Assembly: GCA_900545265.1 (NCBI GenBank)
Contig: UQYI01000003.1
Location: 8,932 to 72,931 of the forward strand
Direction: 5' to 3'
Length of the DNA stretch: 64,000 bases
From: an uncultured Eubacteriales bacterium
GTDB lineage: Bacteria; Bacillota; Clostridia; Christensenellales; CAG-138
In this document: in pieces, positions 1 to 64,000 of the stretch
Layout of the letters: the number at the start of each line of letters is the position of its first letter
How positions within the stretch are numbered: the stretch's first letter is position 1
Program-made: the position numbers and the translations under genes
Notes under the pieces: generated by a model
What the model saw: the letters and a program-made list of their open reading frames with translations, nothing else
Told to the model about the DNA's origin: nothing
Databases searched by the model: none

Positions 1-611
1 TTCTGTGTCTGGGGCCTTTGCCCCGTAAGTCCATAACGGCGGTTGACGATCTCCTGTTCCCGGGAGTTGAGCCGCTTCAGTGCCGTATGCAGCAGCACCC
101 GGTCCACCTCTTCCTCCAAAGCCTCCCCTACCTCTGCCCCGTCGGTACCCAGCACATCGGAAAGCAGCAGTTCATTGCCGTCGCCGTCCGTGTTCAAAGG
201 CTCATCAATGGACACTTCCAGCTTCAGTTTGCATGTTCGTCGCAAGTGCATCAATATCTCATTTTCGATGCATCGGGAAGCATAGGTCGCCAGTTTGATC
301 TTTTTCTCGCTGTTAAAGGTGTTTACAGCTTTGATAAGGCCAATGGTGCCGATGCTGATAAGGTCTTCCGTCAGCACTCCGGTGTTTTCAAACTTTTTGG
401 CGATATACACCACCAGCCGCAGATTATGCTCTATGAGCTTGTTCCGGGCCCACTCCTCCTGCGGGGCCAGCATGGCGCAGCGGCTCTCCTCTTCCGGGCT
501 CAGGGGAGCAGGCAGACTCTCTCCCGTCCGCAGATACCACAGAACATTCTTTTTCTTGGGAAACAGACGGCCCAGCAGCCGGTAAAACAACCTTTGAAAA
601 AATTGCAGCAT
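1..611 (-). CDS. sigE: Sporulation sigma factor SigE (pro-sigma-E), 3' end cut by window edge
   Basis: Minus-strand reading from ATG 611 (GGAGAA SD upstream) gives [42 protein letters not shown]...[39 protein letters not shown]...[15 protein letters not shown]. This shows sigma-70 regions 2-4 plus an N-terminal pro-sequence, and the gene lies directly downstream of spoIIGA. It is absent from the ORF track because it runs off the window. Confidence 0.85.
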
Positions 612-1362
612 ACTTATTTCTCCTTTCTCTGTGCGGCAATGCCCAGTCCGGCACAATGGCTCCCTCCTGAGCCAGTTCCATGGGCGCTTCTCCGCAGTAT
701 ACCGGTATCCTTTCCCCAGAATCCAACCGCAGTTCCCCCGGTGCTACGGTGATCTCTCCCCATCCCTCTATAAACAGAGGCGCTCCTTTTTGTATGCCTG
801 CATTTTTAAGCAGCACCACCGGCAGCCCTGTTACGGGCTCCCGAAGGAGATTTCCCGTATCCACAAAGGCCTGCCGGGCCATGGATCTTCCCTCCAGATA
901 CAGGATCACAGGGATCTCCCGGCTTTTTGCGTATCCCCGGCGAAGAAGGCTGCGCATCAGCCGCACCAGCCCCATTCCCGCCCCGGCTCCGTATAAAGCC
1001 AGCCGCAGGGGCACCGTAGTCACCACTGCCCCGCCGCTTTGCAGAGGGATCCCCAGGGCCAGCTGCAAAAGCAGCAGCCCTCCTCCCAGCAGGATAAAAG
1101 CTGCCAGCAGGGAAAAAAACACCGCCCCATACCGGCCCCGACGGCCCGTGCATACCGTCAGCAGGATCAAACAGACAATCCGCCCCGGCAGGGTCAGCAG
1201 AAACGGGATCCGGCTCAGAGCCGCCAGGCTCCACAAAGCCCCTCCCAAAGCGCACAGCCTGCTGCACCGGCCCCGCTCTCCCCGCAGACATTCCCCCAGC
1301 CGCAGGCCCAGCAGGTTCATGATAAAATTGTCCAGCAAAAACAGTTCCAGCGAGATGCGCAT
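424..1362 (-). CDS. spoIIGA: Sigma-E processing peptidase SpoIIGA
   Basis: 312-aa ORF with multiple N-terminal TM helices ([20 protein letters not shown]...) and the aspartic protease motif [19 protein letters not shown]. It lies between spoIIE and sigE. The last ~63 codons overlap sigE out of frame, so the true end is uncertain. Confidence 0.8.
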
Positions 1363-1366
1363 TTCT

Positions 1367-3664
1367 TTACTCTATCCCTACCACCATCACCGTCATGTCA
1401 TCCTGCTGCCCCCGGGCTCTGGCCGCTTCCAGCACCGTTTGGGCCAGCTCCCGGTCTCCGCCCCGGTTCCATTGGGTCAACGCTTCCTCCATTTCCTTCC
1501 CCAGCAGATCATAGACCCCGTCGGTCACAAAGATCAGCTTATCCCGCCGCCGCAGATGCAGCCGCTGCACGGAGGGCTTGGCCTCATCTACGATACCGCA
1601 GGGCAGGGATTCTCCAAAGAGAAACCGTGGCACTCCGCCCCGCAGCAGACAGGTAGGGGGTGCGCCGAACTTTACCAACTCCGTTTCCCCCGTGCCCAGA
1701 TCGATACTGGCTGTATCCAATGTAGCATATATTTCCTCCCGAGCCCGATGCAGCAGCAGGCGATTCACATTTTCATATACCAGCTCCCGTTCCAATCCTG
1801 CCTGCAGCATGGTAAAGAGCAGATGAATGGCCTCCCGGCTTTCCGCCATGGCCTTTTCCCCGCTGCCCATGCCGTCGGATACGGCATAAACCACCCGGCC
1901 ATTGGGCAGCCGGTATTCCCCCGATGCATCCCCGGAGGGCACGCCGGGGTTTTCCGGCAAAGCCGCCACAGCCATGGAAGCTCGCAGCGCCGCCCCTTCC
2001 TCCATCTCCAGCAGCAGGGTATTTTCCCTTCGCCGGGCTTCCAGCAGCCGCATGGTCTTTCCCGTCAGCTGACTCACCGCCTGTACCGCCTGACCGGAGG
2101 ATATGTCCTTATCCGCCTCCAGCTTCAGTCGCAGCAGCAGTCTTCCCCCGGGGTAAAAGGCATCTAAAGCCGCCGGCCGAAACCCTTTACTCTGAAGGCC
2201 GCCGAACAGCCGGGTCTCCAGCTTGTCATCCACCCAGCAGTCCTCTCTCAGCCTTGCAGACTGCCGGAACAGGGCGGCCGCCAGCCCGCTGAGCTGGCGA
2301 TTCATATAGGCATACTGATCCATGGCCCGCCGCAGCCCTGCTTCATGGGCAAAGGCCTGATTATAAGATTGATAGGCGGCGGACATCATTTCATGAAAAT
2401 ACCGGCAGCGGACGTCCATAGGCGGCAAAGGACGCACGCTCTCCCCCCGGTCATAGGCAGGCAAAAGGGAAAGGATCGCTTTTTCCATGGCAGCTCCGTC
2501 CCGCCAGCAGAGTATCCTGGCTTCACAGCCCATACATACCTGCCGGGCTGCCCCCAGCGACCAGGCCTCCAGATATTGCCCCGCCGTCTCTCCCGGAGTG
2601 AACAGACCGGAAAGCTCCCCGCACAAACGGGCGGTCTGCTCCATCTCCCGGGCGGTACGTTCCTGAAGCCGCCGGATAGCCAAAGCCGTATTTTCCCGGC
2701 GGCTTCGGTTTTCGCTGAGGATACCTTCCAGCAAATTCAGCCATTCCCCCGGTAAGGCTCCGAAAAGCATAGCGGCGATCAGCGCATTCTCCATGGTCAC
2801 CGGGCCCCGGTTCCCCGTCAGAAATCCATAGGCAACGGCCTGACTCAACAAAAATGCAATAAGCAGATAACCCCGGCCATAGGGTGCCGTCAGCGCACAG
2901 AACAGCGCCGTCAGCGCATAGGTGCCAAGCAGTTCCGGCCCCTTATCCATGCCCATGGCCAGCACGGCTCCCAGCAATACGCTGACCCCTATGCCCCCCG
3001 GCCCTCGGGCATAAGTCAACAGCAGCATACACACATACAGCAGCACCGCCGGCAATGACAGGTTCCCCGCCTCCAGCCCCCGGAGCCCAAGCAGCAGCAA
3101 TCCCGTCAGCACGCACAGGCACAGCTGCTCCGACCCGCCCAAGGGGTTTTGCAAAGAAAATCTGCGGAAAATGGCGTAACACCGCAGCAGCAGAAACAAA
3201 CACAATACGGATAAGGCTGCCGACAGCAATGCATACGCCGCAGAAGCCCCCGTACCGTCTATTTGAAAAGGCAGTACCGCTCCCTCCGTTAGCACAAACA
3301 GGAGCAGCCGCCCGCTTACCGAAGGCTGTCGAACGAATATCCCGGCCAGGATCAGAAGCAGGGAAAATACCGCCCCTGCGATCATAACGCCCCAAAGCGG
3401 CTGCCCCTCCAGCAGAGCGCCCAGCAGCACCCCCGCCCCGGGAAACAGGGGATGAATGCCGCAAAATGCCGCTGCTCCCAGAACACTCAATCCAAAAGGT
3501 GCGCACAGATTCCCCAGCCGGATCCGGCCCAGAAGCAATGCGCAAAGAAAGAGCCCCAGCTCCATGCAGCACCGGCTGCTCCCTTGCAGCAGGGGGCCTG
3601 CTTCCATGGTGCTGCGCAGCCGTGCATACAGCGATTTTCGTTTGTTGCCTTTTCTGTTTGACAT
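1367..3664 (-). CDS. spoIIE: Stage II sporulation protein E (membrane PP2C phosphatase)
   Basis: 765-aa ORF with about 10 N-terminal TM segments. The C-terminal PP2C domain reads YAVSDGMGSGEKAMAESREAI...FVTDGVYDLL...QQDDMTVMVVGIE. Confidence 0.9.
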   Translation of the reverse strand: MSNRKGNKRKSLYARLRSTMEAGPLLQGSSRCCMELGLFLCALLLGRIRLGNLCAPFGLSVLGAAAFCGIHPLFPGAGVLLGALLEGQPLWGVMIAGAVFSLLLILAGIFVRQPSVSGRLLLFVLTEGAVLPFQIDGTGASAAYALLSAALSVLCLFLLLRCYAIFRRFSLQNPLGGSEQLCLCVLTGLLLLGLRGLEAGNLSLPAVLLYVCMLLLTYARGPGGIGVSVLLGAVLAMGMDKGPELLGTYALTALFCALTAPYGRGYLLIAFLLSQAVAYGFLTGNRGPVTMENALIAAMLFGALPGEWLNLLEGILSENRSRRENTALAIRRLQERTAREMEQTARLCGELSGLFTPGETAGQYLEAWSLGAARQVCMGCEARILCWRDGAAMEKAILSLLPAYDRGESVRPLPPMDVRCRYFHEMMSAAYQSYNQAFAHEAGLRRAMDQYAYMNRQLSGLAAALFRQSARLREDCWVDDKLETRLFGGLQSKGFRPAALDAFYPGGRLLLRLKLEADKDISSGQAVQAVSQLTGKTMRLLEARRRENTLLLEMEEGAALRASMAVAALPENPGVPSGDASGEYRLPNGRVVYAVSDGMGSGEKAMAESREAIHLLFTMLQAGLERELVYENVNRLLLHRAREEIYATLDTASIDLGTGETELVKFGAPPTCLLRGGVPRFLFGESLPCGIVDEAKPSVQRLHLRRRDKLIFVTDGVYDLLGKEMEEALTQWNRGGDRELAQTVLEAARARGQQDDMTVMVVGIE

Positions 3665-3806
3665 GGCGCTATTTTATACCAGAGCGATGGGTGATTTTTC
3701 GGCGAATCGACTCTTTGGTTCCCGGGATTCTTTTGACAGCATCCCTCCATCCCGCCCCCATATCCCTCCGTACCTCCAGCTCTCCCCTTGCTTCCGTGGG
3801 AAAACC

Positions 3807-3835
3807 TTGCCACAGACTCCGTACTGTGGTATACT
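3807..3835 (+). promoter_or_regulatory. Sigma-A-type promoter upstream of the tmk-like gene
   Basis: TTGCCA (3807-3812), 17-nt spacer, TGG-TATACT (3830-3835, extended -10), located 33 nt before the ATG. Confidence 0.5.
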
Positions 3836-3867
3836 CGGCTAGAAATTTTTTGTGAACGGGAGCAGCT

Positions 3868-4542
3868 ATGAGCAGGATCATTACTCTGGAAGGCATTGAC
3901 GGTACCGGGAAGGGCACACAGACCCGGCGTCTGAAGGCGGCACTGGAGCAGCGGGGACTGAAGGTGGGTGAGCTTTCCTTCCCTGCCTACGGCAGCTACT
4001 TTGGCGGTTATGTGGGGCAATACCTTTCCGGAAAACTGGGCACCGCCGCCGACCGGGTGGATCAGCACAGTATGGCCCTGTGGTTTGCCCTGGATCGTTG
4101 GGAAGCCATGCAGGCCTTTGATCCGGAGGCCTACGATGTGGTGCTCATCAACCGGTATGTACTCTCCAATGCCGTATACCAGAGCATTCGGGACCTTGAC
4201 CTGAACAGCGGCACAGATATGCTGGCCTTTTGCACGGAACTGGAATACGGGCATTTTCATCTGCCTCGACCGGATATGCAGCTGATTCTGGATGTTGCGC
4301 CTATGGAAGCTTCCAGAAATGTAGAAAAGAAAGGGTTCCGGGACTATGTGGGGGATAAGAAGGATGTGTATGAAGCCGCCGGTTCCCTGCAGCAGCGCGC
4401 CCGGGACAGGTATCTGCAATACGCAGCCCGGCTGGATGATGCATTTGTGATCTCCTGTATGGAAGCCGGCCGGTTGCTGCCCGAGGAACAGGTACACGAA
4501 AAAGTCATGGCTGTAGTACTTCCCGGGCTGAACCTTTGCTGA
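3868..4542 (+). CDS. tmk: Thymidylate (dTMP) kinase family protein
   Basis: 224-aa ORF with N-terminal P-loop ITLEGIDGTGKGTQ and a dTMP-kinase-like length and layout. GGGAG SD sits 6 nt upstream. Confidence 0.65.
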   Translation: MSRIITLEGIDGTGKGTQTRRLKAALEQRGLKVGELSFPAYGSYFGGYVGQYLSGKLGTAADRVDQHSMALWFALDRWEAMQAFDPEAYDVVLINRYVLSNAVYQSIRDLDLNSGTDMLAFCTELEYGHFHLPRPDMQLILDVAPMEASRNVEKKGFRDYVGDKKDVYEAAGSLQQRARDRYLQYAARLDDAFVISCMEAGRLLPEEQVHEKVMAVVLPGLNLC

Positions 4543-4574
4543 GCTTCGCCAATGCCTCTTCCGTCTATATGTAC

Positions 4575-4600
4575 GGCCCCTTCGGGGGCTTTTTTCTTTT
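4575..4600 (+). terminator. Intrinsic terminator after the tmk-like gene
   Basis: GGCCCC-TTCG-GGGGC hairpin followed by TTTTTTCTTTT. Confidence 0.7.
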
Positions 4601-4691
4601 CGGAGGAAAAGGCGGCACACAGCAGGTAGAAAAACGGTGTGCTGCTCAGATATGGCCTCCCGACTCACCAGCCTTTTTTAGCAGCAACAAA

Positions 4692-4738
4692 GCAAACAAA
4701 AAGAAGCCTCCAAAGAGGCTTCTGTTCCGATAAAAAAA
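4692..4738 (-). terminator. Terminator region of the SRP RNA gene
   Basis: A U-run (4732-4738) directly follows the 3' closing stem of the RNA. A second hairpin GAAGCCUC-UUUG-GAGGCUUC (4703-4722) is followed by UUUUUGUUUG on the minus strand. Confidence 0.6.
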
Positions 4739-5005
4739 GCGTGCACCCCGCTTCGTCGCCTGGTTCCCGGCTGGACCCCCGGACAGGTGGCTCCCCGCAG
4801 GAAGACTTGCGGCACACAAACCTATCCGCTTAGTGCTGCTTCCTTCCGGATCTGACACGGTTCACAGCGGTCTGTTGCACAAGACCCGCAGCTCAACACT
4901 CCTTATCCGGGCCATAACCCAAAACCATGCGCCTCAGACGGGGGATCCGGTCCTGCTGTAGCGGATTGCAGGTTCAGGGCACCGCTGATTCCCCACTTGG
5001 CACGC
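4739..5005 (-). ncRNA. ffs: Signal recognition particle RNA, long (Bacillus/Clostridium) type with Alu domain
   Basis: The minus strand contains the universal helix-8 motif GUCAGAUCCGGAAGGAAGCAGCACUAAG and an Alu-like 5' domain (GGUGCCCUGAACCUGCAAUCCGCUACAGCAGG). The 5' GCGUGCC pairs with the 3' GGUGCACGC. Length is about 267 nt, with its own promoter and a U-run. Confidence 0.85.
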
Positions 5006-5012
5006 AAGTTAT

Positions 5013-5041
5013 AGTATACCCTATTCTTTCGTCCTTTGCAA
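5013..5041 (-). promoter_or_regulatory. Sigma-A promoter of the SRP RNA, embedded in the 3' end of the upstream CDS
   Basis: Minus strand: TTGCAA (5041-5036), 17-nt spacer, TATACT (5018-5013). The predicted start lies about 7 nt downstream, at the 5' stem of the RNA. Confidence 0.6.
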
Positions 5042-5935
5042 GCGGGAAATCGCCCAAAGCAGCGCCTGCCTTTCTCCATTTGGGATCTGTTCCTTCAGCT
5101 GTTGTTCCATCAGCGGCAGCAGATCCTTTCTGTCGGCCTTAGCTGCCAGCACAGCACTTTGGGCAATGAGCTTATTCCCCTTTTTCATGTTCTTTCCAAT
5201 GATCTGCAAAGCCGCCTTCTGTTCCCCGGCCAACAGCCTCTCCGGCGCAAAGGCTGCCCGTTCCTCTCCTGTCTGGGGCCGATGCGGCACCCCCGCATTC
5301 AGCGGGCATACCTCCTGGCAGACCTCACATCCCATAAGCACGGTCATTCGCTCCATGACCGCCGGAGGCATATCCTCCTCCATATAGGCGCGGATACACC
5401 TGCGCCAATGATACCCGCCTTCGTCTATGGCGCCTCCTGGGCAGGCCCGTTGGCAGCGCCCGCAATGCAGGCAGCCGCTGGAAAGAACCGGATCGGGGCA
5501 CTCTCCCTCCGCCTCCACCATCAGACCCTGCAAAATGAACCGGGTTCCCCATCGAGGCAGCGCTATCAGCGAATTGCAAAGCATCGTCCCAAGCCCCCAG
5601 TGCTCCATGACGGTTTTGAAAGGCACCCGGGCCATTTCGCACCGTTCTCCCCTGCCCAGAAGCTTTTGCCGCAGGGCCATGGCGGCATGATAACTTTGGT
5701 TGGAGGCCGGATAGTAACCCGATAGTCCGCTCTCCGGCGTATAGGGCACATAAGGCCAGACCAACAGCAAAAACCCCCGGGCCCATGGATAGGCCTGACG
5801 GGGGTCTGCTTCAATATAATCTGCCTGCGGGGGCATATCCCCCTCCGCCCGCCTGCACACCCAATCTTTATATTGGGGCACCGGCAGCAGCCAGGCCTGC
5901 TGAAAGCCAAAAGCGGCGGCTTCCTCCGTCAGCAC
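5021..5935 (-). CDS. Epoxyqueuosine reductase (QueG)-like 4Fe-4S protein
   Basis: 304-aa ORF with two ferredoxin-type Cys clusters (CLHCGRCQRACPGGAI and GCEVCQEVCPLN) and a C-terminal HEAT-like tail. This architecture resembles QueG; the call is from motif memory only. Confidence 0.55.
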   Translation of the reverse strand: MLTEEAAAFGFQQAWLLPVPQYKDWVCRRAEGDMPPQADYIEADPRQAYPWARGFLLLVWPYVPYTPESGLSGYYPASNQSYHAAMALRQKLLGRGERCEMARVPFKTVMEHWGLGTMLCNSLIALPRWGTRFILQGLMVEAEGECPDPVLSSGCLHCGRCQRACPGGAIDEGGYHWRRCIRAYMEEDMPPAVMERMTVLMGCEVCQEVCPLNAGVPHRPQTGEERAAFAPERLLAGEQKAALQIIGKNMKKGNKLIAQSAVLAAKADRKDLLPLMEQQLKEQIPNGERQALLWAISRLQRTKE

Positions 5936-6565
5936 TTACTTGGTGCCGAAAAGCCTGTCTCCGGCATCGCCCAGACCGGGCACGATGTAGCCATGGTCGT
6001 TGAGTTTTTCATCGATGGCCGCCACATAAATATCCACATCGGGATGGGCCTTCTGCAGGGCGTAAATCCCTTCAGGCGCCGCCAGCAGGCAGACCAGACG
6101 GATGCTGTTGGCCCCTGCTTCCTTCACCAGACGGATGGCCTCGATGGCGGAATTTCCGGTAGCCAGCATGGGATCCACAATGATGCATTCCCGCTGTGCA
6201 ATATCATCGGGAAGTTTGCAGTAGTAGCCCGTGGGCATCAGGGTATCGGGGTTGCGGTACAGGCCAATGTGCCCCATTTTGGCATTGGGGATCAGGTTCA
6301 TCATGCCGTCTGCCATACCCAGGCCAGCCCGCAGAATGGGGATCACCGCCAGCTTCTCGTTGGAAAGCATATTGAAGGTAGCGGTCGTAATGGGCGTTTC
6401 AATGGATACGGGGGTCAGAGGAAGGTTCCGGGTGACCTCATAGCCCATGAGCATGGACAGCTCCTGCACCAGTTCCCTGAACTGCTTGGCGCCGGTGTTC
6501 TTGTCCCGCAGCAGGGCCAGCTTATGCTGAACGAGAGGATGGTCGATAACGGTTACTTTGCTCAT
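5936..6565 (-). CDS. upp: Uracil phosphoribosyltransferase
   Basis: 209-aa [53 protein letters not shown]...[10 protein letters not shown]...[17 protein letters not shown], which carries the canonical Upp signatures. Confidence 0.95.
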
Positions 6566-6583
6566 ATGTACACCTCCTGGGTT

Positions 6584-7054
6584 TTAATCGTTTTCTTTTT
6601 CGTATCTGGTAATCTTGCCTATGCGGCGGGCGTGCCGTTCCTCACCGGAAAAGGGCGTTTCCAGCCAGATCCCGGCAATTTTTTCCGCCTGTTCCGCCGT
6701 TACCAGCTTGGCGCCGAAGGCCAGCACATTGGTATCGTTATGCAGCCGGGTTAGCCGGGCGCATTCTTCATTATCACACAATGCGCAGCGGATGCCCCTG
6801 ACTTTGTTGGCGCAGATAGACACGCCAATGCCCGTAGTGCACATAACGATGCCCCTGTCCGCTTCGCCGGTAGCTACGGCCAGAGCAGCGGGAAAAGCGG
6901 TATCCGGATAATCCATGCTTTCCTGAGAGAAACACCCAAAGTCCAGCACCACATACCCCTGCGCCTGAAGCCATGCCTTTATATGCTGCTTGAGCGCATA
7001 AGCCCCATGGTCGCAGGCCATGGCAATCTTTTCTACGCCTATCTTATTTATCAT
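6584..7054 (-). CDS. rpiB: Ribose-5-phosphate isomerase B
   Basis: 156-aa ORF ...KIAMACDHGAYALKQHIKAWLQAQGYVVLDFG...GIVMCTTGIGVSICANKVRGIRCAL..., typical of the RpiB/LacAB family. The start may be an internal GTG a few codons downstream. Confidence 0.9.
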   Translation of the reverse strand: MINKIGVEKIAMACDHGAYALKQHIKAWLQAQGYVVLDFGCFSQESMDYPDTAFPAALAVATGEADRGIVMCTTGIGVSICANKVRGIRCALCDNEECARLTRLHNDTNVLAFGAKLVTAEQAEKIAGIWLETPFSGEERHARRIGKITRYEKEND

Positions 7055-7171
7055 ACCATTTGTTCCGTCCTTTCTACAAGATGAAAATATCTGGGAACGG
7101 GCTGAATTTCTTTTATGTCTCCCATTCCCTCATAGCTGGTATGTGCACTGCCATATAAGTCCCCTCTGTCT

Positions 7172-8218
7172 TTATACCTCTTCTACCTGAAAGCCCGCAG
7201 CCCGCAGCAGCCGGTTCATGTAGGCAAGGCCCGCCCCCTGAGGCGGTACGCCTTCGCAGAGGATCACCTCCGCCCGTTCATCCATTTCCCGCAGCAGGGT
7301 AAAAAGCCGGGCACACAGAGTCACCGGATCCTGCCTGTCCCCCATAAGGGAGCAGCGGCAGCCTCTGGCTTTGTACAGCGCCATAGTCTGTTCCGTGCCG
7401 GCTATTTCCACAGTCTTTCCCTGCGCTTCCATAGCGGCATACCGCTCCAATATCCGCCGGGCTGCCTTTTCCGGCTCCCCGGTGACCACATATACCTGCG
7501 CTTTGGGGGCATAGTGGCGATACTTCATTCCGGGGGAAAGTACCTTTTCCCCTGTCTTCAGGGGATGGAGCAGACAGTCTGCCAGCTGCACCTCTCCTAT
7601 AACGGCTCCCAGCATCTCCTTGGTCACGGCACCGGGCCGAAGGATGGTGGGTATCCCCACCAAAGAAAGTACCGTGCTCTCCACCCCAAAGCGGCAGGGG
7701 CCTCCGTCCAGGATCAGCGGGATCTTCCCTTCCATATCCCGCAAAACATGCTCCGCCCGGGTAGGGCTGGGCTTGCCGCTGAGATTGGCGCTGGGGGCAG
7801 CAACAGGCACACCCGCCTTCTCAATAAGAGCCAGCGCCGTAGGATTATGGGGCATACGCACCGCCACGGTATCCAGTCCTGCCGTTACCTCATCCGGCAC
7901 GCATTCCGCCCGCCGGAATATCAGGGTGAGGGGGCCCGGCCAGAATGTATCCATCAGCTTTTCGGCCTCCGGGGGCACCTCCAGCCACAGATTTCCGGCC
8001 TGTTCCTTCCGGGATACATGGAGGATCAACGGGTTGTCGTTAGGCCGTCCCTTGGCCAGAAAGATGCGGTTTACCGCCTCTCCGTCCAGTCCGTTGGCCC
8101 CCAGACCATATACCGTTTCCGTTGGGAAAGCCACCAGCCCGCCGTTCCGAATAATTTCGGCGCCCAGCTCCGTCCCCGCCAAGGGATCCGCCACGCAGCC
8201 GATCACTTTGGTTTCCAT
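7172..8218 (-). CDS. tsaC: L-threonylcarbamoyladenylate synthase (Sua5/YwlC long form)
   Basis: 348-aa ORF with the YrdC-domain motif GGLVAFPTETVYGLGANGLD plus a C-terminal Sua5 domain. It sits in the conserved context next to prfA-prmC-rpiB. Confidence 0.9.
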   Translation of the reverse strand: METKVIGCVADPLAGTELGAEIIRNGGLVAFPTETVYGLGANGLDGEAVNRIFLAKGRPNDNPLILHVSRKEQAGNLWLEVPPEAEKLMDTFWPGPLTLIFRRAECVPDEVTAGLDTVAVRMPHNPTALALIEKAGVPVAAPSANLSGKPSPTRAEHVLRDMEGKIPLILDGGPCRFGVESTVLSLVGIPTILRPGAVTKEMLGAVIGEVQLADCLLHPLKTGEKVLSPGMKYRHYAPKAQVYVVTGEPEKAARRILERYAAMEAQGKTVEIAGTEQTMALYKARGCRCSLMGDRQDPVTLCARLFTLLREMDERAEVILCEGVPPQGAGLAYMNRLLRAAGFQVEEV

Positions 8219-8239
8219 AAAACTTTACTTCCTTTTGGC

Positions 8240-9313
8240 TTATGCCTCTCCTTCGCCGCTGAGCTGCCGGGTGCGCTCGGCCACGATAAGTGCGTCGATA
8301 AGCTCGTCCATATCTCCGTCCAAAAACTGATCCAGCTTGTACAGGGTCATGTTGATCCTGTGATCCGTCACCCGGTTCTGCGGGAAATTATAGGTGCGGA
8401 TCCGCTCGCTTCTGTCGCCGGAACCTACCATGCTCTTTCGGGCGCTGGCCACGGCGGCATTCTGCTGCGACTGGTACATATCGTACAGGCGGCTTTTGAG
8501 TACCTTCATGGCCTTATCCTTATTCTTGAACTGACTGCGCTCATCCTGACATTCCACCACGATACCCGTAGGCAAATGGGTGATGCGGATGGCCGAGGAT
8601 GTCTTGTTTACATGCTGTCCCCCTGCCCCGGAGCTGCGATAGGTATCGATCTGGATATCTGAATCCCGGATCTCTATCTGCACGTCTTCCACCTCCGGCA
8701 GCACGGCCACCGTGGCTGCGCTGGTGTGGATGCGTCCCTGAGATTCCGTCTCCGGCACCCGCTGCACCCGGTGAACGCCGCTTTCAAACTTCAGCCGGGA
8801 ATAGGCACCATTTCCGGTAAGGGTCAGCACCACTTCCTTGACGCCGCCCTTTTCCGTCAGATTCTCGGTCATAAACTCCACGCCGTAACGATGGCGCTCG
8901 GCGTAGCGCTCATACATCCGCAGCAGATCCGCTCCGAACAAAGAGGCTTCCTCCCCGCCGGTGCCTGCCCGAATCTCCAGAATTACGTTTTTATCGTCAT
9001 TGGGGTCTTTTGGCAGCAGCAGGAGTTTTAGTTCCTCCTCCAGCTTTTTTTCTTTTTCTCCCAGCAGAGAAAGCTCTCCCTGGACCATCTCTTTCATTTC
9101 CGGCTCCAGGTGCTCTTCCAGCATGGCCCTGCAGTCCTCTTCTTCCGTAAGAGTCTGCTCATACACATCGTATACGGCCACAATCTCTCCCAGCTGGGAC
9201 TGTTCCTTATTCATCTCCCGCCATTTGTCCATATCCGCCATGGCTTCCGGCGCACTGAGGAGCTTTCCCAGCTCCTCGTAACGGGCTTTCAGTTTTTTCA
9301 GCTTATCTCTCAT
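8240..9313 (-). CDS. prfA: Peptide chain release factor 1
   Basis: 357-aa ORF with the GGQ motif [23 protein letters not shown] and an RF1-type N-terminal region. Confidence 0.95.
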
Positions 9314-10100
9314 GTTTCGTCCAGATCACCATGCGGTCCAGGCCGCTCAGGTCTTTTTCCACTCGGCTTCCCGGGAACAGCGCCTGTACTTCTGTCCCCT
9401 GAGTGCAGCCTATCTCCATATACAGGGATCCTCCCGGTTCCAGACAGGCCGCCGCCTCCCGGCTCAACCGCCGGTAGAAGTCCAGACCGTCTTTGCCGCC
9501 GTACAGGGCCTGTGCAGGTTCAAATGTCAGTTCCTTTTGCAGGAAATTCATTTCCGTTTCCGTCAGGTAAGGCGGGTTGCAGAGAATACAGGCAAATGTA
9601 TCCGCCTTTACGGGCTCCAGCAGATCTCCCTGCAAAAACACCCCTTCCACGCCGTTTATACGGGCGTTTTCCCGGGCCAGCGCCAACGCCTCTCCGCTGA
9701 TATCGGAAAAGGTAACCTTCGCTCCGCCCAGCTTCCCCAGCGCCACCCCCAGACAGCCCGTGCCGCAGCAGAGATCCAGCACCATGTCTCCGGGTTTTAT
9801 CTCTTTCAGTGCCAACTCGCACAGCAGTTCCGTTTCCGGGCGGGGGATCAGCGCGCCAGGGCCCACCCGCATGGGCAGCCCCATAAACGCCCATTCTCCC
9901 AAAATATACTGGAGCGGTTCTCCCGTAAGCCGCCGCCGTACCATGGCGCTCAGCTGCATCCAATCTTCCGCTGTCACCGGCCGGGAAGTCCTGCGCCCCA
10001 ACACCTGTTCCAGCATAAATCCAGCTTCCAGTCCGGCTTCCTCTCCGGCAGCGGGGATCAAGATCTGTTCCAGCTCCCGGCGGGCCAGATTCCGATCCAC
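9303..10100 (-). CDS. prmC: Release factor glutamine N5-methyltransferase PrmC/HemK
   Basis: 265-aa ORF with a SAM-binding motif ([12 protein letters not shown]) and the NPPY motif (ILCNPPYL). It overlaps the prfA stop by 11 nt. Confidence 0.9.
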
Positions 10101-11171
10101 TTATGCGTCCTCTCCTGACCGGCCGGCTTCTTCCGGTGCTCCGGACAGATCCTTTTCTTCCGGTACTTCGGGGTGTACCGTCTCTGTCGCTTCCGCAGGA
10201 GCCTGCTCCTCTGCCGCCTGCTCCTTTTCCTTGGGCAGCACTACCCGCAGATCCTCTGCCGGAGGATTCATGGCCAGGTTAAAGGCTGCCAGTGCCACCT
10301 CCGCCATATCCTCTGTAGGTTCGGCAGTGGTGATCCGCTGAAGGGCCAGTCCAGGAGCCCGGACGATTCGAGCCAGCAGGCAATCAGACTTGGCTGCGGC
10401 CTTGAGCACCTCGTAAGCCAGCCCCGCCACTACGGGAATAAACAGGATCCGGGTGATGAGCCTGGGCAGGAGCGCCTTCACCGGGATGCAGGCAAAGAAC
10501 AGTATGGATACCATCATCACCAGAAACAGATAATTGGTACCGCAGCGGGCGTGAAACCGGGTGTAATGAAGGATGTTCGCAGGCGTCATCTCTCCTTCCG
10601 CTTCATAACAGGCGATGGTCTTGTGTTCCGCTCCATGATACATGAACACCCGTTTGATATCTTTGATCCGGGAAACGGCCAGCAGATACCCGATAAAAAT
10701 CACCAGCCGGCACACTCCCTCCAGCAGGCTGACTGTAAAGCCGCTCTGCAGATGCAGCAAGCTTACCAGCAGGGAAGGCAGCAGCACAAACAGCCCCAGC
10801 GCCAATCCCACGGCCAGCACTATGGCCACTCCCATTGCTACATCCATAATATCCTTATGGAAGGTCTTGGAAAGCCATTTTTCAAACTTGCCCGGTTCCT
10901 CTTCATATTCTTCCCCCAACAGCTCCGCACTGCGGGTAGTGATCTTCATGCCCCCTATCAGTGAATCCACAAAGGCATAGACCCCCCGCACCACCGGCCA
11001 AGTGGGGAAGGAACCAGGCTTATGTTTATTTGTAGTATGATAAAATTCCTTGACGATGGAACCATCGCTCTGCCTGACAGCCAAAGCCGTGCCCTCAGGA
11101 GATTTCATCATCACGCCCTCCATAACGGCCTGACCCCCAACGGTGCTCCTGCGTATGGGATGTTTTTCCAT
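10101..11171 (-). CDS. DUF1385-family membrane protein
   Basis: Start chosen at MEKHPIRRSTVGGQAVMEGVMMKSPEG... (GGAAAGGA SD); the ORF track begins at 11276. The protein has TM helices, the motif MYHGAEHKTIACYE, and an acidic/Pro-rich C-terminal tail. This is the usual partner upstream of prmC. Confidence 0.75.
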   Translation of the reverse strand: MEKHPIRRSTVGGQAVMEGVMMKSPEGTALAVRQSDGSIVKEFYHTTNKHKPGSFPTWPVVRGVYAFVDSLIGGMKITTRSAELLGEEYEEEPGKFEKWLSKTFHKDIMDVAMGVAIVLAVGLALGLFVLLPSLLVSLLHLQSGFTVSLLEGVCRLVIFIGYLLAVSRIKDIKRVFMYHGAEHKTIACYEAEGEMTPANILHYTRFHARCGTNYLFLVMMVSILFFACIPVKALLPRLITRILFIPVVAGLAYEVLKAAAKSDCLLARIVRAPGLALQRITTAEPTEDMAEVALAAFNLAMNPPAEDLRVVLPKEKEQAAEEQAPAEATETVHPEVPEEKDLSGAPEEAGRSGEDA

Positions 11172-11307
11172 AGTAATCCTTTCCGGGCGGAGCTCATGGC
11201 CCCATACCCCATGATGTTTCTCCTGTATCATACCACACCGCTCTCCCCGGGAAAACCCCTGTAAATGCAAACACATTGAGAAAACTGTAAAAAACGGCTT
11301 TTCTGGC

Positions 11308-11337
11308 AGAAAAAATGCCCGGAGAGCCTTTCCGGGC
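11308..11337 (-). terminator. Intrinsic terminator after scpB
   Basis: Minus strand: GCCCGGA-AAGGCUC-UCCGGGC followed by AUUUUUUC. Confidence 0.65.
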
Positions 11338-11339
11338 GA

Positions 11340-11873
11340 TTATACGTTGTCTATTTCCTCCGGAACGGGCATCTCCGGCAGGGCGGGCAGTTCCTCCAGA
11401 GAATGGAGCCGGAACTTGTGCAGAAAGGCATCGGTCGTTACAAAAAGCAGAGGCCGGCCGGGCACATCCTTGCGGCCGGAAACGGAAATGAGCCCCAGCT
11501 TTTGCAGCTGGGTTACGGCATATTCGCACCGCACCCCCCGTATCTCCTCTATCTCCCCCCGTGTCACGGGCTGTTTATAGGCCACTACAGCCAAAGTTTC
11601 CAGCATGGAGGCGGAGACGGAACGTTTTTGTATGGGCGCAAGGACTTTTTCCACCGCTTCCCCATTTTCCGGAGCGGAAGTCAGCTGCGCGGTTTTGTCT
11701 GTATACAGCAGCCGCAGCCCCCTGCCCTCCCGCAGATAGCTTTCTTCCAACCGTGCAAGGGCTTTGCCCAGAGTATCCGGATCCGTTTCCAGCCCGGCAC
11801 ACAGGGCCGTCAGCGCCACCGGTTCTCCCGCCACAAAAAGGATGGACTCCAGCCTGCTTTCCAATTCCGTCAT
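11340..11873 (-). CDS. scpB: Segregation and condensation protein B
   Basis: 177-aa ORF MTELESRLESILFVAGEPVALTAL...LETLAVVAYKQPVTRGEIEEIRGV..., the ScpB signature. It follows scpA. Confidence 0.9.
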   Translation of the reverse strand: MTELESRLESILFVAGEPVALTALCAGLETDPDTLGKALARLEESYLREGRGLRLLYTDKTAQLTSAPENGEAVEKVLAPIQKRSVSASMLETLAVVAYKQPVTRGEIEEIRGVRCEYAVTQLQKLGLISVSGRKDVPGRPLLFVTTDAFLHKFRLHSLEELPALPEMPVPEEIDNV

Positions 11874-11876
11874 AGA

Positions 11877-12632
11877 TCAGTTTTCCTCGTCCATATAACT
11901 GCCCTCTTCTTCCTCCCGCAGAGTCAATGCCTTCAGTCGGATAGGGGCGAAAGTATCTTTCTGCATTACATGCACCTCTCCCCGGGCCATGAGCTCCAGC
12001 ACCGCCATAAAGGTGACCACCAGCTCCATGCGGGTAGGGCTGCCCGAAAACAGTTCGTAAAAATTCAAGGAAGCTTTTTCCCGAAGGCGGCGGCGAATCA
12101 TCCCTGAACGCTCCCGAACGGTATATACGTCCTGCCGCACCCGGTGAAGCAGCGCCTCTTTTTCTTCGGGCTCCCGGCTAAGCGCCGACAAAAAGGCCAG
12201 CAGCAGGGTATCGGCCTCCACATCCGGTAGGTCTGCCTCCACCGGTGGAGCGGGCAGATCCTCTGGCAATCTGGCAAAAGCTTCCCGACCCCGCTCAAAA
12301 AGACGGCCCAGATCCTCCCCGGCCGTTTTGAATACCTGATACTCCTTCAACCGGCGGATAAAGGCCTGCTCCGGATCTTCCTCTTCTTCCTGCAAGGGGG
12401 GCGGAGCAGGAAGCAGCCGGCGGGATTTGATATACAGCAGCTGGGCCGCCACCAGCAGAAAGTCACTGGCTCCGTCCATCTGCTCCTTGTCCATGTCTCC
12501 CACCGCCTGCAGATACTGGGCGGTGATCTCGGATACGAATATATCCTCGATCCGCAGCTGTGCCTTCTGGATCAGCTGTAAAAGCAGATCCAGGGGGCCG
12601 TCAAACTGTCCGGTGTGTACCTGATACTCCAT
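11877..12632 (-). CDS. scpA: Segregation and condensation protein A
   Basis: Start set at MEYQVHTGQFDGPLDLLLQLIQKAQLRIEDIFVSEITAQYL. This ATG overlaps the TGA of the upstream gene by 1 nt; the ORF track extends to 12788. Confidence 0.85.
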   Translation of the reverse strand: MEYQVHTGQFDGPLDLLLQLIQKAQLRIEDIFVSEITAQYLQAVGDMDKEQMDGASDFLLVAAQLLYIKSRRLLPAPPPLQEEEEDPEQAFIRRLKEYQVFKTAGEDLGRLFERGREAFARLPEDLPAPPVEADLPDVEADTLLLAFLSALSREPEEKEALLHRVRQDVYTVRERSGMIRRRLREKASLNFYELFSGSPTRMELVVTFMAVLELMARGEVHVMQKDTFAPIRLKALTLREEEEGSYMDEEN

Positions 12633-13288
12633 CAAAGCAGCCTCAGGATCCAGTTGTATACCAGATTCTGCGCCCAGTTCAGAGGATACTGCAATACTCC
12701 CAGCCACAGCAGCGCCACCAGTATATACTTGCCGTAACGATGCATGAAATCCCTTATGTTGTGAGGCAGATGCCGTCCCATAACACATTCCAGCACATGG
12801 CTGCCGTCCAGCGGCGGAATGGGGATCAGGTTAAACACGCACAGGCAGGTGTTCATACTGATAATGTTGAAGAAGATGTTTACAAAGGCTTCGTTGTACA
12901 GCAGCGCATAATTGCTTCTGGCCAGCAGCACAAACAGCCCTGAAAACACCAGCACGATCAAAACGTTCATGGTCACCCCCGCCAGGGAAACGATTATATT
13001 GTCCCGGCGGAAGTTCTTGAAGTTCCGATAATTGACGGGCACAGGCTTGGCCCAGCCAAAGCCCAGCAGCAGCATGCACAGCACACCCAGGGGATCAAAG
13101 TGATCCAGGGGGTTCAATGACAAACGCCCCATGTTTTTGGCCGTGGGATCCCCCAACCGGTAGGCCGCATAGGCATGTCCCCATTCGTGGAAAGTGAGCC
13201 CCAGGAGCACTGCCGGAAGCATGTACAAAAGCTGCAGCGGATTTTGAAAATAATACAGGATTCTGTTCATGGTTTCAGTATACCCCAC
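12632..13288 (-). CDS. Site-2 protease family (M50) zinc metallopeptidase
   Basis: 218-aa polytopic ORF with HEWGH (HExxH) and the second motif FNLIPIPPLDGSHV. An alternative start exists at MNRILYYF (13270). Confidence 0.75.
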   Translation of the reverse strand: MGYTETMNRILYYFQNPLQLLYMLPAVLLGLTFHEWGHAYAAYRLGDPTAKNMGRLSLNPLDHFDPLGVLCMLLLGFGWAKPVPVNYRNFKNFRRDNIIVSLAGVTMNVLIVLVFSGLFVLLARSNYALLYNEAFVNIFFNIISMNTCLCVFNLIPIPPLDGSHVLECVMGRHLPHNIRDFMHRYGKYILVALLWLGVLQYPLNWAQNLVYNWILRLL

Positions 13289-13436
13289 CCGAAGCCAAAG
13301 GGCAAGAAAAATCCCCGCGAATCCCGCTTCTTGCGCATAAGCGGATCCCCTTGCACTGGCAAAACAGGCATTGACGCCGATTCAGGCTGCGGATACCGGG
13401 AAGTTCGAAGGAACGTTAATTCACGGGAAGCGGGGG

Positions 13437-13522
13437 TGGGGCGCACTGCGTGCCTGACGGCACGCCTGCGGGGCATTTGCCCCGCAGAGTTCCGGCGGCA
13501 AAGCCGCCGGAACGTGCGCCCC
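13437..13522 (+). repeat. Intergenic multi-hairpin repeat, copy 1 of 3
   Basis: GGGGCGCAC [GCGTGCC-TGAC-GGCACGC] [CTGCGGGGC-ATTT-GCCCCGCAG] [GTTCCGGCGGC-AAA-GCCGCCGGAAC] GTGCGCCCC. Near-identical copies occur at 46473 and 54186. Confidence 0.9.
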
Positions 13523-13650
13523 GCCCATGTATACGGCTCGGCCCCGTGCCCTAACGTCCCAGCCTCCGCCGCAGGAAAATCTCTTTCCTCCGAAAGAGCA
13601 GCTGCATGTTCCTTCTTGTACGTTTTTCCGCAGACCCGTGTTTTTCCCGT

Positions 13651-14778
13651 TCAGCTGCGTATATACGCTTCCATGCACTGCCGGAGAAGCGCCAGATAAC
13701 TCCTGGATTCCACATCCTTCCCTGGGTACAGATCAATCGTGCAAAGCACCTCCTCCCCCGCCCGGAATGTCACCGTTCCTACAGGGGTATCCGTCCGCAG
13801 GGGTGCCGTCAAAGGTTCCGTCACCTCCAGTGTCTTTTCCAGGGCCTCCTCTCCTTTGGGCCGTAGAAAAGCTACGGTATCGTGGCTCACCAGATCCACC
13901 TGTTTTACACTGCCGCTACGCACCTCCACCCCTTCCGCCAGAGGACTGCCCGCCCGGGCGGCGGTGACCTGCCGATAGTTGGCGAATACATGATCCAGCA
14001 ATTCCCCTGCAATGGCAAAGCGCTTCTGACTGTTAGGGGCCCCCAACACCACGGCTACCGCCAGAGTATCATTCTTTTTGGCAGCAAAGACCCCGCAGTA
14101 TCCATCCTGTGCAGAGGATCCTGTCATCAGGCCAAAGCAGCCGCCGTAACTGCGCAGCATTCGATTGGCATTGACCAATTCCGTCCGCCGTCCCCCCGGA
14201 TGGACGATCTCATCCATATATACGCCTGCCCAGCGGCAAAAAGAGGGGCTCCGGGCCGCCTCCAGCCCCAGCAGCGCCAGCTCTCCGGCGGTAAAGGTCA
14301 TGCCCGCCCCGGTGCAGTCGCTGAATTCCTTTTCTACCCCCAGTTCCCGGCAGGTAACGGAGATGTTCTGACAAAACACGTTCTCCGAACCGAAGGCGTT
14401 TTCTCCCAGCGTACACAAGGCATCTCCGGCAGAAAGCATCACCGCCGCTTTAAGCAGTTCTCCGGCAGCTATCTGCTCCCCTGCTTCCAGAAAAGCCGTA
14501 GGCCCGGATATTCCCGCTGCCCGGCGGCTGACGCTCATCAAAGTGTTTTCCTCAATGACTTCGTTGTCAAAGGCTCTGCACAGGGTCAGTACGGCGGGAA
14601 GCTTGCAAAGCCCTGCCGCTGGCAGAGACACGTCTCCCTTCTGCTCCAGCAAAGGCGTCTGCTGTCCTTCTCCCACCACCAAACAGCTTTTACAATCATA
14701 TCCTTCCGCCAACGCCACCGCAGGAACAACCGCCAGCAGGCAAAGGCAGGCAACAAACAGGCACAAAAAACGGCGCAT
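13651..14778 (-). CDS. Secreted S11 (PBP5/DacB-like) DD-carboxypeptidase homologue with degenerate catalytic motifs
   Basis: 375-aa ORF with a signal peptide (MRRFLCLFVACLCLLAVVPAVALA). It aligns by eye to DacF/DacB throughout, including the C-terminal beta-sandwich domain. However, SxxK reads GLCK, SGN reads SAG and KTG reads MTG. Confidence 0.7.
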   Translation of the reverse strand: MRRFLCLFVACLCLLAVVPAVALAEGYDCKSCLVVGEGQQTPLLEQKGDVSLPAAGLCKLPAVLTLCRAFDNEVIEENTLMSVSRRAAGISGPTAFLEAGEQIAAGELLKAAVMLSAGDALCTLGENAFGSENVFCQNISVTCRELGVEKEFSDCTGAGMTFTAGELALLGLEAARSPSFCRWAGVYMDEIVHPGGRRTELVNANRMLRSYGGCFGLMTGSSAQDGYCGVFAAKKNDTLAVAVVLGAPNSQKRFAIAGELLDHVFANYRQVTAARAGSPLAEGVEVRSGSVKQVDLVSHDTVAFLRPKGEEALEKTLEVTEPLTAPLRTDTPVGTVTFRAGEEVLCTIDLYPGKDVESRSYLALLRQCMEAYIRS

Positions 14779-14833
14779 AGAACCCTCCTTAACAGAGGGT
14801 ATGCGCCGAAAAGATCATCTATACAGGGAACTG

Positions 14834-16003
14834 TCAGCGGAGCATCTCACTCAGGAAGGAGGTACCCGCCGTCCAGGGCGTACCGGTCAGATATTCATAC
14901 ACAGTGGAGGCAATATCGCAAAAGCTCTTTCTTACCCCCAGATCCACCCCCTGCTTCACGGGCTGGCCCAATACCAGCAGAGGGATATATTCCCGGGTAT
15001 GATCCGTGCCTGCGTAGGTGGGGTCACAGCCATGATCTGCCGTAATCATAAGGATATCCTCTGCCCCCATGGCTTCCACAAGTTCCGGCAGCCGGACATC
15101 AAAATATTCCAGAGCCCGGGCGTATCCTTCCACATCCCGCCGATGGCCGTACAGCATGTCCGTATCCACCAGATTTGTAAAGATAAAGGCGCCTTTCCCT
15201 TCTTCTATCAGCCGTCTGGTAGCCTCAATGCCCGTGTGGTTGTTTTTGGTATGATCCACCATGTCAATTCCCCTGTGGCAGAAGATATCCTCGATCTTGC
15301 CCACGGCCACTACCGGCAGCCCCCTGCCGTGGAGTCCATCCAGAATGGTATCCCCAAAGGGCGGGATGGCATAGTCCCGGCGGTTTTCCGTGCGGGTATA
15401 CTGCCCGGAGGTGCCGGTAAAGGGCCGGGCGATGACCCTGCCCACCAGATTGTCTCCCACCAGCATCTCCCGGGCGATCTGACAAATGCGGTACAGCTCC
15501 TCCAGCGGGATAACGCTCTCATGAGCGGCTATCTGAAAGACGCTGTCTGCGGAGGTATAAACGATGGGCTTGCCGGTTTTGACATGCTCATCGCCCAGCC
15601 GCTGGATGATCTCCGTGCCGGAAGCTACACAGTTGCCCAAAGTACCCCGGCCGATCTTCTGTTCAAACGCCTCCATGACCTCTTTTGGGAAGCCATGAGG
15701 ATAAGTCTTAAAAGGATGGGTCTGTACCAGTCCTGCGATCTCCCAGTGCCCGCAGGTAGTGTCCTTGGCATGGGTGGTTTCGGCGCACTTTCCGTAAGCC
15801 CCCTCCACCTGTCCCTCCCAGGGCGTCACCAGGCTGCCCTGAATGTTCCCCAGTCCATACCGGCGCATATTGGGTATGTTCATGGGCCGCCGCTGCCATA
15901 TATGGCCGATGGTATTGCAGCCTTTATCGCCAAATTCCGCCGCATCGGGCATTTCACCGATGCCTGCGCTGTCCAGAACGATCAGAATGACTCTTTTGCT
16001 CAT
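14834..16003 (-). CDS. deoB: Phosphopentomutase
   Basis: 389-aa [38 protein letters not shown]...[10 protein letters not shown]..., the canonical DeoB sequence. Confidence 0.95.
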
Positions 16004-16041
16004 AATGCCGCGCTCCTTTATCTGATATCTTTAGTGGCTCC

Positions 16042-16069
16042 AGTATAGCACGTTTTTCCCCGTAAGCAA
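16042..16069 (-). promoter_or_regulatory. Candidate sigma-A promoter for deoB
   Basis: Minus strand: TTGCTT (16069-16064), 16-nt spacer, TATACT (16047-16042). Confidence 0.45.
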
Positions 16070-16181
16070 AGCCCTCCGTTTTATAGCGACAGCAGCATGG
16101 CGTACAGGCTGTGTCCCCACCGGCCATAAATCTTCTCGGTCAAAAATGCATCCCGTCCGTGTGGGATTCCTGGGGCTCTCT

Positions 16182-17000
16182 TTATGCCTGATTGCCGGCC
16201 TTTGCAAAGGCCTCTATGGTTTCCACAAATTCCCGCGGCAGCAGAGCCGGTATGTTCCATTGGGTAAGCAAAGCACGGCAAGCTCCTTTATCCCGGTCTT
16301 TACAGCAATAGTAAGCCCAGGCAATGCTCCCGGCTATAGCCGCCTGAGTATCGCTGTCCCCGCCCAGCGATACGGCGTTGCGCAGAGCATCCTCATAACT
16401 GTCCGCTTCCAGAAAGGCTTCTATGGCCTGGGGCACCGAGCCCTGACAGCTTACGTCAAAGCCATACCCCAGGCGTATCTGCGCCAAAGACCTGTCCAGC
16501 GGATAAAAATTCTTCCGGATATATGCGGCGATCTCCGCTTTGCTTCTGCCTGTTTTGGCCATATATACCGCTGCCGCTGCGGCTTGTGCCCCTCGGATGC
16601 CTTCCGGATGGTCATGCGTGACCGCCGCTGACAGTTCTGCCAGCGTCAAAGCTTCCCCCAGGCTTTTGGCCCAAAGACCGCAGGGAGATACCCGCATGGC
16701 TGATCCGTTGCCGAAACTGCCGTAAGGAACCGGGCAGGGAGAACAAAGCCAGCCCCAAAAGCGTTCCCCGTACCCGGCATGGGGATACCGGCGCCCCAAA
16801 GCCTGCATCTCCCGTACCAGCAGAAAGTCAATCGGTTCTCCGGTCTCTTTGTTGGCCAGCAAGGCCCGGGCTACAGCTACGGTCATGACCGTATCGTCTG
16901 TAAAGGTGCAGCCGGGGCTCACAAGAGGAAAATCCTTTGTTTTGATACTTTCATGCTCATATCGGGAACCCACTATGTCCCCCATGATGGCGCCGTACAC
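16182..17000 (-). CDS. ADP-ribosylglycohydrolase family protein
   Basis: The family N-terminus (V)YGAIMGDIVGSRYEHESIK...FTDDTVMTVAVARAL and a C-terminal GGDSDTQAAIAGSIAWAYY are both present. Start set at GTG 17000, with GGAGGG SD 6 nt upstream; the ORF track extends to 17126. Confidence 0.8.
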   Translation of the reverse strand: MYGAIMGDIVGSRYEHESIKTKDFPLVSPGCTFTDDTVMTVAVARALLANKETGEPIDFLLVREMQALGRRYPHAGYGERFWGWLCSPCPVPYGSFGNGSAMRVSPCGLWAKSLGEALTLAELSAAVTHDHPEGIRGAQAAAAAVYMAKTGRSKAEIAAYIRKNFYPLDRSLAQIRLGYGFDVSCQGSVPQAIEAFLEADSYEDALRNAVSLGGDSDTQAAIAGSIAWAYYCCKDRDKGACRALLTQWNIPALLPREFVETIEAFAKAGNQA

Positions 17001-17164
17001 GTTTTTCCCTCCGTTTGCTTTTGATTTAAGTATATCCGTCCGGCTGCCAAAGGCAAGCGTTATCTTCTTTCTGCAAAACATCTGTTTTTGCAGAAAGAAA
17101 GGAAACCGATCAAAAGGGCTGTTCAAAAGCCTTTCCGCATGCTATAGTAAGCATGTAAAGAAAA

Positions 17165-17236
17165 GCTCTCATATAGTTTCGCTGAAAACGGTGCGAAAGT
17201 TTCTACAGAGCCGCCGAAAGGCTCTGCTATGAGTGC
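17165..17236 (+). promoter_or_regulatory. Purine riboswitch aptamer, guanine/xanthine class (C discriminator)
   Basis: P1 is CUCAUA (17168-73) paired with UAUGAG (17228-33). J2/3 is GUUUCUAC. P3 is AGAGCC-GCCGAAA-GGCUCU, and J3/1 is GC with C at 17227. The pattern matches the xpt guanine aptamer and lies upstream of a guanine deaminase. Confidence 0.8.
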
Positions 17237-17276
17237 CCGGTATGGATACAGAGTTTCATACGGGCGCTTTTTCTTT
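17235..17276 (+). terminator. Intrinsic terminator forming the riboswitch expression platform
   Basis: GCCCGGUAUG...CAUACGGGC stem (one bulged G) followed by GCUUUUUCUUU, located 28 nt before the guaD start. Confidence 0.65.
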
Positions 17277-17303
17277 CGTAAATGCGTAAAAGGAGGCTGT
17301 ATC

Positions 17304-18560
17304 ATGATCCTGCTCAAAGGCAACATTCTGCACACCCCTGCACCGGGACAGCTGGAAGCCCTCCCCCATGGCGGTCTGCTTCTGGAGGAAGACGGCACCA
17401 TCCGCGCAGTGCTCTCCCATATCCCGGAAGGGTTGGAGGCCCGGGTCATTGACTATGGGGACAGGCTGCTGCTTCAGTCCTTCTGCGATATGCATCTGCA
17501 CGCCCCCCAGTACCCCATGCTGGGCATGGGAACGGATCTGCCCCTGCTTCAATGGCTCCACCGCTATGCTTACCCTACGGAGGCACGTTTTGCGGATACA
17601 GACTACGCCCGGCGGGTCTACCGGCAGCTGGCACAGGTGCTCATTGCCAGCGGCACCACCCGGGTATGCATGTTCTCTTCCCTCCATACCGACGCCACGC
17701 TGATCCTTATGGAAGAGTTGGAAAAGGCCGGAGTCACGGGCTTTGTGGGCAAAGTGAACATGGACAGAAATGGAGATCCCGCCCTGCAGGAGACCACGGA
17801 AGGCTCCAAGCGGGAGACCCTTCGCTGGCTGGAAGCCTGTACCGGATTCCGCTATGTACGGCCCATCCTGACCCCCCGGTTCACCCCTTCCTGCACCGAC
17901 GGGCTCATGGCCTTTTTAGGAGAGCTGGCGCAGGAGCGGGGATTGTATGTGCAATCCCATCTTTCCGAAAATAAAAACGAGGTGGAATGGGTGCGCACTC
18001 TCCACCCGGACTGCTCCCAGTACTGGCAGACCTACGCCAAATTCGGCCTGTGGAAAGAGCATACCCTTATGGCTCACTGCGTCCAGTGCGGAGAAGAAGA
18101 GATCCGTTCCATGGCAGAAAACGGGGTGATAGCCGTGCACTGCCCCGATTCCAACGTGAATATCTGCAGCGGCACAGCCCCCGTTCGCCATCTGCTGGAA
18201 AGCGGTGTATGGGTGACTCTGGGCAGCGATATTGCCGGCGGGGCGCAGCTGCCCATGAACCAGGTCATTACCGCCAGCATACGGGCCAGCAAGGTACGTC
18301 ACATGACGGATCCCGCCGCCCCGCCCTTTCTTACGGCAGCAGAGGGCTACTATCTGGGTGCCGCCTCCGGACACCGTTACTTCGGTGCCGGGCCGGGCTT
18401 TGCCCCGGGGGATAAGCTGCACGCTCTGGTGTTGGATGATTCCGCTTTCCCTGAGCCGGCTTCTCCGCTGTCCCTGCCGGAGCGGCTGGAGCGGGCGCTG
18501 TATCTCATGACTCCCGATTCCATCACCGCACGCTGGTCCGAAGGACGGCTGCTGCCGTAA
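17304..18560 (+). CDS. guaD: Guanine deaminase (amidohydrolase superfamily)
   Basis: Start at MILLKGNILHTP... (AAAGGAGG SD); the ORF track begins at 17229. The metal-binding motif DMHLHAPQYPMLGMG is present, and length and layout fit guanine deaminase. Riboswitch context supports the call. Confidence 0.75.
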   Translation: MILLKGNILHTPAPGQLEALPHGGLLLEEDGTIRAVLSHIPEGLEARVIDYGDRLLLQSFCDMHLHAPQYPMLGMGTDLPLLQWLHRYAYPTEARFADTDYARRVYRQLAQVLIASGTTRVCMFSSLHTDATLILMEELEKAGVTGFVGKVNMDRNGDPALQETTEGSKRETLRWLEACTGFRYVRPILTPRFTPSCTDGLMAFLGELAQERGLYVQSHLSENKNEVEWVRTLHPDCSQYWQTYAKFGLWKEHTLMAHCVQCGEEEIRSMAENGVIAVHCPDSNVNICSGTAPVRHLLESGVWVTLGSDIAGGAQLPMNQVITASIRASKVRHMTDPAAPPFLTAAEGYYLGAASGHRYFGAGPGFAPGDKLHALVLDDSAFPEPASPLSLPERLERALYLMTPDSITARWSEGRLLP

Positions 18561-18590
18561 ACAAAATCAGGTTTCCTTCCCATAGAAATC

Positions 18591-18631
18591 AAAAGCTCTC
18601 CACCGGGTTGCAAGCCGTGCGGAGAGCTTTT
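18591..18631. terminator. Bidirectional terminator between convergent genes
   Basis: AAAAGCUCUCC...GGAGAGCUUUU hairpin flanked by an A-run and a U-run. Confidence 0.65.
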
Positions 18632-18679
18632 ATTCGTTGAGTTTTGGGTTTCAGAGGGCACCCGGGCCCATGTAAAATC

Positions 18680-19408
18680 TTAGCCCCGACGGATGGCCGA
18701 CCAGTCTGCGGCCCGCTGCACCAGATCTTCAAACAGCCGCAGCATCCGTACATCGCTCTGGCATTGTGCTTCCGGGTGCCACTGCACCAATACAAACTGC
18801 CCATCCGCAGATTCCAGCCCCTCAATAACGCCGTCCGGGGCTTTGGCCGTTACGATCAGACCGGGGGCAGGCGCATCCACGCTCTGATGATGGGTGGAAT
18901 TCACATAGATCTCCTCTGTATTCAGCAGCCGGGACAGGCGGCTTCCCGCCGCCAGCTGCACCTTATGGATGGATTCCGATTGAGGATGCTTCTGCATATG
19001 CATCAGGGGCTGAGGGATGCACCGGCCTATATCCTGGTATAGGGTGCCGCCCAGCGCCACATTGGCCAGCTGGATCCCCCGGCAGATGCCCAGCACCGGC
19101 ATTCCCGTCTCCCGGGCATACCGGACGGCAGCCATCCAACAGCGATCTCCCCGGATATCCACCATGCCCAGTTCCGGCAATGGCTCCTGCCCATAAAACC
19201 GGGGATCCACATCCGGTCCGCCGGGCACCAGCAATCCATCGCAGAAAGAGAGAACCGTCTTTACATCCTCAGGATCCTTCGTTTCCGGCAGCACCACCGG
19301 CACCCCGCCGGTCTCCGCCACCCGCTGGCAGCAGGCATGCGGCGCCGCTTCCAAAATCCGCTCTCCCGTTATCCTTCTTCCCAATACTGCGATCACCGGC
19401 TTTTGCAT
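18680..19408 (-). CDS. Gamma-glutamyl-GABA hydrolase-like class I glutamine amidotransferase (peptidase C26)
   Basis: 242-aa ORF with the nucleophile elbow VLGICRGIQLANVALGG and STHHQSV...WHPE near the C-terminus. Confidence 0.75.
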   Translation of the reverse strand: MQKPVIAVLGRRITGERILEAAPHACCQRVAETGGVPVVLPETKDPEDVKTVLSFCDGLLVPGGPDVDPRFYGQEPLPELGMVDIRGDRCWMAAVRYARETGMPVLGICRGIQLANVALGGTLYQDIGRCIPQPLMHMQKHPQSESIHKVQLAAGSRLSRLLNTEEIYVNSTHHQSVDAPAPGLIVTAKAPDGVIEGLESADGQFVLVQWHPEAQCQSDVRMLRLFEDLVQRAADWSAIRRG

Positions 19409-19533
19409 ATATCCTTTCCTCCCTTTTCCGTTTTTATTTTATCTTTCTGCGCTTTATACCCGGCTTTGCTTCTGCACATAGCATGTTTATTTCCGGAAGA
19501 TGCGCTATACGCCTCTATTCCACAGGATCTTTT

Positions 19534-20412
19534 TTACTCCGTCCAGGCATACAGAGGCGGTTTTCCCTCCAAACGCCGGGCGGCTGCATCCAGCTGCCGG
19601 CACATCCGCTCCTTATCCTTGGGCAAGCGGCCCCGGATGCGCAGGGATACGCAGTCATGGAATCCCTCATACTCCAGACTCTCCACCTTCAGATTTTCCA
19701 GCAGACAGCGTTCCTCCAGCAGGTTTTCCCGCTCATCAGCCGGAGAAAAAGTTCCGTTCTCCATGGAAGCATACAGCGGCGCCCTGCGATGCAGAAACAT
19801 GGAAAAGTTGATCACCGCCGCCGGGGCCGCAGCATTAAGAAATGCCGCCGTAGCCATGGCATTCTCCACGCCCCGGCCATGACCCGCCACGCCTGTCATA
19901 ATATGAGCCCCGTACTCCATGCCCGCCGCCCGCAGCCTGTCTGTCTGGATGCGTGCCTGTGCCAGCGTATGCCCCTTATGCATAAAGGCCAGCACATCTT
20001 CCAGTCCGCTTTCTATCCCCAGATACAACCGCTCCACCCCCATTTCCCGGAGCAGGCGCAGTTCTTCCTCGCTTTTCCCTGCCACGGCCGGGATGGTAGC
20101 ATCCATGCGGAAATGCTCTGCCTGAGGGAAATAACGGCGCACCATAGAAAGGATCCCGGTAAGCCGGTCCGTATCCATGGCAAAAGCGTTTCCGTCTCCC
20201 AGAAAGACACGCCGTGGATTGCCTCCCATCGCCTTTACCCGCAGGAGCTCCTTTTCTATCTGCTCCAAAGGCAGTTCCCGGTAGGCAAGATGTTTGAAAA
20301 GCATGCAGAACCGGCACCGGTTATAGGAACAGCCCACAGACACCGGCAGCATATAAGACCCCCGTTCCATGGGGCCCCGGCAGATCCAGCCTTCATATTC
20401 CATCTTTTTCAC
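19534..20412 (-). CDS. Radical SAM domain protein, function unknown
   Basis: 292-aa ORF with N-terminal cluster motif VSVGCSYNRCRFC. Note the CX4CX2C spacing. A TIM-barrel-like remainder follows (FLGDGNAF..., LYLGIESG). Confidence 0.7.
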   Translation of the reverse strand: MKKMEYEGWICRGPMERGSYMLPVSVGCSYNRCRFCMLFKHLAYRELPLEQIEKELLRVKAMGGNPRRVFLGDGNAFAMDTDRLTGILSMVRRYFPQAEHFRMDATIPAVAGKSEEELRLLREMGVERLYLGIESGLEDVLAFMHKGHTLAQARIQTDRLRAAGMEYGAHIMTGVAGHGRGVENAMATAAFLNAAAPAAVINFSMFLHRRAPLYASMENGTFSPADERENLLEERCLLENLKVESLEYEGFHDCVSLRIRGRLPKDKERMCRQLDAAARRLEGKPPLYAWTE

Positions 20413-20512
20413 CTCCGGCTAAGTATAACACATGCCTTCGCTTCGGCGCCATGGAAGTTTTCGATACATGCATTTTGCCGCCATATCTGTCGATAAAAAA
20501 TACAAAAAAGGC

Positions 20513-20541
20513 TTGCAATTCTCCTCTTTTTATTTTATAAT
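20513..20541 (+). promoter_or_regulatory. Near-consensus sigma-A promoter driving the BCCT leader
   Basis: TTGCAA (20513-18), 17-nt spacer, TATAAT (20536-41). Confidence 0.65.
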
Positions 20542-20959
20542 CTTGATTATTAAATACAAGTCGGCTGTCTGGTAGCGTCCGCTCCGTATGGGAAGAAGCC
20601 GAACACATCCTTCTTTTGTGTTCCACCCCTGCTTCTTCAGTGTGCTGTATCTTTACCGGATACAGCAGTCCCTCCTAAGGGAACCCCTGCCACCGGGAAA
20701 AGGGAGCCCCGGCGGCAGGGGCCCTGTCTCGTTTTTCAGCCTGCGCCACGTATGAGAAAGGAGGCCGGTCGTTATTCAAAGAACCAGCGACCCACCGGTC
20801 AACAACTGCTTATTCAGATCTCGCAAAGGGATTTTTCCCTTTCGGGGTCTTTTTGACGTATAAAAACACCCAAGCATCTGCGGCGAACATTCTTTATCCG
20901 GAAGATCCTGTTTGTGGGGACTCACAGGGCTTCTTCCTAAAAAACAGAAGAGGTACATC

Positions 20960-22443
20960 ATGTAAAAAGAAAAGAATCGAAATCTTGTTTTTATCCTTTC
21001 CGTGTGCCTGACTCTGCTCATCTGTCTATGGAGCATACTGCTGCCGGATTCATTCGGCACGGCGGCAGGGAACAGCATGCGCTTTCTTACCACCAACTTT
21101 GCCTGGCTTTACTGCCTGGCCATGACCCTGTTCGTAGCGTTCTGCCTGTGGATAGGGTTGTTCTCCAAATACAGAAATATACCGCTGGGGCCGGACGGAG
21201 CCAAGCCGGAATACAGCAAAAGCGCCTGGTTCTCCATGCTCTTCTGCGCCGGTATGGGCGTAGGTCTGGTCTTTTGGGGAGCGGCAGAGCCCATGAACTA
21301 TTTTGCCGCGCCCATAGGCGGCCTGCAGAGCGGCACCGGCGAGGCCATGCGTTTTGTCTTTGCCCGCTCTTTTCTTCATTGGGGCATTCACCCCTGGGCC
21401 AATTATTCCGTGCTGGCGCTGGCACTGGCCTATATGCAGTTCCGCAAAGGGCAGCCGGGGCTCATCAGTTCCGTGTTCATCCCCCTCATCGGGGAAAAAA
21501 GAGCCCGAGGCTGGTTGGGAAAAACGGTGGATGTGCTCTCCGTCTTTGCTACGGCCGCAGGGGTAGCCACTTCTTTGGGGCTGGGGATCCTGCAGCTTAA
21601 CGCCGGGCTGCACTTTCTCACCGGGCTGCCGGAAACGGCTCTGGTACAGCTCTTATTCTGTTTCTGGCGGCGGTGTATATCCTTACGGCAGTAGTGGGCA
21701 TTGAAAAGGGCATGAACACCGTCAGCAAGCTGAATATCCGGGTCAGCATGGGCGTCCTGCTTCTGTTGGTGGTTATCGGCCCCACGGTGCCCATTCTCAA
21801 CAACCTGCTGAAAGGCGCAGGCGCCTATTTAAGCTCTCTGCTTTCCATGACTACAGAGGTAGGAGCCTTTGGAGACGAGGGTTGGTATCGCACCTGGACC
21901 GTATTCTATTGGGCCTGGTGGATTGCCTGGGCTCCCTTTACGGGCTCCTTTATAGCCAGGATCTCCCGCGGCCGCACCATTGGGGAATTTATAAAAGGCG
22001 TTATGTTCCTGCCCGCCGGTTTTTCGGTGATCTGGTTCACTGTATTCGGCACGCTTGGTATGCGCCTGGATATTTCCGTTGTCAAAGAAGCCATAAAGTC
22101 CACTTCCACCGCATTATTTGTGGTATTGCAGCAGTATCCCCTGGGCACGGTGCTGTGCGCCGTTATGGCGCTGCTGATCTTTACCTTTCTGGTCACGGCT
22201 TCCAACTCCGCTACCTATGTGCTGGGCATGTACAGTGAAGGGGGCACTTTGCAGCCTTCCAACAGGAGTAAGATCATATGGGGCGCTCTCATTGCGGCGC
22301 TGGCTGCGATAATGATGCTGGGCACGGGCAACGGCCTTTCCATGCTGCAAACCTTATCCATTGTGGCGGCCTTCCCCTTCATTTTCATCATGCTGGCAGC
22401 TATGCCCGCCCTTGTAAAGGCGCTGAAAGAAGAAAAGCTTTGA
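20960..22443 (+). pseudogene. BCCT-family (betaine/carnitine/choline) transporter, disrupted by a codon-2 TAA and a frameshift near 21650
   Basis: ATG 20960 is followed by TAA 20963. Family-like sequence occupies ORFs 21002-21694 and 21673-22443 in two frames (...FCAGMGVGLVFWGAAEP...; ...VFYWAWWIAWAPFTGSFIARISRGRTIGEF...). Confidence 0.8.
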
Positions 22444-22471
22444 CCCTGTATGGCTTTATACCGCAAAAAGC

Positions 22472-22502
22472 AAAGGAACCGCTAAAAACGGTTCCTTTTT
22501 TG
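22472..22502 (+). terminator. Intrinsic terminator after the BCCT gene
   Basis: AAAGGAACCG-CUAAAAA-CGGUUCCUUU followed by UUUUU. Confidence 0.75.
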
Positions 22503-22518
22503 CACATTATTACAGGTT

Positions 22519-23073
22519 TCAGTTTACAAGCCACTCCTTTTTCAATCGCCACAAGGCAGCCTGGAGATAAGCCAGTTCTTCCGGCGGGATCAGCAGATTC
22601 CGCCGCCAGCTGTTCAGTATTTCCTGCCTTTGCACCGGGTAAAAGGGCGTCAGGAACACCTGACTGCCGTGAAAAACGCCCACACAGCGCAGCTCTTTTT
22701 CAAAAGCCTCCTCCTCATCCTTTTCCTTGCCCAGATACGAAAGATTCAGCACCCTGTTCCAGCGGCGGCTGTCGAAAAACAGACAGTCTTTTCTGGGAAC
22801 ATTCAATACCAGCAGCTGTCCGTCTCCATATACGCCCGCTCCCAAAGCGGTTCCGTGGAGCCAGTAGGGAGACTCTTCTCCGGTTTCCGGCGGAATACGT
22901 TCTGCCATCAGTTCCCGAAAAAATCCATAAGCGATTTGAAAGCTTTTGGCCTCTGCTCCATATTTTTCTGCTACATATGCCTTTTTGACTTGTACAATGC
23001 CGTCTTTTTGCAGAGCTGCCGCCACGGCATCCGCCTGACGGGTATACAGAAGAATACAGCTTTCACGCTCCAT
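22519..23073 (-). CDS. DUF3841-like protein (paralogue B)
   Basis: 184-aa ORF with ...ESPYWLHG...LLVLNVPRKDCLFFDSRRWNRVLN...WRLKKEWL. It shares a motif pattern with the adjacent paralogue. The family assignment is from memory. Confidence 0.55.
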   Translation of the reverse strand: MERESCILLYTRQADAVAAALQKDGIVQVKKAYVAEKYGAEAKSFQIAYGFFRELMAERIPPETGEESPYWLHGTALGAGVYGDGQLLVLNVPRKDCLFFDSRRWNRVLNLSYLGKEKDEEEAFEKELRCVGVFHGSQVFLTPFYPVQRQEILNSWRRNLLIPPEELAYLQAALWRLKKEWLVN

Positions 23074-23647
23074 AGACCGCTCCTCTCAGCCACTCCCGTT
23101 TCAGCTCCCATACGGTGCCCTGGCACAGTCCGCTGCCGGTAGCAGGGTCCTCAAAGACCCTGTCCCAGCTTTGTATGATCTTCCGCTTCAGCAGCGGATA
23201 AAAGTTCCCCTTTCCGGTCTGGATAAGGGCCGTCTCATTGCCGATGCCGTTGCGCTTAAGCTCTGCTTCGTGGGCATCCCGATCCTTTTCATCCAGAGGG
23301 ATATACAGATAGTTCACCCGGTATCCCCAGCGCTCCACATCCGTCAGCACCACAAGATCCCGTGGGATCTCCAGTTCCAGACACACGCTGCCCGGCAGGG
23401 ACGGCAGTTTGTTTTCCTCCTCCAGAAACAGCCAGATGGGGTACTCCGCCCCCTCCGGGCGGGGTACCAGTCTTTCGGCATGACGGACGTACCAGTCATA
23501 CAGCTCCAGGTAATATTGACTGATAGCCCCGCTCTTTTCCTCGATATGGCTTTTTTGTACCCGGTACACACCTGTCTGTTCCAATGTTTTCAGAACCTGG
23601 GGATGCTGGCGGGTATAGGCCCGCAAGGTCTTTCCTGATAATTCCAT
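23063..23647 (-). CDS. DUF3841-like protein (paralogue A)
   Basis: Start at MELSGKTLRAYTRQHPQVL... (GAAGGAG SD); the ORF track extends to 23929. Motifs seen: YDWYVRHAERL...AEYPIWLFL...LELEIPRDLVVLTDVERWGYRVN...VWELKREWL. Confidence 0.6.
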   Translation of the reverse strand: MELSGKTLRAYTRQHPQVLKTLEQTGVYRVQKSHIEEKSGAISQYYLELYDWYVRHAERLVPRPEGAEYPIWLFLEEENKLPSLPGSVCLELEIPRDLVVLTDVERWGYRVNYLYIPLDEKDRDAHEAELKRNGIGNETALIQTGKGNFYPLLKRKIIQSWDRVFEDPATGSGLCQGTVWELKREWLRGAVYGA

Positions 23648-23733
23648 AGTCGGCTCCTTCTTCAAAAATGCAGAATACGCAAAGGGGCCGGCCATAAAGA
23701 CCGGCCCCACTGCAGCAGAGAGACATAAGAGAC

Positions 23734-25042
23734 TTATATTTTCACCTTGAATACGGTCTGTTCCGTAATATCCGTGGCCAGTGCTTCCAAAGCCACGCCC
23801 ACCCGGTGATACCGCAGCTTCCACCGCTCTGCCGCCGGAGCATTTGGATCTCCCAGCGGATAGGGAATGGAAATGGTCGGCACGATCCGGTTGGCCCCTA
23901 CGGTCAGGGACACGGGGATCAGGTTGCACATATGCACAATGGGGAACCCTGCCTTTTCAAACTCTTTTACCATCGTTGCACCGCAACGCGTACAGGTGCC
24001 TCATGTGGAGCCCATAATAATGGCGGTTACCCCGTCTTCCTGCAAAAAGGGAATCATCTCGCCGGGCCTCAGCCTCAGTAGTGCCTGTGCCTACGGTGGA
24101 ATAGAACCAGTTATGGAGCCGGCCGATCTTTCCTTCCCGTTCATAGGCGCGCATGGCATCCAGCGGCACGATCACGTTGGGGTCGGCGTTGGCGGCAGCC
24201 GGGTCAAAGCCGGCGTGGATGGTTTTGAACTGACCGGCGCTGAGACGCTCCATACCGGAAACGTCATAGCGTCCCCAGCGGGTAGCAGAGGCGGACTGGA
24301 TGCGATCCGGATTATCCACAGGAACGATGCCGCCGGTAGTCACCAGTGCCACCACCGCCTTGGAAAGATCCCGGATGGCCGGTGCAATGGGCACCATCTC
24401 CTTTTCGGGAATGATGAGCTCCGTCTGATAGGGCAGCTTGTTCATCTTTTGGATGAGCATCTGCACCCTGCGGTAAGCGGCGGTATTCTCCCTGATATTC
24501 TCCAGAAATTTTTCGTGCCGGCAGCCCCGGGGGAAGTATCCCTCTGCCAAGGCGCCCTCATTGGGCAGCCCCTGCAGGAGCTTATTGGCAAAGGCGGCCA
24601 TTGCTTTTACATCCTGACGCATCTTTACGGCTCCGTTGCCGCCCTTAAAAATGATCACATCCCGCTTGAACATTTCCACACCGGGGTTTTCTTCGTTCAT
24701 GGAAGTGATCACGGGGATATGGAGCCGTTCCTTCACCGCTTTGCATATGTTGCCGCAGGCCACGCCGTAACGCCCTGCCTGAAAGGCGGGTCCGGCAATA
24801 AACAGATCGCAGGGTTTATCCTGCAGCATATCCATGATCCGGGAAAGAGCCTCTTCCGTATGAGAGCCCATAAAGTTGTCGCCGCAAACCACGGTGTGCG
24901 TGATCTCGGCTCCCTTGAGCGCCGCCTTGAAAGCCATGCCGGGGCCCACCACGCCCTCCATGATATAGGGCTCCTGGTCTGCCTTATCCTCTCCGCCCAC
25001 ACCGGCGAAGAACTGATTGAGATAACAGATAACCTTCTTCAT
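23734..25042 (-). pseudogene. Glycine/sarcosine/betaine reductase component B selenoprotein subunit (GrdB/GrdF/GrdH family), with Sec-UGA and an apparent frameshift
   Basis: N-terminal part is MKKVICYLNQFFAGVGGEDKADQEPYIMEG... (ORF 23957-25042). The Sec motif IIMGST-UGA-GTCTRCGATMVKEFEKAGFP lies in another frame, with UGA at 24003-24001, and that frame continues to the stop at 23734. Confidence 0.8.
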
Positions 25043-25053
25043 GCCGCACCTCC

Positions 25054-25584
25054 TTAATATTCGATCATGGTCTTGACGGAGAACCCGGAGATATGATCCC
25101 CGCAGAACCAGTTGTTATCCTCCATGATAATGGAGCCGTCGTCCCTGGCGGATTTGCCCAGCTTTTCATCGTAGCCCCAGCTGCCGGACATACCGTCCCG
25201 GTTCATGGCCTCCAGATTACCTATGACCGTCTTGCAGGCGGGCAATTCCGTAAGTTCCGAAACATTCCCCGTAGAAACCAGAGCGTTCATCTTGGCGTCC
25301 AGCGTTACCAGCGGCTGGGAGAAGCCGTCCCGTCCGGTGCATTCGTTAGAAATGCCTACCACGGGGATCCCCGCATCCTCCAGAATCACCTGACAGCGGA
25401 CGTAATCGGTGTCGGGGTTGCCGTATCCCTCTTCGGTGACGATGGCATAATCCACACCCAGGTTTATGCATCCTTTTCTCCCAGGCAGACGGATCTTACC
25501 TGAAAATTCCCTATTTTGAGTTTCAAAGCAGTAACTCCTTTCTTGCGTGTGGTAATGGGGGACTCGATAACTTTCGGAGAGCAT
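25054..25584 (-). pseudogene. C-terminal remnant of a GrdE/GrdI-type reductase proprotein subunit
   Basis: 176-aa ORF. ...LGVDYAIVTEEGYGNPDTDYVRCQVILEDAGIPVVGISNECTGRDGFSQPL... matches only the C-terminal third of the family. The N-terminal two thirds are missing here. Confidence 0.7.
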
Positions 25585-25753
25585 TCTTTAATCATGATTA
25601 TAAAATTAAAAAGTAAAAAAATCAGGATGATTTAACAATTTGATCGTTTTTTCGATTACTTTACATGGGAGCTTTTTACATCCATACCTCTGGCGCAAAG
25701 AAAGTGAATGTGGTAGTATGTTTTAGAAATCTTGATTTGAAAAGAGAGTATCC

Positions 25754-26419
25754 ATGGGACGACCCAAACTGAAACAGACGGCCAGCGATGCCATCAAGCA
25801 GCGCCTTATTGAAAGCACCCGCAAACGCATCAAAGCGGAGGGGCTCTCCGGTGTGACCATCCGGAGCATCGCCCAGGACGCATCGCTGAACAGTGCCGTT
25901 TTATACAAGTATTTTGAGAATCTGGATGAACTGCTGCTCTTTGCCTGTGTGGATACTCTACGGGACTATACGGCAGCCCTGCTGGAAGCCGAAGCCAGCA
26001 CCGAAGCTTTCACGCCCCGGGAACGGTATATGACCAGCTGGACGCTGTTCTGCCGCCATGCGTTTTCAAACCCGGAAAGCATACGGCACCTGTTTTTCAG
26101 CGCCCAGAGTGCCCGGCTTAAACCGGTGATCCAGGAATACTACCGGCTGTTTCCCGGTGAGTTGGGCGATATGCCCCAATGCCTGCAGCAAATGCTGCTG
26201 GAAGCGGATCTCAGCTGCCGAAACCTGGCGGTTCTTCAACTGGTTCTGGAGGGAAAGATACCGCCCCATGAACTGGTGCTGCGAAACGAGTTGACCATCG
26301 CCGCCTTTTATATGCTTTTGACCCAGCGCATCCAATTCCCGGATCAATACCCGGCAGAACGGCAGCAGGCCCGAATGCTGGAAGCCTGCGCTGCTCTTTT
26401 GCGGCCCTTTGCCGAATAA
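25754..26419 (+). CDS. TetR/AcrR family transcriptional regulator
   Basis: 221-aa ORF with the N-terminal HTH GLSGVTIRSIAQDASLNSAVLYKYFENLDEL. Confidence 0.8.
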   Translation: MGRPKLKQTASDAIKQRLIESTRKRIKAEGLSGVTIRSIAQDASLNSAVLYKYFENLDELLLFACVDTLRDYTAALLEAEASTEAFTPRERYMTSWTLFCRHAFSNPESIRHLFFSAQSARLKPVIQEYYRLFPGELGDMPQCLQQMLLEADLSCRNLAVLQLVLEGKIPPHELVLRNELTIAAFYMLLTQRIQFPDQYPAERQQARMLEACAALLRPFAE

Positions 26420-26464
26420 ACAGTCTTCCGCAGCGTCCCGCTGGAAAGCAAGAGCTATATGTGC

Positions 26465-26510
26465 AAAAAAGCAGCCGTCTCCTCATGGAGGAAACGGCTG
26501 CTTTCTTAAA
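26465..26510. terminator. Bidirectional terminator between convergent genes
   Basis: AAAAAAGCAGCCGU-CUCC-UCAU-GGAG-GAAACGGCUGCUUUCUU. Confidence 0.6.
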
Positions 26511-26529
26511 TCGCGTTGCTGCACTCACA

Positions 26530-27678
26530 TCATAGCATTTCCAAAAAGGCTTCCAACCGGGTAGACAGCTGTCCTGCATCCCCTGTGGAGTAATCCGTCT
26601 CCAGTGTCAGACACCGCAGTCCCAGCTTTTCCATCTCTTTGCGGACGGTACGGCTCTCGATCATATAAGGGGTACAGGCTTGCAGATCGATCTCCACCAC
26701 TCCATCCACCGCATATTCCGAAACCAGCTTTTTCAGCAGCTCCATGCGCACGGTGTTGGGCGTCATAACGGCGCAGCCGATACCCAGGTACCGCTCTGCA
26801 ATGGCTGCCAGAATATCCTCCGCCTCTTCATCCACCATTTGATAAGCCGCCTTGATGCCACTGCAGTTTTCAAAGCACACCACGGTGCCGCCATGCGCTT
26901 CAATGGTCTTGATGGTCTTTTCCAGCACGCCGCCAATGGGGCAGCCCGTTACCAGGATCCTTTTGGCATGGGGATCCACCTGGTTTTCTCCGGCAGCAAA
27001 GGCCTTTTGGATATCCTCCCGCAGACCGCGGATCTTTGCCACCCGTTCCTCATGATCAAAAAGGAAACCGGATCCTTCCAGCGTTTTATACAGATCATAA
27101 CCCTGCGCCATGGGCGGATTCTGCTTTTGCAGCTCCATCAGGGCCAGCCGTTCCCTCCGCTCCAGATTGCGGGCATGAGCCGCCCTGCGCAAAGCCTCAT
27201 CGGTGATCGTTAAAGAAAAGGTCTCTTCCAGATATGCCTTAAAGCGCCGCACCTCTGCCGTCCACTCCTGCAAAGCGTCCGGTCCGCTGCCCTGGGGAAG
27301 TTTTAATATATAGGTGGGGCGAATGTGATTCAGCAGCTCATACATCTTCTTTTTTCCGTCGCAGGTGGTCTCCCCTACGATCAGGTCGGAAAAGTAGGTG
27401 TACGGGCATTTATCGGAAACGGCAAACCCGTAGCTGGATTTGATCAGCGGGCACAGGTTTTTAGGCAGATCCGCTTCCGCCGCCGGGATCGTTTCTGCGC
27501 TCATGCCGCACAGGCTCACCGGGGTAAATCCCGCCGCATCCAGAATTTCCGAGGGAGTAAAGGTGCAGAATATTCCGGCAATATGGCCACCGTTATCCTT
27601 TATCTCCTTTACTTTGAGGAACCCGTTTTTCCGGGCATCGCCAAATTCTGCAAACTGTGCAGGCAGATCTCTTGTCAT
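26530..27678 (-). CDS. 2-hydroxyacyl-CoA dehydratase / BcrC-BadD-HgdB family protein (double-cubane-cluster-type)
   Basis: 382-aa ORF ...IAGIFCTFTPSEILDAAGFTPVSLCG...LCPLIKSSYGF...GETTCDGKKKMYE...VTGCPIGG...FENCSGIK. The conserved Cys pattern fits the family. No activator ATPase gene is adjacent. Confidence 0.65.
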   Translation of the reverse strand: MTRDLPAQFAEFGDARKNGFLKVKEIKDNGGHIAGIFCTFTPSEILDAAGFTPVSLCGMSAETIPAAEADLPKNLCPLIKSSYGFAVSDKCPYTYFSDLIVGETTCDGKKKMYELLNHIRPTYILKLPQGSGPDALQEWTAEVRRFKAYLEETFSLTITDEALRRAAHARNLERRERLALMELQKQNPPMAQGYDLYKTLEGSGFLFDHEERVAKIRGLREDIQKAFAAGENQVDPHAKRILVTGCPIGGVLEKTIKTIEAHGGTVVCFENCSGIKAAYQMVDEEAEDILAAIAERYLGIGCAVMTPNTVRMELLKKLVSEYAVDGVVEIDLQACTPYMIESRTVRKEMEKLGLRCLTLETDYSTGDAGQLSTRLEAFLEML

Positions 27679-28148
27679 CCTTTTTACCTCTCTTCATTTA
27701 TGGGGCAAAATGCCGGTCTGTTAAAACAAAAGCTGCCGGACAAAACCCTAACAGCGATTCATATAAGTATATCCCCTGTTTTTTCTTCTGACAAAACGGA
27801 TAAAACGAACAAACCGCATTTTGATCGTTATAAACGATTCTTATTCATTTTGACATTCCTTCTTTGTCATCCGATATTTTTATGCGTTTTGTTTCCTTCG
27901 ATTTTTCACACTTTTATTCTGCCCGGCAGAAAATAATTTTTATTTTTTGTGTTTTCTCTTTTTTCCTGTGTTTCAGGTATTTTTTATCACTGGTTGTACG
28001 AGAACTTCGGAATTATCGATTGTATAAGTACTTGTCAAAAATGGTAAAGTATGATATTTTAGTTTTGATTTTGGTTTTGTCGTGCACGTGTATGCGCGCT
28101 GCCATGCCCCTAAAGCCAAACAACAAAAACAAGATATGGAGTACATGT

Positions 28149-30269
<2,121 letters not shown>

Positions 30270-30288
30270 ACAATCTGACTGCACACCA

Positions 30289-30323
30289 GGCGGCCGCCCG
30301 ATCATGGACGGCCGCCGTTTTTT
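30289..30323 (+). terminator. Intrinsic terminator after hppA
   Basis: GGCGGCCG-N12-CGGCCGCC followed by GUUUUUU. Confidence 0.8.
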
Positions 30324-30521
30324 AGGTCTCATCCCCAAAGCCAACTTTATTTTGCGGTCGGCTGCGCATATTACGTTCATGCCGAAAACCATGCAGAACG
30401 CTTTCAAAGCAGCCCATTGAACAAAAAATCGGCCGTCCATTTACGCACACCGGGTTTCATGATATGTTTATATAAAATTCAGTCTGTCCGGCTCTGTCTG
30501 CCAGGCACAGGAGAAGCTCCC

Positions 30522-31817
30522 ATGGAAATTGCCCGCATACTGGAAAAGCTTAAAGAGTCCCCCTGCACCTGGAACTATTTCGGTCCCCCTTCGGAAGAGG
30601 TTTTTGCCGTAAGTCTTACCGGTTCCGGCGCTCATTTTCACTCCGGTGTACTGTACTCAACACCACGGATCGTTACCAGTATGCCCATCTGTATGAAAAC
30701 ATGTGCATCCTGGTCACGGAGCCCTATCATGCTTCCCGCCTTTTTGAGATCGTCCAGCAGCGGCTTTTCTTCCGGGGATACGACCCTGATCACCGCCTGC
30801 CGCCCGAATGCTTTTCTTATGCGGCTGCAAAACAGTCCCTTTATGCTTTTGGAACCGGGAGATGGATTGGATCCCCTGCCCCGGCGTATGCTGTATATGC
30901 GTATCTGTCAGGAACAGGCAGATATACTTCTGTTCACCGCAGAGCAGGAAAACAGCTTTGCAGATACGGATGCTGCCTCCAGGCTGGCCGCCCTGCGCGA
31001 AGCATTCGCCAGCATTCCCTTGAAGCAGGAGCACCTTTGTCCGCAGCTGCAGCTGCAGAACCTGCTGTTCCGGCTGCTGCAAAACAAGCCTTCCAATGAA
31101 GAGGATATCAAAAAGCAGCTGACTGCGCTGGGCTGGACTTTTTATGAAAAATACTATGTGCTGGCCATCTACCGAAAGCTGCAGAACTGCCCCGGCTCTC
31201 TGGCGGAGGAGATCTCCCATATTCTGGGGGAAAAGGTGTATGAATTTGGGGATTATTACATCAGTATCCTCCATTCGGACTGGAAAACGGAGCTGTATGC
31301 GCTTTTCGGGCGCAATTTCCCCGAGCTTAAAGCCCTGATCCAGCGCACGGATATGTATGCTTCCCTGAGTTACGGCTTTTTTGACATTATCAACGCCGCC
31401 ACCGCCATGAAGCAGGCTACCCGCTGCATCGAGATCATCCGCAAATTCAGCTGGTCACAGCGCATCAACGGCTACGGGGATATGGTCATCTCCCACCTGA
31501 TCGATACCGCTCTGGCCTGCGGAGAGATCACACTGGACAGCGTATGCCACCCCATTGCACTGAAGATCAGGGAATACGATGACAAAAACGGTACGGATCT
31601 GCTGGATGTGCTGGCCACTTACATTTATTCCGGCTTGTCCGTAAAAATCTCCTCCGAATATCTGCATATGCATATCAACACCGTATATCAGCGGATACAC
31701 AAGCTGGAAGAGGATTTCGACATTGATTTCAGTGACCGGCGCATTGTCACCATGCTCCATATCTCCATCATTGCCATGGCCTACCGGGGAGATTACCCCG
31801 CCGACCGGTATCTGTAA
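30522..31817 (+). CDS. PucR/CdaR-family transcriptional regulator, with a possible internal out-of-frame stretch
   Basis: Start at MEIARILEKLKES (AGGAGA SD). The C-terminal PucR HTH reads LLDVLATYIYSGLSVKISSEYLHMHINTVYQRIHKLEEDF. Residues ~47-110 look non-protein-like, whereas an alternative frame looks coding. Confidence 0.65.
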   Translation: MEIARILEKLKESPCTWNYFGPPSEEVFAVSLTGSGAHFHSGVLYSTPRIVTSMPICMKTCASWSRSPIMLPAFLRSSSSGFSSGDTTLITACRPNAFLMRLQNSPFMLLEPGDGLDPLPRRMLYMRICQEQADILLFTAEQENSFADTDAASRLAALREAFASIPLKQEHLCPQLQLQNLLFRLLQNKPSNEEDIKKQLTALGWTFYEKYYVLAIYRKLQNCPGSLAEEISHILGEKVYEFGDYYISILHSDWKTELYALFGRNFPELKALIQRTDMYASLSYGFFDIINAATAMKQATRCIEIIRKFSWSQRINGYGDMVISHLIDTALACGEITLDSVCHPIALKIREYDDKNGTDLLDVLATYIYSGLSVKISSEYLHMHINTVYQRIHKLEEDFDIDFSDRRIVTMLHISIIAMAYRGDYPADRYL

Positions 31818-31950
31818 AACGGCCCAAACCCAAAATCCTCCCTTGACAGGGAGGATCCGGGCAGCATGGCTGCCTCCTGTTTGCCGCATCTGGGGTAAAG
31901 AATGCGGCGACAGCCACTCTATTTCTACTTACAGGAGGGGAGACACTTTT

Positions 31951-32770
31951 TCACTTTGCAGCGGACGGTCCCTGGTCATGCAGGAGCCGCCGCTGTTTTT
32001 TATATACACCGTTCACCAGCAGCAGCGAAAGCAGCGTGGCAGCGGCACAGAAAAGATAGTATCCGGTATAGCTGCCGGTCGCATCCGCCAACAGCCCCGG
32101 CAGCGGAGACATGCACAGCCCGCCCAGAGTACAGCAGGACTGAAGCTTTTTCAGTGTGGAGGCATACTGGGCTTCATCCGTCAGTTCCGCCACCCACATG
32201 GGGGTTCCTACGGTGCTGATGGTAAAGCAGCCCAGCCCCAGACATATGGCCACCGCATATACCGGCAAAGGCGATATGCCGTTGAAGCATACCACGCCCA
32301 CATGGCCCAGTATCAGCATCCCGTAATACAGCAGGTTGGCTTTTTCCACACCCATGGCGTCTGCCGCCACGCCGTAAAGGGGCTTGCCTACCATGTTCAT
32401 AAGGCCGTTAAGGGCCATGACGGAGCTGACAAACACCACGTCATACCCGGCCGCAATGGTTGAAAAGTTAAAATTATCCCAGCTGCAATAGGTAAAGAAG
32501 CCTGCGCAGACCATGGCAATGCCAAGCAGGAGCACTACCTGCTTCCCTACCGGGGGAAGCTTTTTCTTTTCTTTCTGAACGGAATGTTCCCACGCCCCAT
32601 AGGGTGCCAGCTGCAGCGCCTCCGGGCTTTCCCGCAGGAAAAGGAGCACCACCAGCCCCAGCAGGGCAAAGAGCCCGCCCATGATCAGTTCCGCCGTCAG
32701 AACACCTTTTTCGGATACGATCCCGGTAACGGGTACAGACAGAAGCAGCGAAGTCACTCCTGAGCTCATG
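31951..32770 (-). pseudogene. MFS transporter, 5'-truncated and fused in frame to the reductase remnant
   Basis: This is the C-terminal ~270 aa of ORF 31951-32952. It has 2 TM helices, a central loop (RESPEALQLAPYGAWEHSVQKEKKKLPPVGK) and 6 TM helices. About 4 N-terminal TM helices are absent. The junction position is approximate (32766-32787). Confidence 0.65.
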
Positions 32771-33149
32771 GCACATATAAAGGGCACATCCTCTTTGGGA
32801 TCGGCATTTTCGGCTACAAACACCAGGTTGATGAGCTTTGCATAGGGAGACATCTCGGCCGCCGGGCCGGACATATCCACCATACCGTTCATGCCCTGCC
32901 GGCTGTGCAGCCCGGCGCCCAGCACGCACATACCGTCCAGTGCGTAGGTCACGCCGCTGCCTTGACGGGAATGATGCGGGTGCTGTCTCCCGGCCGGGCA
33001 ATGTGCAGGGAAACGTTTTTCAATTTTCCGTCCTTATTCAGCGCCTCTATGGCTTCTTCCCGGTTTACGGTGAGGATCCCGTCCGCAAAGGCGTTTTCTT
33101 CACCGAACCGAACGTCTTTGACGCTGAAATGTCCGATCTCCAATTTCAT
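32771..33149 (-). pseudogene. N-terminal remnant of a GrdE/GrdI-type reductase proprotein subunit, in two frames
   Basis: MKLEIGHFSVKDVRFGEENAFADGILTVNREEAIEALNKDGKLKNVSLHIARPGDSTRIIPVK is followed by a stop. Family-like sequence then resumes in another frame: GSGVTYALDGMCVLGAG...GMVDMSGPAAEMSPYAKLINLVFVAE. Confidence 0.7.
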
Positions 33150-33220
33150 GTCCTGAAATCCCTCCTCTTATATGCACGCCTCAAAGGGCCGTTGCATTGA
33201 CCGAATAAATTACCAGTTCA

Positions 33221-33249
33221 ATTATATGGAAATAACCGATACATTTCAA
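33221..33249 (-). promoter_or_regulatory. Consensus sigma-A promoter upstream of the reductase remnant
   Basis: Minus strand: TTGAAA (33249-44), 17-nt spacer, TATAAT (33226-21). A GAGGAGGGA SD precedes the ATG at 33149. Confidence 0.6.
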
Positions 33250-33609
33250 TGTGACTCACGTACATGAAATTCCATAAAAGCAGAGTTTTCTTCCATATGC
33301 TTTTTAATTTTATGTTCTATTTTGGCGTACTGTGGGCGGATATTGTACCGCAAAGGTTCCTTTTTTCACCTCTGTACTCACAAGAAGCCGCGTCCGGATG
33401 GCTTTTCTGTCACAATAACTTCACATTTTTCCATCCGTTTTTATGAAAAACAGTCTCTCCCTTTCCGTCGTTTTATAAAGAAAATTCCCTCGGGTGCACA
33501 AAATAAATACAAAAAAGTCCCTTGGATGCACAAAGCAAATGTGATACTGTAAGAAAGAATCAACAGGCAGCACCTGCCCCAGCCTTTGCGGGTGCTCAAA
33601 GGAGGATCT

Positions 33610-34101
33610 ATGCCCCCATACAAAATCAAGCCCATGGAGACCGAGACGGAGATGGACGGCAAGGGCTACGTCCATTATAAAAGCTGGCAAGAAACTTACC
33701 CCGGCCTGGTGCCGCAGGCATATCTTGAAAGCGTAACGCTGGAAAGCTGTACCGCTATGGCCCGCCGCTGGCGCAATAACATTCTTATTGCCAAAGACGG
33801 AAAACAGGTCATTGGGTTTGCCGCCTTCGGCCCCTGCCGGGACGATAGACTGCGGAACTGCGGAGAGATCATTGCCCTATATACCCTGCAAGCCTGTTAT
33901 GGAAAAGGCGCCGGGCAGATGCTGCTGCAAGCTGCTTTAGAAAAACTCTCCGGCTATGCGCATATCTTCCTCTGGGTGCTCCGTGGAAACAGCCGGGCGA
34001 TCCGTTTTTATGAAAAAAACGGCTTCCGCTTTGACGGCACCCAAAGAGATATCCTTTTAGGCACACCGGTAACGGAGCTTCGAATGTATCTGGAAAAGTA
34101 G
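33610..34101 (+). CDS. GNAT family N-acetyltransferase
   Basis: Start at MPPYKIKPMETE (AAAGGAGG SD). The acetyl-CoA motif LYTLQACYGKGAGQMLL and C-terminal AIRFYEKNGFRFDG are present. Confidence 0.75.
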   Translation: MPPYKIKPMETETEMDGKGYVHYKSWQETYPGLVPQAYLESVTLESCTAMARRWRNNILIAKDGKQVIGFAAFGPCRDDRLRNCGEIIALYTLQACYGKGAGQMLLQAALEKLSGYAHIFLWVLRGNSRAIRFYEKNGFRFDGTQRDILLGTPVTELRMYLEK

Positions 34102-34117
34102 CAGAAAGGAAACGCCT

Positions 34118-34843
34118 ATGCGCTTAAAAGCCGCTTTTATCGATATAGACAATACGCTGTTGGATTTTGACGCCTATGTGCGCCAAACCATGGAAAAAGG
34201 ATTCGCCCGCTTCGGGCTTTGCCCTTACGCTCCGTGGATGTATCATGTGTTCACCCGGGAGAACAATGCTCTCTGGCGGCGCATTGAGGCGGGAACGCTG
34301 ACCTTTCCGGAACTGGAAAAGATCCGCTGGAATACCGTTTTTGCCGCTTTGGGCATACAGGGGGACGGCCCCGCCTTTGAAGCTTATTTTCGGAAGGAGC
34401 TCCATGAAAGCGCCATTCCCGTGCCGGGCGCCATGGATCTGCTGCGGGAACTCCGGGGTAAGTGCATCCTCTGCGCCGCCAGCAACGGACCTGAGGAACA
34501 GCAGCTTCACCGGCTGCAGCTGAGCGGTATGGACGACTTCTTTGATGATTTCTTTATTTCTCAGGGATTGGGGGCCTCCAAACCCTCCAAAGACTTTTAT
34601 GCACGGGCTTTTGCCCGGCTGAATGCCGGCCGGCGCCTGCCTATCCTGCCGGAGGAAACGGTGATGATCGGGGACTCCCTGACCTCGGATATGACCGGCG
34701 GATTGGGTTACGGTATGGCCGTATGCTTTTTCCGCCGGGATTCCGGGCAGGAAGTCCCCGCCTGCATCCCTCTTGCGGCGGATCGTCTGACGGATATCCC
34801 CCCTATGCTGGAAAATTTTTTCGGCTTTTCGCCCCCTGCCTGA
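34118..34843 (+). CDS. HAD-superfamily hydrolase (YjjG-like nucleotidase subfamily)
   Basis: 241-aa ORF with motif I FIDIDNTLLDF, later SNGPEEQQ, and motif IV MIGDSLTSDMTGG. Confidence 0.8.
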   Translation: MRLKAAFIDIDNTLLDFDAYVRQTMEKGFARFGLCPYAPWMYHVFTRENNALWRRIEAGTLTFPELEKIRWNTVFAALGIQGDGPAFEAYFRKELHESAIPVPGAMDLLRELRGKCILCAASNGPEEQQLHRLQLSGMDDFFDDFFISQGLGASKPSKDFYARAFARLNAGRRLPILPEETVMIGDSLTSDMTGGLGYGMAVCFFRRDSGQEVPACIPLAADRLTDIPPMLENFFGFSPPA

Positions 34844-34891
34844 CGGTTCTTCGTTTCTCAGGCCCATGGGGGCTTTTTTTGTAAAACACGC

Positions 34892-34919
34892 TTGCATTTA
34901 TTCCTTCTTATGTTATACT
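34892..34919 (+). promoter_or_regulatory. Sigma-A promoter of the TetR-led operon
   Basis: TTGCAT (34892-97), 16-nt spacer, TGT-TATACT (34914-19, extended -10). Confidence 0.6.
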
Positions 34920-34920
34920 C

Positions 34921-34940
34921 TAAATGAACGTGTTCATTTA
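34921..34940. promoter_or_regulatory. Palindromic operator candidate (TetR site) between the -10 element and the SD
   Basis: TAAATGAAC-GT-GTTCATTTA, with 9 of 10 positions symmetric, immediately downstream of the -10 element. Confidence 0.55.
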
Positions 34941-34950
34941 AGGAGAATAC

Positions 34951-35505
34951 ATGCCAAAAATCATAGAAAACCTGCGGGAAATCCTGCTCGCCGCCTCCCG
35001 GACCCTGCTGCTGGAAGAAGGCTATCGGGCTTTGACCATGCGCCAGGTTGCAGGTCTGTGCCATGTGGCCGTGGGAACGGTATATAACTATTTCCCCTCC
35101 AAAGATATGCTGGCCGCACACATCCTGCTGGAAGACTGGAATGACCTGCTCCGTTCCCTGCAGAAAAAAGTCAATGCCGCCCCCGCGCCCATGGACGGGC
35201 TGGAAGCCGTTTTTTCCGGCTTGCGTGCTTTCTCCCGGCGGTACCGCCCTATCTGGGAGGAATATGACGGCAGCGCCGCCCTGCCTTTTCGGCAGTGGCA
35301 TGGCCGGTTGATCGAACAGCTTGCCGCCTGCATGGAGCCTCTGCTCCGGCGTTTCGACCTGCTGTTTGCCCCGATCTTTCCCAAATTTCTTGCTCAGGCC
35401 CTGTTAAGCTGGTCTTTGGAGGAGGACACAGAGTTTTCCGCTCTGCGTCCTGTTCTGGACCGGCTTTTACAACCATACACAAAACAAGGAGGATACCGTT
35501 TATGA
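34951..35505 (+). CDS. TetR/AcrR family transcriptional regulator
   Basis: 184-aa ORF with HTH LTMRQVAGLCHVAVGTVYNYFPSKDML. Its stop overlaps the next start (ATGA). Confidence 0.8.
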   Translation: MPKIIENLREILLAASRTLLLEEGYRALTMRQVAGLCHVAVGTVYNYFPSKDMLAAHILLEDWNDLLRSLQKKVNAAPAPMDGLEAVFSGLRAFSRRYRPIWEEYDGSAALPFRQWHGRLIEQLAACMEPLLRRFDLLFAPIFPKFLAQALLSWSLEEDTEFSALRPVLDRLLQPYTKQGGYRL

Positions 35506-36425
35506 GCAGTTTTAAGGATCTGCGTATTGTGGACAATTTCTACCAGACCTCTGCCTTCTTTCCCATGCCGACGGTGCTTATCAGCACCCTGACGCCGGAA
35601 GGGCAGACTTCCCTGGGGCCCTATTCTCTGGTGGCTCCCTACTACATTGCAGGCAAGGATTATTATGCCATGCTCCTGTGCTGCCGGAACTCTTCCAACA
35701 CCGCCCAGCACCTGCTGCAAAACGGTAAATGCGCCCTGAATTTCATTCCCGACAAGCGCAAATATTTTAAGGAAGCGGTGCGTCTGGGCTTCCCCGGGGA
35801 TACGCCCGAAGAAAAGATGAAGGGCTGTATCTTTACGCTGGAACCTGGTCAGGCGCCCTGTCAAGAAGGAGAACAGCGGCCCCAGGTCATTGCCGAAGCC
35901 TATCAGGTCTTTGAATGCACCTGGATGCGGGAGCTGGACAACGCCCAGACGGATCAGCCGGGAGAGCGTAACGGGTATCCCGGCCCCTATCATGACTTCA
36001 ACGGCATCACCTCGCCTTTCGGCGCTCATTTTATTCTTCGGGTGGATAAGATCCTCATGAAGGAAAAGTATTATGATGCCATCGTCAACGGCGTCCGGGC
36101 AGGGGATTTCCCCCGGGTACCTGTGGATTACGGCTATCGGGACAGCAAGAACTTCTGGTATACCAAGTTCCGCCGCCCCATTCCGGAGCTTCTGCCCATC
36201 CGGGAAACCAGTCTGGAGTCTGTGCGCTATGCCGCCAACCGGGCGGATGATGTGGTAAAGTTTACCGACGCCGCCTGTATGAAGCTTATCAAAGTGCCCC
36301 GGATCTTTTTGCCCACGGCCCTCAAAGGCTGTGTCCAGTGGGCCAAAGAAAATGGCGTTACTCTCATCGATGAGAAGGAGATGGACATCATCAACGACAA
36401 GCGGGCCAAGGAAAAGAACCGCTGA
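35502..36425 (+). CDS. Flavin reductase-like (FMN-binding split-barrel) domain protein with a C-terminal extension
   Basis: Start at MSSFKDLRIVDNFYQTSAFFPMPTVLISTLTPEGQTSLGPYSLVAP... (AAGGAGG SD); the ORF track begins at 35295. The N-terminal ~170 aa resemble the flavin-reductase fold, and the last ~140 aa are unassigned. Confidence 0.55.
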   Translation: MSSFKDLRIVDNFYQTSAFFPMPTVLISTLTPEGQTSLGPYSLVAPYYIAGKDYYAMLLCCRNSSNTAQHLLQNGKCALNFIPDKRKYFKEAVRLGFPGDTPEEKMKGCIFTLEPGQAPCQEGEQRPQVIAEAYQVFECTWMRELDNAQTDQPGERNGYPGPYHDFNGITSPFGAHFILRVDKILMKEKYYDAIVNGVRAGDFPRVPVDYGYRDSKNFWYTKFRRPIPELLPIRETSLESVRYAANRADDVVKFTDAACMKLIKVPRIFLPTALKGCVQWAKENGVTLIDEKEMDIINDKRAKEKNR

Positions 36426-36435
36426 GGTACCCGCC

Positions 36436-37146
36436 ATGCCTGCATCCGCTTTTGATTCTTTGCCGGAGCTGCTTATACGCAGCTTTGGCGAAAACATTCC
36501 TTTGAAGGAGATCTCTGCCGCCCCCTATGCCGTCATGTCCTGGCCCCGTTTTTTGCCTATGATGCACTTTCGTGTGCGCCGCTGGCAGGCCGGTGAACAG
36601 GGCTATGTATTTTTGATGCAGACCCGGGCCATGGGCGGACTTATGAAGCTGATCACCGCTTCCTTTATGCCTGCCTCCGGGATAGAAGCCCCCTTTGTGC
36701 TTATGGACTGCATGGAGATGCGGCAGAAGCGCACGGTCTTTGTGGAGTATTACGACTGCACTGCCAAAGGAGTCTGTGCCCCGGAGCTGGATCGGATCCG
36801 GGAAAAGTATGACCCGCTGCTGACGGACTATACGGAAAAACCCGCCTGGTACATACAGGAGCGTATGGACTGTTCCCTGATCAAGGGCGGTACACGAGAG
36901 CAGGAGGCTCTGCTGCTGCAGATGCTTCAGGACAGCGCCCGCGCCTGCGGCGCCCTTTGGGATCGGGCACCCAGAGATCCTGCCAATCTGCCCGGCCTTG
37001 CCGCTTTCCGCAGCCGGATGCTTACCGAAGGAAATCCTTCCTCTTCCACCATGGAAAAGGTATTGGGAAAAGAAGGTGCGAACGCCTTCTTCCTCAATGC
37101 CGTTATGCCCATGCACACCTCACAACCGAATCAAACTGAAAAATAA
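36436..37146 (+). CDS. Hypothetical protein, possibly ferredoxin-dependent-bilin-reductase-like
   Basis: Start at MPASAFDSLPELL; the ORF track begins at 36331, overlapping the previous gene. By-eye resemblance to PcyA-type proteins is weak (see finding). Confidence 0.4.
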   Translation: MPASAFDSLPELLIRSFGENIPLKEISAAPYAVMSWPRFLPMMHFRVRRWQAGEQGYVFLMQTRAMGGLMKLITASFMPASGIEAPFVLMDCMEMRQKRTVFVEYYDCTAKGVCAPELDRIREKYDPLLTDYTEKPAWYIQERMDCSLIKGGTREQEALLLQMLQDSARACGALWDRAPRDPANLPGLAAFRSRMLTEGNPSSSTMEKVLGKEGANAFFLNAVMPMHTSQPNQTEK

Positions 37147-37158
37147 AGGAGTATAAGC

Positions 37159-38004
37159 ATGAAAATTGTATTGGCCGGTGCTTACGGCAATTTAGGCAGC
37201 GACATTCTCCGCTCTCTTTTGCGGGAAGGCCATGAAGTAGTAGCTGCAGACATGATGGAACGGGATCTGGGTCTGACGGGCCGTTTTTCTTTCAGAAAGA
37301 TCGATGTGACTGATCCCGCTTCCCTGAAAGGACTGTGCGAGGGAGCGGATATGCTCATCTCCACTGTAGGCCTTACCAAGACCTCCGCCACGCTGGATAA
37401 CTATCAGATTGACTATCAGGGCAACGTGAACCTGCTGCGGGAAGCGCAGGCAGCCGGCGTGAAAAAGTTCATCTATATCTCCGTGCTCAAAGCGGATAAG
37501 GCCCCCAAGGTGCCCATGCTTCACGCCAAGTACCTGATGGAGGAGGAGCTGAAAAAGAGCGGCCTTTCCTACATCATTTACCGGCCCACCGGGTATTTCT
37601 ATGATATCGTGAAGGTATTCCGTCCCATGATCGAAAAGGGAGAAGTTACGCTTTTAGGCAATACCCCCGTCAGCGCCAACGTTATTGACACCCCTGACTT
37701 TGCGGATTATATCGCAGCCCACCTTATGGACCCCAACGGCATTGTAAACATTGGCGGCCGGGAGACTTATTCCTACGAAGAGATCGCCCGCATGTGTTTT
37801 GCCGCCGCCGGAAAAGAGCCTGTGATCAAACATGCACCGCCTTTCCTGTTTGACGTGCTGGCCTTTGTCAACAAGCTCAAGAAGAATGGTAAAGAAGCCA
37901 TACTCCGCTTTTCCAAATGGACGCTGACGGAATCCATGGTAGCGGAAGTGCAGGCCGGGAACCACAGCTTTAAGCAATACATTCAGGACAGTTTTGCAAA
38001 ATAA
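37159..38004 (+). CDS. NAD(P)H-binding atypical SDR / NmrA-like oxidoreductase
   Basis: 281-aa ORF with the Rossmann N-terminus MKIVLAGAYGNLGSDILRSLLREGHEVVA and a later ...YRPTGYFYD motif. Confidence 0.75.
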   Translation: MKIVLAGAYGNLGSDILRSLLREGHEVVAADMMERDLGLTGRFSFRKIDVTDPASLKGLCEGADMLISTVGLTKTSATLDNYQIDYQGNVNLLREAQAAGVKKFIYISVLKADKAPKVPMLHAKYLMEEELKKSGLSYIIYRPTGYFYDIVKVFRPMIEKGEVTLLGNTPVSANVIDTPDFADYIAAHLMDPNGIVNIGGRETYSYEEIARMCFAAAGKEPVIKHAPPFLFDVLAFVNKLKKNGKEAILRFSKWTLTESMVAEVQAGNHSFKQYIQDSFAK

Positions 38005-38019
38005 GGAGGCATACCATCT

Positions 38020-38811
38020 ATGGGTTGGGAATATCTGTGGATCCTGGCCGTGGTGGCGGCAGTGCTTTGTGCCGTGGGCTACTACAAGTTTGTTTACTTT
38101 CTTTCCATCGGCTACGGTTTTGCCGTAGCGGGCATCGGCGTTGCCCTGGTGGTTCTTTTTCACGGGCAGATGGCTCCTGTTCATTATGTGCAGTGCGCCC
38201 TGCTGGCCGCTTATGGTACCCGGCTTTCCGGCTTTCTGCTGTACAGAGAGATCAAAAATGCCGCTTACCGAAAGACCCTCAAGGAAGTCACTGCTTCGGA
38301 AAAAGATATGCCCCTGCCGGTAAAGTTCTGTATCTGGGTCTCGGTGACCGTGCTGTATGTAGCCCAGACCAGCCCTGTGTTTTTCCGGCAGTACAACGGC
38401 GGGGCCGCTGGATTCCTGCCATGGGTAGGCTGCTGCATCAGCCTGCTGGCCCTGGTGCTGGAATCTGCCGCTGACCGGCAGAAAAGTGCCCAGAAGGCGG
38501 AAAATCCCCACATGGTAGCCACCAAAGGGCTGTATAAGCTGGTGCGCTGTCCCAATTATCTGGGGGAGATCCTTTTCTGGACCGGCGTGCTGGTGGGCAG
38601 TCTCAATATTCTCTCCGGAGTCGGTCAATGGCTTACGGCGATACTTGGGTATGTGTGCATCGTACTGATCATGTTCAACGGCGCACAGCGGTTGGAAAAG
38701 CGCCAGTCCGCCCGCTACGGCAATGACCCGGCTTACCGGCTCTATGCCGATAAAACCCCTATCCTTATCCCCTTTGTCCCCCTGTATCACCTTTACAAGG
38801 AGGAAAAATAA
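38020..38811 (+). CDS. DUF1295 / steroid-5-alpha-reductase-fold membrane protein
   Basis: 263-aa polytopic ORF with the C-terminal signature TKGLYKLVRCPNYLGEILFWTGVLV. Confidence 0.7.
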   Translation: MGWEYLWILAVVAAVLCAVGYYKFVYFLSIGYGFAVAGIGVALVVLFHGQMAPVHYVQCALLAAYGTRLSGFLLYREIKNAAYRKTLKEVTASEKDMPLPVKFCIWVSVTVLYVAQTSPVFFRQYNGGAAGFLPWVGCCISLLALVLESAADRQKSAQKAENPHMVATKGLYKLVRCPNYLGEILFWTGVLVGSLNILSGVGQWLTAILGYVCIVLIMFNGAQRLEKRQSARYGNDPAYRLYADKTPILIPFVPLYHLYKEEK

Positions 38812-39444
38812 ATGCACCTGTCCCTGCCCATGGCTCTGGCGGACTTTGTGCCCGTCGGCCTGTTTCTTGCCGCCTCCGTACTGCTGCAACGGGATCTGTA
38901 TAACAAGATGAGCAAGGGCGCCTTTGCCCTTTTTGCAGGAGGCACCATCATGGTCTTTCTGGCAGGCGCCTGTAAAGCCTTGTGGAAGCTACTGTATGCC
39001 ATCGGCCTGTGTGATTTCACCGCCCTGAGCGCCATGTTTTTCCCCATGCAGACAGCAGGCTTTGTGCTGGCTGCTTTGGCTCTGATCGCACTGCTCACCG
39101 CCCGTCAGGGAAAGGGCACGGCGTACGCCGTTGCCGCCGTCCCGCCGGTATTTTCCGGCACCATGCTGTTTGTAGCGCTGACCCTGCTGGGCACCCTGGG
39201 CCTTTGCGGTTGTCTCAGTCTCATCGCCCTCAGGATCCGCAGAAAAGCGGCTGCATTGTGGTTTGTGCTGGCCTTTATACTCATGATGGCCATGGGCTAT
39301 CTCTCCTCCCGGGATTTCTCCCAGGCCGCTTCCCACTGGATGGCCGAGGGTGTCAATATTCTGGGGCAGGGCGCCCTGCTGCTGGGCGTCCTGGATCTGC
39401 ATCGCCATGGCCTTGCCTCTGCCGCCCTGCACAAGCGGTCATGA
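38812..39444 (+). CDS. Integral membrane protein (about 6 TM), unknown function
   Basis: 210-aa hydrophobic ORF. Its ATG directly abuts the upstream TAA, and an AAGGAGG SD lies inside the upstream gene. Confidence 0.6.
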   Translation: MHLSLPMALADFVPVGLFLAASVLLQRDLYNKMSKGAFALFAGGTIMVFLAGACKALWKLLYAIGLCDFTALSAMFFPMQTAGFVLAALALIALLTARQGKGTAYAVAAVPPVFSGTMLFVALTLLGTLGLCGCLSLIALRIRRKAAALWFVLAFILMMAMGYLSSRDFSQAASHWMAEGVNILGQGALLLGVLDLHRHGLASAALHKRS

Positions 39445-39462
39445 CAGGTGGTCTTTTCAGCA

Positions 39463-39500
39463 GGCCGGAGATTCTGTGGATCTCCGGCCGCTTTATTTTT
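39463..39500 (+). terminator. Intrinsic terminator ending the TetR-led operon
   Basis: GGCCGGAGAU-UCUGUG-GAUCUCCGGCC followed by GCUUUAUUUUU. Confidence 0.8.
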
Positions 39501-39502
39501 GG

Positions 39503-39531
39503 TAGACAATATAAAAAAGGGGACGTATACT
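39503..39531 (+). promoter_or_regulatory. Candidate promoter for the nitroreductase gene
   Basis: TAGACA (39503-08), 17-nt spacer, TATACT (39526-31). Confidence 0.5.
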
Positions 39532-39544
39532 ACTTGAAAAATGA

Positions 39545-40318
39545 ATGGAGGTGTTCATTCTGGATCCGTCTTTATATCCCATGCTTTTCAAGCGCAAATC
39601 CTTTCATCTGTTCCGCAACTTGGGGAATGCTTCCATGACGGAAGACGATATTGCCGATATCCGCCGTGCTTTTACCGGCTTTACTCCTCTGTACCCGGAT
39701 ATCCGGGTATGCATGGAGCTGGTGCCTGCTGCCGAAACCTCCTGCCCGACCGGAGCGGAATATTGTGCCCTTTTCTACAGCGAAGATAAAGATGGTTATC
39801 TGCGGAACATCGGCTATTTGGGAGAGCAGCTGGATCTGTATCTGGCCAAAAAGAATATCGCCTCCCTTTGGTGCGGCCTGGGCAAGCCCCATCGCCCGGC
39901 ACCGGAGGGCATGACCTACTGCATCATGATCGTTATGGCGAAAGTATCCGGGCCGGAAAAGTTTCGCAAAGATATGTTCAAGGCAAAACGAAAGCCGATA
40001 GAGGAGATCTGGCAGGGAGATGCCATCCCTGGCGTTACGGACATTGTCCGCTTTGCTCCCAGTGCCTGCAACAGTCAACCGTGGAAAACGGAATATGCAA
40101 ACGGCATTATGCAGGTCTTCCGATACCAGAAGCCCGGCCGGGCAGGCATTATGAATCAGGAGCACGCCGCCTACTTCAACCGCATAGACATGGGTATCTA
40201 CCTGTGTTTTCTGGATCTGTGTCTGGCTCACGAAGGCATCCCGTTTTCCCATGTTATGCTGCCTGACAGTGTCGGTGCGGTTTTTACACCCATCGCCAGC
40301 TATATGCTGCAGCGATAA
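39545..40318 (+). CDS. Nitroreductase family protein
   Basis: 257-aa ORF with LFKRKSFHLFRN near the N-terminus and RFAPSACNSQPW. The exact start is uncertain; ATG 39545 has no SD, and GGAGGTG sits at codons 2-3. Confidence 0.7.
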   Translation: MEVFILDPSLYPMLFKRKSFHLFRNLGNASMTEDDIADIRRAFTGFTPLYPDIRVCMELVPAAETSCPTGAEYCALFYSEDKDGYLRNIGYLGEQLDLYLAKKNIASLWCGLGKPHRPAPEGMTYCIMIVMAKVSGPEKFRKDMFKAKRKPIEEIWQGDAIPGVTDIVRFAPSACNSQPWKTEYANGIMQVFRYQKPGRAGIMNQEHAAYFNRIDMGIYLCFLDLCLAHEGIPFSHVMLPDSVGAVFTPIASYMLQR

Positions 40319-40324
40319 CGACTT

Positions 40325-40360
40325 AGCCCCGGAGCCGTACCGTTCCGGGGCTTCTTTTCT
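40325..40360 (+). terminator. Intrinsic terminator after the nitroreductase gene
   Basis: AGCCCCGGA-N10-UCCGGGGCU followed by UCUUUUC. Confidence 0.7.
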
Positions 40361-40535
40361 ATAACTGTATTATATGGGCATCCATTTTTGAACATTGCAG
40401 ATAATTGTATGAAAATGGATAAAATATTGCTATGTTATTTTGCAACTTCTTTTCCCGTTCATATATCAGCCACATTTGTGCATTGTTTTTACAGTTTATT
40501 CATGAAAATGAAGGGGACTTCGCCGGATTTACACA

Positions 40536-40563
40536 TTGAAAAACAGCAAAAAATTGTTACAAT
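40536..40563 (+). promoter_or_regulatory. Sigma-A promoter upstream of the Spo0A-like pair
   Basis: TTGAAA (40536-41), 16-nt spacer, TGT-TACAAT (40558-63), inside an AT-rich spacer. Confidence 0.55.
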
Positions 40564-40627
40564 GGAGAGGAACGTTCACCCGGAATACGACTTTTTTCAC
40601 ACATGCATGCATCATATTGTTTATCAC

Positions 40628-41449
40628 ATGGAATGGGGAGACGAGAAATTGAAGACTCTACAGATCGTAAGCGCCGACCAGTCTCTGGCGGAAGCCTTGA
40701 TAGCTGCCTCGGCATCCTTACACCAGTTCCACCCAGTACCGGTACTTGCCGGCGGACGAGCCTTTGCAGAAGAACTGCTGCTCACTTCTCCGGATGCTGT
40801 GCTGCTGGATATGGACCTGCCCGACATGGACGCATTGGAAGCTTTGGAACTGTTGGATGGCCTGCCCCTTGCCACACGGCCCAGACTGTTCCTCATGACC
40901 GGTCCCTACGGCAAAATGGGAGAGGCGTATCTGAGCCACCGGATACACTACTGTTTCCTGAAGCCTCTGGATCCAGAAAGCGTACTGCACACTATGATCC
41001 GGCTATTGGGCGACTGCCCTGCCGTACCGCCGGTAGTGCGTCCCTGCTACAGACTTGTGGACCAGCTGGCCACCGGGATACTCTTTTCTCTGGGCGTTCC
41101 GCCCCAGCTTCAGGGCTATCATCTGCTCAGAGAAGCCATCAAGCTGGTGACCTGGGTAGAAAACCCCGCCAGTCTTTCCGTCATGAAGGATATCTATCCC
41201 GCTGCGGCAGATCTGTGCGGCTGTACCGTGGGCATGGCGGAACACGCCATGCGCCATGCCATAGAAAGCGCCTGGATGCGGGCAGACCTGGATACCCTGC
41301 AGCGCTTCTTCGGTTATACGGTGGGCGCTCACCGGGATACGCCTTCCAATTCCGCTTTTATCTATATGGCGGCAGACAGGGTACGTATGGAATTGACCCA
41401 ACTATGGCCCGGGCTCATGTATGAGCGCAGAGAGGCGGCCTGCGTATGA
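40628..41449 (+). CDS. Spo0A-like response regulator (receiver plus Spo0A-type effector domain)
   Basis: The receiver reads ...LQIVSADQS...VLLDMDLPDMDALE...FLMTG...CFLKP. The effector reads GVPPQLQGYHLLREAIKLV...MAEHAMRHAIESAWMRADLDTLQRFFGYTV...PSNSAFIYMAADRV. Start is either ATG 40628 or TTG 40649 (GGGGAG SD); the ORF track begins at 40388 in AT-rich non-coding-looking DNA. Confidence 0.75.
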   Translation: MEWGDEKLKTLQIVSADQSLAEALIAASASLHQFHPVPVLAGGRAFAEELLLTSPDAVLLDMDLPDMDALEALELLDGLPLATRPRLFLMTGPYGKMGEAYLSHRIHYCFLKPLDPESVLHTMIRLLGDCPAVPPVVRPCYRLVDQLATGILFSLGVPPQLQGYHLLREAIKLVTWVENPASLSVMKDIYPAAADLCGCTVGMAEHAMRHAIESAWMRADLDTLQRFFGYTVGAHRDTPSNSAFIYMAADRVRMELTQLWPGLMYERREAACV

Positions 41450-42243
41450 TGCTGATCGCCCTTCAATGCGGCAAAGAATGGACGAACCGCCTTCTTGCCG
41501 CCGCCCGGGATATGCCCTGGTGTCAGTTGGCCACCGGCTTTGTTCAAGCCCCCTGTGCTGTGATCCGGGATGGTCTGGCAGATACTTCCGTCTCCCTTTA
41601 TCCTCAAAATAAGGATATTCCTCTGTTTTTTATCAGTTCCCGGGAAGCACCTGCTCCTGCAGATTCCCATGCAGAATATGTCTTTTCCCCCAATGTTACG
41701 GCGCAGGGCGTCCTCCGCCACATCGGCGCACTGCTGGCCGATCCTTCCGGGCAGCTCCTTCCTGAAAAGCAGCGCCTGCGGGAAATGGTCTCTCTCAGTC
41801 TGGAAAAGCTGGGCATCGGTTCCCATCTGCTGGCTCACCGCTATTTGCAGGAGGGCGTAGTCTTTCTTTTTGACACCCCGTATCCCGGCCGCATACGGCT
41901 CATGGCCAAGCTCCATGAACATCTGTCGCAATGCTTTGATACTTCTCCCGTAATGGTGGACAGAGCCATTCGCCATGGCGTAGAGGTGTGCTGGAAGAAA
42001 AGTTCCCCGGAGCTTCAGCGGGCTTATTTCGGCTACAGTGCTCAGGATAAACGAGGCATGCCCACCAACGGAGAATTTCTGTTTGCCCTGTATGAGCGGC
42101 AGCGGCAGTTGTTGTTTGCCGACCGGGGCCGGGAAGACTTTTTCCGCTGTCTGGAAAAAGTCCGCTCCCGCAGCGGCTGCCGCCTGTTTCTGGAAGAAGA
42201 ACCCAGTTCCCCCTCTTCCGGGCAGAAAGCGCAGCTTCCCTGA
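41446..42243 (+). CDS. Spo0A-effector-domain protein with a degenerate (pseudo-)receiver
   Basis: 265-aa ORF that is ATGA-coupled to the upstream gene. The C-terminal half reads GIGSHLLAHRYLQEGVVFL...MVDRAIRHGVEVCWKKSSPELQRAYFGYS...PTNGEFLFALYER. The N-terminal half (MMLIALQCG...) lacks the acidic pocket and the conserved Lys. Confidence 0.7.
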   Translation: MMLIALQCGKEWTNRLLAAARDMPWCQLATGFVQAPCAVIRDGLADTSVSLYPQNKDIPLFFISSREAPAPADSHAEYVFSPNVTAQGVLRHIGALLADPSGQLLPEKQRLREMVSLSLEKLGIGSHLLAHRYLQEGVVFLFDTPYPGRIRLMAKLHEHLSQCFDTSPVMVDRAIRHGVEVCWKKSSPELQRAYFGYSAQDKRGMPTNGEFLFALYERQRQLLFADRGREDFFRCLEKVRSRSGCRLFLEEEPSSPSSGQKAQLP

Positions 42244-42250
42244 ACGGTTT

Positions 42251-43630
42251 TTATGCTTTCCCGGCAGCGCCGGCATCCATCTTTTTAAGTGCTTTGCGAA
42301 ACTGGAAGAAGAAAAGCAGTGCGGTGCAAGTCATGGCAATGCTGTCGGCTACGGGTTCGGCCGTGTATACCGCCATGGTCTTATCCGGCAGGATATGGGG
42401 CAGCAGGAAGATGAGGGGCAGCAGCAGGATGAATTTGCGCAGCACCGCCACCAGAATGGAGCAGGGCGCGTTCCCTATGGAAACAAAAGTCATCTGGCAG
42501 GCGATCTGCACCCCGAAAAGGAACAGTGCCCCGCAGTAGACCCGCAGCGCCAAAGCCGTAAAGGCAATGAGTTCCGGCTCCGGAGTAAAGATCCTTGCAA
42601 ACGCCCCGGGAAAGGCCATGATAGCTGCCCAAAGCAGCAGAGAATAGGTCATACATACCTTCAGCAGCAACAAAAAGCTTTCCTTTACCCGGCTGCTGTT
42701 GCCGGCTCCGTAATTGTAACTGGTAATGGGCTGAGCCCCCTGGGCAATGCCCTGCAGCGGCAGCATGGCAAATTGCATGACGCTGGAAAGAATGGTCATG
42801 GCCCCTACTGCCAGATCTCCTCCGTATTTGAGCAGTGAGAAATTGAAGCAGACGGAGATCACACTTTCACTGGCCTGCATGATAAAAGCAGCCGCCCCCA
42901 AAGCGATGCAAGGCAGCAGCAGGCGGAAACCGGGTAAAAGATTTTCTTTCTTCAGCCGCAGGAAAGTCTTTTCTCCCCGGAGGAAAAAGATCACCCATGC
43001 ACATGAAATGCCCTGTGAAAGAATGGTCGCCAGTGCAGCGCCCCGTACGCCCATTTTCAGTCCGAATATAAACAGAGGATCCAACGCAATGTTGGCCACC
43101 GCTCCAATAAGCACGGTATACATGCCGATCCTGGCAAAGCCCTGGGCCGTGATAAAGGCGTTCATTCCCAAAGTCAGTTCCACAAACAGCGTTCCCAGCG
43201 CATACACCTGCAAATATTCCCAGGCATAGTCTATTGTGTTTTCACTGGCTCCGAAAAGCAGCAGCATATCCCGGCCAAACAGAAGAAGTACTGCCATAAG
43301 CACAAGGGAAATGCATACCTGCATGGTGAAGCATCCTCCCAGCAATTTTTCTGCCTGATCGTGATCCCCTTTTCCCATGGCAATAGACGCCCGTGGCGCC
43401 CCGCCTGAAGCAACAAAAGCCGCAAAGGCGGAAACGATAAGGATCACCGGCAGGCATACTCCCACACCGGTAAGGGCCAGGCTGCCATCCCCCGGCATAT
43501 GGCCGATGTATATCCGGTCCACTATGTTATACAGCATATTCACCAGCTGCGCAATGACCGTAGGGACGGCCAGTTTTATCAACAGTTTACCCACAGGCTG
43601 GGTGCCAAGAAAAGTTTTGTCCTGTTCCAT
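42251..43630 (-). CDS. MATE family efflux transporter
   Basis: 459-aa, 12-TM ORF starting MEQDKTFLGTQPVGKLLIKLAVPTVIAQLVNMLYNIVDRIYIGH. Confidence 0.9.
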   Translation of the reverse strand: MEQDKTFLGTQPVGKLLIKLAVPTVIAQLVNMLYNIVDRIYIGHMPGDGSLALTGVGVCLPVILIVSAFAAFVASGGAPRASIAMGKGDHDQAEKLLGGCFTMQVCISLVLMAVLLLFGRDMLLLFGASENTIDYAWEYLQVYALGTLFVELTLGMNAFITAQGFARIGMYTVLIGAVANIALDPLFIFGLKMGVRGAALATILSQGISCAWVIFFLRGEKTFLRLKKENLLPGFRLLLPCIALGAAAFIMQASESVISVCFNFSLLKYGGDLAVGAMTILSSVMQFAMLPLQGIAQGAQPITSYNYGAGNSSRVKESFLLLLKVCMTYSLLLWAAIMAFPGAFARIFTPEPELIAFTALALRVYCGALFLFGVQIACQMTFVSIGNAPCSILVAVLRKFILLLPLIFLLPHILPDKTMAVYTAEPVADSIAMTCTALLFFFQFRKALKKMDAGAAGKA

Positions 43631-43641
43631 TTTCTGCTCCT

Positions 43642-44097
43642 TTATATTTGCGTCCGGGAGCGATCCCCGGGCAGTTCCGAAAGGTTCCGTTCAAAAACAT
43701 CCAGGCAATGCATACATACCTCCAGTTCCTGCGGACTCAGCCCCTGTGTCAATTTTTGGGAGAACTCCTTCTGCATCTGCTTTCCCCGCATCAGAACAGG
43801 ATTCGCCTGAGCCGTGCATGCCAGTGGACACCGACGGCGGTCAATCGGAGAAGGCCGCCGTTCCAACAGTCCCTCCCGCACCAGATTGTCCACATGAAAG
43901 GATACGATACCCGGTTTCAGGTGCATATAGGCGCAGATATCCCGGGCCGTATCCATACCCGGGTTGTTGGCCAGAAACAGCAGTATATCCAATGCCGTCT
44001 GGGCCATGCCCAACTCCCGGCTTAATGGAGCCATGAAGGCGCTGTAGGCTTCCCGAAACCTTCTGGCCCCGGTATGTACTTTAGATGCGGTAAGCAT
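43642..44097 (-). CDS. MarR family transcriptional regulator
   Basis: 151-aa ORF with the winged-helix region ...DTARDICAYMHLKPGIVSFHVDNLVREGLLERRPSPIDRRR. It lies upstream of the MATE pump. Confidence 0.85.
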   Translation of the reverse strand: MLTASKVHTGARRFREAYSAFMAPLSRELGMAQTALDILLFLANNPGMDTARDICAYMHLKPGIVSFHVDNLVREGLLERRPSPIDRRRCPLACTAQANPVLMRGKQMQKEFSQKLTQGLSPQELEVCMHCLDVFERNLSELPGDRSRTQI

Positions 44098-44230
44098 ATT
44101 CCCTCCATTAATCCAATTTTGAACTGTTTGATTTTAGCATATTCTGTTTCCGGACGCAAGAAAAGCCATGAAGAATATTCCTGTCTCTTACGCTGTGTTG
44201 AAGGTTCTTGAAAATGTTTTAAGGAATATG

Positions 44231-44262
44231 CAAAAAGGGAGCCTTTACCGGCTCCCTTTTTG
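44231..44262 (-). terminator. Terminator after the ABC-2 permease gene
   Basis: GGGAGCC-N6-GGCUCCC flanked by an A-run and a U-run. Confidence 0.65.
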
Positions 44263-44277
44263 TGCTTCATTGCACCG

Positions 44278-45009
44278 TTATTGCCGCTTCATCTGCCGTA
44301 AAAACAGCAGCACGGCCAACAGTATGCTCAAGAGCATATATCCCAATATCCACCACAGGTGAGGAAAAATGTCTGCAATGTTTTCTGCCAGTAAGGCCCG
44401 TCCCATCTGCACGCCATGGGTAAAGGGTAATACGTTTGCCGCCGCCTCAAAAACACCACCTACCAGTTCCAGGTCAAACCAGGCCCCGGAGAGCCAGGCC
44501 GTCAGGTTTGTAAGCAGGGCGCCGCAAAGGCCCCCCACCTGCTTGGAAGTGCATACACTGCCGCAGAGAAGCCCCAGGGCAATAAAGAACATCGCCAGAG
44601 GCACCGTCCCCGCCACGGCATACAGTATCCCCCAGGATGGCTGCAGCCCCAGCAGCAGGGCCGTACCATAGCAGATCACGGTTTGCACCAGTGCCATGGG
44701 CAACAGCGGCAAAGCATACCCGAAAATAAAGTCCGAAGCCTTCAGCGGTGTTGTATACAGTCGCTGAAGCAGTGCGCTTTCCCTGTCTCTGGAAAGGAGC
44801 ATCGCGGCAAACAGGGTCATAAAGGAAAAACCGAATACTGCGATCCCCGGGGTCAGTCTGTTCAGTGCAAACAGTTCCACCGGCACATTGGCCTGAATGG
44901 CGCTGAGCAGCAGCAGCAATATCACCGGGAATCCCAGACCGAAAAACAGGTTGAGAGGATCCCGCAGTATCTCCTTAGCCGTTCTGGATGAGATTGCCAT
45001 CAGCTTCAT
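44278..45009 (-). CDS. ABC-2 type transporter permease
   Basis: 243-aa, 6-TM ORF that overlaps the ATPase gene stop by 4 nt. Confidence 0.8.
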   Translation of the reverse strand: MKLMAISSRTAKEILRDPLNLFFGLGFPVILLLLLSAIQANVPVELFALNRLTPGIAVFGFSFMTLFAAMLLSRDRESALLQRLYTTPLKASDFIFGYALPLLPMALVQTVICYGTALLLGLQPSWGILYAVAGTVPLAMFFIALGLLCGSVCTSKQVGGLCGALLTNLTAWLSGAWFDLELVGGVFEAAANVLPFTHGVQMGRALLAENIADIFPHLWWILGYMLLSILLAVLLFLRQMKRQ

Positions 45010-45734
45010 TTTGCCGCCCCCTTTACAATAGCCACAAAGGCATCTTCAAAACGTTCCATGCCCGCCCGTTTTTTCAGGGCCTGCGCAGTGCCCCGTGCCA
45101 GCAACCGGCCATCCTTCATAATACCGATCTCATCGGACAGGGCTTCCGCCTCCTCCATGTAATGGGTGGTAAGTATAATGGTTATCTTTCCTTTCAGTGC
45201 CCGGATCACCTCCCAAAGATCGCTGCGGGCCAGCACATCCAGCCCCAGGGTAGGCTCATCCAGAAACAGGATTTCCGGCTCCCCGATAAGGGCCATGGCA
45301 ATACTCAGCCGCCGCTGCCACCCCCCGGAAAGCTTCCCGGCCTTTCTTTTCAGGATATCTTCAAGGCCCAGCTCTTCGGCGATCTGCCGTACCTTTTGCA
45401 TTTGCTTTTCTCTGGTAAAGCCGTGCACGCCGCACATAAGCTCCAGATTCTCCTGCACCGTCAGGTTGGGTGCTACTGCTGTTTCCTGAGGGGATACACC
45501 AATGCGGGCCTTGACCCCCGCCGGATCCGTAAGAATACTGCTTCCGTTCAAAAATGCATCCCCGGCAGTAGGCCTGGTCAGGCAGCAAAGCATCTTGATG
45601 GTGGTGGTTTTGCCTGCTCCGTTCACTCCCAGCAGTGAAAACAGCTCTCCCTGCGGAATAGTCAGATCCAGGCGATCCACAGCAGTCAGTTCTTTATAAG
45701 TTTTGGTCAGTCCAATTGTTTTAACGGCATCCAT
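45006..45734 (-). CDS. ABC transporter ATP-binding protein
   Basis: 242-aa ORF with Walker A GVNGAGKTT, signature LSGGWQRRL and Walker B ILFLDEP. Confidence 0.9.
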   Translation of the reverse strand: MDAVKTIGLTKTYKELTAVDRLDLTIPQGELFSLLGVNGAGKTTTIKMLCCLTRPTAGDAFLNGSSILTDPAGVKARIGVSPQETAVAPNLTVQENLELMCGVHGFTREKQMQKVRQIAEELGLEDILKRKAGKLSGGWQRRLSIAMALIGEPEILFLDEPTLGLDVLARSDLWEVIRALKGKITIILTTHYMEEAEALSDEIGIMKDGRLLARGTAQALKKRAGMERFEDAFVAIVKGAAK

Positions 45735-46311
45735 TCTTTTCCACCTCTCCGGCCCGGAGTGTCAGGCCTCTGTATACATCCGTCATCATGACGCTTATAT
45801 CCGCTTCGTCAAACTCCAGATAACCCGTAGCGATCATGGAGGCAATGCCGTGGACATAGATCCAATTTTCCAGATACAACATTCTGGCAGACTGCTCATT
45901 CAGCCCTGCATTTTTCTGTACCAGCTCCGTCATCAGCGCGGCGACTTCCGCTCCCTCTTTTTCCTGATGGGGTTCATGGGAACGATCCCGCATAAATAGC
46001 AGCCGGAACAGCTGCTTTTCCTCCTTGGCAAAGCGGATATAGGCCATGCCCGCTGCCTTAAACGGAGGATACTTACCCTCCTGCATCCCGCTTTTCAAAT
46101 ATGTCTGGTATACCTGGTCGGCGGCCTCCATCACTGCGGCCTGCACCTGTTCCATGCTCCGAAACCAGCTGAAAATGGGTTTGGAAGAGGCTCCCAGCTT
46201 CTCCCCCAGTCCCCGGGCGGTAAGGGCTTCCATACCCTGTTCCCGCACCAGTTCCAAAGCAGAAGAAACAATTTGTTCCCGGGTAAACATGTTTTTCCTC
46301 GGCATAGACAC
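45721..46311 (-). CDS. TetR/AcrR family transcriptional regulator
   Basis: 196-aa ORF with HTH FTREQIVSSALELVREQGMEALTARGLGEKLGASSKPIFSWF. It is a paralogue of the TetR at 47370. Confidence 0.8.
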   Translation of the reverse strand: MSMPRKNMFTREQIVSSALELVREQGMEALTARGLGEKLGASSKPIFSWFRSMEQVQAAVMEAADQVYQTYLKSGMQEGKYPPFKAAGMAYIRFAKEEKQLFRLLFMRDRSHEPHQEKEGAEVAALMTELVQKNAGLNEQSARMLYLENWIYVHGIASMIATGYLEFDEADISVMMTDVYRGLTLRAGEVEKNGCR

Positions 46312-46472
46312 TCCTTCCTTTAAGAAACATTTGTTACGCTACGTTTGTTTCTGTATTGTATGTCACAAAACTTATTCTGTCAACAGAAACTTTCACACCG
46401 AACCATGTGCCTTTGCCAGCTAAAAAGAGGCCGGCGCCCGCCGCTGCCCAGGTTGCATCAAATACGATATTA

Positions 46473-46555
46473 GGGGGCGCACCGCGTGCCGAAGGCACGC
46501 CTGCGGGGCATTTGCCCCGCAGAGTTCCGGCGGTACCGCCGGAACGTGCGCCCCC
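46473..46555 (+). repeat. Intergenic multi-hairpin repeat, copy 2 of 3
   Basis: GGGGGCGCAC [GCGTGCC-GAA-GGCACGC] [CTGCGGGGC-ATTT-GCCCCGCAG] [GTTCCGGCGG-TA-CCGCCGGAAC] GTGCGCCCCC. Confidence 0.9.
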
Positions 46556-46671
46556 GGAAAGCGAAGCACTTTCCTCCCCCGTAAGACCCGGGAGCCGCAT
46601 ATAACACAAATGCTGCTTTTACCGGAAAAACACCCGTACGGCTGCATGTTCAAACGATATTCACCTGACAG

Positions 46672-46702
46672 CATATAAAAAAGAAGCCCGCTTTCGGGCT
46701 TC
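46672..46702 (-). terminator. Intrinsic terminator after the small membrane protein gene
   Basis: Minus strand: GAAGCCCG-AAAG-CGGGCUUC followed by UUUUUUAUAU. Confidence 0.8.
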
Positions 46703-46727
46703 TTTGTATCTGTTTACGGAAAATCTA

Positions 46728-46943
46728 TCACTCGCCAATGTTGTGCTCGTTTTCCGCCTTTACCCTTTTAGCGCATCGATACAGCAAAAAGTTTGTTCCG
46801 GCAGAACAGATCAGCGCTAACGGAAGCAGTACTTGATCTCCCCAGTCCGTACATAGAGATATGACCAGAGCCGCTATCCCCAGAAACAGAAGCCCTCCGA
46901 TCAAGAGTTTCAGTCCTTTCACTTTCTTCAGCACGCTCTCCAC
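46728..46943 (-). CDS. Small 2-TM membrane protein
   Basis: 71-aa ORF with two hydrophobic segments, the last gene of the TetR-Pth2 unit. There is no recognisable family. Confidence 0.45.
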   Translation of the reverse strand: MESVLKKVKGLKLLIGGLLFLGIAALVISLCTDWGDQVLLPLALICSAGTNFLLYRCAKRVKAENEHNIGE

Positions 46944-46953
46944 GCTTCCCCCT

Positions 46954-47373
46954 TTAATATAAAGGCAGCTCCCCGGTAACAGGATCCACCTCCTCCGGGA
47001 AAGCGGGCTCTATGGCCAAACAGGTGAATGTAGGCTCCCCGTGGAATTCCGTCCGCCCGGCATCCTGAATAAGAGAAGCATGCAGTCCCGCTTCCCGGGC
47101 CTTCTTCTCTACCGCCAGCAGTTCCTCCAAAGAATCCACATAGACACAGACCTTGGCCATACCCTCTGCCAGCCAGCGGATCAGGGGCGTTTCCTCGCCC
47201 CGGGGCATCAGGCAGGCATATCCCTCATGCAGCCGGAGATCTTCCTGGCGTCCTTCCCGTATCAGGGCACAAAGCACTGCCTCCACACAAGCGTGCCCCG
47301 CCTGTGCGGCAATCTTTCCCTTGCGCATCTTCAGATCCCTGCGCATAACGATCATCATCTTGGGAGAGGTCAT
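46954..47373 (-). CDS. PTH2-type (archaeal/eukaryotic-type) peptidyl-tRNA hydrolase family protein
   Basis: 139-aa ORF KMMIVMRRDLKMRKGKIAAQAGHACVEA...KVCVYVDSLEELLAVEKKAREAGLHASLIQDAGRTEFHGEPTFTCLAIEP...VTGELPLY, which matches the PTH2 pattern. Confidence 0.7.
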   Translation of the reverse strand: MTSPKMMIVMRRDLKMRKGKIAAQAGHACVEAVLCALIREGRQEDLRLHEGYACLMPRGEETPLIRWLAEGMAKVCVYVDSLEELLAVEKKAREAGLHASLIQDAGRTEFHGEPTFTCLAIEPAFPEEVDPVTGELPLY

Positions 47374-48017
47374 ACCGCCGCCTCCCCCGAGTTTTCTCCC
47401 TGAATCAGTTTTGTAAACAGTGCATCCCTGTCATATGTGCCGGAAACAAAGCCCGGAATCTCCTTACAGGCCATGCATTGACTGAGGCTGAAACCGGTAA
47501 GGATTTTTCTCATCTCTTCCGGGCCGTAAGTACATCCGCCTGTGACCAGTAACGTGGCCAGGCTGTGCACCACCAGCCACATGTTCCGAAAGTACAGATC
47601 CGCCGCCGCTTCCTCCATGCGGTAGACCTTCATCAGCGAAGGCCGCACCAGTACCCGGGATCGCTCCATAGCCGCCAAAGCTTCACTTTTCCCTTCTTTA
47701 TTCTGCTGTAAAAACAAAAGTTTATAAAGCTCAGGCTCCTGCCTGGCAAAGGCAAGATACTGCACCCCTACGCCGAAGAAAGGCGGGTCCATGGAAAGTC
47801 CTCTTTCCACATACCCCTGGTACACCCGCCAAGCGGCAGTACAAACCTCTTCCCGTGCCTCCTCCATAGTGGTAAAGCAGGTAAACACCGGCTGGGTAGA
47901 TACCCCCAGAGCCTTTGCCAACGCTCGGGCGGTAAGAGCCGAAGCACCCTGTTTCCGGGTGAGTTCCAAAGCCGCAGAGATTATCTGTTCCCGGGTAAAT
48001 TTATTTTTCGGCGCCAT
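47370..48017 (-). CDS. TetR/AcrR family transcriptional regulator
   Basis: Start at MAPKNKFTREQIISAALELTRKQGASALTARALAKALGVSTQPVFTCF (AAGGAG SD); the ORF track extends to 48107. Its stop overlaps the pth2 start. Confidence 0.8.
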   Translation of the reverse strand: MAPKNKFTREQIISAALELTRKQGASALTARALAKALGVSTQPVFTCFTTMEEAREEVCTAAWRVYQGYVERGLSMDPPFFGVGVQYLAFARQEPELYKLLFLQQNKEGKSEALAAMERSRVLVRPSLMKVYRMEEAAADLYFRNMWLVVHSLATLLVTGGCTYGPEEMRKILTGFSLSQCMACKEIPGFVSGTYDRDALFTKLIQGENSGEAAV

Positions 48018-48170
48018 TTTCGCTATGCTCCTTTCTTTCGCGCACAAATATATATCGTACGATATGTAACACGATTGTATCCTACCATTCTTTTCGTCGG
48101 ATGTCAACGGTACATACTGTTGAAAAATCCTTCACGGGGGTGTTTACAAACAGGCACGAAAAGGAGTACT

Positions 48171-48923
48171 ATGGAGCGGCCCGGTAAAATCGGGCAGAAA
48201 GCGATCCTGCTCCAAATGCATAAAGAAAAATTCTCACAGGGCTTTCGGGATGGATTCCCCATTGCCCTTGGATACCTGGCCGTGGGCTTCGGCATAGGCA
48301 TCTCCTGCCGCAGCGCCCGGCTCAACGTTTTGCAGGGACTGTTGCTGAGCCTTTTGAACAACGCCTCTGCCGGGGAATACGGCGGCATCACCGTCATGAC
48401 CGAAGATGCCGGATATCTGACCATGGTACTGATGATGCTGGTGGTCAATGCCCGCTATATGCTCATGAGCTGCGCCCTGAGCCAACGGCTGGCCCCCGGC
48501 ACCGGCCTGAAGCAGCGGCTGCTTATCGGTTTTGACTTGACGGATGAGCTTTTTGGCCTTGCCGTGGCTCAGCCGGGCTATTTGGATCCTTATTACTACT
48601 ACGGAGCCATGGCCGTGGTCATGCCCGCCTGGAGCGGCGGCACGGTGTTGGGCGTACTGCTGGGGCAGACCCTGCCCGCCTGGGCGCTCAGCGGCCTTTC
48701 GGTGCTGCTGTTTGGTATGTTCATCGCCATTATTGTTCCCGAAAGCAAGAAGAATCCAGTGGTGCTGGGCTGTGTAATCGTAAGTTTCATATGCAGCTTT
48801 CTCGCCGCCAGACTCCCGCTGCTGCAGCGCATGTCCGAAGGGATGCGTACCCTGCTGCTGACCGTAGTGCTTTCGGCGGCAGCGGCTTTGCTTTTTCCCC
48901 GGAAGGAGGACACCGTCCAATGA
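48171..48923 (+). CDS. azlC: AzlC family branched-chain amino acid exporter subunit
   Basis: Start at MERPGK (AAAGGAG SD). The sequence ...FSQGFRDGFPIALGYLAVGFGIGISC...NNASAGEY... fits the family pattern, and the protein is polytopic. Confidence 0.8.
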   Translation: MERPGKIGQKAILLQMHKEKFSQGFRDGFPIALGYLAVGFGIGISCRSARLNVLQGLLLSLLNNASAGEYGGITVMTEDAGYLTMVLMMLVVNARYMLMSCALSQRLAPGTGLKQRLLIGFDLTDELFGLAVAQPGYLDPYYYYGAMAVVMPAWSGGTVLGVLLGQTLPAWALSGLSVLLFGMFIAIIVPESKKNPVVLGCVIVSFICSFLAARLPLLQRMSEGMRTLLLTVVLSAAAALLFPRKEDTVQ

Positions 48924-49219
48924 AAAACTACCTGTATATTGCCCTTATGGCTTTGGTCACCTATCTGATTCGGGTTTTGCCCTTAACACTGATACGCAAG
49001 CCTATCAAAAGCGTATTCCTTCGCTCCTTCCTCTATTATGTGCCTTATGTAACTCTGTCGTTGATGACCTTCCCCGCCATTACCACCGTGACCCAATCGC
49101 CTTTGGCCGGAGCGGCAGCTATGGCCGTGGGGATCCTTTCTGCCTGGCTGGGTCTGGGGCTGTTTCCCGTGTCTTTGCTGTGCTGCGGCACGGTTGTGGT
49201 TCTGGAGCTGCTGCTTTGA
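48920..49219 (+). CDS. azlD: AzlD family small membrane subunit
   Basis: 99-aa MKNYLYIALMALVTYLIRVLPLTLIRKP..., ATGA-coupled to azlC with a GGAAGGAGGA SD. Confidence 0.75.
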   Translation: MKNYLYIALMALVTYLIRVLPLTLIRKPIKSVFLRSFLYYVPYVTLSLMTFPAITTVTQSPLAGAAAMAVGILSAWLGLGLFPVSLLCCGTVVVLELLL

Positions 49220-49277
49220 TTTTTTCATAACTGAAACCGTTCTTTTTGCAGATCTTCCACAAACAGACCTGTATTAC

Positions 49278-49308
49278 AAAGCCCCCTGTCCGCCGGACAA
49301 GGGGCTTT
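49278..49308. terminator. Hairpin between convergent azlD and the anti-sigma-like gene
   Basis: AAAGCCCCCUGUCC-GCC-GGACAAGGGGCUUU (one mismatch). Confidence 0.5.
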
Positions 49309-49370
49309 GCAGCTTATTTAGCCTATACAGCAGGACGTGGATACATCTTCCCAGAGATGCAGCTCTTGAT

Positions 49371-50642
49371 TTATGCACCCGTCCGGTCAGGCTGCGGCGT
49401 AGGCATAGCCCGCACCCCGCGTTCCAGATGGAAGCAGGTCTCCATCGCCCGGCTCTGTCCGTTTTCACTCAGTACAGTATATTCCAGATAGACCCAGAAG
49501 CTCCCACAGGTCGGTTCCAACAGCTCCTCCACTGTGGCAGGCTGCTGTTCCACCACTTCCAGATCTTCGTTCAGCACCAGCATCCGCGTAAGAAGAACCC
49601 CGTCCCGTCCTTCCAGCGTCAACTTGGAAGTCAGCCCTGTTACGATTTGCACCTCCGGATACCGTGGTTCCTGAGCCGCTGCTTCCCGGGCAATAAAGGC
49701 CTTGGCACGGGCAGCAGGATCATTCTGCATACCGTCGGATGCTATCTCCTGCCCGGCCTGCACGGAGTACACTTGCCCGTCTACCCGAATACAAAAGACT
49801 TCATCCGCTATTCTCTTACCTGTAACTTCCGGCGCTTGGGGAAGCAATTCCCGTCCTTCAGCGTCCAGCAGCATAACTCCCTCTGTCATAGAAGGCGCCC
49901 AGGCAAAAGACCATACCGAAAAGGCATCGGCATAAGCGCTGTTTTGAAGCACTTTTTGCGCTTCTTCTTTTGTCAGCTGAGCCGTAAAGGTCAGTTTCCA
50001 GTCCTTATACATATCCGTTTCCTCAGAGCCGCAGAGTGTTTGCTGCCCCGCTCCCAGGAGCATATAGCTTTTCGGCATGACCGGCTGGGCCACAGCCAGT
50101 TCTTCTGAATATCGGGCCACAGCCTCCACCCCCAGAATATGCGTGTTGGCTGCATCCGTTTCAAACCGATAGAGTACCGGCGCTGATTGGGAAAAGTCAT
50201 ACTGCAAAAGGGCATACCCGGCTGCCTTTTTATCAGCTTCTCCTGCCGACTGTCCGGGATATACTTCCAGAACCTCCAGCAGCCACAGCTCTTCAAAGCT
50301 GCCCTCTGGAAGAGTGCTCTTCACCAGCTTCATCAGTTCCGAGCTCAGCGCCCAGCCTTCGGTCAGGTCATAACACTTTTCCTGCACCTGATTCGCCAAA
50401 GCCCGGGAGTTTTGGGAACGCCCCAGCAAAACAGTGGCAGCCGTCAGCAGAAGCAGCACCAGAACGGCAGCAGCAGCGGTGATCCTCCGCCATCCTGCAT
50501 TGTGTGTTCCCGGCTCCGTGGGAGTCTTCCCCTCCTTCTGCCGGCACTGGGCAAGCGCCTTTTCTACAGCATTGGTAAATTCCTGAGGGGTGGGAGGTAT
50601 CCATGGGGTATTTTCTTTTTTGCAGTTATCTTTATAACTCAT
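49371..50642 (-). CDS. Single-pass membrane protein, putative anti-sigma factor
   Basis: Start at MSYKDNCKKENTPW..., overlapping the sigma gene stop by 11 nt. It has one TM helix (ITAAAAVLVLLLLTAATVLL) and a ~320-aa extracytoplasmic domain with no family recognised. Confidence 0.55.
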   Translation of the reverse strand: MSYKDNCKKENTPWIPPTPQEFTNAVEKALAQCRQKEGKTPTEPGTHNAGWRRITAAAAVLVLLLLTAATVLLGRSQNSRALANQVQEKCYDLTEGWALSSELMKLVKSTLPEGSFEELWLLEVLEVYPGQSAGEADKKAAGYALLQYDFSQSAPVLYRFETDAANTHILGVEAVARYSEELAVAQPVMPKSYMLLGAGQQTLCGSEETDMYKDWKLTFTAQLTKEEAQKVLQNSAYADAFSVWSFAWAPSMTEGVMLLDAEGRELLPQAPEVTGKRIADEVFCIRVDGQVYSVQAGQEIASDGMQNDPAARAKAFIAREAAAQEPRYPEVQIVTGLTSKLTLEGRDGVLLTRMLVLNEDLEVVEQQPATVEELLEPTCGSFWVYLEYTVLSENGQSRAMETCFHLERGVRAMPTPQPDRTGA

Positions 50643-51114
50643 ACAGTTTCTCCTTTCCTTGCAGCAGGTCCTTGAGATGACTGCGTCCCCTGGCCAGCCA
50701 GGAGCGCATGGTTCCCGCCGGAGCATCCATAAGCCTTGCTATATCCCTGACAGACATATCCTCGTAGTAAAACAGCACCAGCGCTCCCCGCTCCTTTGGC
50801 GGCAGCCGGTCAAAGGCGGCGCGCAGATCTCCGTTGGCAGGAACATCCTCCCAAGAAGGTTCCGGCACTTCCTCCAGCGGGAGCGTCCGGGGCCGTTTTT
50901 TCAGCAGCTGCAGGCACTCCCGCTGGAGTATCCGCAGCAGCCACGAACCAAAGGCATTTTTATCCCGAAGGGCGGGCAATGCTTCATAAGCTTTGAGGAT
51001 AGCACTTTGAACGGCATCCTCGCAGTCCGCTTCGTTGCGAAGCATGGCCCAGGCCAGCCGGAACATGCTTCGCTCCCTTTCACGGACACTGCGGCAGAAC
51101 CATGTATCCTCCAT
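50632..51114 (-). CDS. ECF-type RNA polymerase sigma-70 factor
   Basis: Start at MEDTWFCRS (AAGGAG SD). Region 2 reads ...EADCEDAVQSAILKAYEAL...FGSWLLRILQRECLQLLKK. Region 4 reads LPPKERGALVLFYYEDMSVRDIARLMDAPAGTMRSWLARGR. Confidence 0.85.
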   Translation of the reverse strand: MEDTWFCRSVRERERSMFRLAWAMLRNEADCEDAVQSAILKAYEALPALRDKNAFGSWLLRILQRECLQLLKKRPRTLPLEEVPEPSWEDVPANGDLRAAFDRLPPKERGALVLFYYEDMSVRDIARLMDAPAGTMRSWLARGRSHLKDLLQGKEKLYEL

Positions 51115-51470
51115 ATATCCGTATCTCCTTTCTTTTTTGAGGTCTCTGTTTATAAGAGGCCCGCCCGGGGCAAAATGTTGCAAGGCATCCGTTTTTTCAC
51201 AAGCTTTATTGAGGCTGCTTCAGTATACCAGCATCCCCACCTTTTCCGCAAAAGAAAAGACTGCGCAGCAGCAGTCAGAAAGATATTTGTTTTTGTACAG
51301 CATACCTTATCTCATAAAAGCATACTGATCGTTATTATCCTGTATCTTTGCCGGAAACAAACAGTATGCACTGCCGCGGCTGTTCTCCTGTGTCGTATCC
51401 GGTTATCTGATACTATAGCATCAAACAGACCTGTAAATCGAAATTTGCCGAGAGATGAAGTGTAAGAAGT

Positions 51471-52085
51471 ATGGAAATACAGCGAATAGACACATATGAG
51501 GATTCCCGTTTTTCTCAAACCGTTCTGCATCAGCATGGATGCTTTTTAGCAGATGGAAAGCCTTATGAAGTGGAGGTCATTTCTGATCATGAAGCAACAA
51601 TCCGCGGAGAAAACCAAATGGTGTACGCAGCAGTCGCGGAAGAGTTTCGCTTCTATACTCCGCATATTACACGGTTCTATGACAGAGATGGAAAGATTGT
51701 CAAAAAGTATCCACCAGTGCAGGTATTAACGCTGCGCTTAGAGCAAATTCAACCGTCGCAGTTTTTCGTGGATGCAGATAAGATAGAGGCTGTCCGTTCC
51801 TTCATTCATACCCCCCAGGATATTATTATTCAGGTGCTTCCAAACAAGGATCGTTTCATTTCGCTGGATGGGCATACCCGGCTATACTATGCGGTAATGA
51901 AAGGTTGGAAATATGTCCGGGCGGTAGCTGTACCCTCTGATGACTGGACATATAAGTTTGTATCCGAAGCACAGAAGCGTGGGATCTATGTTCCCAATGA
52001 TATGACTTTGGTAAGTCACGCTGAATATGAGGAAAAATTGGATCGCTTCTGCAATGATCTCTTCGCAGGTGATAGAATTGAGTAA
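51471..52085 (+). CDS. Hypothetical protein with a ParB/sulfiredoxin-like nuclease-fold segment
   Basis: 204-aa ORF in an AT-richer islet. ...LEQIQPSQFFVDADKIEAVRSF...ISLDGHTRLYYAVMKGWKYVRAV resembles the ParB N-terminal domain pattern. The assignment is weak. Confidence 0.4.
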   Translation: MEIQRIDTYEDSRFSQTVLHQHGCFLADGKPYEVEVISDHEATIRGENQMVYAAVAEEFRFYTPHITRFYDRDGKIVKKYPPVQVLTLRLEQIQPSQFFVDADKIEAVRSFIHTPQDIIIQVLPNKDRFISLDGHTRLYYAVMKGWKYVRAVAVPSDDWTYKFVSEAQKRGIYVPNDMTLVSHAEYEEKLDRFCNDLFAGDRIE

Positions 52086-52086
52086 A

Positions 52087-52539
52087 ATGGAAATCAAACG
52101 CTACACAAAAGACCGGATCTCAGATGTTTTGCAATTTGAGCGTGACTTGCGTGCAGAAGAAAACTTTTGGGGTTGGGAGATCGATGAAAAATACATAGCC
52201 AACGTAACTGCCAGTTTTGAAGATCCTGCCTTTGCAAATTCTCTGTCCCTGCTTGCCTATATGGATGGAAAAGTCGTGGGCCGAATCGATTCTGCCAAGA
52301 TATGCAGCCGCTTCGACGGCTCTGTTAAGGCATATCTGGACTGGATCTGTGTCATTTAAAGCTATCGGCATAAAGGCGTTGCACAGATGTTGTTAAAAGA
52401 ATTAAGAAGGCAGCTTAAAAAATCAGGTGTTGAAACACTAATTGCTTTAACCGATTCTAACGAAGCTTCTCAACGCTTTTATAGAAAAGTGCCAAATTCC
52501 GAAATGAAGGATACAGGCATCTGGATCGATATTATTTAA
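52087..52539 (+). pseudogene. GNAT acetyltransferase interrupted by an in-frame TAA at codon 91
   Basis: MEIKRYTKDR...AYLDWICVI-TAA-SYRHKGVAQMLLKELRRQLKKSGVETLIALTDSNEASQRFYRKV... The acetyl-CoA motif lies downstream of the stop (52357-52359) in the same frame. Confidence 0.7.
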
Positions 52540-52690
52540 ACTGCAACTACAGGCCGATACAGGGGCATACTTCCATACCGGCCGCCCCGCATATATATTA
52601 TGCAAAAGGCGTGGCCTTCATGGTCACGCCTCATGTTTTACCGTCTTACGACCGTCCGGCTAACGCCGCAGCCCCTTTTGAATAAGTTTA

Positions 52691-53809
52691 TCAGATTAGA
52701 TTCTTTCCGGTTTCGGCAGAGAACAGGTGCACCAGTTCCCCGTTGACGCCCAGCGTAAGGGCTGTGCCATAGGGATAGCCTCCCCGATGCTCAGCCTGAA
52801 GTCGGGTGATGGGGATGCGGATAACCGTGTCCCGGCCATGGCACTGGGCATGCACATACAGTTCGCTGCCCATCATTTCGCACACATCCACCTTGGCAGG
52901 GAGCGTGTTCTCTCCGGCTTCTGCAGCCAGATCCGTATGCTCGGGACGGATACCCAGCACGATGGCCTGGGACTCTACGTTCTGCGCCTTCAGGGCATTC
53001 TGCTTGCTTTCGGGCAGACGGATGATATCCCCTTCCAGATCCACGTAATAGCCGGTTTCATCCTTCTTGAGCTGCGCATCGAAGAAATTCATTTGCGGCG
53101 TACCGATAAAGCCGGCGACAAACTGGTTGGCGGGATGATCGAACACCTCGCTGGGGGTGCCGATCTGCTGGATGTAGCCATCTTTCATAATAACAATACG
53201 ATCCCCCAGCGTCATGGCTTCGGTCTGATCATGAGTAACGTATACAAAAGTGGTGTTGACCCGCTGACGCAGCTTGATAATCTCGGCACGCATCTGATTG
53301 CGGAGCTTGGCATCCAGGTTGGAAAGAGGCTCGTCCATCAAAAAGACCTGCGGATCCCGGACGATGGCCCGGCCGATGGCTACACGCTGGCGCTGGCCGC
53401 CGGAAAGGGCTTTGGGCTTTCTGTCCAGATACTGGGTGATGTCCAGAATCTCTGCGGCGGCCCGAACCTTTTTGTCGATCTCGGCCTTGGGCGTCTTGCG
53501 CAACTTCAGGGCAAAAGCCATGTTCTCATACACGGTCATGTGGGGATAGAGGGCATAGTTCTGGAATACCATGGCGATATCCCGATCTTTGGGCGCTACA
53601 TCGTTGACCAGCTTGTCGCCGATGTACAGTTCCCCTTCTGAGATCTCTTCCAGGCCTGCGATCATACGCAGAGTAGTGGATTTGCCGCAGCCGGAAGGGC
53701 CAACCAGCACGATAAATTCCTTGTCGGCGATCTCCAGATTAAAATCATGAACCGCCACCACATTCTTGTCGTAGATCTTCTTGATGTTTTTCAGGGACAA
53801 AGTTGCCAT
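52691..53809 (-). CDS. msmK: Sugar ABC importer ATP-binding protein (MsmK/MalK/UgpC type), orphan
   Basis: Start at MATLSLKNIKKIYD...; the ORF track extends to 53896. It has Walker A GPSGCGKST, signature LSGGQRQR, Walker B VFLMDEPLSNLD, and a C-terminal regulatory/TOBE-like domain. No permease or binding-protein gene is adjacent. Confidence 0.9.
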   Translation of the reverse strand: MATLSLKNIKKIYDKNVVAVHDFNLEIADKEFIVLVGPSGCGKSTTLRMIAGLEEISEGELYIGDKLVNDVAPKDRDIAMVFQNYALYPHMTVYENMAFALKLRKTPKAEIDKKVRAAAEILDITQYLDRKPKALSGGQRQRVAIGRAIVRDPQVFLMDEPLSNLDAKLRNQMRAEIIKLRQRVNTTFVYVTHDQTEAMTLGDRIVIMKDGYIQQIGTPSEVFDHPANQFVAGFIGTPQMNFFDAQLKKDETGYYVDLEGDIIRLPESKQNALKAQNVESQAIVLGIRPEHTDLAAEAGENTLPAKVDVCEMMGSELYVHAQCHGRDTVIRIPITRLQAEHRGGYPYGTALTLGVNGELVHLFSAETGKNLI

Positions 53810-54029
53810 TGGGTCTTGTTCATGGCAAAAGAGCCTCCGCTGATTTGCCTTGCCGCCGGGAAGCTGCCTCCCGAAAGCTTTACGACAGGTCTCCACGCTG
53901 CCGCACCGCTGAACAAAGCGGGTTCTCTCCTTTCACGATTCCCCTCAGGGCATGAAGTGGAGTGCCGAAAGGGGGCTGAAATAGATAAGTACAAAAAGTC
54001 TGCAAAAGCAATCCTTTCTGCCTGTTTAC

Positions 54030-54058
54030 AGTATACGATGGAGAAAATGCTCTGTCAA
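54030..54058 (-). promoter_or_regulatory. Consensus sigma-A promoter for msmK
   Basis: Minus strand: TTGACA (54058-53), 17-nt spacer, TATACT (54035-30). This leaves a ~210-nt leader. Confidence 0.65.
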
Positions 54059-54185
54059 GACCGGCAGAAAAACGAAGGATATTATGCAAAAAGCGCTTTT
54101 TGTGAGAAGATGCATCCTCTGCCTTTTCCGACCCGGTATGGATCGCTGGCAGCCGCTATTGTAGCCGTTCGGTAAGCGAAGGGGC

Positions 54186-54263
54186 GGGCGCACTGCGTGC
54201 CGCAAGGCACGCCTGCGGGGCATTCGCCCCGCAGCGTTCCGGCTGTGCCGGAACCGTGCGCCC
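54186..54263 (+). repeat. Intergenic multi-hairpin repeat, copy 3 of 3
   Basis: GGGCGCAC [GCGTGCC-GCAA-GGCACGC] [CTGCGGGGC-ATTC-GCCCCGCAG] [GTTCCGGC-TGT-GCCGGAAC] CGTGCGCCC. Confidence 0.9.
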
Positions 54264-54338
54264 GGGGAGCGTATACCCTCAAATCCCTTTTGTCCGAGGC
54301 AGCGAAGGGCATACAGCCGCATTCAGTAAACTGCTTCT

Positions 54339-55520
54339 TTATACCCGCCGTTCCTGCGGCAGGGGCCTTGCAAACAGAAACAGCAGCAGAGAACCCAAGG
54401 CTCCCACGGAAGAAGCCACCCACAAAGATGGCAGTATCCCTGCTCGCTCCACCATCAATCCGCCCAGCAGGTATCCAAAAAAGCCTGCCGCCGCAATGGA
54501 ACCCGTGATCAGCGCCTGCCCCCGGATGCGGTCTTCCTCCGCCAGCAGCCGGTTGGCGTAATAAGCCATACCCGGCACCACAAAAGCATATGTGACCATC
54601 TGCATCCCCTGAGACACATATACCATGGGTATGGAGGGATGCAGCAATATCAGCAAGGGCTTCAGCACATACAGTATGGCGGCCAGCTGCAAAAGTCTGT
54701 GGCACCCGGCTCCTTTTTCCAGCCGGGTAAACAGGAGCATCACCGGCACCTCTGCCAACGCACCTATGAGCAATGCCGTTCCCATATCCGAAGCGGTACC
54801 CCCGGCATAGCGGATAATGTCCCACATATAGCCGTTGATGCAGTTATGCTGAAAAAAGATCAGCAGCTGCCCCAGCAGCATCAAAGAAAATCCGGGATAC
54901 CTCTTTATAAAGGCGCCGGTGCTGCCCCCTGCAGAGCTGCGTTGAGTCAACCCTGCTCCGGCACTGCCCGCTCCCTGCGCCAGCACCAGAGAAACGGCCA
55001 GGGTAGCTGCCGTCATCAGCAGATAACAAAGAAGCATCCCCCGCCCCGTTTCCAACTCTGATACTGCCGCCAGGATCTTGGATATTCCTGCATATGCCAG
55101 GGATGCTACACCCCGGGAAGCGGAATAATTCAAAGATGCGCCTTCGTTGATATAGCCAAAGCCGACAGAGTTTATAAACGGCTGCACCGTGAGAGTCATG
55201 GTGGCGGCTATAAGGAAAAAGACTGCCAGCACACCCATAGATACAGGCACCAGCAGCAGTCCGCCACAGAAGAGCGACAGCACCAGCGCCCCTGTAATCA
55301 CGCTCCGCAGAGACAGACTTTTTCTTTTTCCCAAAGCGGAAGCAATCCATGGCTGCAGCAGCACGCTGAGTATGCTGGAAAAAGCCAGCTCCGCCCCCGC
55401 CACAGAAGCGGAAAACCCCAGTTTCTGTAAAAATACCCGCGTATAGCTGTATACAAAGCAGGCGCTCATCCAGTACAGACTTTGATACAGGCTGTAAGAA
55501 AAATTCAGATTTCTTTTCAT
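54339..55520 (-). CDS. MFS transporter
   Basis: 393-aa, ~12-TM ORF with an internal hydrophilic central loop. Confidence 0.8.
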   Translation of the reverse strand: MKRNLNFSYSLYQSLYWMSACFVYSYTRVFLQKLGFSASVAGAELAFSSILSVLLQPWIASALGKRKSLSLRSVITGALVLSLFCGGLLLVPVSMGVLAVFFLIAATMTLTVQPFINSVGFGYINEGASLNYSASRGVASLAYAGISKILAAVSELETGRGMLLCYLLMTAATLAVSLVLAQGAGSAGAGLTQRSSAGGSTGAFIKRYPGFSLMLLGQLLIFFQHNCINGYMWDIIRYAGGTASDMGTALLIGALAEVPVMLLFTRLEKGAGCHRLLQLAAILYVLKPLLILLHPSIPMVYVSQGMQMVTYAFVVPGMAYYANRLLAEEDRIRGQALITGSIAAAGFFGYLLGGLMVERAGILPSLWVASSVGALGSLLLFLFARPLPQERRV

Positions 55521-55742
55521 GATGGTATTCTACCTTTTCCTTCCGCGCTTGTAAATAACGGCAGCGTTTTTGCTTTGCTTCTTTTGGATCCGTTGTTTTT
55601 CAAAAAAACCGTATGAAGAAATCTTCTCCTGTCCATACTATCGCCAAGAGGCAGTGATCCTCAGCAGGATCATGTTTTGCAGCACCGGCCCTTGTCTGTG
55701 GGGCAAAACAGCCCCAATACCGCAGAAAAGGAGTCAAAAAAT

Positions 55743-56477
55743 ATGGAAACGAATCCTACCCGTTCCAAGTTCGTGGAATTTCTCAGAAGCCAGGGTTTCT
55801 ATGTGGCGCTGGCACTGTGTCTGCTCATCGTAGGGGCCGCCGTTGTCGTCAGCGTGCTGCCCAACACACCGGAGCAGCAACAGGCTGAGCCCTCTGCCCC
55901 GCAGGACATCCTGCAGCAGCAGGCCGTTGTGCGCCCCGACCCCACCAGTATGCCTGTGATCCGGGTATTGCCCGGGGCTACCGCTACCGCCGTTCCCGCT
56001 CCTACGGAGCTGCCCGTTATGGCCACGGCAGAACCGGCCGCTCAGGCTGTATCTGCTCCCTCCAAGGCTGCTGCTCCCGTTCAGGGCCAGGTGATCTGGG
56101 AATTTGCCATGGATCGTCTCATCTATTCCAAAACCCTGGATCAGTGGACTACCCACAGCGGTGTGGACATTGCCTGTGAGCAGGGCACCAAGGTCAAGGC
56201 TGTTATGGCCGGTACCGTTGAGGAAGTCCGGGAGGACGATGCGCTCGGCTTCATGGTCACGGTGAGTCATCCCGGTGATAAAAAAAGCGTATATGCCAAC
56301 CTTTCCGGCACCATTCCCGTAAAAGCCGGGGATAAGGTCAACGCCGGGGATACCCTGGGTACCGTAGGCAGCAGTTCCATGCTGGAATGCGGTGATGAAA
56401 GCCATTTGCACTTCGGTTTCTTTGTCAAAGGCAAAGCCGTAGATCCTGCAGGCTATGTGCGCCTGGGTTCCAAGTAA
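55743..56477 (+). CDS. Membrane-anchored M23 (LytM) family metallopeptidase
   Basis: Start at METNPTRSKFVEFL (AAAAGGAG SD). It has an N-terminal TM helix, a Pro/Ala-rich linker, and catalytic motifs HSGVDIA and SHLHFGF. The architecture is SpoIIQ-like. Confidence 0.8.
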   Translation: METNPTRSKFVEFLRSQGFYVALALCLLIVGAAVVVSVLPNTPEQQQAEPSAPQDILQQQAVVRPDPTSMPVIRVLPGATATAVPAPTELPVMATAEPAAQAVSAPSKAAAPVQGQVIWEFAMDRLIYSKTLDQWTTHSGVDIACEQGTKVKAVMAGTVEEVREDDALGFMVTVSHPGDKKSVYANLSGTIPVKAGDKVNAGDTLGTVGSSSMLECGDESHLHFGFFVKGKAVDPAGYVRLGSK

Positions 56478-56524
56478 AAAAGCAGTAAAAGCGGCTCCCC
56501 TAAAGGAACCGCAGTCTTCACAAA

Positions 56525-56556
56525 AGCAGCGTTCCCCGGAACGGACTGCTTTTTTA
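56525..56556 (+). terminator. Terminator after the M23 gene
   Basis: AGCAGCGUUCC...GGAACGGACUGCU (bulged) followed by UUUUU. Confidence 0.5.
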
Positions 56557-57315
56557 TGCTTCTTCCGGTGCAAAGCACCAGCTCAGCGTATGCTCCCTGT
56601 CCACCGTGATGCCCAGGGATCCTTGCAAGGCAAAGGAAGCATCGTTGTCCGTATAGATCTGGCCGTAACTGGTCCAGCCCCGTTCCAGACAGAAGTTTAT
56701 CATAAATTTTTCCAGGCACTGGGCAATGCCCCTGCGGCGATAAGGCGGCAATACCTCCAGCAGACCGGTAGAGCCATCATCATGGAACCCTATAAAGCCT
56801 GCAAACACGCCTTCCATTCGGGCGGAAAACAGCTCTCCGGCCTCCGCCCGCTCCCGAACATAATCTGTTCGCCCATGATAGACCTCTCCGGCTAAAGGGA
56901 TCTCCTCCTCTGCCATGGGGCCTATGGTCAATCCCGGCAGGCTCCATGCCAGGAGATCCCGGTCCATATATGCGCCCTGGCAGCACGCCTCCCCCGTTTC
57001 CAATCCGAAATGCTCTGCCAGCATCCTGGCCGTATCCCGGCCCCGGGCCACCACGCAGCGTGGAACTGGCAACCCCCGAAAGGCCCACAGCCCCATCTCA
57101 TAATCCTCCGCTGCCAGCCGGTAGAAGTCCGGTTCATTTGGCGCCTGCAAAAGCAGCGTGTTCCCTTGGGCATATACGATCTCCATAGCTCCCCGTTTCA
57201 GGGATTCACTCATGTCCATGTACCAAAGGGGATATCGATCCAATATCCCCTGAGCGATCTCTTCCATTTTCCGGTATTCGGGCGTTGTTTTATCCTTCAT
57301 TTCATCATTCCCCAC
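56554..57315 (-). CDS. GNAT family N-acetyltransferase, two-domain
   Basis: 253-aa ORF whose C-terminal half carries GLLEVLPPYRRRGIAQCL. Confidence 0.65.
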   Translation of the reverse strand: MGNDEMKDKTTPEYRKMEEIAQGILDRYPLWYMDMSESLKRGAMEIVYAQGNTLLLQAPNEPDFYRLAAEDYEMGLWAFRGLPVPRCVVARGRDTARMLAEHFGLETGEACCQGAYMDRDLLAWSLPGLTIGPMAEEEIPLAGEVYHGRTDYVRERAEAGELFSARMEGVFAGFIGFHDDGSTGLLEVLPPYRRRGIAQCLEKFMINFCLERGWTSYGQIYTDNDASFALQGSLGITVDREHTLSWCFAPEEA

Positions 57316-57324
57316 AAATGCATT

Positions 57325-58182
57325 TTACCGTTTATAGCCGATATCTTTATAAAAGTGCTGATAATCCTTGTCCCCTTTAAAGTCTCCGCCCCAGACCCAG
57401 CCGTGCGCATGAAAGACCTTATAGGCATAATCCCCATGGGTGATCATGTGGGGCCGCACATCCTTGCGGTCCAGATAAGCTCTCCCTGCTTCCGGAGAAA
57501 CGTGGCTGCCGTTGATATAGGGATTTTCCACAGGATTGATATCTATAGCAGCGCCAAAGCTGTGCCAGCTGAGCTTTTTACTGTCGTTGACCTTTCGATA
57601 GCAAAAGGAGGAAGTGTTGTTATCCTCCATAGACAGGGTATCCTGTCCGGGCTGGCCGTAATCGTCCACCAGTCGCACGGAAGCCAGTGGATAAGCCTCA
57701 GTATAAAGCTGATAAAAGATCTCCATGACCTCCGCTGCCACTTTTTTGTGCACCATCAGCTCTCCGATCCGCTCCTGTCCTTCGTAATCCACATATATGA
57801 GCCCCACATACCGCAAGTCCTCATAACTCACCCGGCAGCTTTCCCCTTCCGCCGGATAACTGAGTCCGGTGATCCGCTCCTTCAGTGCCTGCGTCAGCTC
57901 CGCATAATAGAACCGCGGATCCTCCTCCAGCACCACTTTTTCCACACATGCAAAGGGATCCGGCGTAGGCGTGGGGCTGGGCGTGAGAGTAGGCGCAGGG
58001 CTGGACGTAAACAAAGGCGTAGCCGTAGGCGCAAAGGACGCCTTCACTTCCGCCTGCCGTTCCTCCACGGCCGCAGGGGTCTGAACCGGCAGAGCGGTCG
58101 CCTGCAAAAAAGGCTCCGCTGCCTTTTGTTTGCAGCCTGCCAGCAGAAACAGCAGACACAGAGCAAAAACAAATCTTTTCAT
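57325..58182 (-). CDS. M15 family (VanY-like) D-Ala-D-Ala carboxypeptidase lipoprotein
   Basis: Start at MKRFVFALCLLFLLAGC (lipobox); the ORF track extends to 58239. Zinc motifs present: SWHSFGAAIDINP and GGDFKGDKDYQHF. Confidence 0.8.
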   Translation of the reverse strand: MKRFVFALCLLFLLAGCKQKAAEPFLQATALPVQTPAAVEERQAEVKASFAPTATPLFTSSPAPTLTPSPTPTPDPFACVEKVVLEEDPRFYYAELTQALKERITGLSYPAEGESCRVSYEDLRYVGLIYVDYEGQERIGELMVHKKVAAEVMEIFYQLYTEAYPLASVRLVDDYGQPGQDTLSMEDNNTSSFCYRKVNDSKKLSWHSFGAAIDINPVENPYINGSHVSPEAGRAYLDRKDVRPHMITHGDYAYKVFHAHGWVWGGDFKGDKDYQHFYKDIGYKR

Positions 58183-58311
58183 GCCCATATTATATAGGCA
58201 TACCGCCTCCTTCGCAAGGCCTTCGCCCGCGGTTCCCATCTAAAATGGAGTATCTGCGCAAAGGAGCTTCCCACCCTTGCCTGGCAGGAAGCTCCTTTCG
58301 TCTGATTCTTT

Positions 58312-58434
58312 TTACTGCTCTTCTACCAGCAGACGCTGTTTCTGCTGTTCATACTCCTCGTCAGAAATGGCTCCCTTTTCTCTCAGCGCCATCAGCTTGG
58401 CCAGCTTGTCTGCCGAAGATCCTTTCGGACTCAT
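58312..58434 (-). CDS. 40-aa SHOCT-domain peptide
   Basis: MSPKGSSADKLAKLMALREKGAISDEEYEQQKQRLLVEEQ. Its ATG overlaps the TGA of the upstream membrane ORF (ATGA). It is too short for the ORF track. Confidence 0.5.
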   Translation of the reverse strand: MSPKGSSADKLAKLMALREKGAISDEEYEQQKQRLLVEEQ

Positions 58435-58634
58435 CCATGTTTTTTCAATGGTTCCGCTTTATACTTCTGGAAGCCAAAGCCTGCCAGCAGGATAGCGGCC
58501 ATTACGACAATCATTGGCCATGAATGCTGCCAGAATTCTCCCATATTATTCCAGCCAAGTTCTTGTACCCACAATACTGCGTCATGAATAACGGGCATTA
58601 TTCTGCATATAGCTGCCCCTATGCCAAAATACAT
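58431..58634 (-). CDS. Small membrane protein
   Basis: 67-aa hydrophobic ORF in the AT-rich islet. Confidence 0.4.
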   Translation of the reverse strand: MYFGIGAAICRIMPVIHDAVLWVQELGWNNMGEFWQHSWPMIVVMAAILLAGFGFQKYKAEPLKKHG

Positions 58635-58978
58635 GGCTTGTCTCTTAACAGCATAAGCACTATCATCAATGAAAAAGAAGCAATATGTGGAAGAAAGTCA
58701 TAACCGTCTGTAATTTTATATCTGATAGGATACATCAATGTATACAATATGCCGATAACCGCTCCCGTTATGCCCAATGCCGAGATTTCCATCAGGATGC
58801 CCAGCCCCAGGAGCACCCATATCAAGGCATGTAGAACCGACTGGGGATCTAAATCAGGTAACACATTGAGTATACTGATAAGCATGCCCAAGAACAGGAA
58901 TAATCCTCCGCTCAGCAAACGGAGCATTCTCTGCTGTTTCTCTTTATTCATATCCACCCTCACATTCTGTTCAGGCAC
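58619..58978 (-). CDS. Membrane protein (about 4 TM)
   Basis: 119-aa hydrophobic ORF overlapping its neighbours by 16-19 nt. Confidence 0.45.
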   Translation of the reverse strand: MPEQNVRVDMNKEKQQRMLRLLSGGLFLFLGMLISILNVLPDLDPQSVLHALIWVLLGLGILMEISALGITGAVIGILYTLMYPIRYKITDGYDFLPHIASFSLMIVLMLLRDKPCILA

Positions 58979-59289
58979 TGGGTCTTCAACTTCTCATACT
59001 CCTCATCTGTGACGGCGCCCTTTTCGTGCAGTTTTTGGAGCTTATCCAGATCGTCATAAGCATCGGCAGCTGCCGCTTTCTTTCCCGTATCATCTTCATA
59101 AGAGGAACCGTCTGCGGGCAAAAGTTTTCCTGTAGCAATAAACACGATATCTATAATATACAAAACGCCGAAGCAGCCCCCTGTGAACAGCTTCAAAATG
59201 CCTATGCCCGTGTATCCCAAATAGAATCGGTCTATGCCCAGCCCGTCCAGCAATATGGAAAAAATCAAAGTCGTAGTCTTATTCTTCAT
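58960..59289 (-). CDS. TM2-domain membrane protein with a C-terminal SHOCT domain
   Basis: Start at MKNKTTTLIFSILLDGLGIDRFYLGYTGIGILKLFT (the TM2 pattern), with an AAGGAGG SD. The tail LDKLQKLHEKGAVTDEEYEKLK is a SHOCT domain. Confidence 0.65.
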   Translation of the reverse strand: MKNKTTTLIFSILLDGLGIDRFYLGYTGIGILKLFTGGCFGVLYIIDIVFIATGKLLPADGSSYEDDTGKKAAAADAYDDLDKLQKLHEKGAVTDEEYEKLKTQCLNRM

Positions 59290-59488
59290 GTCTTTTGTCC
59301 TCCTTTTTTGATTCAAGTTTCTGCGCATTTACCGAGATCCACCAGAGAGCTCCTTTTTATTGAGCCCCCACTATCTTTCCTTCCTGACATCATTTTGATG
59401 CCTGCATTGAAGTACTTCTCCTCCGTTCCGTCATGCCTGCGGTACCCACATACTCTTATTCCGTCATTTCTGTTCCCTTTCCACGGTA

Positions 59489-59532
59489 TTAACCGATATT
59501 GGTTAATATGTGTATATACCGAATTCGGTTAT
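59489..59532. promoter_or_regulatory. Two adjacent palindromic operator candidates upstream of the XRE regulator
   Basis: TTAACCGATATTGGTTAA (59489-59506) and ATACCGAATTCGGTTAT (59516-59532). They share ACCGA / TCGGT half-sites. Confidence 0.5.
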
Positions 59533-59557
59533 CATTCAAGAGGAAAGGAGGAATTTT

Positions 59558-59788
59558 ATGATCTCTTACGACAGATTATGGCAGCAAATGCGAAAGAAGG
59601 GGGTGACTCAGTACGCACTGATTCGCCGTTACGGCATCAGCCCCGCCCAAATTACCCGGCTCAAGCGCAATGAAAGCGTCAGCACCCACACCATTGATAT
59701 GTTCTGCACCATATTGAATTGCCGGGTAGAGGATATCATGGAACACATACAAGATGTATCCCCTCAAGAAGAGAACGAAAAGAAATAG
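59558..59788 (+). CDS. XRE/Cro-type helix-turn-helix regulator
   Basis: Start at MISYDRLWQQMRKKGVTQYALIRRYGISPAQITRLKRNESVSTHTIDMFCTILNCRVEDIMEH (AAAGGAGG SD). Confidence 0.8.
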   Translation: MISYDRLWQQMRKKGVTQYALIRRYGISPAQITRLKRNESVSTHTIDMFCTILNCRVEDIMEHIQDVSPQEENEKK

Positions 59789-59790
59789 GG

Positions 59791-59820
59791 CTGCCATAAA
59801 GCCATGGCAGTCCATTTTTA
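59791..59820 (+). terminator. Terminator after the XRE gene
   Basis: CUGCCAU-AAAGCC-AUGGCAG followed by UCCAUUUUUA. Confidence 0.6.
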
Positions 59821-59825
59821 TGCAC

Positions 59826-61484
59826 TTAACCCAGGAAGGGATCCCCCTGATAGGGCGGCGCCGTATCGGCAGGAATATCCGAGGGTGCCGGTGTGGTATC
59901 CGGTGCCTGGGTCTGGGGTTCGGGGGTAGCCATCTCCGGTGTGGCGCCCGCCAGAATATCCGGCGAAGCGGTGGGCACCGTATACCCCAGCTCATGGGGA
60001 GAAATGGTCACGCCGTTTTTGCTGTACAGATAGATGGTCACATTATCCGCTCCCTTGTTTTTAAAGGCGGCGGCTTTGTTCATAAGGGTCCCCCAGTTGT
60101 TTTTCAGCCGGGTGAATTTGGTGGCCAGTTCCTTGGCGCTGCCCACTTCTATGCGATAACCTTCCTCAGTATACAGGCTGATGCCCATGGTTTCCCGCAG
60201 GTCTGCCCTGGCTATTTTGGAAAGAAGCCCGTATTCTTCCAGTCCGTTCAGGATATCCAGCATACTCTGAACCTGTTCGTCTGCCTCCTCGCCGATCTTG
60301 GCGCCCGCCAGAATGCGGGTGACGATCATCCCTTCCACCAGCGGAAGACCCCGTCGGGAATCGGCGTCGCTTTCCAGAATGGTGCCTTCTCCATCTACAA
60401 TGGCCAGATATTCCATGTTGGGCCCCCACTGAACCGCGCCCAAGGGCTTACGCTCCTTAATGGTAATGGCAATGCGGTTAGGGAACACATAGCGCACCGT
60501 TGCATTCAAATAGGGATCCGCTTCCAGGTTCTCCCGAGCCTTGTCCAGATTTTGAGAAAGGATATGCCGTTTGGCTTTCAGACCGGACATGGTAACGATC
60601 TCCTGGGCTGTATACCGGGTCAGGGTGCCGTTTACATCAATGCTCTGTATGCGGAAGGACAGATACGCCGCCGCAAGTACCAGCAGCACCAGCCCGCTGA
60701 GCACCCCCAGAACGCTGAGCCTGCGTTTCAACTCTGCTTCCCGCTGCTTTTTGCGCCGGGCCTGCTGCATTCGCTGCTGCTTCTGACGGATCTCTTCCCG
60801 TTCCTGGGCTCGCTGGCGAGCCTCTTCCTGCTCCCGGGCGGCTTCCGTCTCGTTCGTTATAACGGTGGTGGAGGCTTTTCTGGCGTTTTTCCTTCGTCCG
60901 TATTCATCCTTGCGCCGTTTCTGGGGCCTGTCCCCTGTACGGCGGCCATAGCGGTCGAAGGAGAAGGTTTCCCGGCTGCCGTCTGCTGTGGCTTCCGGCA
61001 CGGCAGCGTCCTGTTCCGCTGGGGGCGCTTCCTGCTCTTTACGAGCAGCTGCCTTTGCCGGATCTCGGGTATAAAAGTTCTCCCGGGTATAAGCAGCCGT
61101 CTCCTCCGCTTCCTCTTTTTCCGAAGAAGCGGCGGCAGGTCTGTCCGTTTCGACCGCAGGACCAAAGATAAAGGGCTGCCCCGGTTGCCGGCCGGTGCGC
61201 AGAGGCGCTTCCTTCTGCGAGTGGGCATACGTCTCCGGGCGGCGGAAGTCCTCCTCTGTCCAGGGCGTATACTCCCGCTCTTCCCCACAGGCAGCCTTGG
61301 GAGCGGCTTTTTTAGTCTTCTTCTGTTTTTTATTCTGTTTAAAGAGAGAAAAACCAGATCGAGCCTTCTTCTCCTGCGGAAACAGATCCTCCGTCTCCTC
61401 AAAATCTTCAGAAGAAAGCTCTTCTTCCTCTGCAAAGAGGTCGATATACCCGGTATCCTGCTTATTTTTGCCTGCTTTGGCCAT
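59826..61484 (-). CDS. ftsQ: Cell division protein FtsQ/DivIB with a long charged N-terminal extension
   Basis: 552-aa ORF. It has a ~255-aa Lys/Glu/Arg-rich low-complexity cytoplasmic region, one TM helix (VLGVLSGLVLLVLAAAYL), a POTRA domain (IQSIDVNGTLTRYTAQEIVTMSGL...) and a Pro-rich tail. Confidence 0.8.
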   Translation of the reverse strand: MAKAGKNKQDTGYIDLFAEEEELSSEDFEETEDLFPQEKKARSGFSLFKQNKKQKKTKKAAPKAACGEEREYTPWTEEDFRRPETYAHSQKEAPLRTGRQPGQPFIFGPAVETDRPAAASSEKEEAEETAAYTRENFYTRDPAKAAARKEQEAPPAEQDAAVPEATADGSRETFSFDRYGRRTGDRPQKRRKDEYGRRKNARKASTTVITNETEAAREQEEARQRAQEREEIRQKQQRMQQARRKKQREAELKRRLSVLGVLSGLVLLVLAAAYLSFRIQSIDVNGTLTRYTAQEIVTMSGLKAKRHILSQNLDKARENLEADPYLNATVRYVFPNRIAITIKERKPLGAVQWGPNMEYLAIVDGEGTILESDADSRRGLPLVEGMIVTRILAGAKIGEEADEQVQSMLDILNGLEEYGLLSKIARADLRETMGISLYTEEGYRIEVGSAKELATKFTRLKNNWGTLMNKAAAFKNKGADNVTIYLYSKNGVTISPHELGYTVPTASPDILAGATPEMATPEPQTQAPDTTPAPSDIPADTAPPYQGDPFLG

Positions 61485-61495
61485 GCTTGCTCTCC

Positions 61496-62764
61496 TTATA
61501 CATTTGCTTCCGGCGGCTCCCGGGTGACTCTGCCGCCCAGAGCGCTGAGGGCTTCCTCCAAGCGCACATAACCCCGGTCGATGCGCTGGGCGCCTTCAAT
61601 GCGGGTCATCCCCTCCGCCCGCAGCCCCGCCAACACCAAGGCAGCGCCTCCCCGCAGATCATGAGCGGTAAGATCGGCGCCATGCAGGGACTTTACCCCC
61701 CGTATCACCGCCATATCTCCCCGGATATGGCACAGCGCCCCCATTTTTTGCAGTTCCTCCCCGTGAACAAAGCGGTTCTCAAACACATTTTCCACGATCA
61801 GGCTGGTACCCCGAGCCACGGTGCACAGGGCAAAAAACTGACTTTGCAGATCCGTGGGAAAGCCGGGGTAGGGCCTGGTTTCTATTTTCTTCAATTCCCT
61901 CGGCCGCTTGGGTCCCTTGAGATAGACGCCCATCCTTTCCTCCCGGATAAGGCAGCCCGCTTCTCTCAGCTTGTTCAGGGGAGCCGTAAGCTCCTTTACA
62001 GGGGCATTCCGCACAAAGATCTCTCCGCCGGTGATAGCCCCTGCCGCCAAATAGGTCCCTGCCACAATGCGGTCTGCCGGGATCTCATAGCGTATGCTCC
62101 GGCCCTCACCCCCGCCCCGGATGGTGATCTGCGGTGTACCAGCTCCCGTGACGGAAAACCCGCCCCGGTTCAAAAATTCACACAGGGTCACGATCTCTGG
62201 TTCACAGGCTCCGTTAATGATTCGGGTAACGCCCTGAGCGATACAGGCGGCCATGATCAGATTTTCCGTAGCGCCTACGGAGGGGTAATCCAGCTGAATA
62301 TCCGTCCCCTTAAGACCTGCGGTGCGGCAATATATGCGCCCTTCCCGTTCCTCTATCTCTGCCCCCAGGAGCCGGAGCCCCTGCAGGTGCAGATCGATAG
62401 GCCTGCGGCCGATGTCGCATCCTCCGGGATAAACGGCTGCCGCCTCATGAAAACGGCTCAGCAGCGGTCCCAGCAAAAACAGAGAGGAACGGAGCCTGCG
62501 GGTGATATCCGTCCGCAGCTCCGTGCAGGTAATGCCACGGGGATCCACTTCCACCCGATCCCCCTGCTGCCGGATGCGGCAGCCCAGCTCTTCCAAAAGA
62601 GCCAGCATATGCCTGACGTCTGCCAGTTCCGGGCAATTCGTCAGTTCCACCGGCTCTGGGAAAAGAACCGTAGCCGCCAAAATAGGCAGCGCAGCGTTTT
62701 TGGATCCGTGTACGGCTATCTCCCCCCGCAGGGGGATCCCCCCCACAATCTTCAGCTTCGACAT
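61496..62764 (-). CDS. murA: UDP-N-acetylglucosamine 1-carboxyvinyltransferase
   Basis: 422-aa ORF MSKLKIVGGIPLRGEIAVHGSKNAALPILAATVL... with active-site region PGGCDIGRRPIDLHL. Confidence 0.95.
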   Translation of the reverse strand: MSKLKIVGGIPLRGEIAVHGSKNAALPILAATVLFPEPVELTNCPELADVRHMLALLEELGCRIRQQGDRVEVDPRGITCTELRTDITRRLRSSLFLLGPLLSRFHEAAAVYPGGCDIGRRPIDLHLQGLRLLGAEIEEREGRIYCRTAGLKGTDIQLDYPSVGATENLIMAACIAQGVTRIINGACEPEIVTLCEFLNRGGFSVTGAGTPQITIRGGGEGRSIRYEIPADRIVAGTYLAAGAITGGEIFVRNAPVKELTAPLNKLREAGCLIREERMGVYLKGPKRPRELKKIETRPYPGFPTDLQSQFFALCTVARGTSLIVENVFENRFVHGEELQKMGALCHIRGDMAVIRGVKSLHGADLTAHDLRGGAALVLAGLRAEGMTRIEGAQRIDRGYVRLEEALSALGGRVTREPPEANV

Positions 62765-62842
62765 GTTCTTCTCCTCTCCCCGGCATACCCCATTTTATGC
62801 GGATACCAGGAAAAGAAGTGACAACCGGGCAAAGAAGGCCCC

Positions 62843-63985
62843 TTAAATAGTTTGTGCCTCCCGGGAGATATTCAGCAATATCCCCATGGCGCCCATAAAA
62901 ATGATCAGAGATGTACCCCCGGCGGATATAAAGGGCAAAGGCTGCCCCGTAGTAGGCGCAAGCCCCGTAACCACAGCGATGTTAATGAACACCTGCATGC
63001 CGAAAACGATGGAAATACCGGCAGCCAGCAGACTGCCGAACTTATTGGGACACATGAGACTGATGCGCATCCCCCGGTATACGATCCATGTATACAGCAG
63101 GATCAGCACAATACCCCCTACGATGCCGAACTCCTCGCAGAGAATGGCGAAGATAAAATCCGATTCCCCGTAGGTCATATACAAAAGCTTCTGGTAGCTG
63201 TTGCCCAGCCCTTTGCCGAACCAGCCCCCGGAGCCGATGGCATACAGAGCCTGGATCAGCTGATACCCTGAGCCCTGAGGATCCTTCCAGGGATCCCGGA
63301 AAGAAGTGATACGGGCCAGACGATACGGCTGCGCTACAGCCAGAATCACAAACAGCACAGCGCCCGCTATGGCCAGCCCCAGGAAGTAGCGCACATCGAT
63401 CCCGCCCAGATACAGCAGAATACCGCCTATACCGGCCACGATAACTGCCATTGACATATTGGGCTGCAGCATGATCAGGCCGCAGACCATACCCATGACC
63501 AGCAGCATAGGCGCCAGCCCCTTGGTAAAGGAGCGCATCTCTCCCCGATGCCGGGACATATACCCGCACATATAGAAGATCAGACCGAACTTTGCCACCT
63601 CTGAAGGCTGAACAGAAACACCTGCCAGCTCCAGCCAACGCTTGCCGCCGTTCAGCTCCTTTCCGAAAGCCAGCACCGCCACCAGCAGACCCAGAGAAAT
63701 CACCAGTGCCGCTCCGCCCAGATTCTGGATATAGCGGTAATTGACCTTGGAAAGCACCAGCATCAGGGGATAGGCCAGCGCCATATAGGCCATCTGCCGC
63801 TTGAGATAGTAATACCCGTCGTAGTTGCAGCCCTTCGTGTGCAGGGCATAATAGTAGCTGGCGGAAAACACCATCACCAGGCCGAAGGCGCAGAGCACCG
63901 TCACCACCAGCAGGATGGAAAAATCCAGAGACCCCTCCTGCTTTTTATACAGTATTCGGTTTTTTCTTTCTTTTTTCTGCTCCAT
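62843..63985 (-). CDS. SEDS family protein (FtsW/RodA/SpoVE)
   Basis: 380-aa, 10-TM ORF. ...GGKRWLELAGVSVQPSEVAKF... and ...GLAPTTGQPLPFISAGGTSL are SEDS signatures. It sits in a dcw-cluster context. Confidence 0.9.
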   Translation of the reverse strand: MEQKKERKNRILYKKQEGSLDFSILLVVTVLCAFGLVMVFSASYYYALHTKGCNYDGYYYLKRQMAYMALAYPLMLVLSKVNYRYIQNLGGAALVISLGLLVAVLAFGKELNGGKRWLELAGVSVQPSEVAKFGLIFYMCGYMSRHRGEMRSFTKGLAPMLLVMGMVCGLIMLQPNMSMAVIVAGIGGILLYLGGIDVRYFLGLAIAGAVLFVILAVAQPYRLARITSFRDPWKDPQGSGYQLIQALYAIGSGGWFGKGLGNSYQKLLYMTYGESDFIFAILCEEFGIVGGIVLILLYTWIVYRGMRISLMCPNKFGSLLAAGISIVFGMQVFINIAVVTGLAPTTGQPLPFISAGGTSLIIFMGAMGILLNISREAQTI

Positions 63986-64000
63986 GACCTTTCTTTCTTT

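What the first reader, a model, noticed from the sequence alone, without database searches (positions are those of the whole stretch)
13437..13522. Structured ~80-bp intergenic repeat (outer stem plus three perfect hairpins), copy 1; three same-orientation copies in the window
The sequence is GGGGCGCAC [GCGTGCC-TGAC-GGCACGC] C [CTGCGGGGC-ATTT-GCCCCGCAG] A [GTTCCGGCGGC-AAA-GCCGCCGGAAC] GTGCGCCCC. It recurs at 46473-46555 and 54186-54263. Across copies the stems are invariant. The loops differ (TGAC/GAA/GCAA; ATTT/ATTC). The third hairpin changes length symmetrically (11, 10 and 8 bp). This is the signature of selection on structure rather than on a protein or a linear motif. An outer stem closing a three-hairpin junction gives a cloverleaf-like four-way junction, as RNA from either strand or as a DNA cruciform. 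All three copies lie in gaps between co-directional minus-strand genes, downstream of one gene's stop and upstream of the next promoter, and all have the same orientation. None has a U-run, so they are not standard terminators. Possible roles include a REP/BIME-like element (mRNA 3'-end stabiliser, insulator, or target of a REP-associated transposase), a small structured RNA, or a recombination site. I do not recognise it as a named family.
Basis: seen in the sequence. Interest (0 to 1): 0.6.

Follow-up and report, generated by a model that had tools for sequence, protein, structure and literature searches.

The report
Dispersed four-way-junction DNA repeat family
The three 80-85-base sequences belong to a previously undescribed family of GC-rich repeats, scattered between genes of uncultured human-gut Clostridia, that fold into a perfect four-armed junction; they behave like small parasitic mobile DNA rather than a gene or a regulatory switch.

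Summary
Three same-strand copies (13438-13522, 46473-46555, 54186-54263) each fold, on either strand, as RNA or DNA, into an outer stem plus three hairpins (z -5 to -10). No Rfam family, tRNA, phage or plasmid matches them.

Human-gut metagenome contigs yielded 103 distinct copies at about 34 unrelated intergenic sites.
- 99.3% of stem positions pair, and 13 of 33 pairs show compensatory changes.
- Junction-proximal stems are 97-99% identical between sites; hairpin tips are about 35% identical.

The repeat unit is larger than reported. It carries flank motifs: GGGAAGCG or CGTATACG on the 5' side, and CGTATAC on the 3' side. At least three further sequence families share the architecture but use different arm sequences. 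One of them sits in frame at the 3' end of a dacA homologue.

The core is a precise 87-nt presence/absence difference between 99%-identical strains. Neighbouring genes are diverse housekeeping genes. Half of the sites lie beyond a canonical terminator.

The best reading is a non-autonomous REP/MITE-like mobile repeat recognised as a folded single strand. I found no transposase, so the mobilising enzyme is unknown. I rate it a new variant of a known kind, of moderate interest.

The parts
13438..13522 (.). Copy 1 core: outer stem 13438-13446/13514-13522; hairpin 1 13448-13465; hairpin 2 13466-13487; hairpin 3 13489-13513. The functional strand is undetermined.
   Evidence: Sequence; RNA fold z -10.3/-9.5; DNA fold z -9.9; covariance-model score 93.6 bits.
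13425..13432 (+). Copy 1 5' flank motif GGGAAGCG (type A), 5 nt before the outer stem.
   Evidence: The motif recurs at 15 of 32 independent sites.
13529..13534 (.). Copy 1 3' flank motif GTATAC (type B), 6 nt after the outer stem.
   Evidence: A GTATAC-type motif is present 3' of the core at 24 of 32 sites.
13581..13598 (-). Weak terminator-like hairpin (CTCTTTCGGAGGAAAGAG followed by ATTTTCC) between the dacA-like stop codon (13651) and copy 1.
46473..46555 (.). Copy 2 core: outer stem 46473-46482/46546-46555; hairpin 1 46484-46500; hairpin 2 46501-46522; hairpin 3 46524-46545.
   Evidence: 108.4 bits. It is conserved in place in other strains, L107, L108 and L065.
46462..46467 (+). Copy 2 5' flank ATACGA, a degenerate type B motif.
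46556..46574 (+). Copy 2 3' flank GGAAAGCGAAGCACTTTCC, a small hairpin carrying GCGAAG.
46677..46702 (-). Canonical intrinsic terminator (GAAGCCCGAAAGCGGGCTTC followed by TTTTTT) of the upstream 71-aa ORF. It lies about 120 nt before copy 2 in the direction of transcription.
   Evidence: Alignment with strains L107, L108, L065 and L008; terminator scan.
54186..54263 (.). Copy 3 core: outer stem 54186-54193/54256-54263; hairpin 1 54195-54212; hairpin 2 54213-54234; hairpin 3 54236-54254.
   Evidence: 79.6 bits. Orthologues are L002 and L012.
54171..54179 (+). Copy 3 5' flank GGTAAGCGA (type A variant).
54271..54276 (.). Copy 3 3' flank GTATAC (type B).

Best explanation
The three sequences are members of a dispersed, non-autonomous mobile or duplicative DNA repeat family in a few uncultured human-gut Clostridia. 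The nearest known kinds are REP/REPIN and MITE elements.

The unit has three parts:
- An 80-95-nt core whose single strand folds into a perfect four-way junction (outer stem GGGG(G)CGCAC/GTGCGCCCC(C) plus three hairpins).
- A 5' flank motif, GGGAAGCG or CGTATACG.
- A 3' flank motif, CGTATAC.

Proposed mechanism, which is inferred and not shown. A trans-acting, structure- and sequence-specific enzyme recognises the folded single strand: the junction-proximal stem sequences, the G/C-run outer stem and the flank motifs. By analogy the most plausible enzyme is an HUH/Y1-type transposase. It copies or moves the element into transcriptionally quiet DNA just beyond gene 3' ends and terminators.

Hairpin tips are irrelevant to recognition and drift freely. 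The arms stay perfectly paired either through selection on the fold or through intra-strand correction in the folded intermediate. Any effects on the host, such as RNA 3'-end protection or recombination substrates, would be by-products.

Shown here: the fold, family size, dispersal, presence/absence polymorphism, flank motifs, the context bias, and sister families with the same architecture.

Inferred: mobility by transposition, the identity of the enzyme, and the single-strand intermediate.
For: 1. Dispersal. 103 distinct copies fall at about 34 sites with unrelated far flanks, which are 25% identical, i.e. random. Several large contigs each hold 3 separate exact-pattern stretches. One genome carries 5 copies in 10.7 kb.
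2. Neighbours. The flanking genes are diverse housekeeping genes, with no family enriched: GidA, ParB, SelA, Hsp90, tRNA synthetases and others.
3. Gain or loss. An 87-nt core is precisely present or absent between strains that are 99% identical (L027 against L086), bounded by a 5-nt direct repeat CGGGG. A related species (DacA 64% identical) has only a 50-nt dacA-M50 gap.
4. Decay products. There are partial internal deletions (L008; L025).
5. Recent copying. The nearest paralogue differs by 0-3 nt at about half of the sites.
6. Structure is kept. 99.3% of 3362 stem cells pair; 13 of 33 pairs show double changes; 0 of 500 shuffles reach this.
7. Sister families. Families with the same architecture and the same A/B-type flanks have different arm sequences.
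8. Intragenic copy. In L111, one element with this architecture but no sequence similarity sits in frame at the 3' end of dacA. It adds 39 residues. That is typical of selfish palindromic elements, not of a regulatory RNA.
9. Position. 14 of 26 sites lie beyond a canonical terminator.
10. Not a known RNA. There is no Rfam family and no tRNA.
Against: - No transposase or other candidate partner gene was seen among genes next to copies, or by a crude HUH-motif scan of about 900 kb.
- No unambiguous target-site duplication exists. The one polymorphic site is equally explained by slippage deletion between the CGGGG repeats.
- Copies at orthologous sites are stable across strains, so activity, if any, is low.
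- Junction-proximal stems are far more conserved than tips across old paralogues. This could instead mean host-level purifying selection.
- Orientation is not tightly linked to replication direction (19:14), unlike classic IS200/IS605 behaviour.
- No copies were found in phage, plasmid or viral collections, so no vehicle for horizontal spread is seen.
Confidence: 0.55

Rival explanations
1. Host-useful RNA module in 3' untranslated regions. The element is read through from the upstream gene, and the very stable junction blocks 3'-to-5' exonucleases or insulates neighbouring transcription units, as proposed for E. coli REP.
For: - The element lies 20-320 nt, mostly under 200 nt, downstream of a gene's stop codon in 26 of 32 sites. 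In co-directional contexts the orientation bias is 14:3.
- The fold is extremely stable.
- Stems are conserved while tips drift.
- 12 of 26 sites have no recognisable terminator before the element.
Against: - 14 of 26 sites, including window copy 2, have a canonical terminator between gene and element.
- Wobble evidence points, weakly, to the opposite strand. There are 17 G.T cells on the strand antisense to the upstream gene against 7 A.C cells.
- No gene class is enriched.
- One family member lies inside a coding region.
- Stem sequence, not only pairing, is conserved.
Confidence: 0.17
2. Domesticated DNA structural site. The folded or extruded junction, together with the GTATAC-type flank sites, is bound by a host protein at gene ends. 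Candidates are a junction-binding protein, a recombinase, a gyrase or a nucleoid protein. The site would then be kept by purifying selection.
For: - Junction-proximal stems are 97-99% identical across 34 sites while tips are about 35% identical.
- Palindromic GTATAC motifs sit at symmetric distances on both sides.
- Copies are stable in place across strains.
- The position is beyond terminators.
- Contigs cross over inside the palindromic hairpin 2 (L083).
Against: - Copy density is very uneven between genomes. Several large contigs hold 3 separate exact-pattern stretches each, against 5 model hits in 10.7 kb in another genome.
- The taxonomic range is narrow: 1 hit in 185,579 species representatives.
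- The core is present or absent between near-identical strains with no sign of compensation.
- Short GC-rich arms extrude poorly from duplex DNA (general knowledge).
- The stem-identity figure is partly built in by the search pattern.
Confidence: 0.13
3. An independently transcribed small structured RNA gene family, or a cis-regulatory leader.
For: - The structure is strong and has compensatory changes.
- Terminator-like hairpins with T-rich tails follow the unit on the model strand at some sites.
- There is a weak excess of G.U-compatible changes on that strand.
Against: - No promoter is evident, and at convergent sites there is no room for one after the neighbouring terminator.
- There are no conserved unpaired nucleotides in loops or junctions.
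- Loops are hypervariable.
- No Rfam family matches.
- There is no consistent downstream gene.
- The flanks do not pair with each other better than mismatched controls.
Confidence: 0.07

Closest known systems
REP / REPIN / BIME elements with RAYT (Y1, HUH) transposases (Proteobacteria and others)
   Same: - Short, GC-rich, extragenic palindromic repeats, tens to hundreds per genome.
- Mostly just after gene 3' ends.
- Conserved stem with variable loop.
- A population of near-identical and older copies.
- Vertical persistence at fixed sites.
- Recognition presumed on folded single-stranded DNA.
   Different: - A REP is one 20-40-bp imperfect hairpin, and a REPIN is two inverted REPs forming one long hairpin. 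Here a single unit forms four helices around a junction.
- There is no GTAG or CGTC tag at the foot of the structure.
- There are no inverted dimers.
- No RAYT gene was found near copies.
- The hosts are Clostridia. The REP survey I read lists none from Firmicutes (PMC3733652).
Bacterial MITEs (Correia, ERIC, RUP, BOX, Nezha)
   Same: - Non-autonomous, 80-200 bp, with terminal inverted repeats (here the 9-11-bp outer stem, possibly extending to the GTATAC motifs).
- Intergenic, foldable, and occasionally inserted in frame into genes.
- Can promote rearrangements.
   Different: - No clear target-site duplication.
- No related full-length insertion sequence is known.
- The interior is three autonomous perfect palindromes rather than the remnants of two IS ends.
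- Several sequence families share the architecture but not the arm sequences.
IS200/IS605-derived palindrome-associated elements and other HUH-enzyme substrates (for example parvovirus T-shaped terminal repeats)
   Same: - Function depends on a branched fold of a single DNA strand.
- Insertion and excision occur without target duplication.
- The AAV terminal repeat is an outer stem enclosing two small palindromes, the closest architectural analogue (from my own knowledge).
   Different: - IS200/IS605 ends are not inverted repeats of one another, and their orientation follows replication strictly. Here the bias is weak.
- No HUH gene was found.
- There are three internal palindromes rather than two.
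Mitochondrial GC clusters, double-hairpin elements and repetitive hairpin-forming elements (yeast, algae, sponges)
   Same: GC-rich mobile palindromic modules, richer in G+C than the DNA around them. They occur in several sequence families with a common fold, and sometimes inside genes.
   Different: They are organellar and of one or two hairpins, with no four-way junction. Their hosts and sequences are unrelated, so this is an analogy only (PMC2800124 appeared in the search list; I did not read it).

Membership tests
REP/REPIN (RAYT-associated) | Single imperfect palindrome of 20-40 bp, or an inverted pair of such palindromes forming one long hairpin | tested here: not met
   The core is 78-96 nt and forms four helices, an outer stem plus three hairpins. 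Copies occur singly, not as inverted dimers.
REP/REPIN (RAYT-associated) | Conserved unpaired GTAG or CGTC tag at one foot of the hairpin | tested here: not met
   The feet are flanked by ..GGGGC and GGGCTG... A CGTC occurs only about 40 nt away at some sites.
REP/REPIN (RAYT-associated) | Cognate RAYT (Y1 transposase) gene, typically flanked by the repeats | tested here: inconclusive
   No such gene appears among 56 genes next to copies, among 10 genes in the densest loci, or in a crude HUH-motif scan of all loci. Whole genomes could not be searched.
REP/REPIN (RAYT-associated) | Many extragenic copies, preferentially after gene 3' ends | tested here: met
   About 34 sites are in hand, all intergenic. 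26 of 32 lie just downstream of a gene end.
MITE | Terminal inverted repeats | tested here: met
   The outer stem GGGG(G)CGCAC/GTGCGCCCC(C) is 9-11 bp. In some copies CGTATACG is repeated in inverted position on both sides.
MITE | Target-site duplication of fixed length | tested here: inconclusive
   The one filled/empty pair has a 5-nt direct repeat CGGGG. The window copies and most others show no consistent duplication.
MITE | Parent insertion sequence with the same ends | not testable with these tools
None was seen in about 900 kb of loci.
Intrinsic (Rho-independent) terminator | GC-rich hairpin followed directly by a U-run | tested here: not met
   No T-run follows the core on either strand. 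Separate canonical terminators lie upstream at 14 of 26 sites.
Any Rfam 15 RNA family, including T-box, riboswitches, group II intron domains and small ribozymes | Covariance-model score at or above the family's gathering threshold | tested here: not met
   There is no hit on the copies at gathering thresholds. Only chance-level hits appear at E up to 10, and the same holds for a natural core-less site.
tRNA or tRNA-like | Cloverleaf with tRNA arm lengths, linkers and conserved loops | tested here: not met
   ARAGORN finds 0 genes in the window. The arms are 7-11 bp with 0-1-nt linkers and variable loops.
IS200/IS605-type palindrome-associated element | Strict orientation with respect to the replication direction | tested here: not met
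   Core orientation against local GC skew is 19:14 over all sites, and 13:5 among sites with |skew| above 0.04.
Protein-coding repeat | Reading frame preserved between copies | tested here: not met
   Length differences between copies are not multiples of three. Hairpin 3 is 25, 22 and 19 nt, and loops are 3 or 4 nt.

The most novel reading that the evidence does not exclude
The window copies are one family of a wider, undescribed superfamily of 'four-way-junction elements'. These would be mobile DNA units defined by architecture rather than sequence: a G-run/C-run outer stem, three perfectly paired arms with 0-2-nt linkers, and GTATAC-type flank sites.

Their arms are exchanged or rewritten between families while staying perfectly paired. 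This implies propagation or correction through a folded single-strand, Holliday-junction-shaped intermediate. It also implies recognition by an unknown structure-specific enzyme.

Such elements can also land in frame in gene 3' ends and add peptide tails.
Probability: 0.25. Interest if true: 0.7.

Novelty: new variant of a known kind. Interest (0 to 1): 0.5.

Why it matters
If the reading is right, prevalent but uncultured gut Clostridia carry their own class of REP/MITE-like repeats. REP surveys have not reported any for this phylum.

The architecture is unusual: a single strand forms a perfect four-way junction, and it recurs in several unrelated sequence families. Three consequences follow.
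- The family is a handle for finding a new structure-specific DNA enzyme.
- It would serve as a natural marker for strain typing.
- It is a likely cause of contig breaks and chimeric joins in metagenome assemblies of these species.
- Such elements can remodel gene 3' ends, as the 39-residue tail on a DacA homologue shows.

If the reading is wrong and the sites are host-selected, they would be a new kind of gene-end signal.

Tried and rejected
1. T-box-like reading of the flanks. GGGG..TGGTACC..CGTCCC motifs occur at a minority of sites. I rejected it because Rfam gives no hit, even on a natural core-less site. The strand has no downstream gene, and the motifs occur at only about 6 sites.
2. 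The whole unit as a long nested hairpin, with the flanks pairing across the core. I rejected it because matched 5'/3' flanks pair no better than mismatched pairs from different sites. The core-less L086 site also has no significant fold (z -0.18).
3. A and B flank motifs 'swapped' by inversion of the core. On re-reading, the second class simply carries GTATAC-type motifs on both sides, the 3' one degenerate.
4. Group II intron domain V resemblance (GAGCCGTATAC in copy 1). The AGC triad is not conserved in other copies, and Rfam gives no hit.
5. Small ORF across the element. ORFs exist on the minus strand, but copy-length differences break the frame.
6. Link to replication strand. The bias is weak.
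7. Search for a partner enzyme. I tried a regex for HUH/Y motifs (0 hits; a crude test), Pfam on 56 flanking genes and Pfam on genes of the densest loci. Only a DUF6291 gene is flanked by inverted cores, which is probably chance.
8. Phage, plasmid or viral carriage. There are no matches.
9. Literature. Six full-text searches and two papers consulted found nothing describing this family.
10. A relaxed structural scanner had a logic flaw and found fewer hits than the strict one. I do not use its output.

Full report
**Observation.**
The exact cores are 13438-13522, 46473-46555 and 54186-54263.

Each folds, as RNA or as single-stranded DNA and on either strand, into an outer stem closing three adjacent hairpins with linkers of 0-1 nt.
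- RNA folds have MFE -67 to -89 kcal/mol and z -5.4 to -10.3, with no shuffle folding as well.
- DNA folds have z about -9.9.

The family is the only substantial repeat in the window. Loops and hairpin-3 lengths are as stated.

All three copies lie between Pfam-supported minus-strand genes:
- copy 1, between an S11 D-Ala-D-Ala carboxypeptidase gene and an M50 peptidase gene;
- copy 2, between a PTH2/71-aa ORF pair and a TetR gene;
- copy 3, between an MFS gene and a MalK-type ATPase gene.

**Not a known RNA.**
- Rfam 15 finds SRP RNA, malK-I, SECIS_4 and a purine riboswitch elsewhere in the window, but nothing on the copies.
- Permissive searches give only chance hits. Twelve related loci give nothing at gathering thresholds.
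- ARAGORN finds no tRNA.

**The family elsewhere.**
- An exact-pattern scan of one genome per species (185,579 species) found one further contig, from an uncultured 'Lachnospiraceae' MAG. That 3.7-kb contig carries two copies.
- A pattern on hairpin 2 plus the start of hairpin 3 found 105 stretches in human-gut metagenome contigs.
- A covariance model built from five copies then found 107 forward matches of 50 bits or more. These include divergent copies that the pattern had missed.
- After removing duplicates there are 103-111 distinct cores at about 34 genomic sites, as judged by their flanks.
- The host of the window is an uncultured 'Clostridiales/Eubacteriales' MAG species that is common in human guts.
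- Copy density varies. Several large contigs each hold 3 separate exact-pattern stretches. One genome has 5 model hits in 10.7 kb, in nearly every intergenic gap.
- Viral contigs, GenBank phages and plasmids hold none.

**Anatomy and variation.**
On 103 distinct copies, 99.3% of 3362 stem cells form standard pairs. Thirteen of 33 pairs show changes on both sides. No shuffle out of 500 reaches the observed values, and sliding the partners destroys pairing.

Identity between the 34 sites falls off with distance from the junction:
- junction-proximal stem segments, 97-99%;
- hairpin tips, 34-40%;
- the 20 nt on either side, 37-39%;
- far flanks, 25%, i.e. random.

The search pattern itself forces hairpin 2 and the 5' arm of hairpin 3. 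Hairpin 1, the outer stem and the 3' arm of hairpin 3 were not forced, and they are equally conserved.

Tips change length while keeping complementarity. In some variants the complementarity runs to the centre, as in GTTCCGGCCCCGGGGCCGGAAC.

Non-Watson-Crick cells are rare: 17 G.T, 7 A.C and 17 other. That is about 14 against 5 independent events, which is suggestive only.

**The unit is larger than 80 bp.**
Outside the outer stem there are recurrent motifs (32 sites scored).
- On the 5' side, GGGAAGCG at 15 sites or CGTATACG at 11 sites, followed by about 5 nt of G-rich spacer.
- On the 3' side, GGGCTG then CGTATAC or close variants, at 24 sites.

All three window copies carry such motifs (see the parts list). 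These motifs are not enriched elsewhere in the window.

I considered that the flanks pair with each other to make a long nested hairpin. I rejected this because matched flanks pair no better than mismatched ones. A natural core-less site also has no significant fold.

**Context.**
The genes next to copies are diverse housekeeping genes. No family is enriched and no transposase is present.

I used codon-score gene calls, most of which Pfam confirmed. In other words, the element sits 20-320 nt, mostly under 200 nt, beyond a gene's stop codon. Where both neighbours run the same way the bias is 14:3. The link to GC skew is weaker, at 19:14.

In 14 of 26 such sites a canonical terminator lies between the stop codon and the element. 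For window copy 2 the terminator of the upstream small ORF is about 120 nt before the element. The TetR promoter follows it, and the whole arrangement is conserved in other strains.

**Gain, loss and rearrangement.**
- Strains L027 and L086 are 99% identical over 12 kb. They differ by exactly the 87-nt core at one site, bounded by a 5-nt direct repeat CGGGG. This fits either insertion with duplication or slippage deletion across the hairpin.
- Partial deletions inside cores occur (L008; L025).
- A relative with 64% identical DacA has a 50-nt dacA-M50 gap in place of the window's 363 nt.
- The nearest paralogues differ by 0-3 nt at about half of the sites, loops included, so some copies are young.
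- Contig L083 joins the window's copy-3 locus (99.9% identical) to another copy's locus (99.7% identical), with the crossover inside palindromic hairpin 2. L078 and L049 are similar joins. These are either real rearrangements or assembly chimeras.

**Sister families.**
Weak covariance-model hits, and a strict scan for 'outer stem plus three perfect hairpins', exposed further elements. That scan gave 108 hits in 905 kb against 0 in 453 kb of shuffled sequence. The further elements have the same architecture but different arm sequences.
- One family has outer stem GGGGCGCTGC/GCAGCGCCCC, with the arms CTTTGGCGCC and GCGGCGGC and a middle arm that differs between sites by full double changes. Its CTTTGGCGC hairpin marks five sites, one of them the GGGGATGCA element below.
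- One element has outer stem GGGGATGCA/TGCATCCCC and shares the CTTTGGCGC arm in a different position.
- One element, in L111, is GGGGCGGC / 8-bp arm / 18-bp arm / 8-bp arm / GCCGCCCC.

The second family has the same kinds of flank motif (GGAGCGGGAG, CGTATAC). The L111 element lies in frame at the very end of the dacA homologue. The protein aligns with the window's DacA to residue 374 of 375 and then runs on for 39 residues.

So the architecture and the G-run/C-run outer stem are shared across families whose arms are unrelated.

**Interpretation.**
Several features fit a selfish, non-autonomous repeat of the REP/REPIN/MITE kind better than they fit a regulatory RNA:
- generic dispersal beside unrelated genes;
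- presence/absence and decay variants;
- a mix of young and old copies;
- location in transcriptionally quiet DNA beyond terminators;
- sister families with the same architecture;
- one in-frame intragenic member.

Perfect pairing with free tips, sequence-conserved junction-proximal stems and conserved flank sites point to recognition of a folded single strand by a sequence- and structure-specific enzyme. HUH/Y1 enzymes are the known precedent, but I found none, so that step is inference.

It fails the defining tests for REP: it is not a single hairpin, and it has no GTAG/CGTC tag and no dimers. It meets only part of those for a MITE: inverted termini yes, target duplication unclear, no parent IS.

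The rivals remain open because no transcript or protein data exist for these uncultured species. The rivals are:
- a 3'-end RNA protector or insulator;
- a host-kept protein-binding DNA site;
- an independent small RNA.

**Novelty.**
Six full-text literature searches and two REP surveys turned up no description of this family or of four-way-junction repeats in bacteria. The Rfam searches above found no matching family. I rate it a new variant of a known kind (dispersed palindromic repeats), of moderate interest. The interest rises if the architecture-defined superfamily and a dedicated enzyme are confirmed.

Noticed in passing
L111:1256-1349 (contig logan:SRR35641738_40187): A four-helix element (GGGGCGGC, then arms of 8, 18 and 8 bp, then GCCGCCCC; MFE -82 kcal/mol, z -9.6) lies in frame at the 3' end of a dacA homologue. 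It has no sequence similarity to the window family. It extends the protein from about 375 to 413 residues.
   Followed up: partly
L016:9378-9459, L025:4977-5057, L027:8396-8476, L086:12093-12173, L089:1325-1403, L030:2236-2321: These are second and third sequence families with the same architecture (outer stems GGGGCGCTGC and GGGGATGCA). Both families share the arm CTTTGGCGC(C)..(G)GCGCCAAAG, but in different positions. They co-occur in genomes that also carry the window family.
   Followed up: partly
L083:2374-2467: This contig joins the window's copy-3 locus (99.9% identical) to another copy's locus (L073, 99.7% identical) in opposite orientation, crossing over inside palindromic hairpin 2. 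It is either an inversion between repeats or a metagenome assembly chimera. L078 and L049 look like similar joins.
   Followed up: partly
L027:4290-4400 against L025:936-1040: A 33-nt segment carrying a second GGTGGGAAGCGA motif is present in L027, L086 and L007 and absent in L025. This is a tandem duplication or deletion of the flank motif just 5' of a core.
   Followed up: no
L092:9277-10254 and L015:6735-7736: A 326-334-aa gene with an N-terminal DUF6291 domain is bracketed by two cores in inverted orientation in two related genomes. It is probably chance in a very repeat-dense region, but it is the only gene seen flanked this way.
   Followed up: partly
window 23963-24000 (-): There is a SECIS_4 selenocysteine insertion element (62.5 bits) close to the 3' end of the 361-aa minus-strand ORF 23957-25042, and L-seryl-tRNA selenium transferase (SelA) appears among genes next to copies in other loci. 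This suggests a selenoprotein gene in the window.
   Followed up: no
window 53804-53980 (-): A malK-I RNA (116 bits) overlaps the listed GTG start (53896) of the MalK-type ABC ATPase ORF, so the true start codon is probably further downstream. Copy 3 lies about 200 nt upstream of this leader.
   Followed up: no
window 17149-17249 (+) and 4739-5005 (-): A purine riboswitch aptamer lies upstream of the 443-aa ORF 17229-18560. A large (Bacillus-type) SRP RNA is also present, consistent with a Firmicutes/Clostridia host.
   Followed up: no
window, whole: GTATAC occurs 31 times in 64 kb, against about 12 expected from base composition (my own estimate from the counts). Only the occurrences at 13529 and 54271 belong to the repeat flanks.
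   Followed up: no
L011:5290-5345 (-): A core-less site, GGAAGCGGGGAGC-GGGGGCGC-TGGCTTTCGTATACGAACC, is closed by GGAAAGG/CCTTTTCC. It has both flank motifs and only the first 8 nt of an outer arm. It could be an unfilled target or a deletion remnant.
   Followed up: partly

Follow-up and report, generated by a model that had tools for sequence, protein, structure and literature searches.

Probable relics of two glycine-reductase-family selenoprotein operons under mutational decay within one species

The window, i.e. the whole stretch of 64,000 nucleotides analysed here, very probably carries what is left of two separate selenoprotein-B-type (glycine-reductase-family) operons of an uncultured Clostridia species, and both are disappearing within that species through ordinary mutational decay. 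For the first of them, a betaine-reductase module composed of a transporter, a selenoprotein and a partner subunit, the loss is real, recent and still ongoing, and it has proceeded through unrelated lesions. The recent, ongoing loss of a reductive module that had been predicted from this DNA is backed by an intact allele on a conspecific contig (L020, 98.6% nucleotide identity) and by independent knock-outs in other strains; intact, half-broken and fully broken alleles are all present within the species. The process is of an already known kind, stepwise gene decay. The features of the region are listed in Table 1.

Table 1. Position and evidence of the relic genes, their signals and their neighbors in the window.
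Feature	Position	Strand	Evidence or remark
Sigma-70-like promoter motif TTGCAA-17-TATAAT	20513..20541	+	10/12 consensus matches; ~420 nt upstream of BCCT start
BCCT (glycine-betaine-type) transporter pseudogene	20960..22443	+	NF047988 betaine_BCCT and PF02028 matches divided between two frames; comparison with L020
DUF3841 gene b, 184 aa, intact	22519..23073	-	PF12952, 4e-41; length constant in all conspecific contigs
DUF3841 gene a, 194 aa, intact	23063..23647	-	PF12952, 2e-58; directly downstream of grdH
grdH (betaine reductase selenoprotein B) pseudogene	23734..25042	-	Frameshift after codon 328
Sec-UGA, then SECIS element	24001-24003; 23963-24000	-	Both kept in grdH pseudogene
grdI remnant	25054..25526	-	Native SD and TTG start (25526), codons 1-20, deletion, codons ~307-442
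TetR-family regulator, intact, divergent from grdI	25754..26419	+	Member of conserved TetR-grdI-grdH cassette
HGD-D-family gene (NCBI: 'double-cubane-cluster-containing anaerobic reductase')	26530-27678	-	Native
Membrane H+-pyrophosphatase	28149-30269	+	Native
PucR/HTH_30-type regulator of second operon, degraded	30522..31817	+	
MFS transporter gene, 3' two-thirds, from codon ~141	31951..32778	-	MFS_1 profile positions 128-325; downstream fusion half
grdX 5' stump (codons 1 to ~146), Gly_reductase-family paralogue	32779..33149	-	Second selenoprotein-B operon
Operon-2 signals: TTGAAA-17-TATAAT and SD GAGGAGGGA	33249-33221; 33167-33159	-	Consensus matches only

The genes for TetR, GrdI, GrdH and BCCT, with or without two DUF3841 genes, are conserved in 13 related loci, so the three genes hit here form one functional unit; the DUF3841 pair also adjoins grdI-grdH in L001, L009, L010, L012, L014 and L015. 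The lesions were defined against L020, the conspecific contig with an intact module. Over window positions 17499-28871 it is 98.55% identical, and the only genic indels are deletions of 856, 11 and 4 bp, the remaining indels being single intergenic bases. First, in the transporter gene, codon 2 (20963-20965), right behind the ATG at 20960, is an ochre TAA where the intact allele of 487 aa has CAA (Gln), and a 4-bp deletion at about 21651-21655 has removed one TCTT of a tandem pair and shifted the frame, positions 1-223 and 220-485 of the Pfam BCCT profile being matched in different frames. Secondly, grdH has lost 11 bp at 24061/24062, corresponding to GTATGGCACGG in L020, whose intact GrdH reaches 778.2 bits against the NF040795 betaine_GrdH model (cut-off 775). 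Thirdly, grdI carries an out-of-frame deletion of 856 bp with its junction at 25465/25464, on either side of which residues 1-20 (25529-25467) and 307-442 (25464-25057) remain, with 92-96% identity to relatives. The grdI 3' ORF of 176 aa is present on hundreds of contigs.

The nonsense codon and frameshift in the transporter gene and the frameshift in grdH had all been called from the window sequence, and the comparison with the intact allele bears them out. The same holds for the retained Sec-UGA and SECIS-like hairpin, which matches Rfam SECIS_4 (RF01990) with 62.5 bits (gathering score 38), the free energy of the hairpin alone being no better than that of shuffled sequence. Both TATAAT promoter-like sites are present as described, together with the GAGGAGGGA SD located nine bases ahead of the ATG at 33149, all of them as consensus matches only. 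The BCCT leader gave no Rfam match even at E<=1. Also as predicted, no grdA, grdC/D, thioredoxin or sel genes were found among the window ORFs scanned for families; a tblastn search of the window with the L014 SelB returned nothing, and the region at about 49-52 kb had no family matches. The window's housekeeping genes on the flanks, among them prfA, murA, ftsW and scpAB, are unbroken, and the gene lengths of the neighbors are constant across contigs, the frame-breaking lesions being concentrated in the relic genes.

Other strains are broken in other ways. In L019, grdI carries W223*. The 856-bp grdI deletion is found with an intact grdH in L027 and L028, with BCCT Q2* in L036 and L038, and with the 4-bp BCCT deletion in L037, the clade of the window combining all of them; further truncated GrdH forms are P0237, P0243 and P0244. 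In contigs L033-L035, grdI and BCCT are intact and all four lesions fall in grdH, a pattern that fits poorly to a uniform neutral model.

Regarding the mode of loss, imperfect repeats of 10-13 bp lie at the junctions of the 76- and 157-bp deletions described below, and the junctions of the 856-bp and 11-bp deletions show homology of at most 1 bp. The distribution of the lesions is discordant with the neighbor-joining tree of the region, so recombination, or recurrent slippage in the case of the 4-bp deletion, has to be invoked. The dN/dS between the window and L020, a check proposed with the original prediction, was not raised in the remnants (grdI and grdH, about 0.3; BCCT, 0.67; each based on only 4-12 substitutions), so that relaxed constraint has no independent signal beyond the lesions themselves. 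It seems unlikely that the loss was adaptive, with positive selection favoring strains that no longer reduce betaine or express selenoproteins, for example when selenium is scarce or because the strongly promoted operons are costly. Such selection would fit the finding that the grdI-grdH pair has taken an independent first hit at least three times within about 1.5% sequence divergence, that a fully intact allele was seen on one contig only (L020) against broken alleles indexed in 75 to 249 blocks, and that a second selenoprotein operon was lost in parallel. However, an earlier lifting of constraint predicts the same pattern, the kinds of lesion are those of ordinary mutation, short repeats at the junctions included, the contig sample is biased by listing order, and neither a sweep signature nor a frequency test stands behind selection.

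The second operon is preserved in L022-L026 as Gly_reductase (435), GRDB (347+UGA+77), a small ORF, SSF (503) and MFS (412), plus an HTH_30 regulator in convergent orientation (lengths in brackets). Its selenoprotein, GrdY, has a UGA-encoded U-x-x-C-x-x-C motif and fails all the NCBIfam substrate-specific cut-offs (betaine 536/775, sarcosine 444/800, glycine 396/602), and GrdX has no Cys where the L013 GrdE-like sequence carries its cleavage-site Cys. The window fragment beginning at 33149 is 80% identical to L022 GrdX and only 39-43% to GrdI. A deletion of about 4.3 kb has fused codon ~146 of GrdX to codon ~141 of the MFS gene with the frame preserved, the junction, which has a 2-bp repeat, reading CCCTTTAT on one side and ATGTGCC on the other. 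In L021 the C-terminus of GrdY and the SSF gene survive, as does an intact MFS gene (P0154, 416 aa, 97.1% nucleotide identity to the MFS part in the window). Many strains retain the GrdX::MFS fusion ORF undamaged downstream of the near-consensus promoter; in the window a further deletion, of 76 bp at 32962/32963 and flanked by imperfect 10-bp repeats, has disrupted it, and truncated variants of the ORF have 333, 340, 346, 365, 389, 403, 275 and 265 aa. The regulator lacks 157 bp at 30766/30767 relative to L017, L027, L028 and L029, a deletion that places its start and body in one frame; at 430 aa it is about 52 residues shorter than its 482-485-aa orthologues. It is broken up differently in L017, L027-L029, L031, L033 and L036-L038.

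Could some of these relics be functional new genes, the GrdX(1-146)::MFS(141-416) fusion and the re-framed regulator being expressed and used? The in-frame fusion has kept its 424 aa in many strains, it lies behind TTGAAA-17-TATAAT and a strong SD, and the window's own deletion returns the regulator to one frame. Nevertheless, we consider this highly improbable: one junction in three is expected to be in frame by chance, the ORF has been cut short in many independent ways, including in the window (66 + 333 aa), roughly the first four to five helices are missing from the MFS part (Pfam profile from position 128), and the regulator is fragmented differently in most strains.

The original prediction had assigned the minus-strand fragments at 33149 and 25584 to a single GrdE/I-type gene, cut by a 7.2-kb insertion and damaged further by an internal deletion and a frameshift, and their Gly_reductase Pfam ranges are indeed complementary (1-65 and 88-144 versus 297-425). 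A frame-shifting internal deletion, the 76-bp one, does exist in the 33149 piece; the 7.2-kb disruption is wrong, and two different genes had been merged. The 3' piece matches the GrdI of relatives at the 92-96% given above and the 5' piece is far closer to GrdX, grdI owns an SD, a TTG start and its first 20 codons at 25526, the window differs from the continuous 442-aa grdI of L020 by a clean 856-bp deletion, and the 5' piece is joined to the MFS gene and not to inserted DNA. In L020, the genes for the pyrophosphatase, the HGD-D protein and TetR lie directly upstream of grdI and are ordered as they are in the window, so the intervening genes were not inserted, and the insertion was rejected; the HGD-D gene and the H+-pyrophosphatase gene stand upstream of intact grdI in L019 as well as in L020, with order and orientation unchanged. 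A single interrupted gene thus has practically no probability left. The term proprotein also appears misplaced. GrdI orthologues have no Cys where the GrdE-like sequence in L013 has its cleavage position, which suggests that GrdI is probably not a self-cleaving proprotein, and GrdI of Eubacterium acidaminophilum protein PB is not known to be processed.

The lesions are real and not sequencing artefacts, because 249 blocks of the assembly collection are indexed as containing the 361-aa frameshifted GrdH ORF in exactly this form. Error-prone assemblies often show frameshifts and the 4-bp BCCT deletion sits in a short tandem repeat, but the probability that errors of one record produced the pattern is negligible, given that assemblies made independently, from different samples and by different pipelines (ENA, Logan, NCBI), show the same lesions, that their sizes (856, 11, 76 and 157 bp) are unlike homopolymer slips, and that adjoining genes are unbroken. 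Every lesion of the window also occurs in contigs L016-L018, which come from three different samples and match it at 99.2-99.97% identity.

Among known systems, the ancestral allele as seen in L020 resembles betaine reductase protein B (GrdH + GrdI) of Eubacterium/Peptoclostridium acidaminophilum and the grdI-grdH-BCCT clusters of gut Firmicutes that serve as trimethylamine markers (PMC6964529, PMC5537630, PMC10653893). It passes the betaine_GrdH model, has a Sec-UGA with a SECIS element, and has a GrdI partner without the cleavage-position Cys of the L013 GrdE-like sequence; a betaine-type BCCT and a divergent TetR stand alongside, as in the 13 related loci. In contrast to these betaine reductase clusters, all three parts are pseudogenes in the window, no grdA, grdC/D or trx lies near the module, and the cassette includes two DUF3841 genes, as it does in several relatives. 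We know of no description of DUF3841 genes in the betaine cassette of the model organism. Like the pairs GrdE/GrdB (glycine), GrdG/GrdF (sarcosine) and PrdA/PrdB (D-proline) and the FarE-type, the latter a fluoroacetate reductase class of the glycine-reductase family (NCBIfam NF053623; PMC10838667), operon 2 combines a Gly_reductase subunit with a GRDB selenoprotein. It differs from these classes in its SSF (PutP/PanF-like) and MFS transporters, its PucR-type regulator and a GrdY below the betaine, sarcosine and glycine cut-offs.

Stepwise ('domino') pseudogenisation after the failure of one pathway component has been described in reductive genomes, for instance those of Mycobacterium leprae and host-restricted Salmonella. 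The window likewise has linked genes with unrelated lesions that differ by strain, and coding sequences outlived by their expression signals; unlike those organisms, it shows no sign of genome-wide reduction. Selenoprotein genes, including those of the GrdB family, are often lost along bacterial lineages (Zhang et al. 2006, Genome Biol 7:R94, PMC1794560), and the present locus is an example of such a loss. That survey was made across species. At the present locus, by contrast, a single species harbors intact, half-broken and fully broken alleles side by side, at about 98.5-99.9% identity, which makes it possible to read off directly in what order the hits fell and that they were independent.

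In this very probable reading, operon 1 is a betaine-reductase cassette with a divergent TetR, then grdI, grdH(Sec) and two DUF3841 genes, and with the BCCT betaine transporter convergent; operon 2 comprised grdX, grdY(Sec), a small ORF, the SSF and MFS transporters and the PucR-type regulator. Selection on both operons may have been relaxed before the individual hits, perhaps through loss of a shared component or because the substrates were no longer relevant. A single deletion of about 4.3 kb removed the core of operon 2, leaving the in-frame GrdX::MFS fusion ORF, and operon 1 has been knocked out several times independently, strain by strain. The lineage of the window carries the 856-bp grdI deletion, the 11-bp grdH deletion and the two BCCT lesions, with the deletions of 76 bp in the fusion ORF and 157 bp in the regulator coming later, and homologous recombination may since have shuffled the lesions between strains. 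For surveys of trimethylamine production that rely on grdH or grdI by itself as a marker, the locus is a cautionary case.

Betaine reductase, with its GrdH and GrdI subunits, is a known enzyme, marked by the formation of trimethylamine and acetyl phosphate from betaine. Thirteen related loci, from Lachnospiraceae, Tissierellales and Oscillospiraceae, share a TetR-grdI-grdH-BCCT cassette, often with two DUF3841 genes. In the window, translation in six frames and profile searching revealed three broken genes of this cassette. A homologue search with the repaired GrdH retrieved P0001, a protein of 350 aa that is 98% identical and ends at the Sec codon. Its two contigs, L019 and L020, share synteny with the window (gene order PPase, HGD-D, TetR, grdI, grdH, DUF3841, DUF3841, BCCT, radical-SAM gene and onward) and show 98.55% identity to window positions 17499-28871. 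L020, from the same species, an organism known from metagenome assemblies alone, carries the intact module, encoding GrdI of 442 aa, GrdH of 350 aa followed by UGA and 88 aa, and a BCCT transporter of 487 aa. The frame-disrupting differences between the window and this allele are deletions of 856, 11 and 4 bp and a CAA>TAA change, all other indels being single bases in intergenic sequence. The original prediction that uptake, selenoprotein and partner subunit were each independently inactivated was borne out by this comparison, which defines each lesion.

Coordinates of the features discussed (window positions unless a contig is named)
Feature	Position	Strand	Description
BCCT transporter	20960-22443	+	TAA immediately after ATG; Pfam and NCBIfam betaine-BCCT profiles
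BCCT leader, about 420 nt	20542-20959	+	between promoter-like site and BCCT start
Terminator-like hairpin	20714-20728		inside BCCT leader
DUF3841 tandem pair	22519-23647	-	directly downstream of grdH
grdH	25042-23734	-	betaine_GrdH positions 1-324 in one frame, 348-435 in another
Sec-UGA	24001-24003	-	in frame in ancestral grdH, SECIS directly 3'
SECIS	23963-24000	-	Rfam RF01990 SECIS_4, 62.5 bits vs gathering score 38
grdI 3' piece	25464-25057		GrdI residues 307-442, 92-95% identity (tblastn, L001/L014 GrdI)
grdI 5' piece	25529-25467		GrdI residues 1-20; AAAGGAG upstream, TTG start at 25526
33149 fragment	33149-32791		30-51% identical to L001/L014 GrdI (tblastn)
Fusion ORF	33149-31951	-	GrdX 5' part joined in frame to MFS 3' part; broken by the 76-bp deletion
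PucR-type regulator	30522-31817	+	157-bp deletion at 30766/30767
Large bacterial SRP RNA	4739-5005	-	above Rfam gathering score
Purine riboswitch	17149-17249	+	above Rfam gathering score
malK-I element	53804-53980	-	above Rfam gathering score; upstream of MalK-type ABC ATPase gene
Intact GrdX-GrdY(Sec)-small ORF-SSF-MFS operon and PucR-type regulator	L022 698-7947; also L023-L026		relatives of window 30522-33149
selB	L014 12598-14484		1.6 kb downstream of intact grdH
Split HGD-D-family gene	L036 7366-8513		304 + 78 aa

Base-by-base comparison with L020 showed that codon 2 of the BCCT gene has changed from CAA to TAA and that a TCTT tandem pair has been reduced to a single copy at about 21651-21655 (the 4-bp deletion); the betaine-BCCT profiles are divided between two frames near position 221. 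The promoter-like hexamers and Shine-Dalgarno sequence, predicted to remain near consensus, are present. The long BCCT leader, which contains a terminator-like hairpin, gave no Rfam riboswitch or leader-RNA match even at E ≤ 1; it could be an unrecognised regulatory leader.

In grdH, where a UGA lies between the two profile matches, the same comparison revealed an 11-bp deletion (GTATGGCACGG) at 24061/24062 that breaks the frame 22 codons ahead of the UGA, so that the window frame is not uninterrupted to the Sec codon. Programmed frameshifting was rejected, because the shift is a deletion relative to an intact allele and costs four codons. Against NF040795 betaine_GrdH, the best match of both frame pieces, their scores are 551.8 and 171 bits. 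The intact L020 GrdH, entered with Cys in place of Sec, reaches 778.2 bits, above the curated NCBI cut-off of 775 bits. Taken together, these scores establish betaine_GrdH ancestry; on profile evidence the window gene is a betaine_GrdH by descent and not an intact member. The predicted retention of the Sec-UGA and a SECIS-like hairpin was confirmed by a covariance-model match and not by folding energy, the free energy of the hairpin being no better than that of shuffled sequence (z = 0.04).

Could these lesions be sequencing artefacts? An index of the assembly collection lists the frameshifted 361-aa GrdH ORF, in exact form, in 249 blocks, and the 176-aa grdI remnant is present on several hundred contigs. 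Moreover, L016-L018, contigs from three samples, are 99.2-99.97% identical to the window over about 13.9-35.0 kb and have every lesion in common with it. By this recurrence, the lesions are judged not to be artefacts. The dN/dS of the remnants relative to L020 (0.29-0.67) derives from only 4-13 substitutions per gene, too small a number to be informative, and overlaps that of neighbouring genes.

The third lesion required a correction of the locus annotation. The original prediction described a single GrdE/I gene bearing an internal deletion, a frameshift and a 7.2-kb disruption. As tblastn queries we took intact GrdI from L001 and L014, the closest loci in species-representative genomes (Oscillospiraceae/Clostridia MAGs; GrdH identity of 82% and 79%, respectively); among named relatives, Oscillospiraceae MAGs come closest, at 79-82% GrdH identity. 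A full-length GrdI of about 440 aa is absent directly upstream of grdH in the window. Two pieces of grdI, including its own start, are left around an 856-bp out-of-frame deletion relative to L020 (junction 25465/25464), which removed codons ~21-306. Since TetR, HGD-D and PPase lie upstream of the intact grdI in L020, there is no 7.2-kb insertion. The fragment beginning at 33149 matches Pfam Gly_reductase positions 1-65 and 88-144, then MFS_1 128-325 in the same ORF; it and the grdI 3' piece are not halves of one gene, being 39-43% versus 92-96% identical to the same GrdI references. On these alignments, the supposed GrdE/I gene is two genes, belonging to two dead operons.

When the repaired 33149 fragment was the query, word-based searching for homologues returned only five short, mostly broken relatives, and the MFS part was more productive. 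It retrieved many conspecific 424-aa proteins combining Gly_reductase and MFS_1, which represent the fusion without the extra lesion of the window, one intact MFS protein (P0154, 416 aa, 96% identical) and further intact MFS proteins at 60-71% identity. The contig encoding P0154, L021, shows 97.1% nucleotide identity to the window MFS part. At its start lies the C-terminal, post-Sec end of a GrdB-family protein, and then come a small ORF, an SSF transporter and the MFS gene in intact form. The more distant loci L022-L026 have the operon in full: Gly_reductase (435 aa), GRDB (347 aa + UGA + 77 aa), a small ORF, SSF (503 aa) and MFS (412 aa), with an HTH_30/PucR regulator convergent with the operon. 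Gene order and strands are the same in the window. Its fragment (as P0126 residues 1-150) is 80% identical to L022 GrdX and 39-42% to GrdI, its MFS part is 71% identical to L022 MFS, and its regulator is 50% identical to the second-operon regulator over the full length. By identity and synteny, we assign the fragment, the MFS part and the regulator as orthologous to this GrdX-GrdY-SSF-MFS operon.

Through a deletion of ~4.3 kb (L022 coordinates), GrdX codon ~146 came to lie in frame with MFS codon ~141, at a junction near window position 32779 where CCCTTTAT meets ATGTGCC. A further 76 bp are absent at 32962/32963 in the window, L016-18 and L036-38, flanked by the imperfect repeats AGGCTGCGGC and AGGCAGCGGC; this deletion leaves ORFs of 66 and 333 aa in the window. 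The PucR-type gene is frameshifted differently among strains: L017 and L027 have two old frameshifts, and in the window the 157-bp deletion removed the out-of-frame stretch and restored a single 430-aa frame. Together, the ~4.3-kb deletion, the 76-bp deletion and the regulator lesions account for the state of the second operon in the window. GrdY scored under every substrate-specific NCBIfam cut-off, and both GrdX and GrdI have no Cys at the cleavage position of the GrdE-like sequence of L013. The GrdX-GrdY operon appears to represent a glycine-reductase-family class with an uncharacterised substrate.

Allelic states of the betaine-reductase module across conspecific contigs, scored relative to L020
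Contigs	grdI	grdH	BCCT
L020	intact	intact	intact
L019	W223* (TGG>TAG)	intact	intact
L033-35	intact	-1, +1, E339*, -1	intact
L027/28	856-bp deletion	intact	11-bp insertion near 3' end
L036/38	856-bp deletion	intact	Q2*
L037	856-bp deletion	intact	4-bp deletion + -1 frameshift
Window clade	856-bp deletion	11-bp deletion	Q2* + 4-bp deletion

Among strains, several independent inactivating alleles were found in both the betaine module and the fusion ORF. The L033-35 allele occurs in 75 blocks, further truncated GrdH forms (P0237, P0243 and P0244) fall in the same 90% cluster, and the fusion ORF has at least eight truncated lengths. An intact allele at 98.55% identity and these differing alleles strengthen the proposal that the loss is recent and ongoing. 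Frameshifts in grdH appear to concentrate at codons 328-340 among the 15 of 293 cluster members listed; we take this as ascertainment, since an ORF must be nearly full length to cluster with the 350-aa representative. Neighbouring genes are constant in length across contigs, with one exception: the HGD-D-family gene (NCBI 'double-cubane-cluster-containing anaerobic reductase'), 382 aa and intact on all other contigs, is split in L036.

In a neighbour-joining tree of the common 6.7 kb, carriers of the 856-bp deletion do not group, which is incompatible with a single origin and tree-like spread of this deletion. The BCCT Q2* and 4-bp deletion are found singly and combined. From these two patterns we infer that lesions were shuffled by recombination between strains or, for the 4-bp deletion, arose by recurrent slippage. 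L033-L035 (L034 being GCA_021629225.1 JAJXRD010000021.1) have four lesions in grdH and zero in grdI and BCCT, a pattern unexpected if the three genes turned neutral together. Along with the non-tree-like distribution of lesions, it hints at recombination restoring or spreading alleles.

The tandem DUF3841 pair lies beside TetR-grdI-grdH(-BCCT) in six relatives (L001, L009, L010, L012, L014 and L015), and its genes are full length (194 and 184 aa) in all conspecific contigs despite the decay of grdI, grdH and BCCT. The pair may be an undescribed betaine-reductase accessory or may be independently useful. As predicted, no GrdA, GrdC/GrdD, thioredoxin, thioredoxin reductase or selABCD was found, a statement that holds for the window ORFs scanned. 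L014, a goat ileum Oscillospiraceae MAG, has selB near its intact grdH, unlike the window, where no selB was found. Three structured RNAs were also detected in the window: a large bacterial SRP RNA, a purine riboswitch and a malK-I element.

These data are best explained by ordinary decay, under relaxed selection, of two accessory selenoenzyme operons in a single species. The mechanism is of a known kind, the evolutionary loss of selenoproteins being well documented (PMC1794560). Independent first hits on grdI or grdH number at least three, and the second operon died in parallel, a pattern suggesting that constraint had already been lifted when the individual lesions appeared. One potential cause would be the loss of a shared component, such as GrdA, GrdC/D, Trx or the Sec machinery; alternatively, loss of the operons may have been positively selected. 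That the species is midway through abandoning Stickland-type selenoenzyme reductions, by either route, is a tentative and rather doubtful proposition. If true, the rare L020 allele and the half-broken alleles would offer a natural allelic series with which to date and test the loss of the selenocysteine trait in one species.

Ordinary decay of the two operons also bears on gut surveys, in which grdH alone (PMC6964529, PMC5537630) or grdI alone (PMC10653893) serves as a marker of trimethylamine potential. Intact grdH stands beside a deleted grdI in L027/28 and L036-38, and intact grdI beside a dead grdH in L033-35, so a single marker would miscall such strains as trimethylamine producers. Intact versions of the second operon in relatives suggest a glycine-reductase-family substrate class yet to be characterised. 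For the species itself, the alleles provide a within-species series of pathway dismantling, from intact through one gene hit to all genes hit, with lesions defined to the exact base.

What the first reader, a model, noticed from the sequence alone, without database searches (positions are those of the whole stretch)
23734..25042. Selenoprotein-B-type reductase gene keeps its UGA-Sec codon and a downstream hairpin, but the frame breaks ~20 codons upstream
ORF 23957-25042 (MKKVICYLNQFFAGVGGEDKADQEPYIMEG...) is the N-terminal ~330 aa of the GrdB/GrdF/GrdH family. The family's selenocysteine motif appears in a different frame: EMIPFLQEDGVTAIIMGST-UGA-GTCTRCGATMVKEFEKAGFPIVHMCNLIPVSLTVGANRIVP. The UGA is at 24003-24001 on the minus strand, and this frame runs to the stop at 23734. 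Just 3' of the UGA the mRNA can form GCACC-N12-GGUGC (23999-23978), which is where a bacterial SECIS would sit. The Sec frame is closed upstream by TAG (24093-24091). The first frame loses family similarity after ...STVGTGTTEAEARR (~24062). The shift therefore lies in 24058-24090. My recollection of homologues suggests a few residues are missing there, which would fit a small out-of-frame deletion. ORF callers would split this gene regardless, because of the UGA.
Basis: partly seen in the sequence, partly recalled or inferred. Interest (0 to 1): 0.55.

Follow-up and report, generated by a model that had tools for sequence, protein, structure and literature searches.

The report
Dead betaine-reductase selenoprotein gene (grdH)
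This is a genuine, recently inactivated copy of a selenium-dependent betaine-reductase gene in an uncultured Clostridia-type bacterium. An 11-base deletion broke it, and its partner gene and its transporter gene are broken too, so it is an ordinary pseudogene, though in a locus that is decaying in parallel across strains.

Summary
On the minus strand, 25042..23957 encodes residues 1-328 of a GrdH-type selenoprotein B. The +1 frame carries the rest, with TGA-Sec at 24003-24001 in a U-x-x-C-x-x-C motif and the stop at 23734.

The break is an 11-nt deletion (GTATGGCACGG) between 24061 and 24060, relative to an intact allele 98% identical to this one. It is not an assembly error: the exact frameshifted product occurs in 249 index blocks of independent public assemblies.

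A SECIS is present and intact (Rfam SECIS_4, 62.5 bits, 24000..23963).

The gene is dead in context:
- The adjacent alpha-subunit gene (grdI) has an 856-nt internal deletion.
- The linked BCCT transporter has a nonsense codon and a 4-nt deletion.
- Other lineages of the same species carry different lesions in these three genes. Six neighbouring control genes had one indel in about 190 gene copies.
- Only one of 31 loci examined has all three genes intact.
- Nonsynonymous polymorphism is elevated in grdH.

Verdict: a real, polymorphic pseudogene in a betaine-reductase locus undergoing parallel decay. It is a known family and a known kind of event, of modest interest. The main practical point is that grdH is counted as a trimethylamine marker gene.

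The parts
23734..25042 (-). grdH pseudogene as a whole (betaine-reductase-type selenoprotein B). It has two reading frames joined by an 11-nt deletion.
   Evidence: The intact allele L011 translates to 350 aa + U + 88 aa.
23957..25042 (-). Frame-0 ORF of 361 aa. Residues 1-328 are GrdH. The last 33 residues are out-of-frame read-through (DDSLFAGRRGN...).
   Evidence: NCBIfam GrdH profile 1-324, 551.8 bits. Pfam GRDB 487 bits. Alignment with intact alleles.
24060..24061 (-). Junction of the 11-nt deletion (GTATGGCACGG missing, with 1-nt positional ambiguity), inside codon 328. It removes M-A-R and shifts the frame by +1.
   Evidence: DNA alignments with L010, L011 and L031. Protein P0001 reads ...EAEARRMAREMIPF....
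23734..24090 (-). The +1 frame carrying the C-terminal part of GrdH (EMIPFLQEDG...ST-U-GTCTRCGATM...KVKI-stop). It opens after TAG 24093-24091.
   Evidence: NCBIfam GrdH profile 328-435, 202.7 bits.
24001..24003 (-). TGA selenocysteine codon of the U-x-x-C-x-x-C motif.
   Evidence: A TGA stands at the same position in all 16 distinct homologous sequences examined.
23963..24000 (-). Bacterial SECIS element (Rfam SECIS_4). Core hairpin: CGUUGC 23988-23983, loop GGU 23982-23980, GCAACG 23979-23974. In the 42 nt from the UGA onward, which include the core hairpin, it is identical to the intact allele.
   Evidence: (62.5 bits, gathering score 38, model 1-38/38). The synonymous sites of CGT-TGC-GGY-GCA-ACG are almost invariant across homologues of 57-100% identity.
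25054..25526 (-). grdI (component B alpha-subunit) pseudogene. Only 62 nt of the 5' end (25526-25465) and 411 nt of the 3' end (25464-25054, called as a 176-aa ORF 25584..25054) remain. An 856-nt out-of-frame internal deletion has its junction at 25465/25464.
   Evidence: Pfam Gly_reductase matches only profile positions 297-425/426. The full-length gene is 442 aa in L011, L038-43 and L012-15. Alignments.
20960..22443 (+). BCCT (betaine-type) transporter pseudogene. It has a CAA>TAA nonsense at codon 2 (20963-20965) and a 4-nt deletion at 21654/21655 that splits it into ORFs 21002-21694 and 21673-22443.
   Evidence: Pfam BCCT profile 7-223 and 230-485 on two ORFs. Alignments. The intact gene is 487-495 aa in L011 and L038-43.
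22519..23647 (-). Two DUF3841 genes (23647..23063 and 23073..22519) between grdH and BCCT. Both are intact here. Elsewhere, a 10-nt deletion affects the first gene in L044-46 and shorter versions of the second occur in its protein cluster.
   Evidence: Pfam DUF3841 on the second gene and precomputed Pfam hits for both genes in the related loci. Indel catalogues. Cluster lengths. The same pair sits next to grdIH in the 81%-identity relatives.
25754..26419 (+). TetR-family regulator, divergent from grdI-grdH and intact. It is possibly the regulator of the locus (inference).
   Evidence: Precomputed Pfam TetR_N (weak) hit on the identical 221-aa product in related loci. NCBI names the same protein a TetR family transcriptional regulator. 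No indels in the 29 loci that include it.

Best explanation
This is a true, recently formed pseudogene of grdH. grdH encodes the selenocysteine-containing beta subunit of a betaine-reductase-type 'component B', which reductively cleaves betaine to trimethylamine plus an acetyl unit.

An 11-nt deletion in codon 328, 23 codons before the Sec codon of the intact gene, puts the catalytic UxxCxxC region out of frame. Translation yields a 361-aa product without the active site.

The UGA and the SECIS are still perfect only because the lesion is young. The strain's allele differs from an intact one by about 1.5% of bases.

The gene cannot be working through any rescue mechanism, because its obligate partner gene grdI has lost 856 of 1329 nt and the linked betaine-type BCCT transporter is also broken.

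Across the species the three genes grdI, grdH and BCCT carry many different, independently arisen lesions, while their neighbours are almost untouched. Selection on this pathway has therefore been relaxed, or reversed, species-wide.

Shown: the lesions, their reality, their distribution, the family membership and the SECIS. Inferred: loss of enzymatic function, and relaxed selection as the cause.
For: (1) Family membership. The intact allele scores 778.2 bits against the betaine_GrdH cut-off of 775.

(2) The deletion is defined at base level against intact alleles of the same locus and synteny, at 98.5% DNA identity over 11.4 kb.

(3) It is not an artefact. The exact 361-aa product is in 249 index blocks and at least 117 contigs from ENA, NCBI and Logan, on contigs whose names follow several different conventions. 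Nine such loci are 99.9-100% identical to the window.

(4) Partner and transporter are dead: an 856-nt deletion in grdI, and Q2* plus a 4-nt deletion in BCCT.

(5) Parallel decay in 31 loci of the species (30 fetched plus the window).
- grdH: del11, del22@992, ins1@996 (with del1@89 and del1@1097), del1@1001, and one large 3' deletion.
- grdI: the 856-nt deletion, an 809-nt deletion, W223*, and a stop at codon 109.
- BCCT: del4, del11, del1@270, del1@1450, Q2*, and one large deletion.
- Controls: the six control genes (GATase examined only in the first 25 loci) show one singleton indel in HGD-D and one 10-nt deletion in DUF3841a shared by L044-46.
- Only L011 has all three genes intact.

(6) pN/pS is 0.65 for grdH and 0.56 for BCCT, against 0.10-0.24 for four neighbours. 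Fisher p=0.0026. Inside the del11 clade grdH has 4 nonsynonymous and 1 synonymous changes, against 4 and 18 in the neighbouring HGD-D gene.

(7) Sister species at 77-81% identity keep an uninterrupted 350-aa N part up to the UGA. The 81%-identity loci also keep a 442-aa GrdI and the 79-aa C-terminal ORF.
Against: - The SECIS, the UGA and the whole C-terminal frame are undamaged in this strain, so coding capacity for a Sec-containing C-terminal fragment formally persists.
- pN/pS rests on small counts, and one control gene (radical SAM) is also high at 0.73.
- One common lineage (the P0123 allele, 88 blocks) keeps an intact grdH despite the grdI deletion. This could mean grdH retains some value without grdI.
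- No expression or activity data exist.
- The presence of GrdA, GrdC, GrdD, thioredoxin and the SelABCD machinery in this genome could not be checked.
Confidence: 0.9

Rival explanations
1. Sequencing or assembly error: the gene is really intact and the 11-nt gap is an artefact of this assembly.
For: Frameshifts in single assemblies do occur in this data set, for example singleton splits of HGD-D in L031, H+-PPase in L037 and the amidohydrolase in L034.
Against: The identical frameshifted protein is indexed in 249 blocks and at least 117 contigs from independent samples and pipelines. Nine fetched loci carry exactly the same junction. An 11-nt loss in non-repetitive sequence is not a typical sequencing error.
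Confidence: 0.01
2. Programmed +1 ribosomal frameshift: the ribosome shifts near 24061 and makes a full-length selenoprotein that is three residues shorter.
For: The downstream frame, the UGA and the SECIS are intact. The allele is the commonest in the species. SD-like GAGG motifs lie just upstream (24076-24067).
Against: - The shift is a derived deletion that is absent from other alleles and from all relatives, which read straight through.
- There is no slippery or stop-codon pause motif of the prfB type. The frame-0 stop is 33 codons further on.
- The partner subunit gene is destroyed in the same strain.
- Other lineages carry different frameshifts of different phase (-22, +1, -1) in the same stretch. 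That fits damage, not a conserved signal.
Confidence: 0.03
3. Gene fission: the N domain (361 aa) and a separately initiated 106-residue Sec-containing C-terminal peptide are both made and assemble. The peptide would start at ATG 24057-24055, with GAGG 9 nt upstream.
For: The ATG and a GAGG at suitable spacing exist. The C-terminal frame is undamaged.
Against: - The ATG is simply the Met of the ancestral ...REMIPF... sequence.
- No relative is split there.
- grdI is deleted and BCCT is broken.
- The nonsynonymous excess in grdH argues against maintained function.
Confidence: 0.04

Closest known systems
GrdH, betaine reductase selenoprotein B (NCBIfam NF040795; described for Eubacterium/Peptoclostridium acidaminophilum, from my own knowledge)
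   Same: It is the best-scoring family for both halves. It shares the length (439 codons in the intact allele), the Sec in a UxxCxxC motif, a SECIS directly 3' of the UGA, an adjacent alpha-subunit gene and a betaine-type BCCT transporter.
   Different: In the window the frame is broken by an 11-nt deletion, grdI is gutted and the transporter is broken. Even the intact allele only just reaches the curated cut-off (778.2 against 775), so the substrate (betaine or a related amine) is not certain. No grdA, grdC, grdD or trx genes lie nearby.
GrdB / GrdF (glycine and sarcosine reductase selenoprotein B; TIGR01917, NF040794) and PrdB
   Same: They belong to the same superfamily (TIGR01918, PF07355) and share the active-site motif.
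   Different: Their scores are clearly lower and below the curated cut-offs: GrdF 559.5 against 800, GrdB 485.9 against 602, PrdB 74.8 against 300.
Rfam SECIS_4 (RF01990)
   Same: The match is full-length, 38/38 positions, at 62.5 bits, with the consensus 6-bp stem and GGU loop 12 nt after the UGA.
   Different: Nothing differs in the element itself. Here it sits in a gene whose ribosomes arrive in the wrong frame, so it has nothing to recode.
Independent selenoprotein loss under relaxed constraint (for example in insects, PMC2500217, known here by title and abstract)
   Same: A selenoprotein function is inactivated repeatedly and independently in related lineages.
   Different: This case is within one bacterial species, is caught while still polymorphic, and affects a whole three-gene module rather than the Sec machinery.
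prfB-type programmed +1 frameshifting
   Same: A +1 change of frame would be needed, and SD-like GAGG motifs lie upstream.
   Different: There is no shift-site or stop-codon motif and no conservation. The state is derived and lineage-specific.

Membership tests
GrdB/GrdF/GrdH selenoprotein B family (TIGR01918 / PF07355) | Profile match above the curated cut-off | tested here: met
   TIGR01918 scores 458.3 bits (cut-off 65.45) on the N part and 174.4 bits on the C part. PF07355 scores 487 bits.
GrdB/GrdF/GrdH selenoprotein B family (TIGR01918 / PF07355) | In-frame UGA (Sec) in the UxxCxxC active-site motif | tested here: met
   ST-TGA-GTCTRCG at 24003-24001, in the C-terminal frame. The same motif is present in all homologues examined.
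GrdB/GrdF/GrdH selenoprotein B family (TIGR01918 / PF07355) | SECIS element immediately 3' of the UGA | tested here: met
   Rfam SECIS_4, 62.5 bits against a gathering score of 38, window 24000..23963.
GrdB/GrdF/GrdH selenoprotein B family (TIGR01918 / PF07355) | One uninterrupted reading frame from the start codon through the UGA to the stop, as a functional gene requires | tested here: not met
   An 11-nt deletion at 24061/24060 shifts the frame. By descent it is a member of the family, but as a pseudogene.
Betaine-specific GrdH (NCBIfam NF040795) | Whole-protein score of at least 775 bits | tested here: inconclusive
   The window's fragments score 551.8 and 202.7 bits separately. The intact allele of the same species scores 778.2 bits, barely above the cut-off.
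Betaine reductase component B (GrdH + GrdI) | Adjacent intact alpha-subunit gene (Gly_reductase family, about 440 aa) | tested here: not met
   Only profile positions 297-425 remain in the 176-aa ORF. An 856-nt deletion separates it from the 442-aa version in L011.
Grd reductase complex / selenoprotein synthesis | GrdA, GrdC, GrdD, the thioredoxin system and selA, selB, selC, selD present in the genome | not testable with these tools
   None were found in the 64-kb window. There are no tRNA genes. No Sel, GrdA, GrdC, GrdD or thioredoxin families appear among about 45 ORFs scanned with Pfam. The rest of the genome is not available.
Programmed +1 ribosomal frameshift genes | The frameshift is conserved in orthologues and has a recognisable shift site | tested here: not met
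   Orthologues and other alleles are unshifted. No stop or slippery motif lies at the junction.

The most novel reading that the evidence does not exclude
The loss may not be neutral decay. On this reading, knock-outs of betaine reduction (grdI, grdH, BCCT) are being repeatedly selected in a widespread, probably gut-dwelling Clostridia species. Possible drivers are selenium scarcity, loss of the Grd core or Sec machinery, or a cost of the pathway. A local indel hotspot would help: four independent frameshifts fall in 983-1001 of the 1320-nt gene, just 5' of the Sec codon, and two independent deletions fall at nt 680-696 of BCCT. That would be a natural case of recurrent adaptive loss of a trimethylamine-forming selenoenzyme, still segregating with a rare intact haplotype.
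Probability: 0.2. Interest if true: 0.5.

Novelty: new member of a known kind. Interest (0 to 1): 0.3.

Why it matters
For annotation, this gene should be labelled a pseudogene. It should not be 'rescued' as a selenoprotein by Sec-aware gene finders merely because its UGA and SECIS are perfect.

For microbiome work, grdH is used as a marker gene for trimethylamine-forming potential in gut metagenomes and amplicon assays (PMC6964529). That pipeline uses a frameshift-tolerant step, FrameBot. A widespread species whose grdH, grdI and transporter are mostly dead would be counted as a potential producer although it almost certainly is not.

For evolution, the locus is a clean, still-polymorphic example of parallel pathway decay. 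It has a rare intact haplotype for comparison, and could be used to ask whether selenoenzyme loss is neutral or selected.

Tried and rejected
It returned only relatives of at most 81% identity. The organism is therefore known only as 'Eubacteriales/Clostridiales bacterium' MAGs, from names attached to identical neighbouring proteins.
- Thermodynamic folding of the post-UGA region is uninformative. The z-scores run from +0.3 to -1.7.
The paired fractions are 92.7% and 98.9%, with one compensatory pair for the Rfam outer helix. I prefer the Rfam stem because of the curated model hit and the near-invariance of synonymous sites in CGT-TGC-GGY-GCA-ACG.
- The assembly-error, programmed-frameshift and gene-fission readings were considered and rejected (see rival explanations).
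- The apparent indel hotspot cannot be separated from ascertainment bias. The alleles were found through a cluster of near-full-length N-part products, which favours late lesions.
- A literature search for described grdB or grdH pseudogenes found nothing specific.
- The metagenome-contig scan, structure prediction and fold search were not used, because the sequence evidence was already decisive.

Full report
**1. The observation**

The minus strand of 23734-25042 was read and translated in all three frames.

- Frame 0 (ATG 25042) gives a 361-aa ORF that ends at 23957.
- The +1 frame opens after TAG 24093-24091. It reads ...GEMIPFLQEDGVTAIIMGST-TGA-GTCTRCGATMVKEFEKAG... to the stop at 23736-23734.
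- The TGA is at 24003-24001, and GCACC-N12-GGTGC lies at 23999-23978.

**2. Family**

- Residues 3-328 of the ORF match NCBIfam betaine_GrdH profile positions 1-324 of 435 (551.8 bits). They also match the umbrella selenoprotein-B model TIGR01918 (458.3 bits, cut-off 65.45) and Pfam GRDB (487 bits).
- The +1-frame part matches GrdH positions 328-435 (202.7 bits).
- Only about three profile positions are missing between the two parts.
- GrdF, GrdB and PrdB score clearly lower.
- The intact allele found later scores 778.2 bits against the curated GrdH cut-off of 775. The call is therefore 'betaine-reductase-type selenoprotein B', with the substrate not fully certain.

**3. The lesion and whether it is real**

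An exact-sequence look-up shows that the 361-aa frameshifted product is indexed in 249 blocks of public assemblies. The 79-aa C-terminal ORF is indexed in 276 blocks. Nine fetched loci are 99.9-100% identical to the window over 7 kb, and a tenth (L005) is about 98-99.5% identical. The frameshift is therefore not an error of this assembly.

A protein search found a 350-aa allele, P0001, at 98% identity that reads ...EAEARRMAREMIPFLQEDG...ST up to the UGA. Its contig L011 has the same gene order and is 98.5% identical in DNA over 11.4 kb. In L011 the gene is uninterrupted: 350 codons, TGA, then 88 codons.

Base-level alignment shows that the window lacks GTATGGCACGG between 24061 and 24060, inside codon 328.

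**4. The SECIS**

Rfam's SECIS_4 model matches 24000..23963 over its full length (62.5 bits, gathering score 38, E=1e-14). It is the only SECIS in the window.

- Its consensus core is a 6-bp stem, CGUUGC/GCAACG, closing a GGU loop and beginning 12 nt after the UGA (23988-23974).
The two cannot both form.
- Across 16 distinct homologous sequences the codons CGT-TGC-GGY-GCA-ACG are almost invariant at synonymous sites, whereas the four codons before them vary freely. This points to an RNA-level constraint on the Rfam stem.
- Pair counting cannot separate the two structures statistically. Folding energies are no better than those of shuffled sequence.
- The 42 nt from the UGA onward, which include the core hairpin, are identical to the intact allele.

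**5. Context: the rest of the module is dead too**

- **grdI.** The ORF just upstream (25584..25054, 176 aa) matches only positions 297-425 of the 426-position Gly_reductase profile. Against L011, whose GrdI is 442 aa, the window has an 856-nt out-of-frame internal deletion with its junction at 25465/25464.
- **BCCT.** The transporter at 20960-22443 (+) is split by a 4-nt deletion at 21654/21655. It also has CAA>TAA at codon 2. Its intact form scores best with the glycine-betaine-uptake BCCT model, at 559 bits, which is below that model's cut-off of 650.
- **Neighbours.** The two DUF3841 genes, the TetR regulator and the double-cubane reductase gene around them are intact.

**6. Population picture**

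I fetched 30 loci of the same species-level cluster (about 98-100% DNA identity). Together with the window they make 31 loci, and I catalogued all lesions against L011.

| Gene | Independent lesions seen |
|---|---|
| grdH | del11@983 (window lineage and L005); del22@992 (L044-46); del1@89 + ins1@996 + del1@1097 (L038-43; this allele is in 75 blocks); del1@1001 (L047-49); a large 3' deletion (L036) |
| grdI | 856-nt deletion (window lineage and L031-37); 809-nt deletion plus del1 (L005); W223* (shown in L010, L045 and L049; the 205-aa second ORF in L047-48 suggests the same stop); stop at codon 109 (L044, L046) |
| BCCT | Q2*; del4@696; del11@680/684; del1@270; del1@1450; ins4@938; a large deletion |

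- grdH is intact in L010, L011 and L031-35 and L037 (this allele is in 88 blocks).
- The six control genes show one singleton 1-nt deletion (HGD-D in L031) and one 10-nt deletion shared by L044-46 (DUF3841a) in about 190 gene copies. GATase was examined only in the first 25 loci.
- Only L011 has grdI, grdH and BCCT all intact.
- Relatives at 81% protein identity keep a 442-aa GrdI, a 350-aa N part, a 79-aa C part and, where the contig reaches it, a 501-aa BCCT. The 77%-identity relative was checked only for the uninterrupted N part.

**7. Selection**

Segregating-site counts give the following pN/pS values.

| Gene | pN/pS | Counts |
|---|---|---|
| grdH | 0.65 | 17 nonsynonymous, 8 synonymous |
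| BCCT | 0.56 | |
| HGD-D | 0.10 | |
| GATase | 0.17 | |
| TetR | 0.23 | |
| DUF3841b | 0.24 | |
| Radical-SAM gene | 0.73 | unexplained |

- Fisher's exact test of grdH against the four low controls gives p=0.0026.
- Within the del11 clade, grdH has 4 nonsynonymous and 1 synonymous changes, against 4 and 18 in HGD-D.
- The counts are small, but they point the same way as the lesion catalogue.

**8. Mechanism and rival readings**

The best explanation is a young, genuine pseudogene in a three-gene betaine-reductase module that is decaying in parallel in many lineages of one species.

- **Assembly error** is excluded by point 3.
- **A programmed +1 frameshift** is very unlikely. The shift is derived and lineage-specific, and other lineages carry frameshifts of other phases in the same stretch. 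No shift-site or stop motif is present, and the partner subunit gene is gone.
- **Separate translation** of a Sec-containing C-terminal peptide from ATG 24057 (GAGG 9 nt upstream) cannot be formally excluded. However, that ATG is merely the ancestral Met of ...REMIPF..., and again the partner subunit is missing.

**9. What is not settled**

- Whether the genome still has GrdA, GrdC, GrdD, thioredoxin and the SelABCD machinery could not be tested. None is in the window.
- Four independent grdH indels fall in nt 983-1001 and two BCCT deletions fall in nt 680-696. This looks like a hotspot, but the way the alleles were found favours late lesions.
- The allele mosaic implies recombination or recurrence. 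The same grdI deletion occurs with an intact or a broken grdH, and the same grdH deletion occurs with two different grdI deletions.
- The organism is known only as an uncultured 'Eubacteriales/Clostridiales bacterium'. That it is a gut species is my inference from the MAG and sample labels.

**10. Comparison, novelty and score**

This is a pseudogenised member of a well-known selenoprotein family with a textbook SECIS, so it is not new in kind. What is mildly notable is the caught-in-the-act, multi-allelic decay of the whole module in a widely sampled species. There is also a practical consequence: grdH is used as a marker for trimethylamine-forming potential (PMC6964529), so such copies inflate gene-count estimates. 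Interest is 0.3.

Noticed in passing
window 31951-33149 (-): There is a second relic of a Gly_reductase (GrdE/G/I-family) gene. The 66-aa ORF 33149..32949 matches PF09338 positions 1-65. Residues 2-52 of the next ORF (32952..31951) match positions 94-143 and then run into the C-terminal half of an MFS transporter. This looks like a deletion fusion. In the L038 and L042 loci the corresponding gene is called as one 424-aa product carrying both Pfam families.
   Followed up: partly
window 20960-22443 (+): The betaine-type BCCT transporter is a pseudogene here (Q2* at 20963-20965 and a 4-nt deletion at 21654/21655). Different lesions occur in other lineages, and the gene is intact in L010, L011, L038-43 and L044-46.
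   Followed up: yes
grdH gene nt 983-1001 (window about 24040-24062) and BCCT gene nt 680-696 (window about 21640-21660): Independent indels from different lineages cluster within about 20-40 nt in both genes. grdH has del11, del22, ins1 and del1. BCCT has del4 and del11. This may be a mutational hotspot or an ascertainment effect.
   Followed up: partly
L005, L031-L037 compared with the window (grdI junction at 25464/25465): The alleles form a mosaic. The identical 856-nt grdI deletion occurs with both a broken and an intact grdH. L005 combines the 11-nt grdH deletion with a different, 809-nt grdI deletion. This suggests recombination between lineages.
   Followed up: partly
window 30522-31817 (+): The PucR-type (HTH_30) regulator is intact here at 431 aa. 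Truncated versions of 219, 362, 371, 199 and 316 aa are common in its 90% cluster, so it is another polymorphically decaying gene next to the grd relics.
   Followed up: no
window 22519-23647 (-); L012-L015: A pair of DUF3841 genes sits next to grdI-grdH both here and in the 81%-identity relatives. Both are intact here. Elsewhere in the species, L044-46 carry a 10-nt deletion in the first gene, and shorter versions of the second are in its protein cluster. This is a possible functional link of unknown nature.
   Followed up: no
window 17149-17249 (+); 53804-53980 (-); 4739-5005 (-): A purine riboswitch lies directly upstream of the amidohydrolase / guanine-deaminase gene (17304-18560). The window also holds a malK-I RNA next to an ABC ATPase gene of MalK type, and the large SRP RNA.
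   Followed up: no
window 19534-20403 (-): The radical-SAM gene used as a control has an unexpectedly high pN/pS (0.73; 18 nonsynonymous and 8 synonymous sites) although it has no indels in any locus.
   Followed up: no
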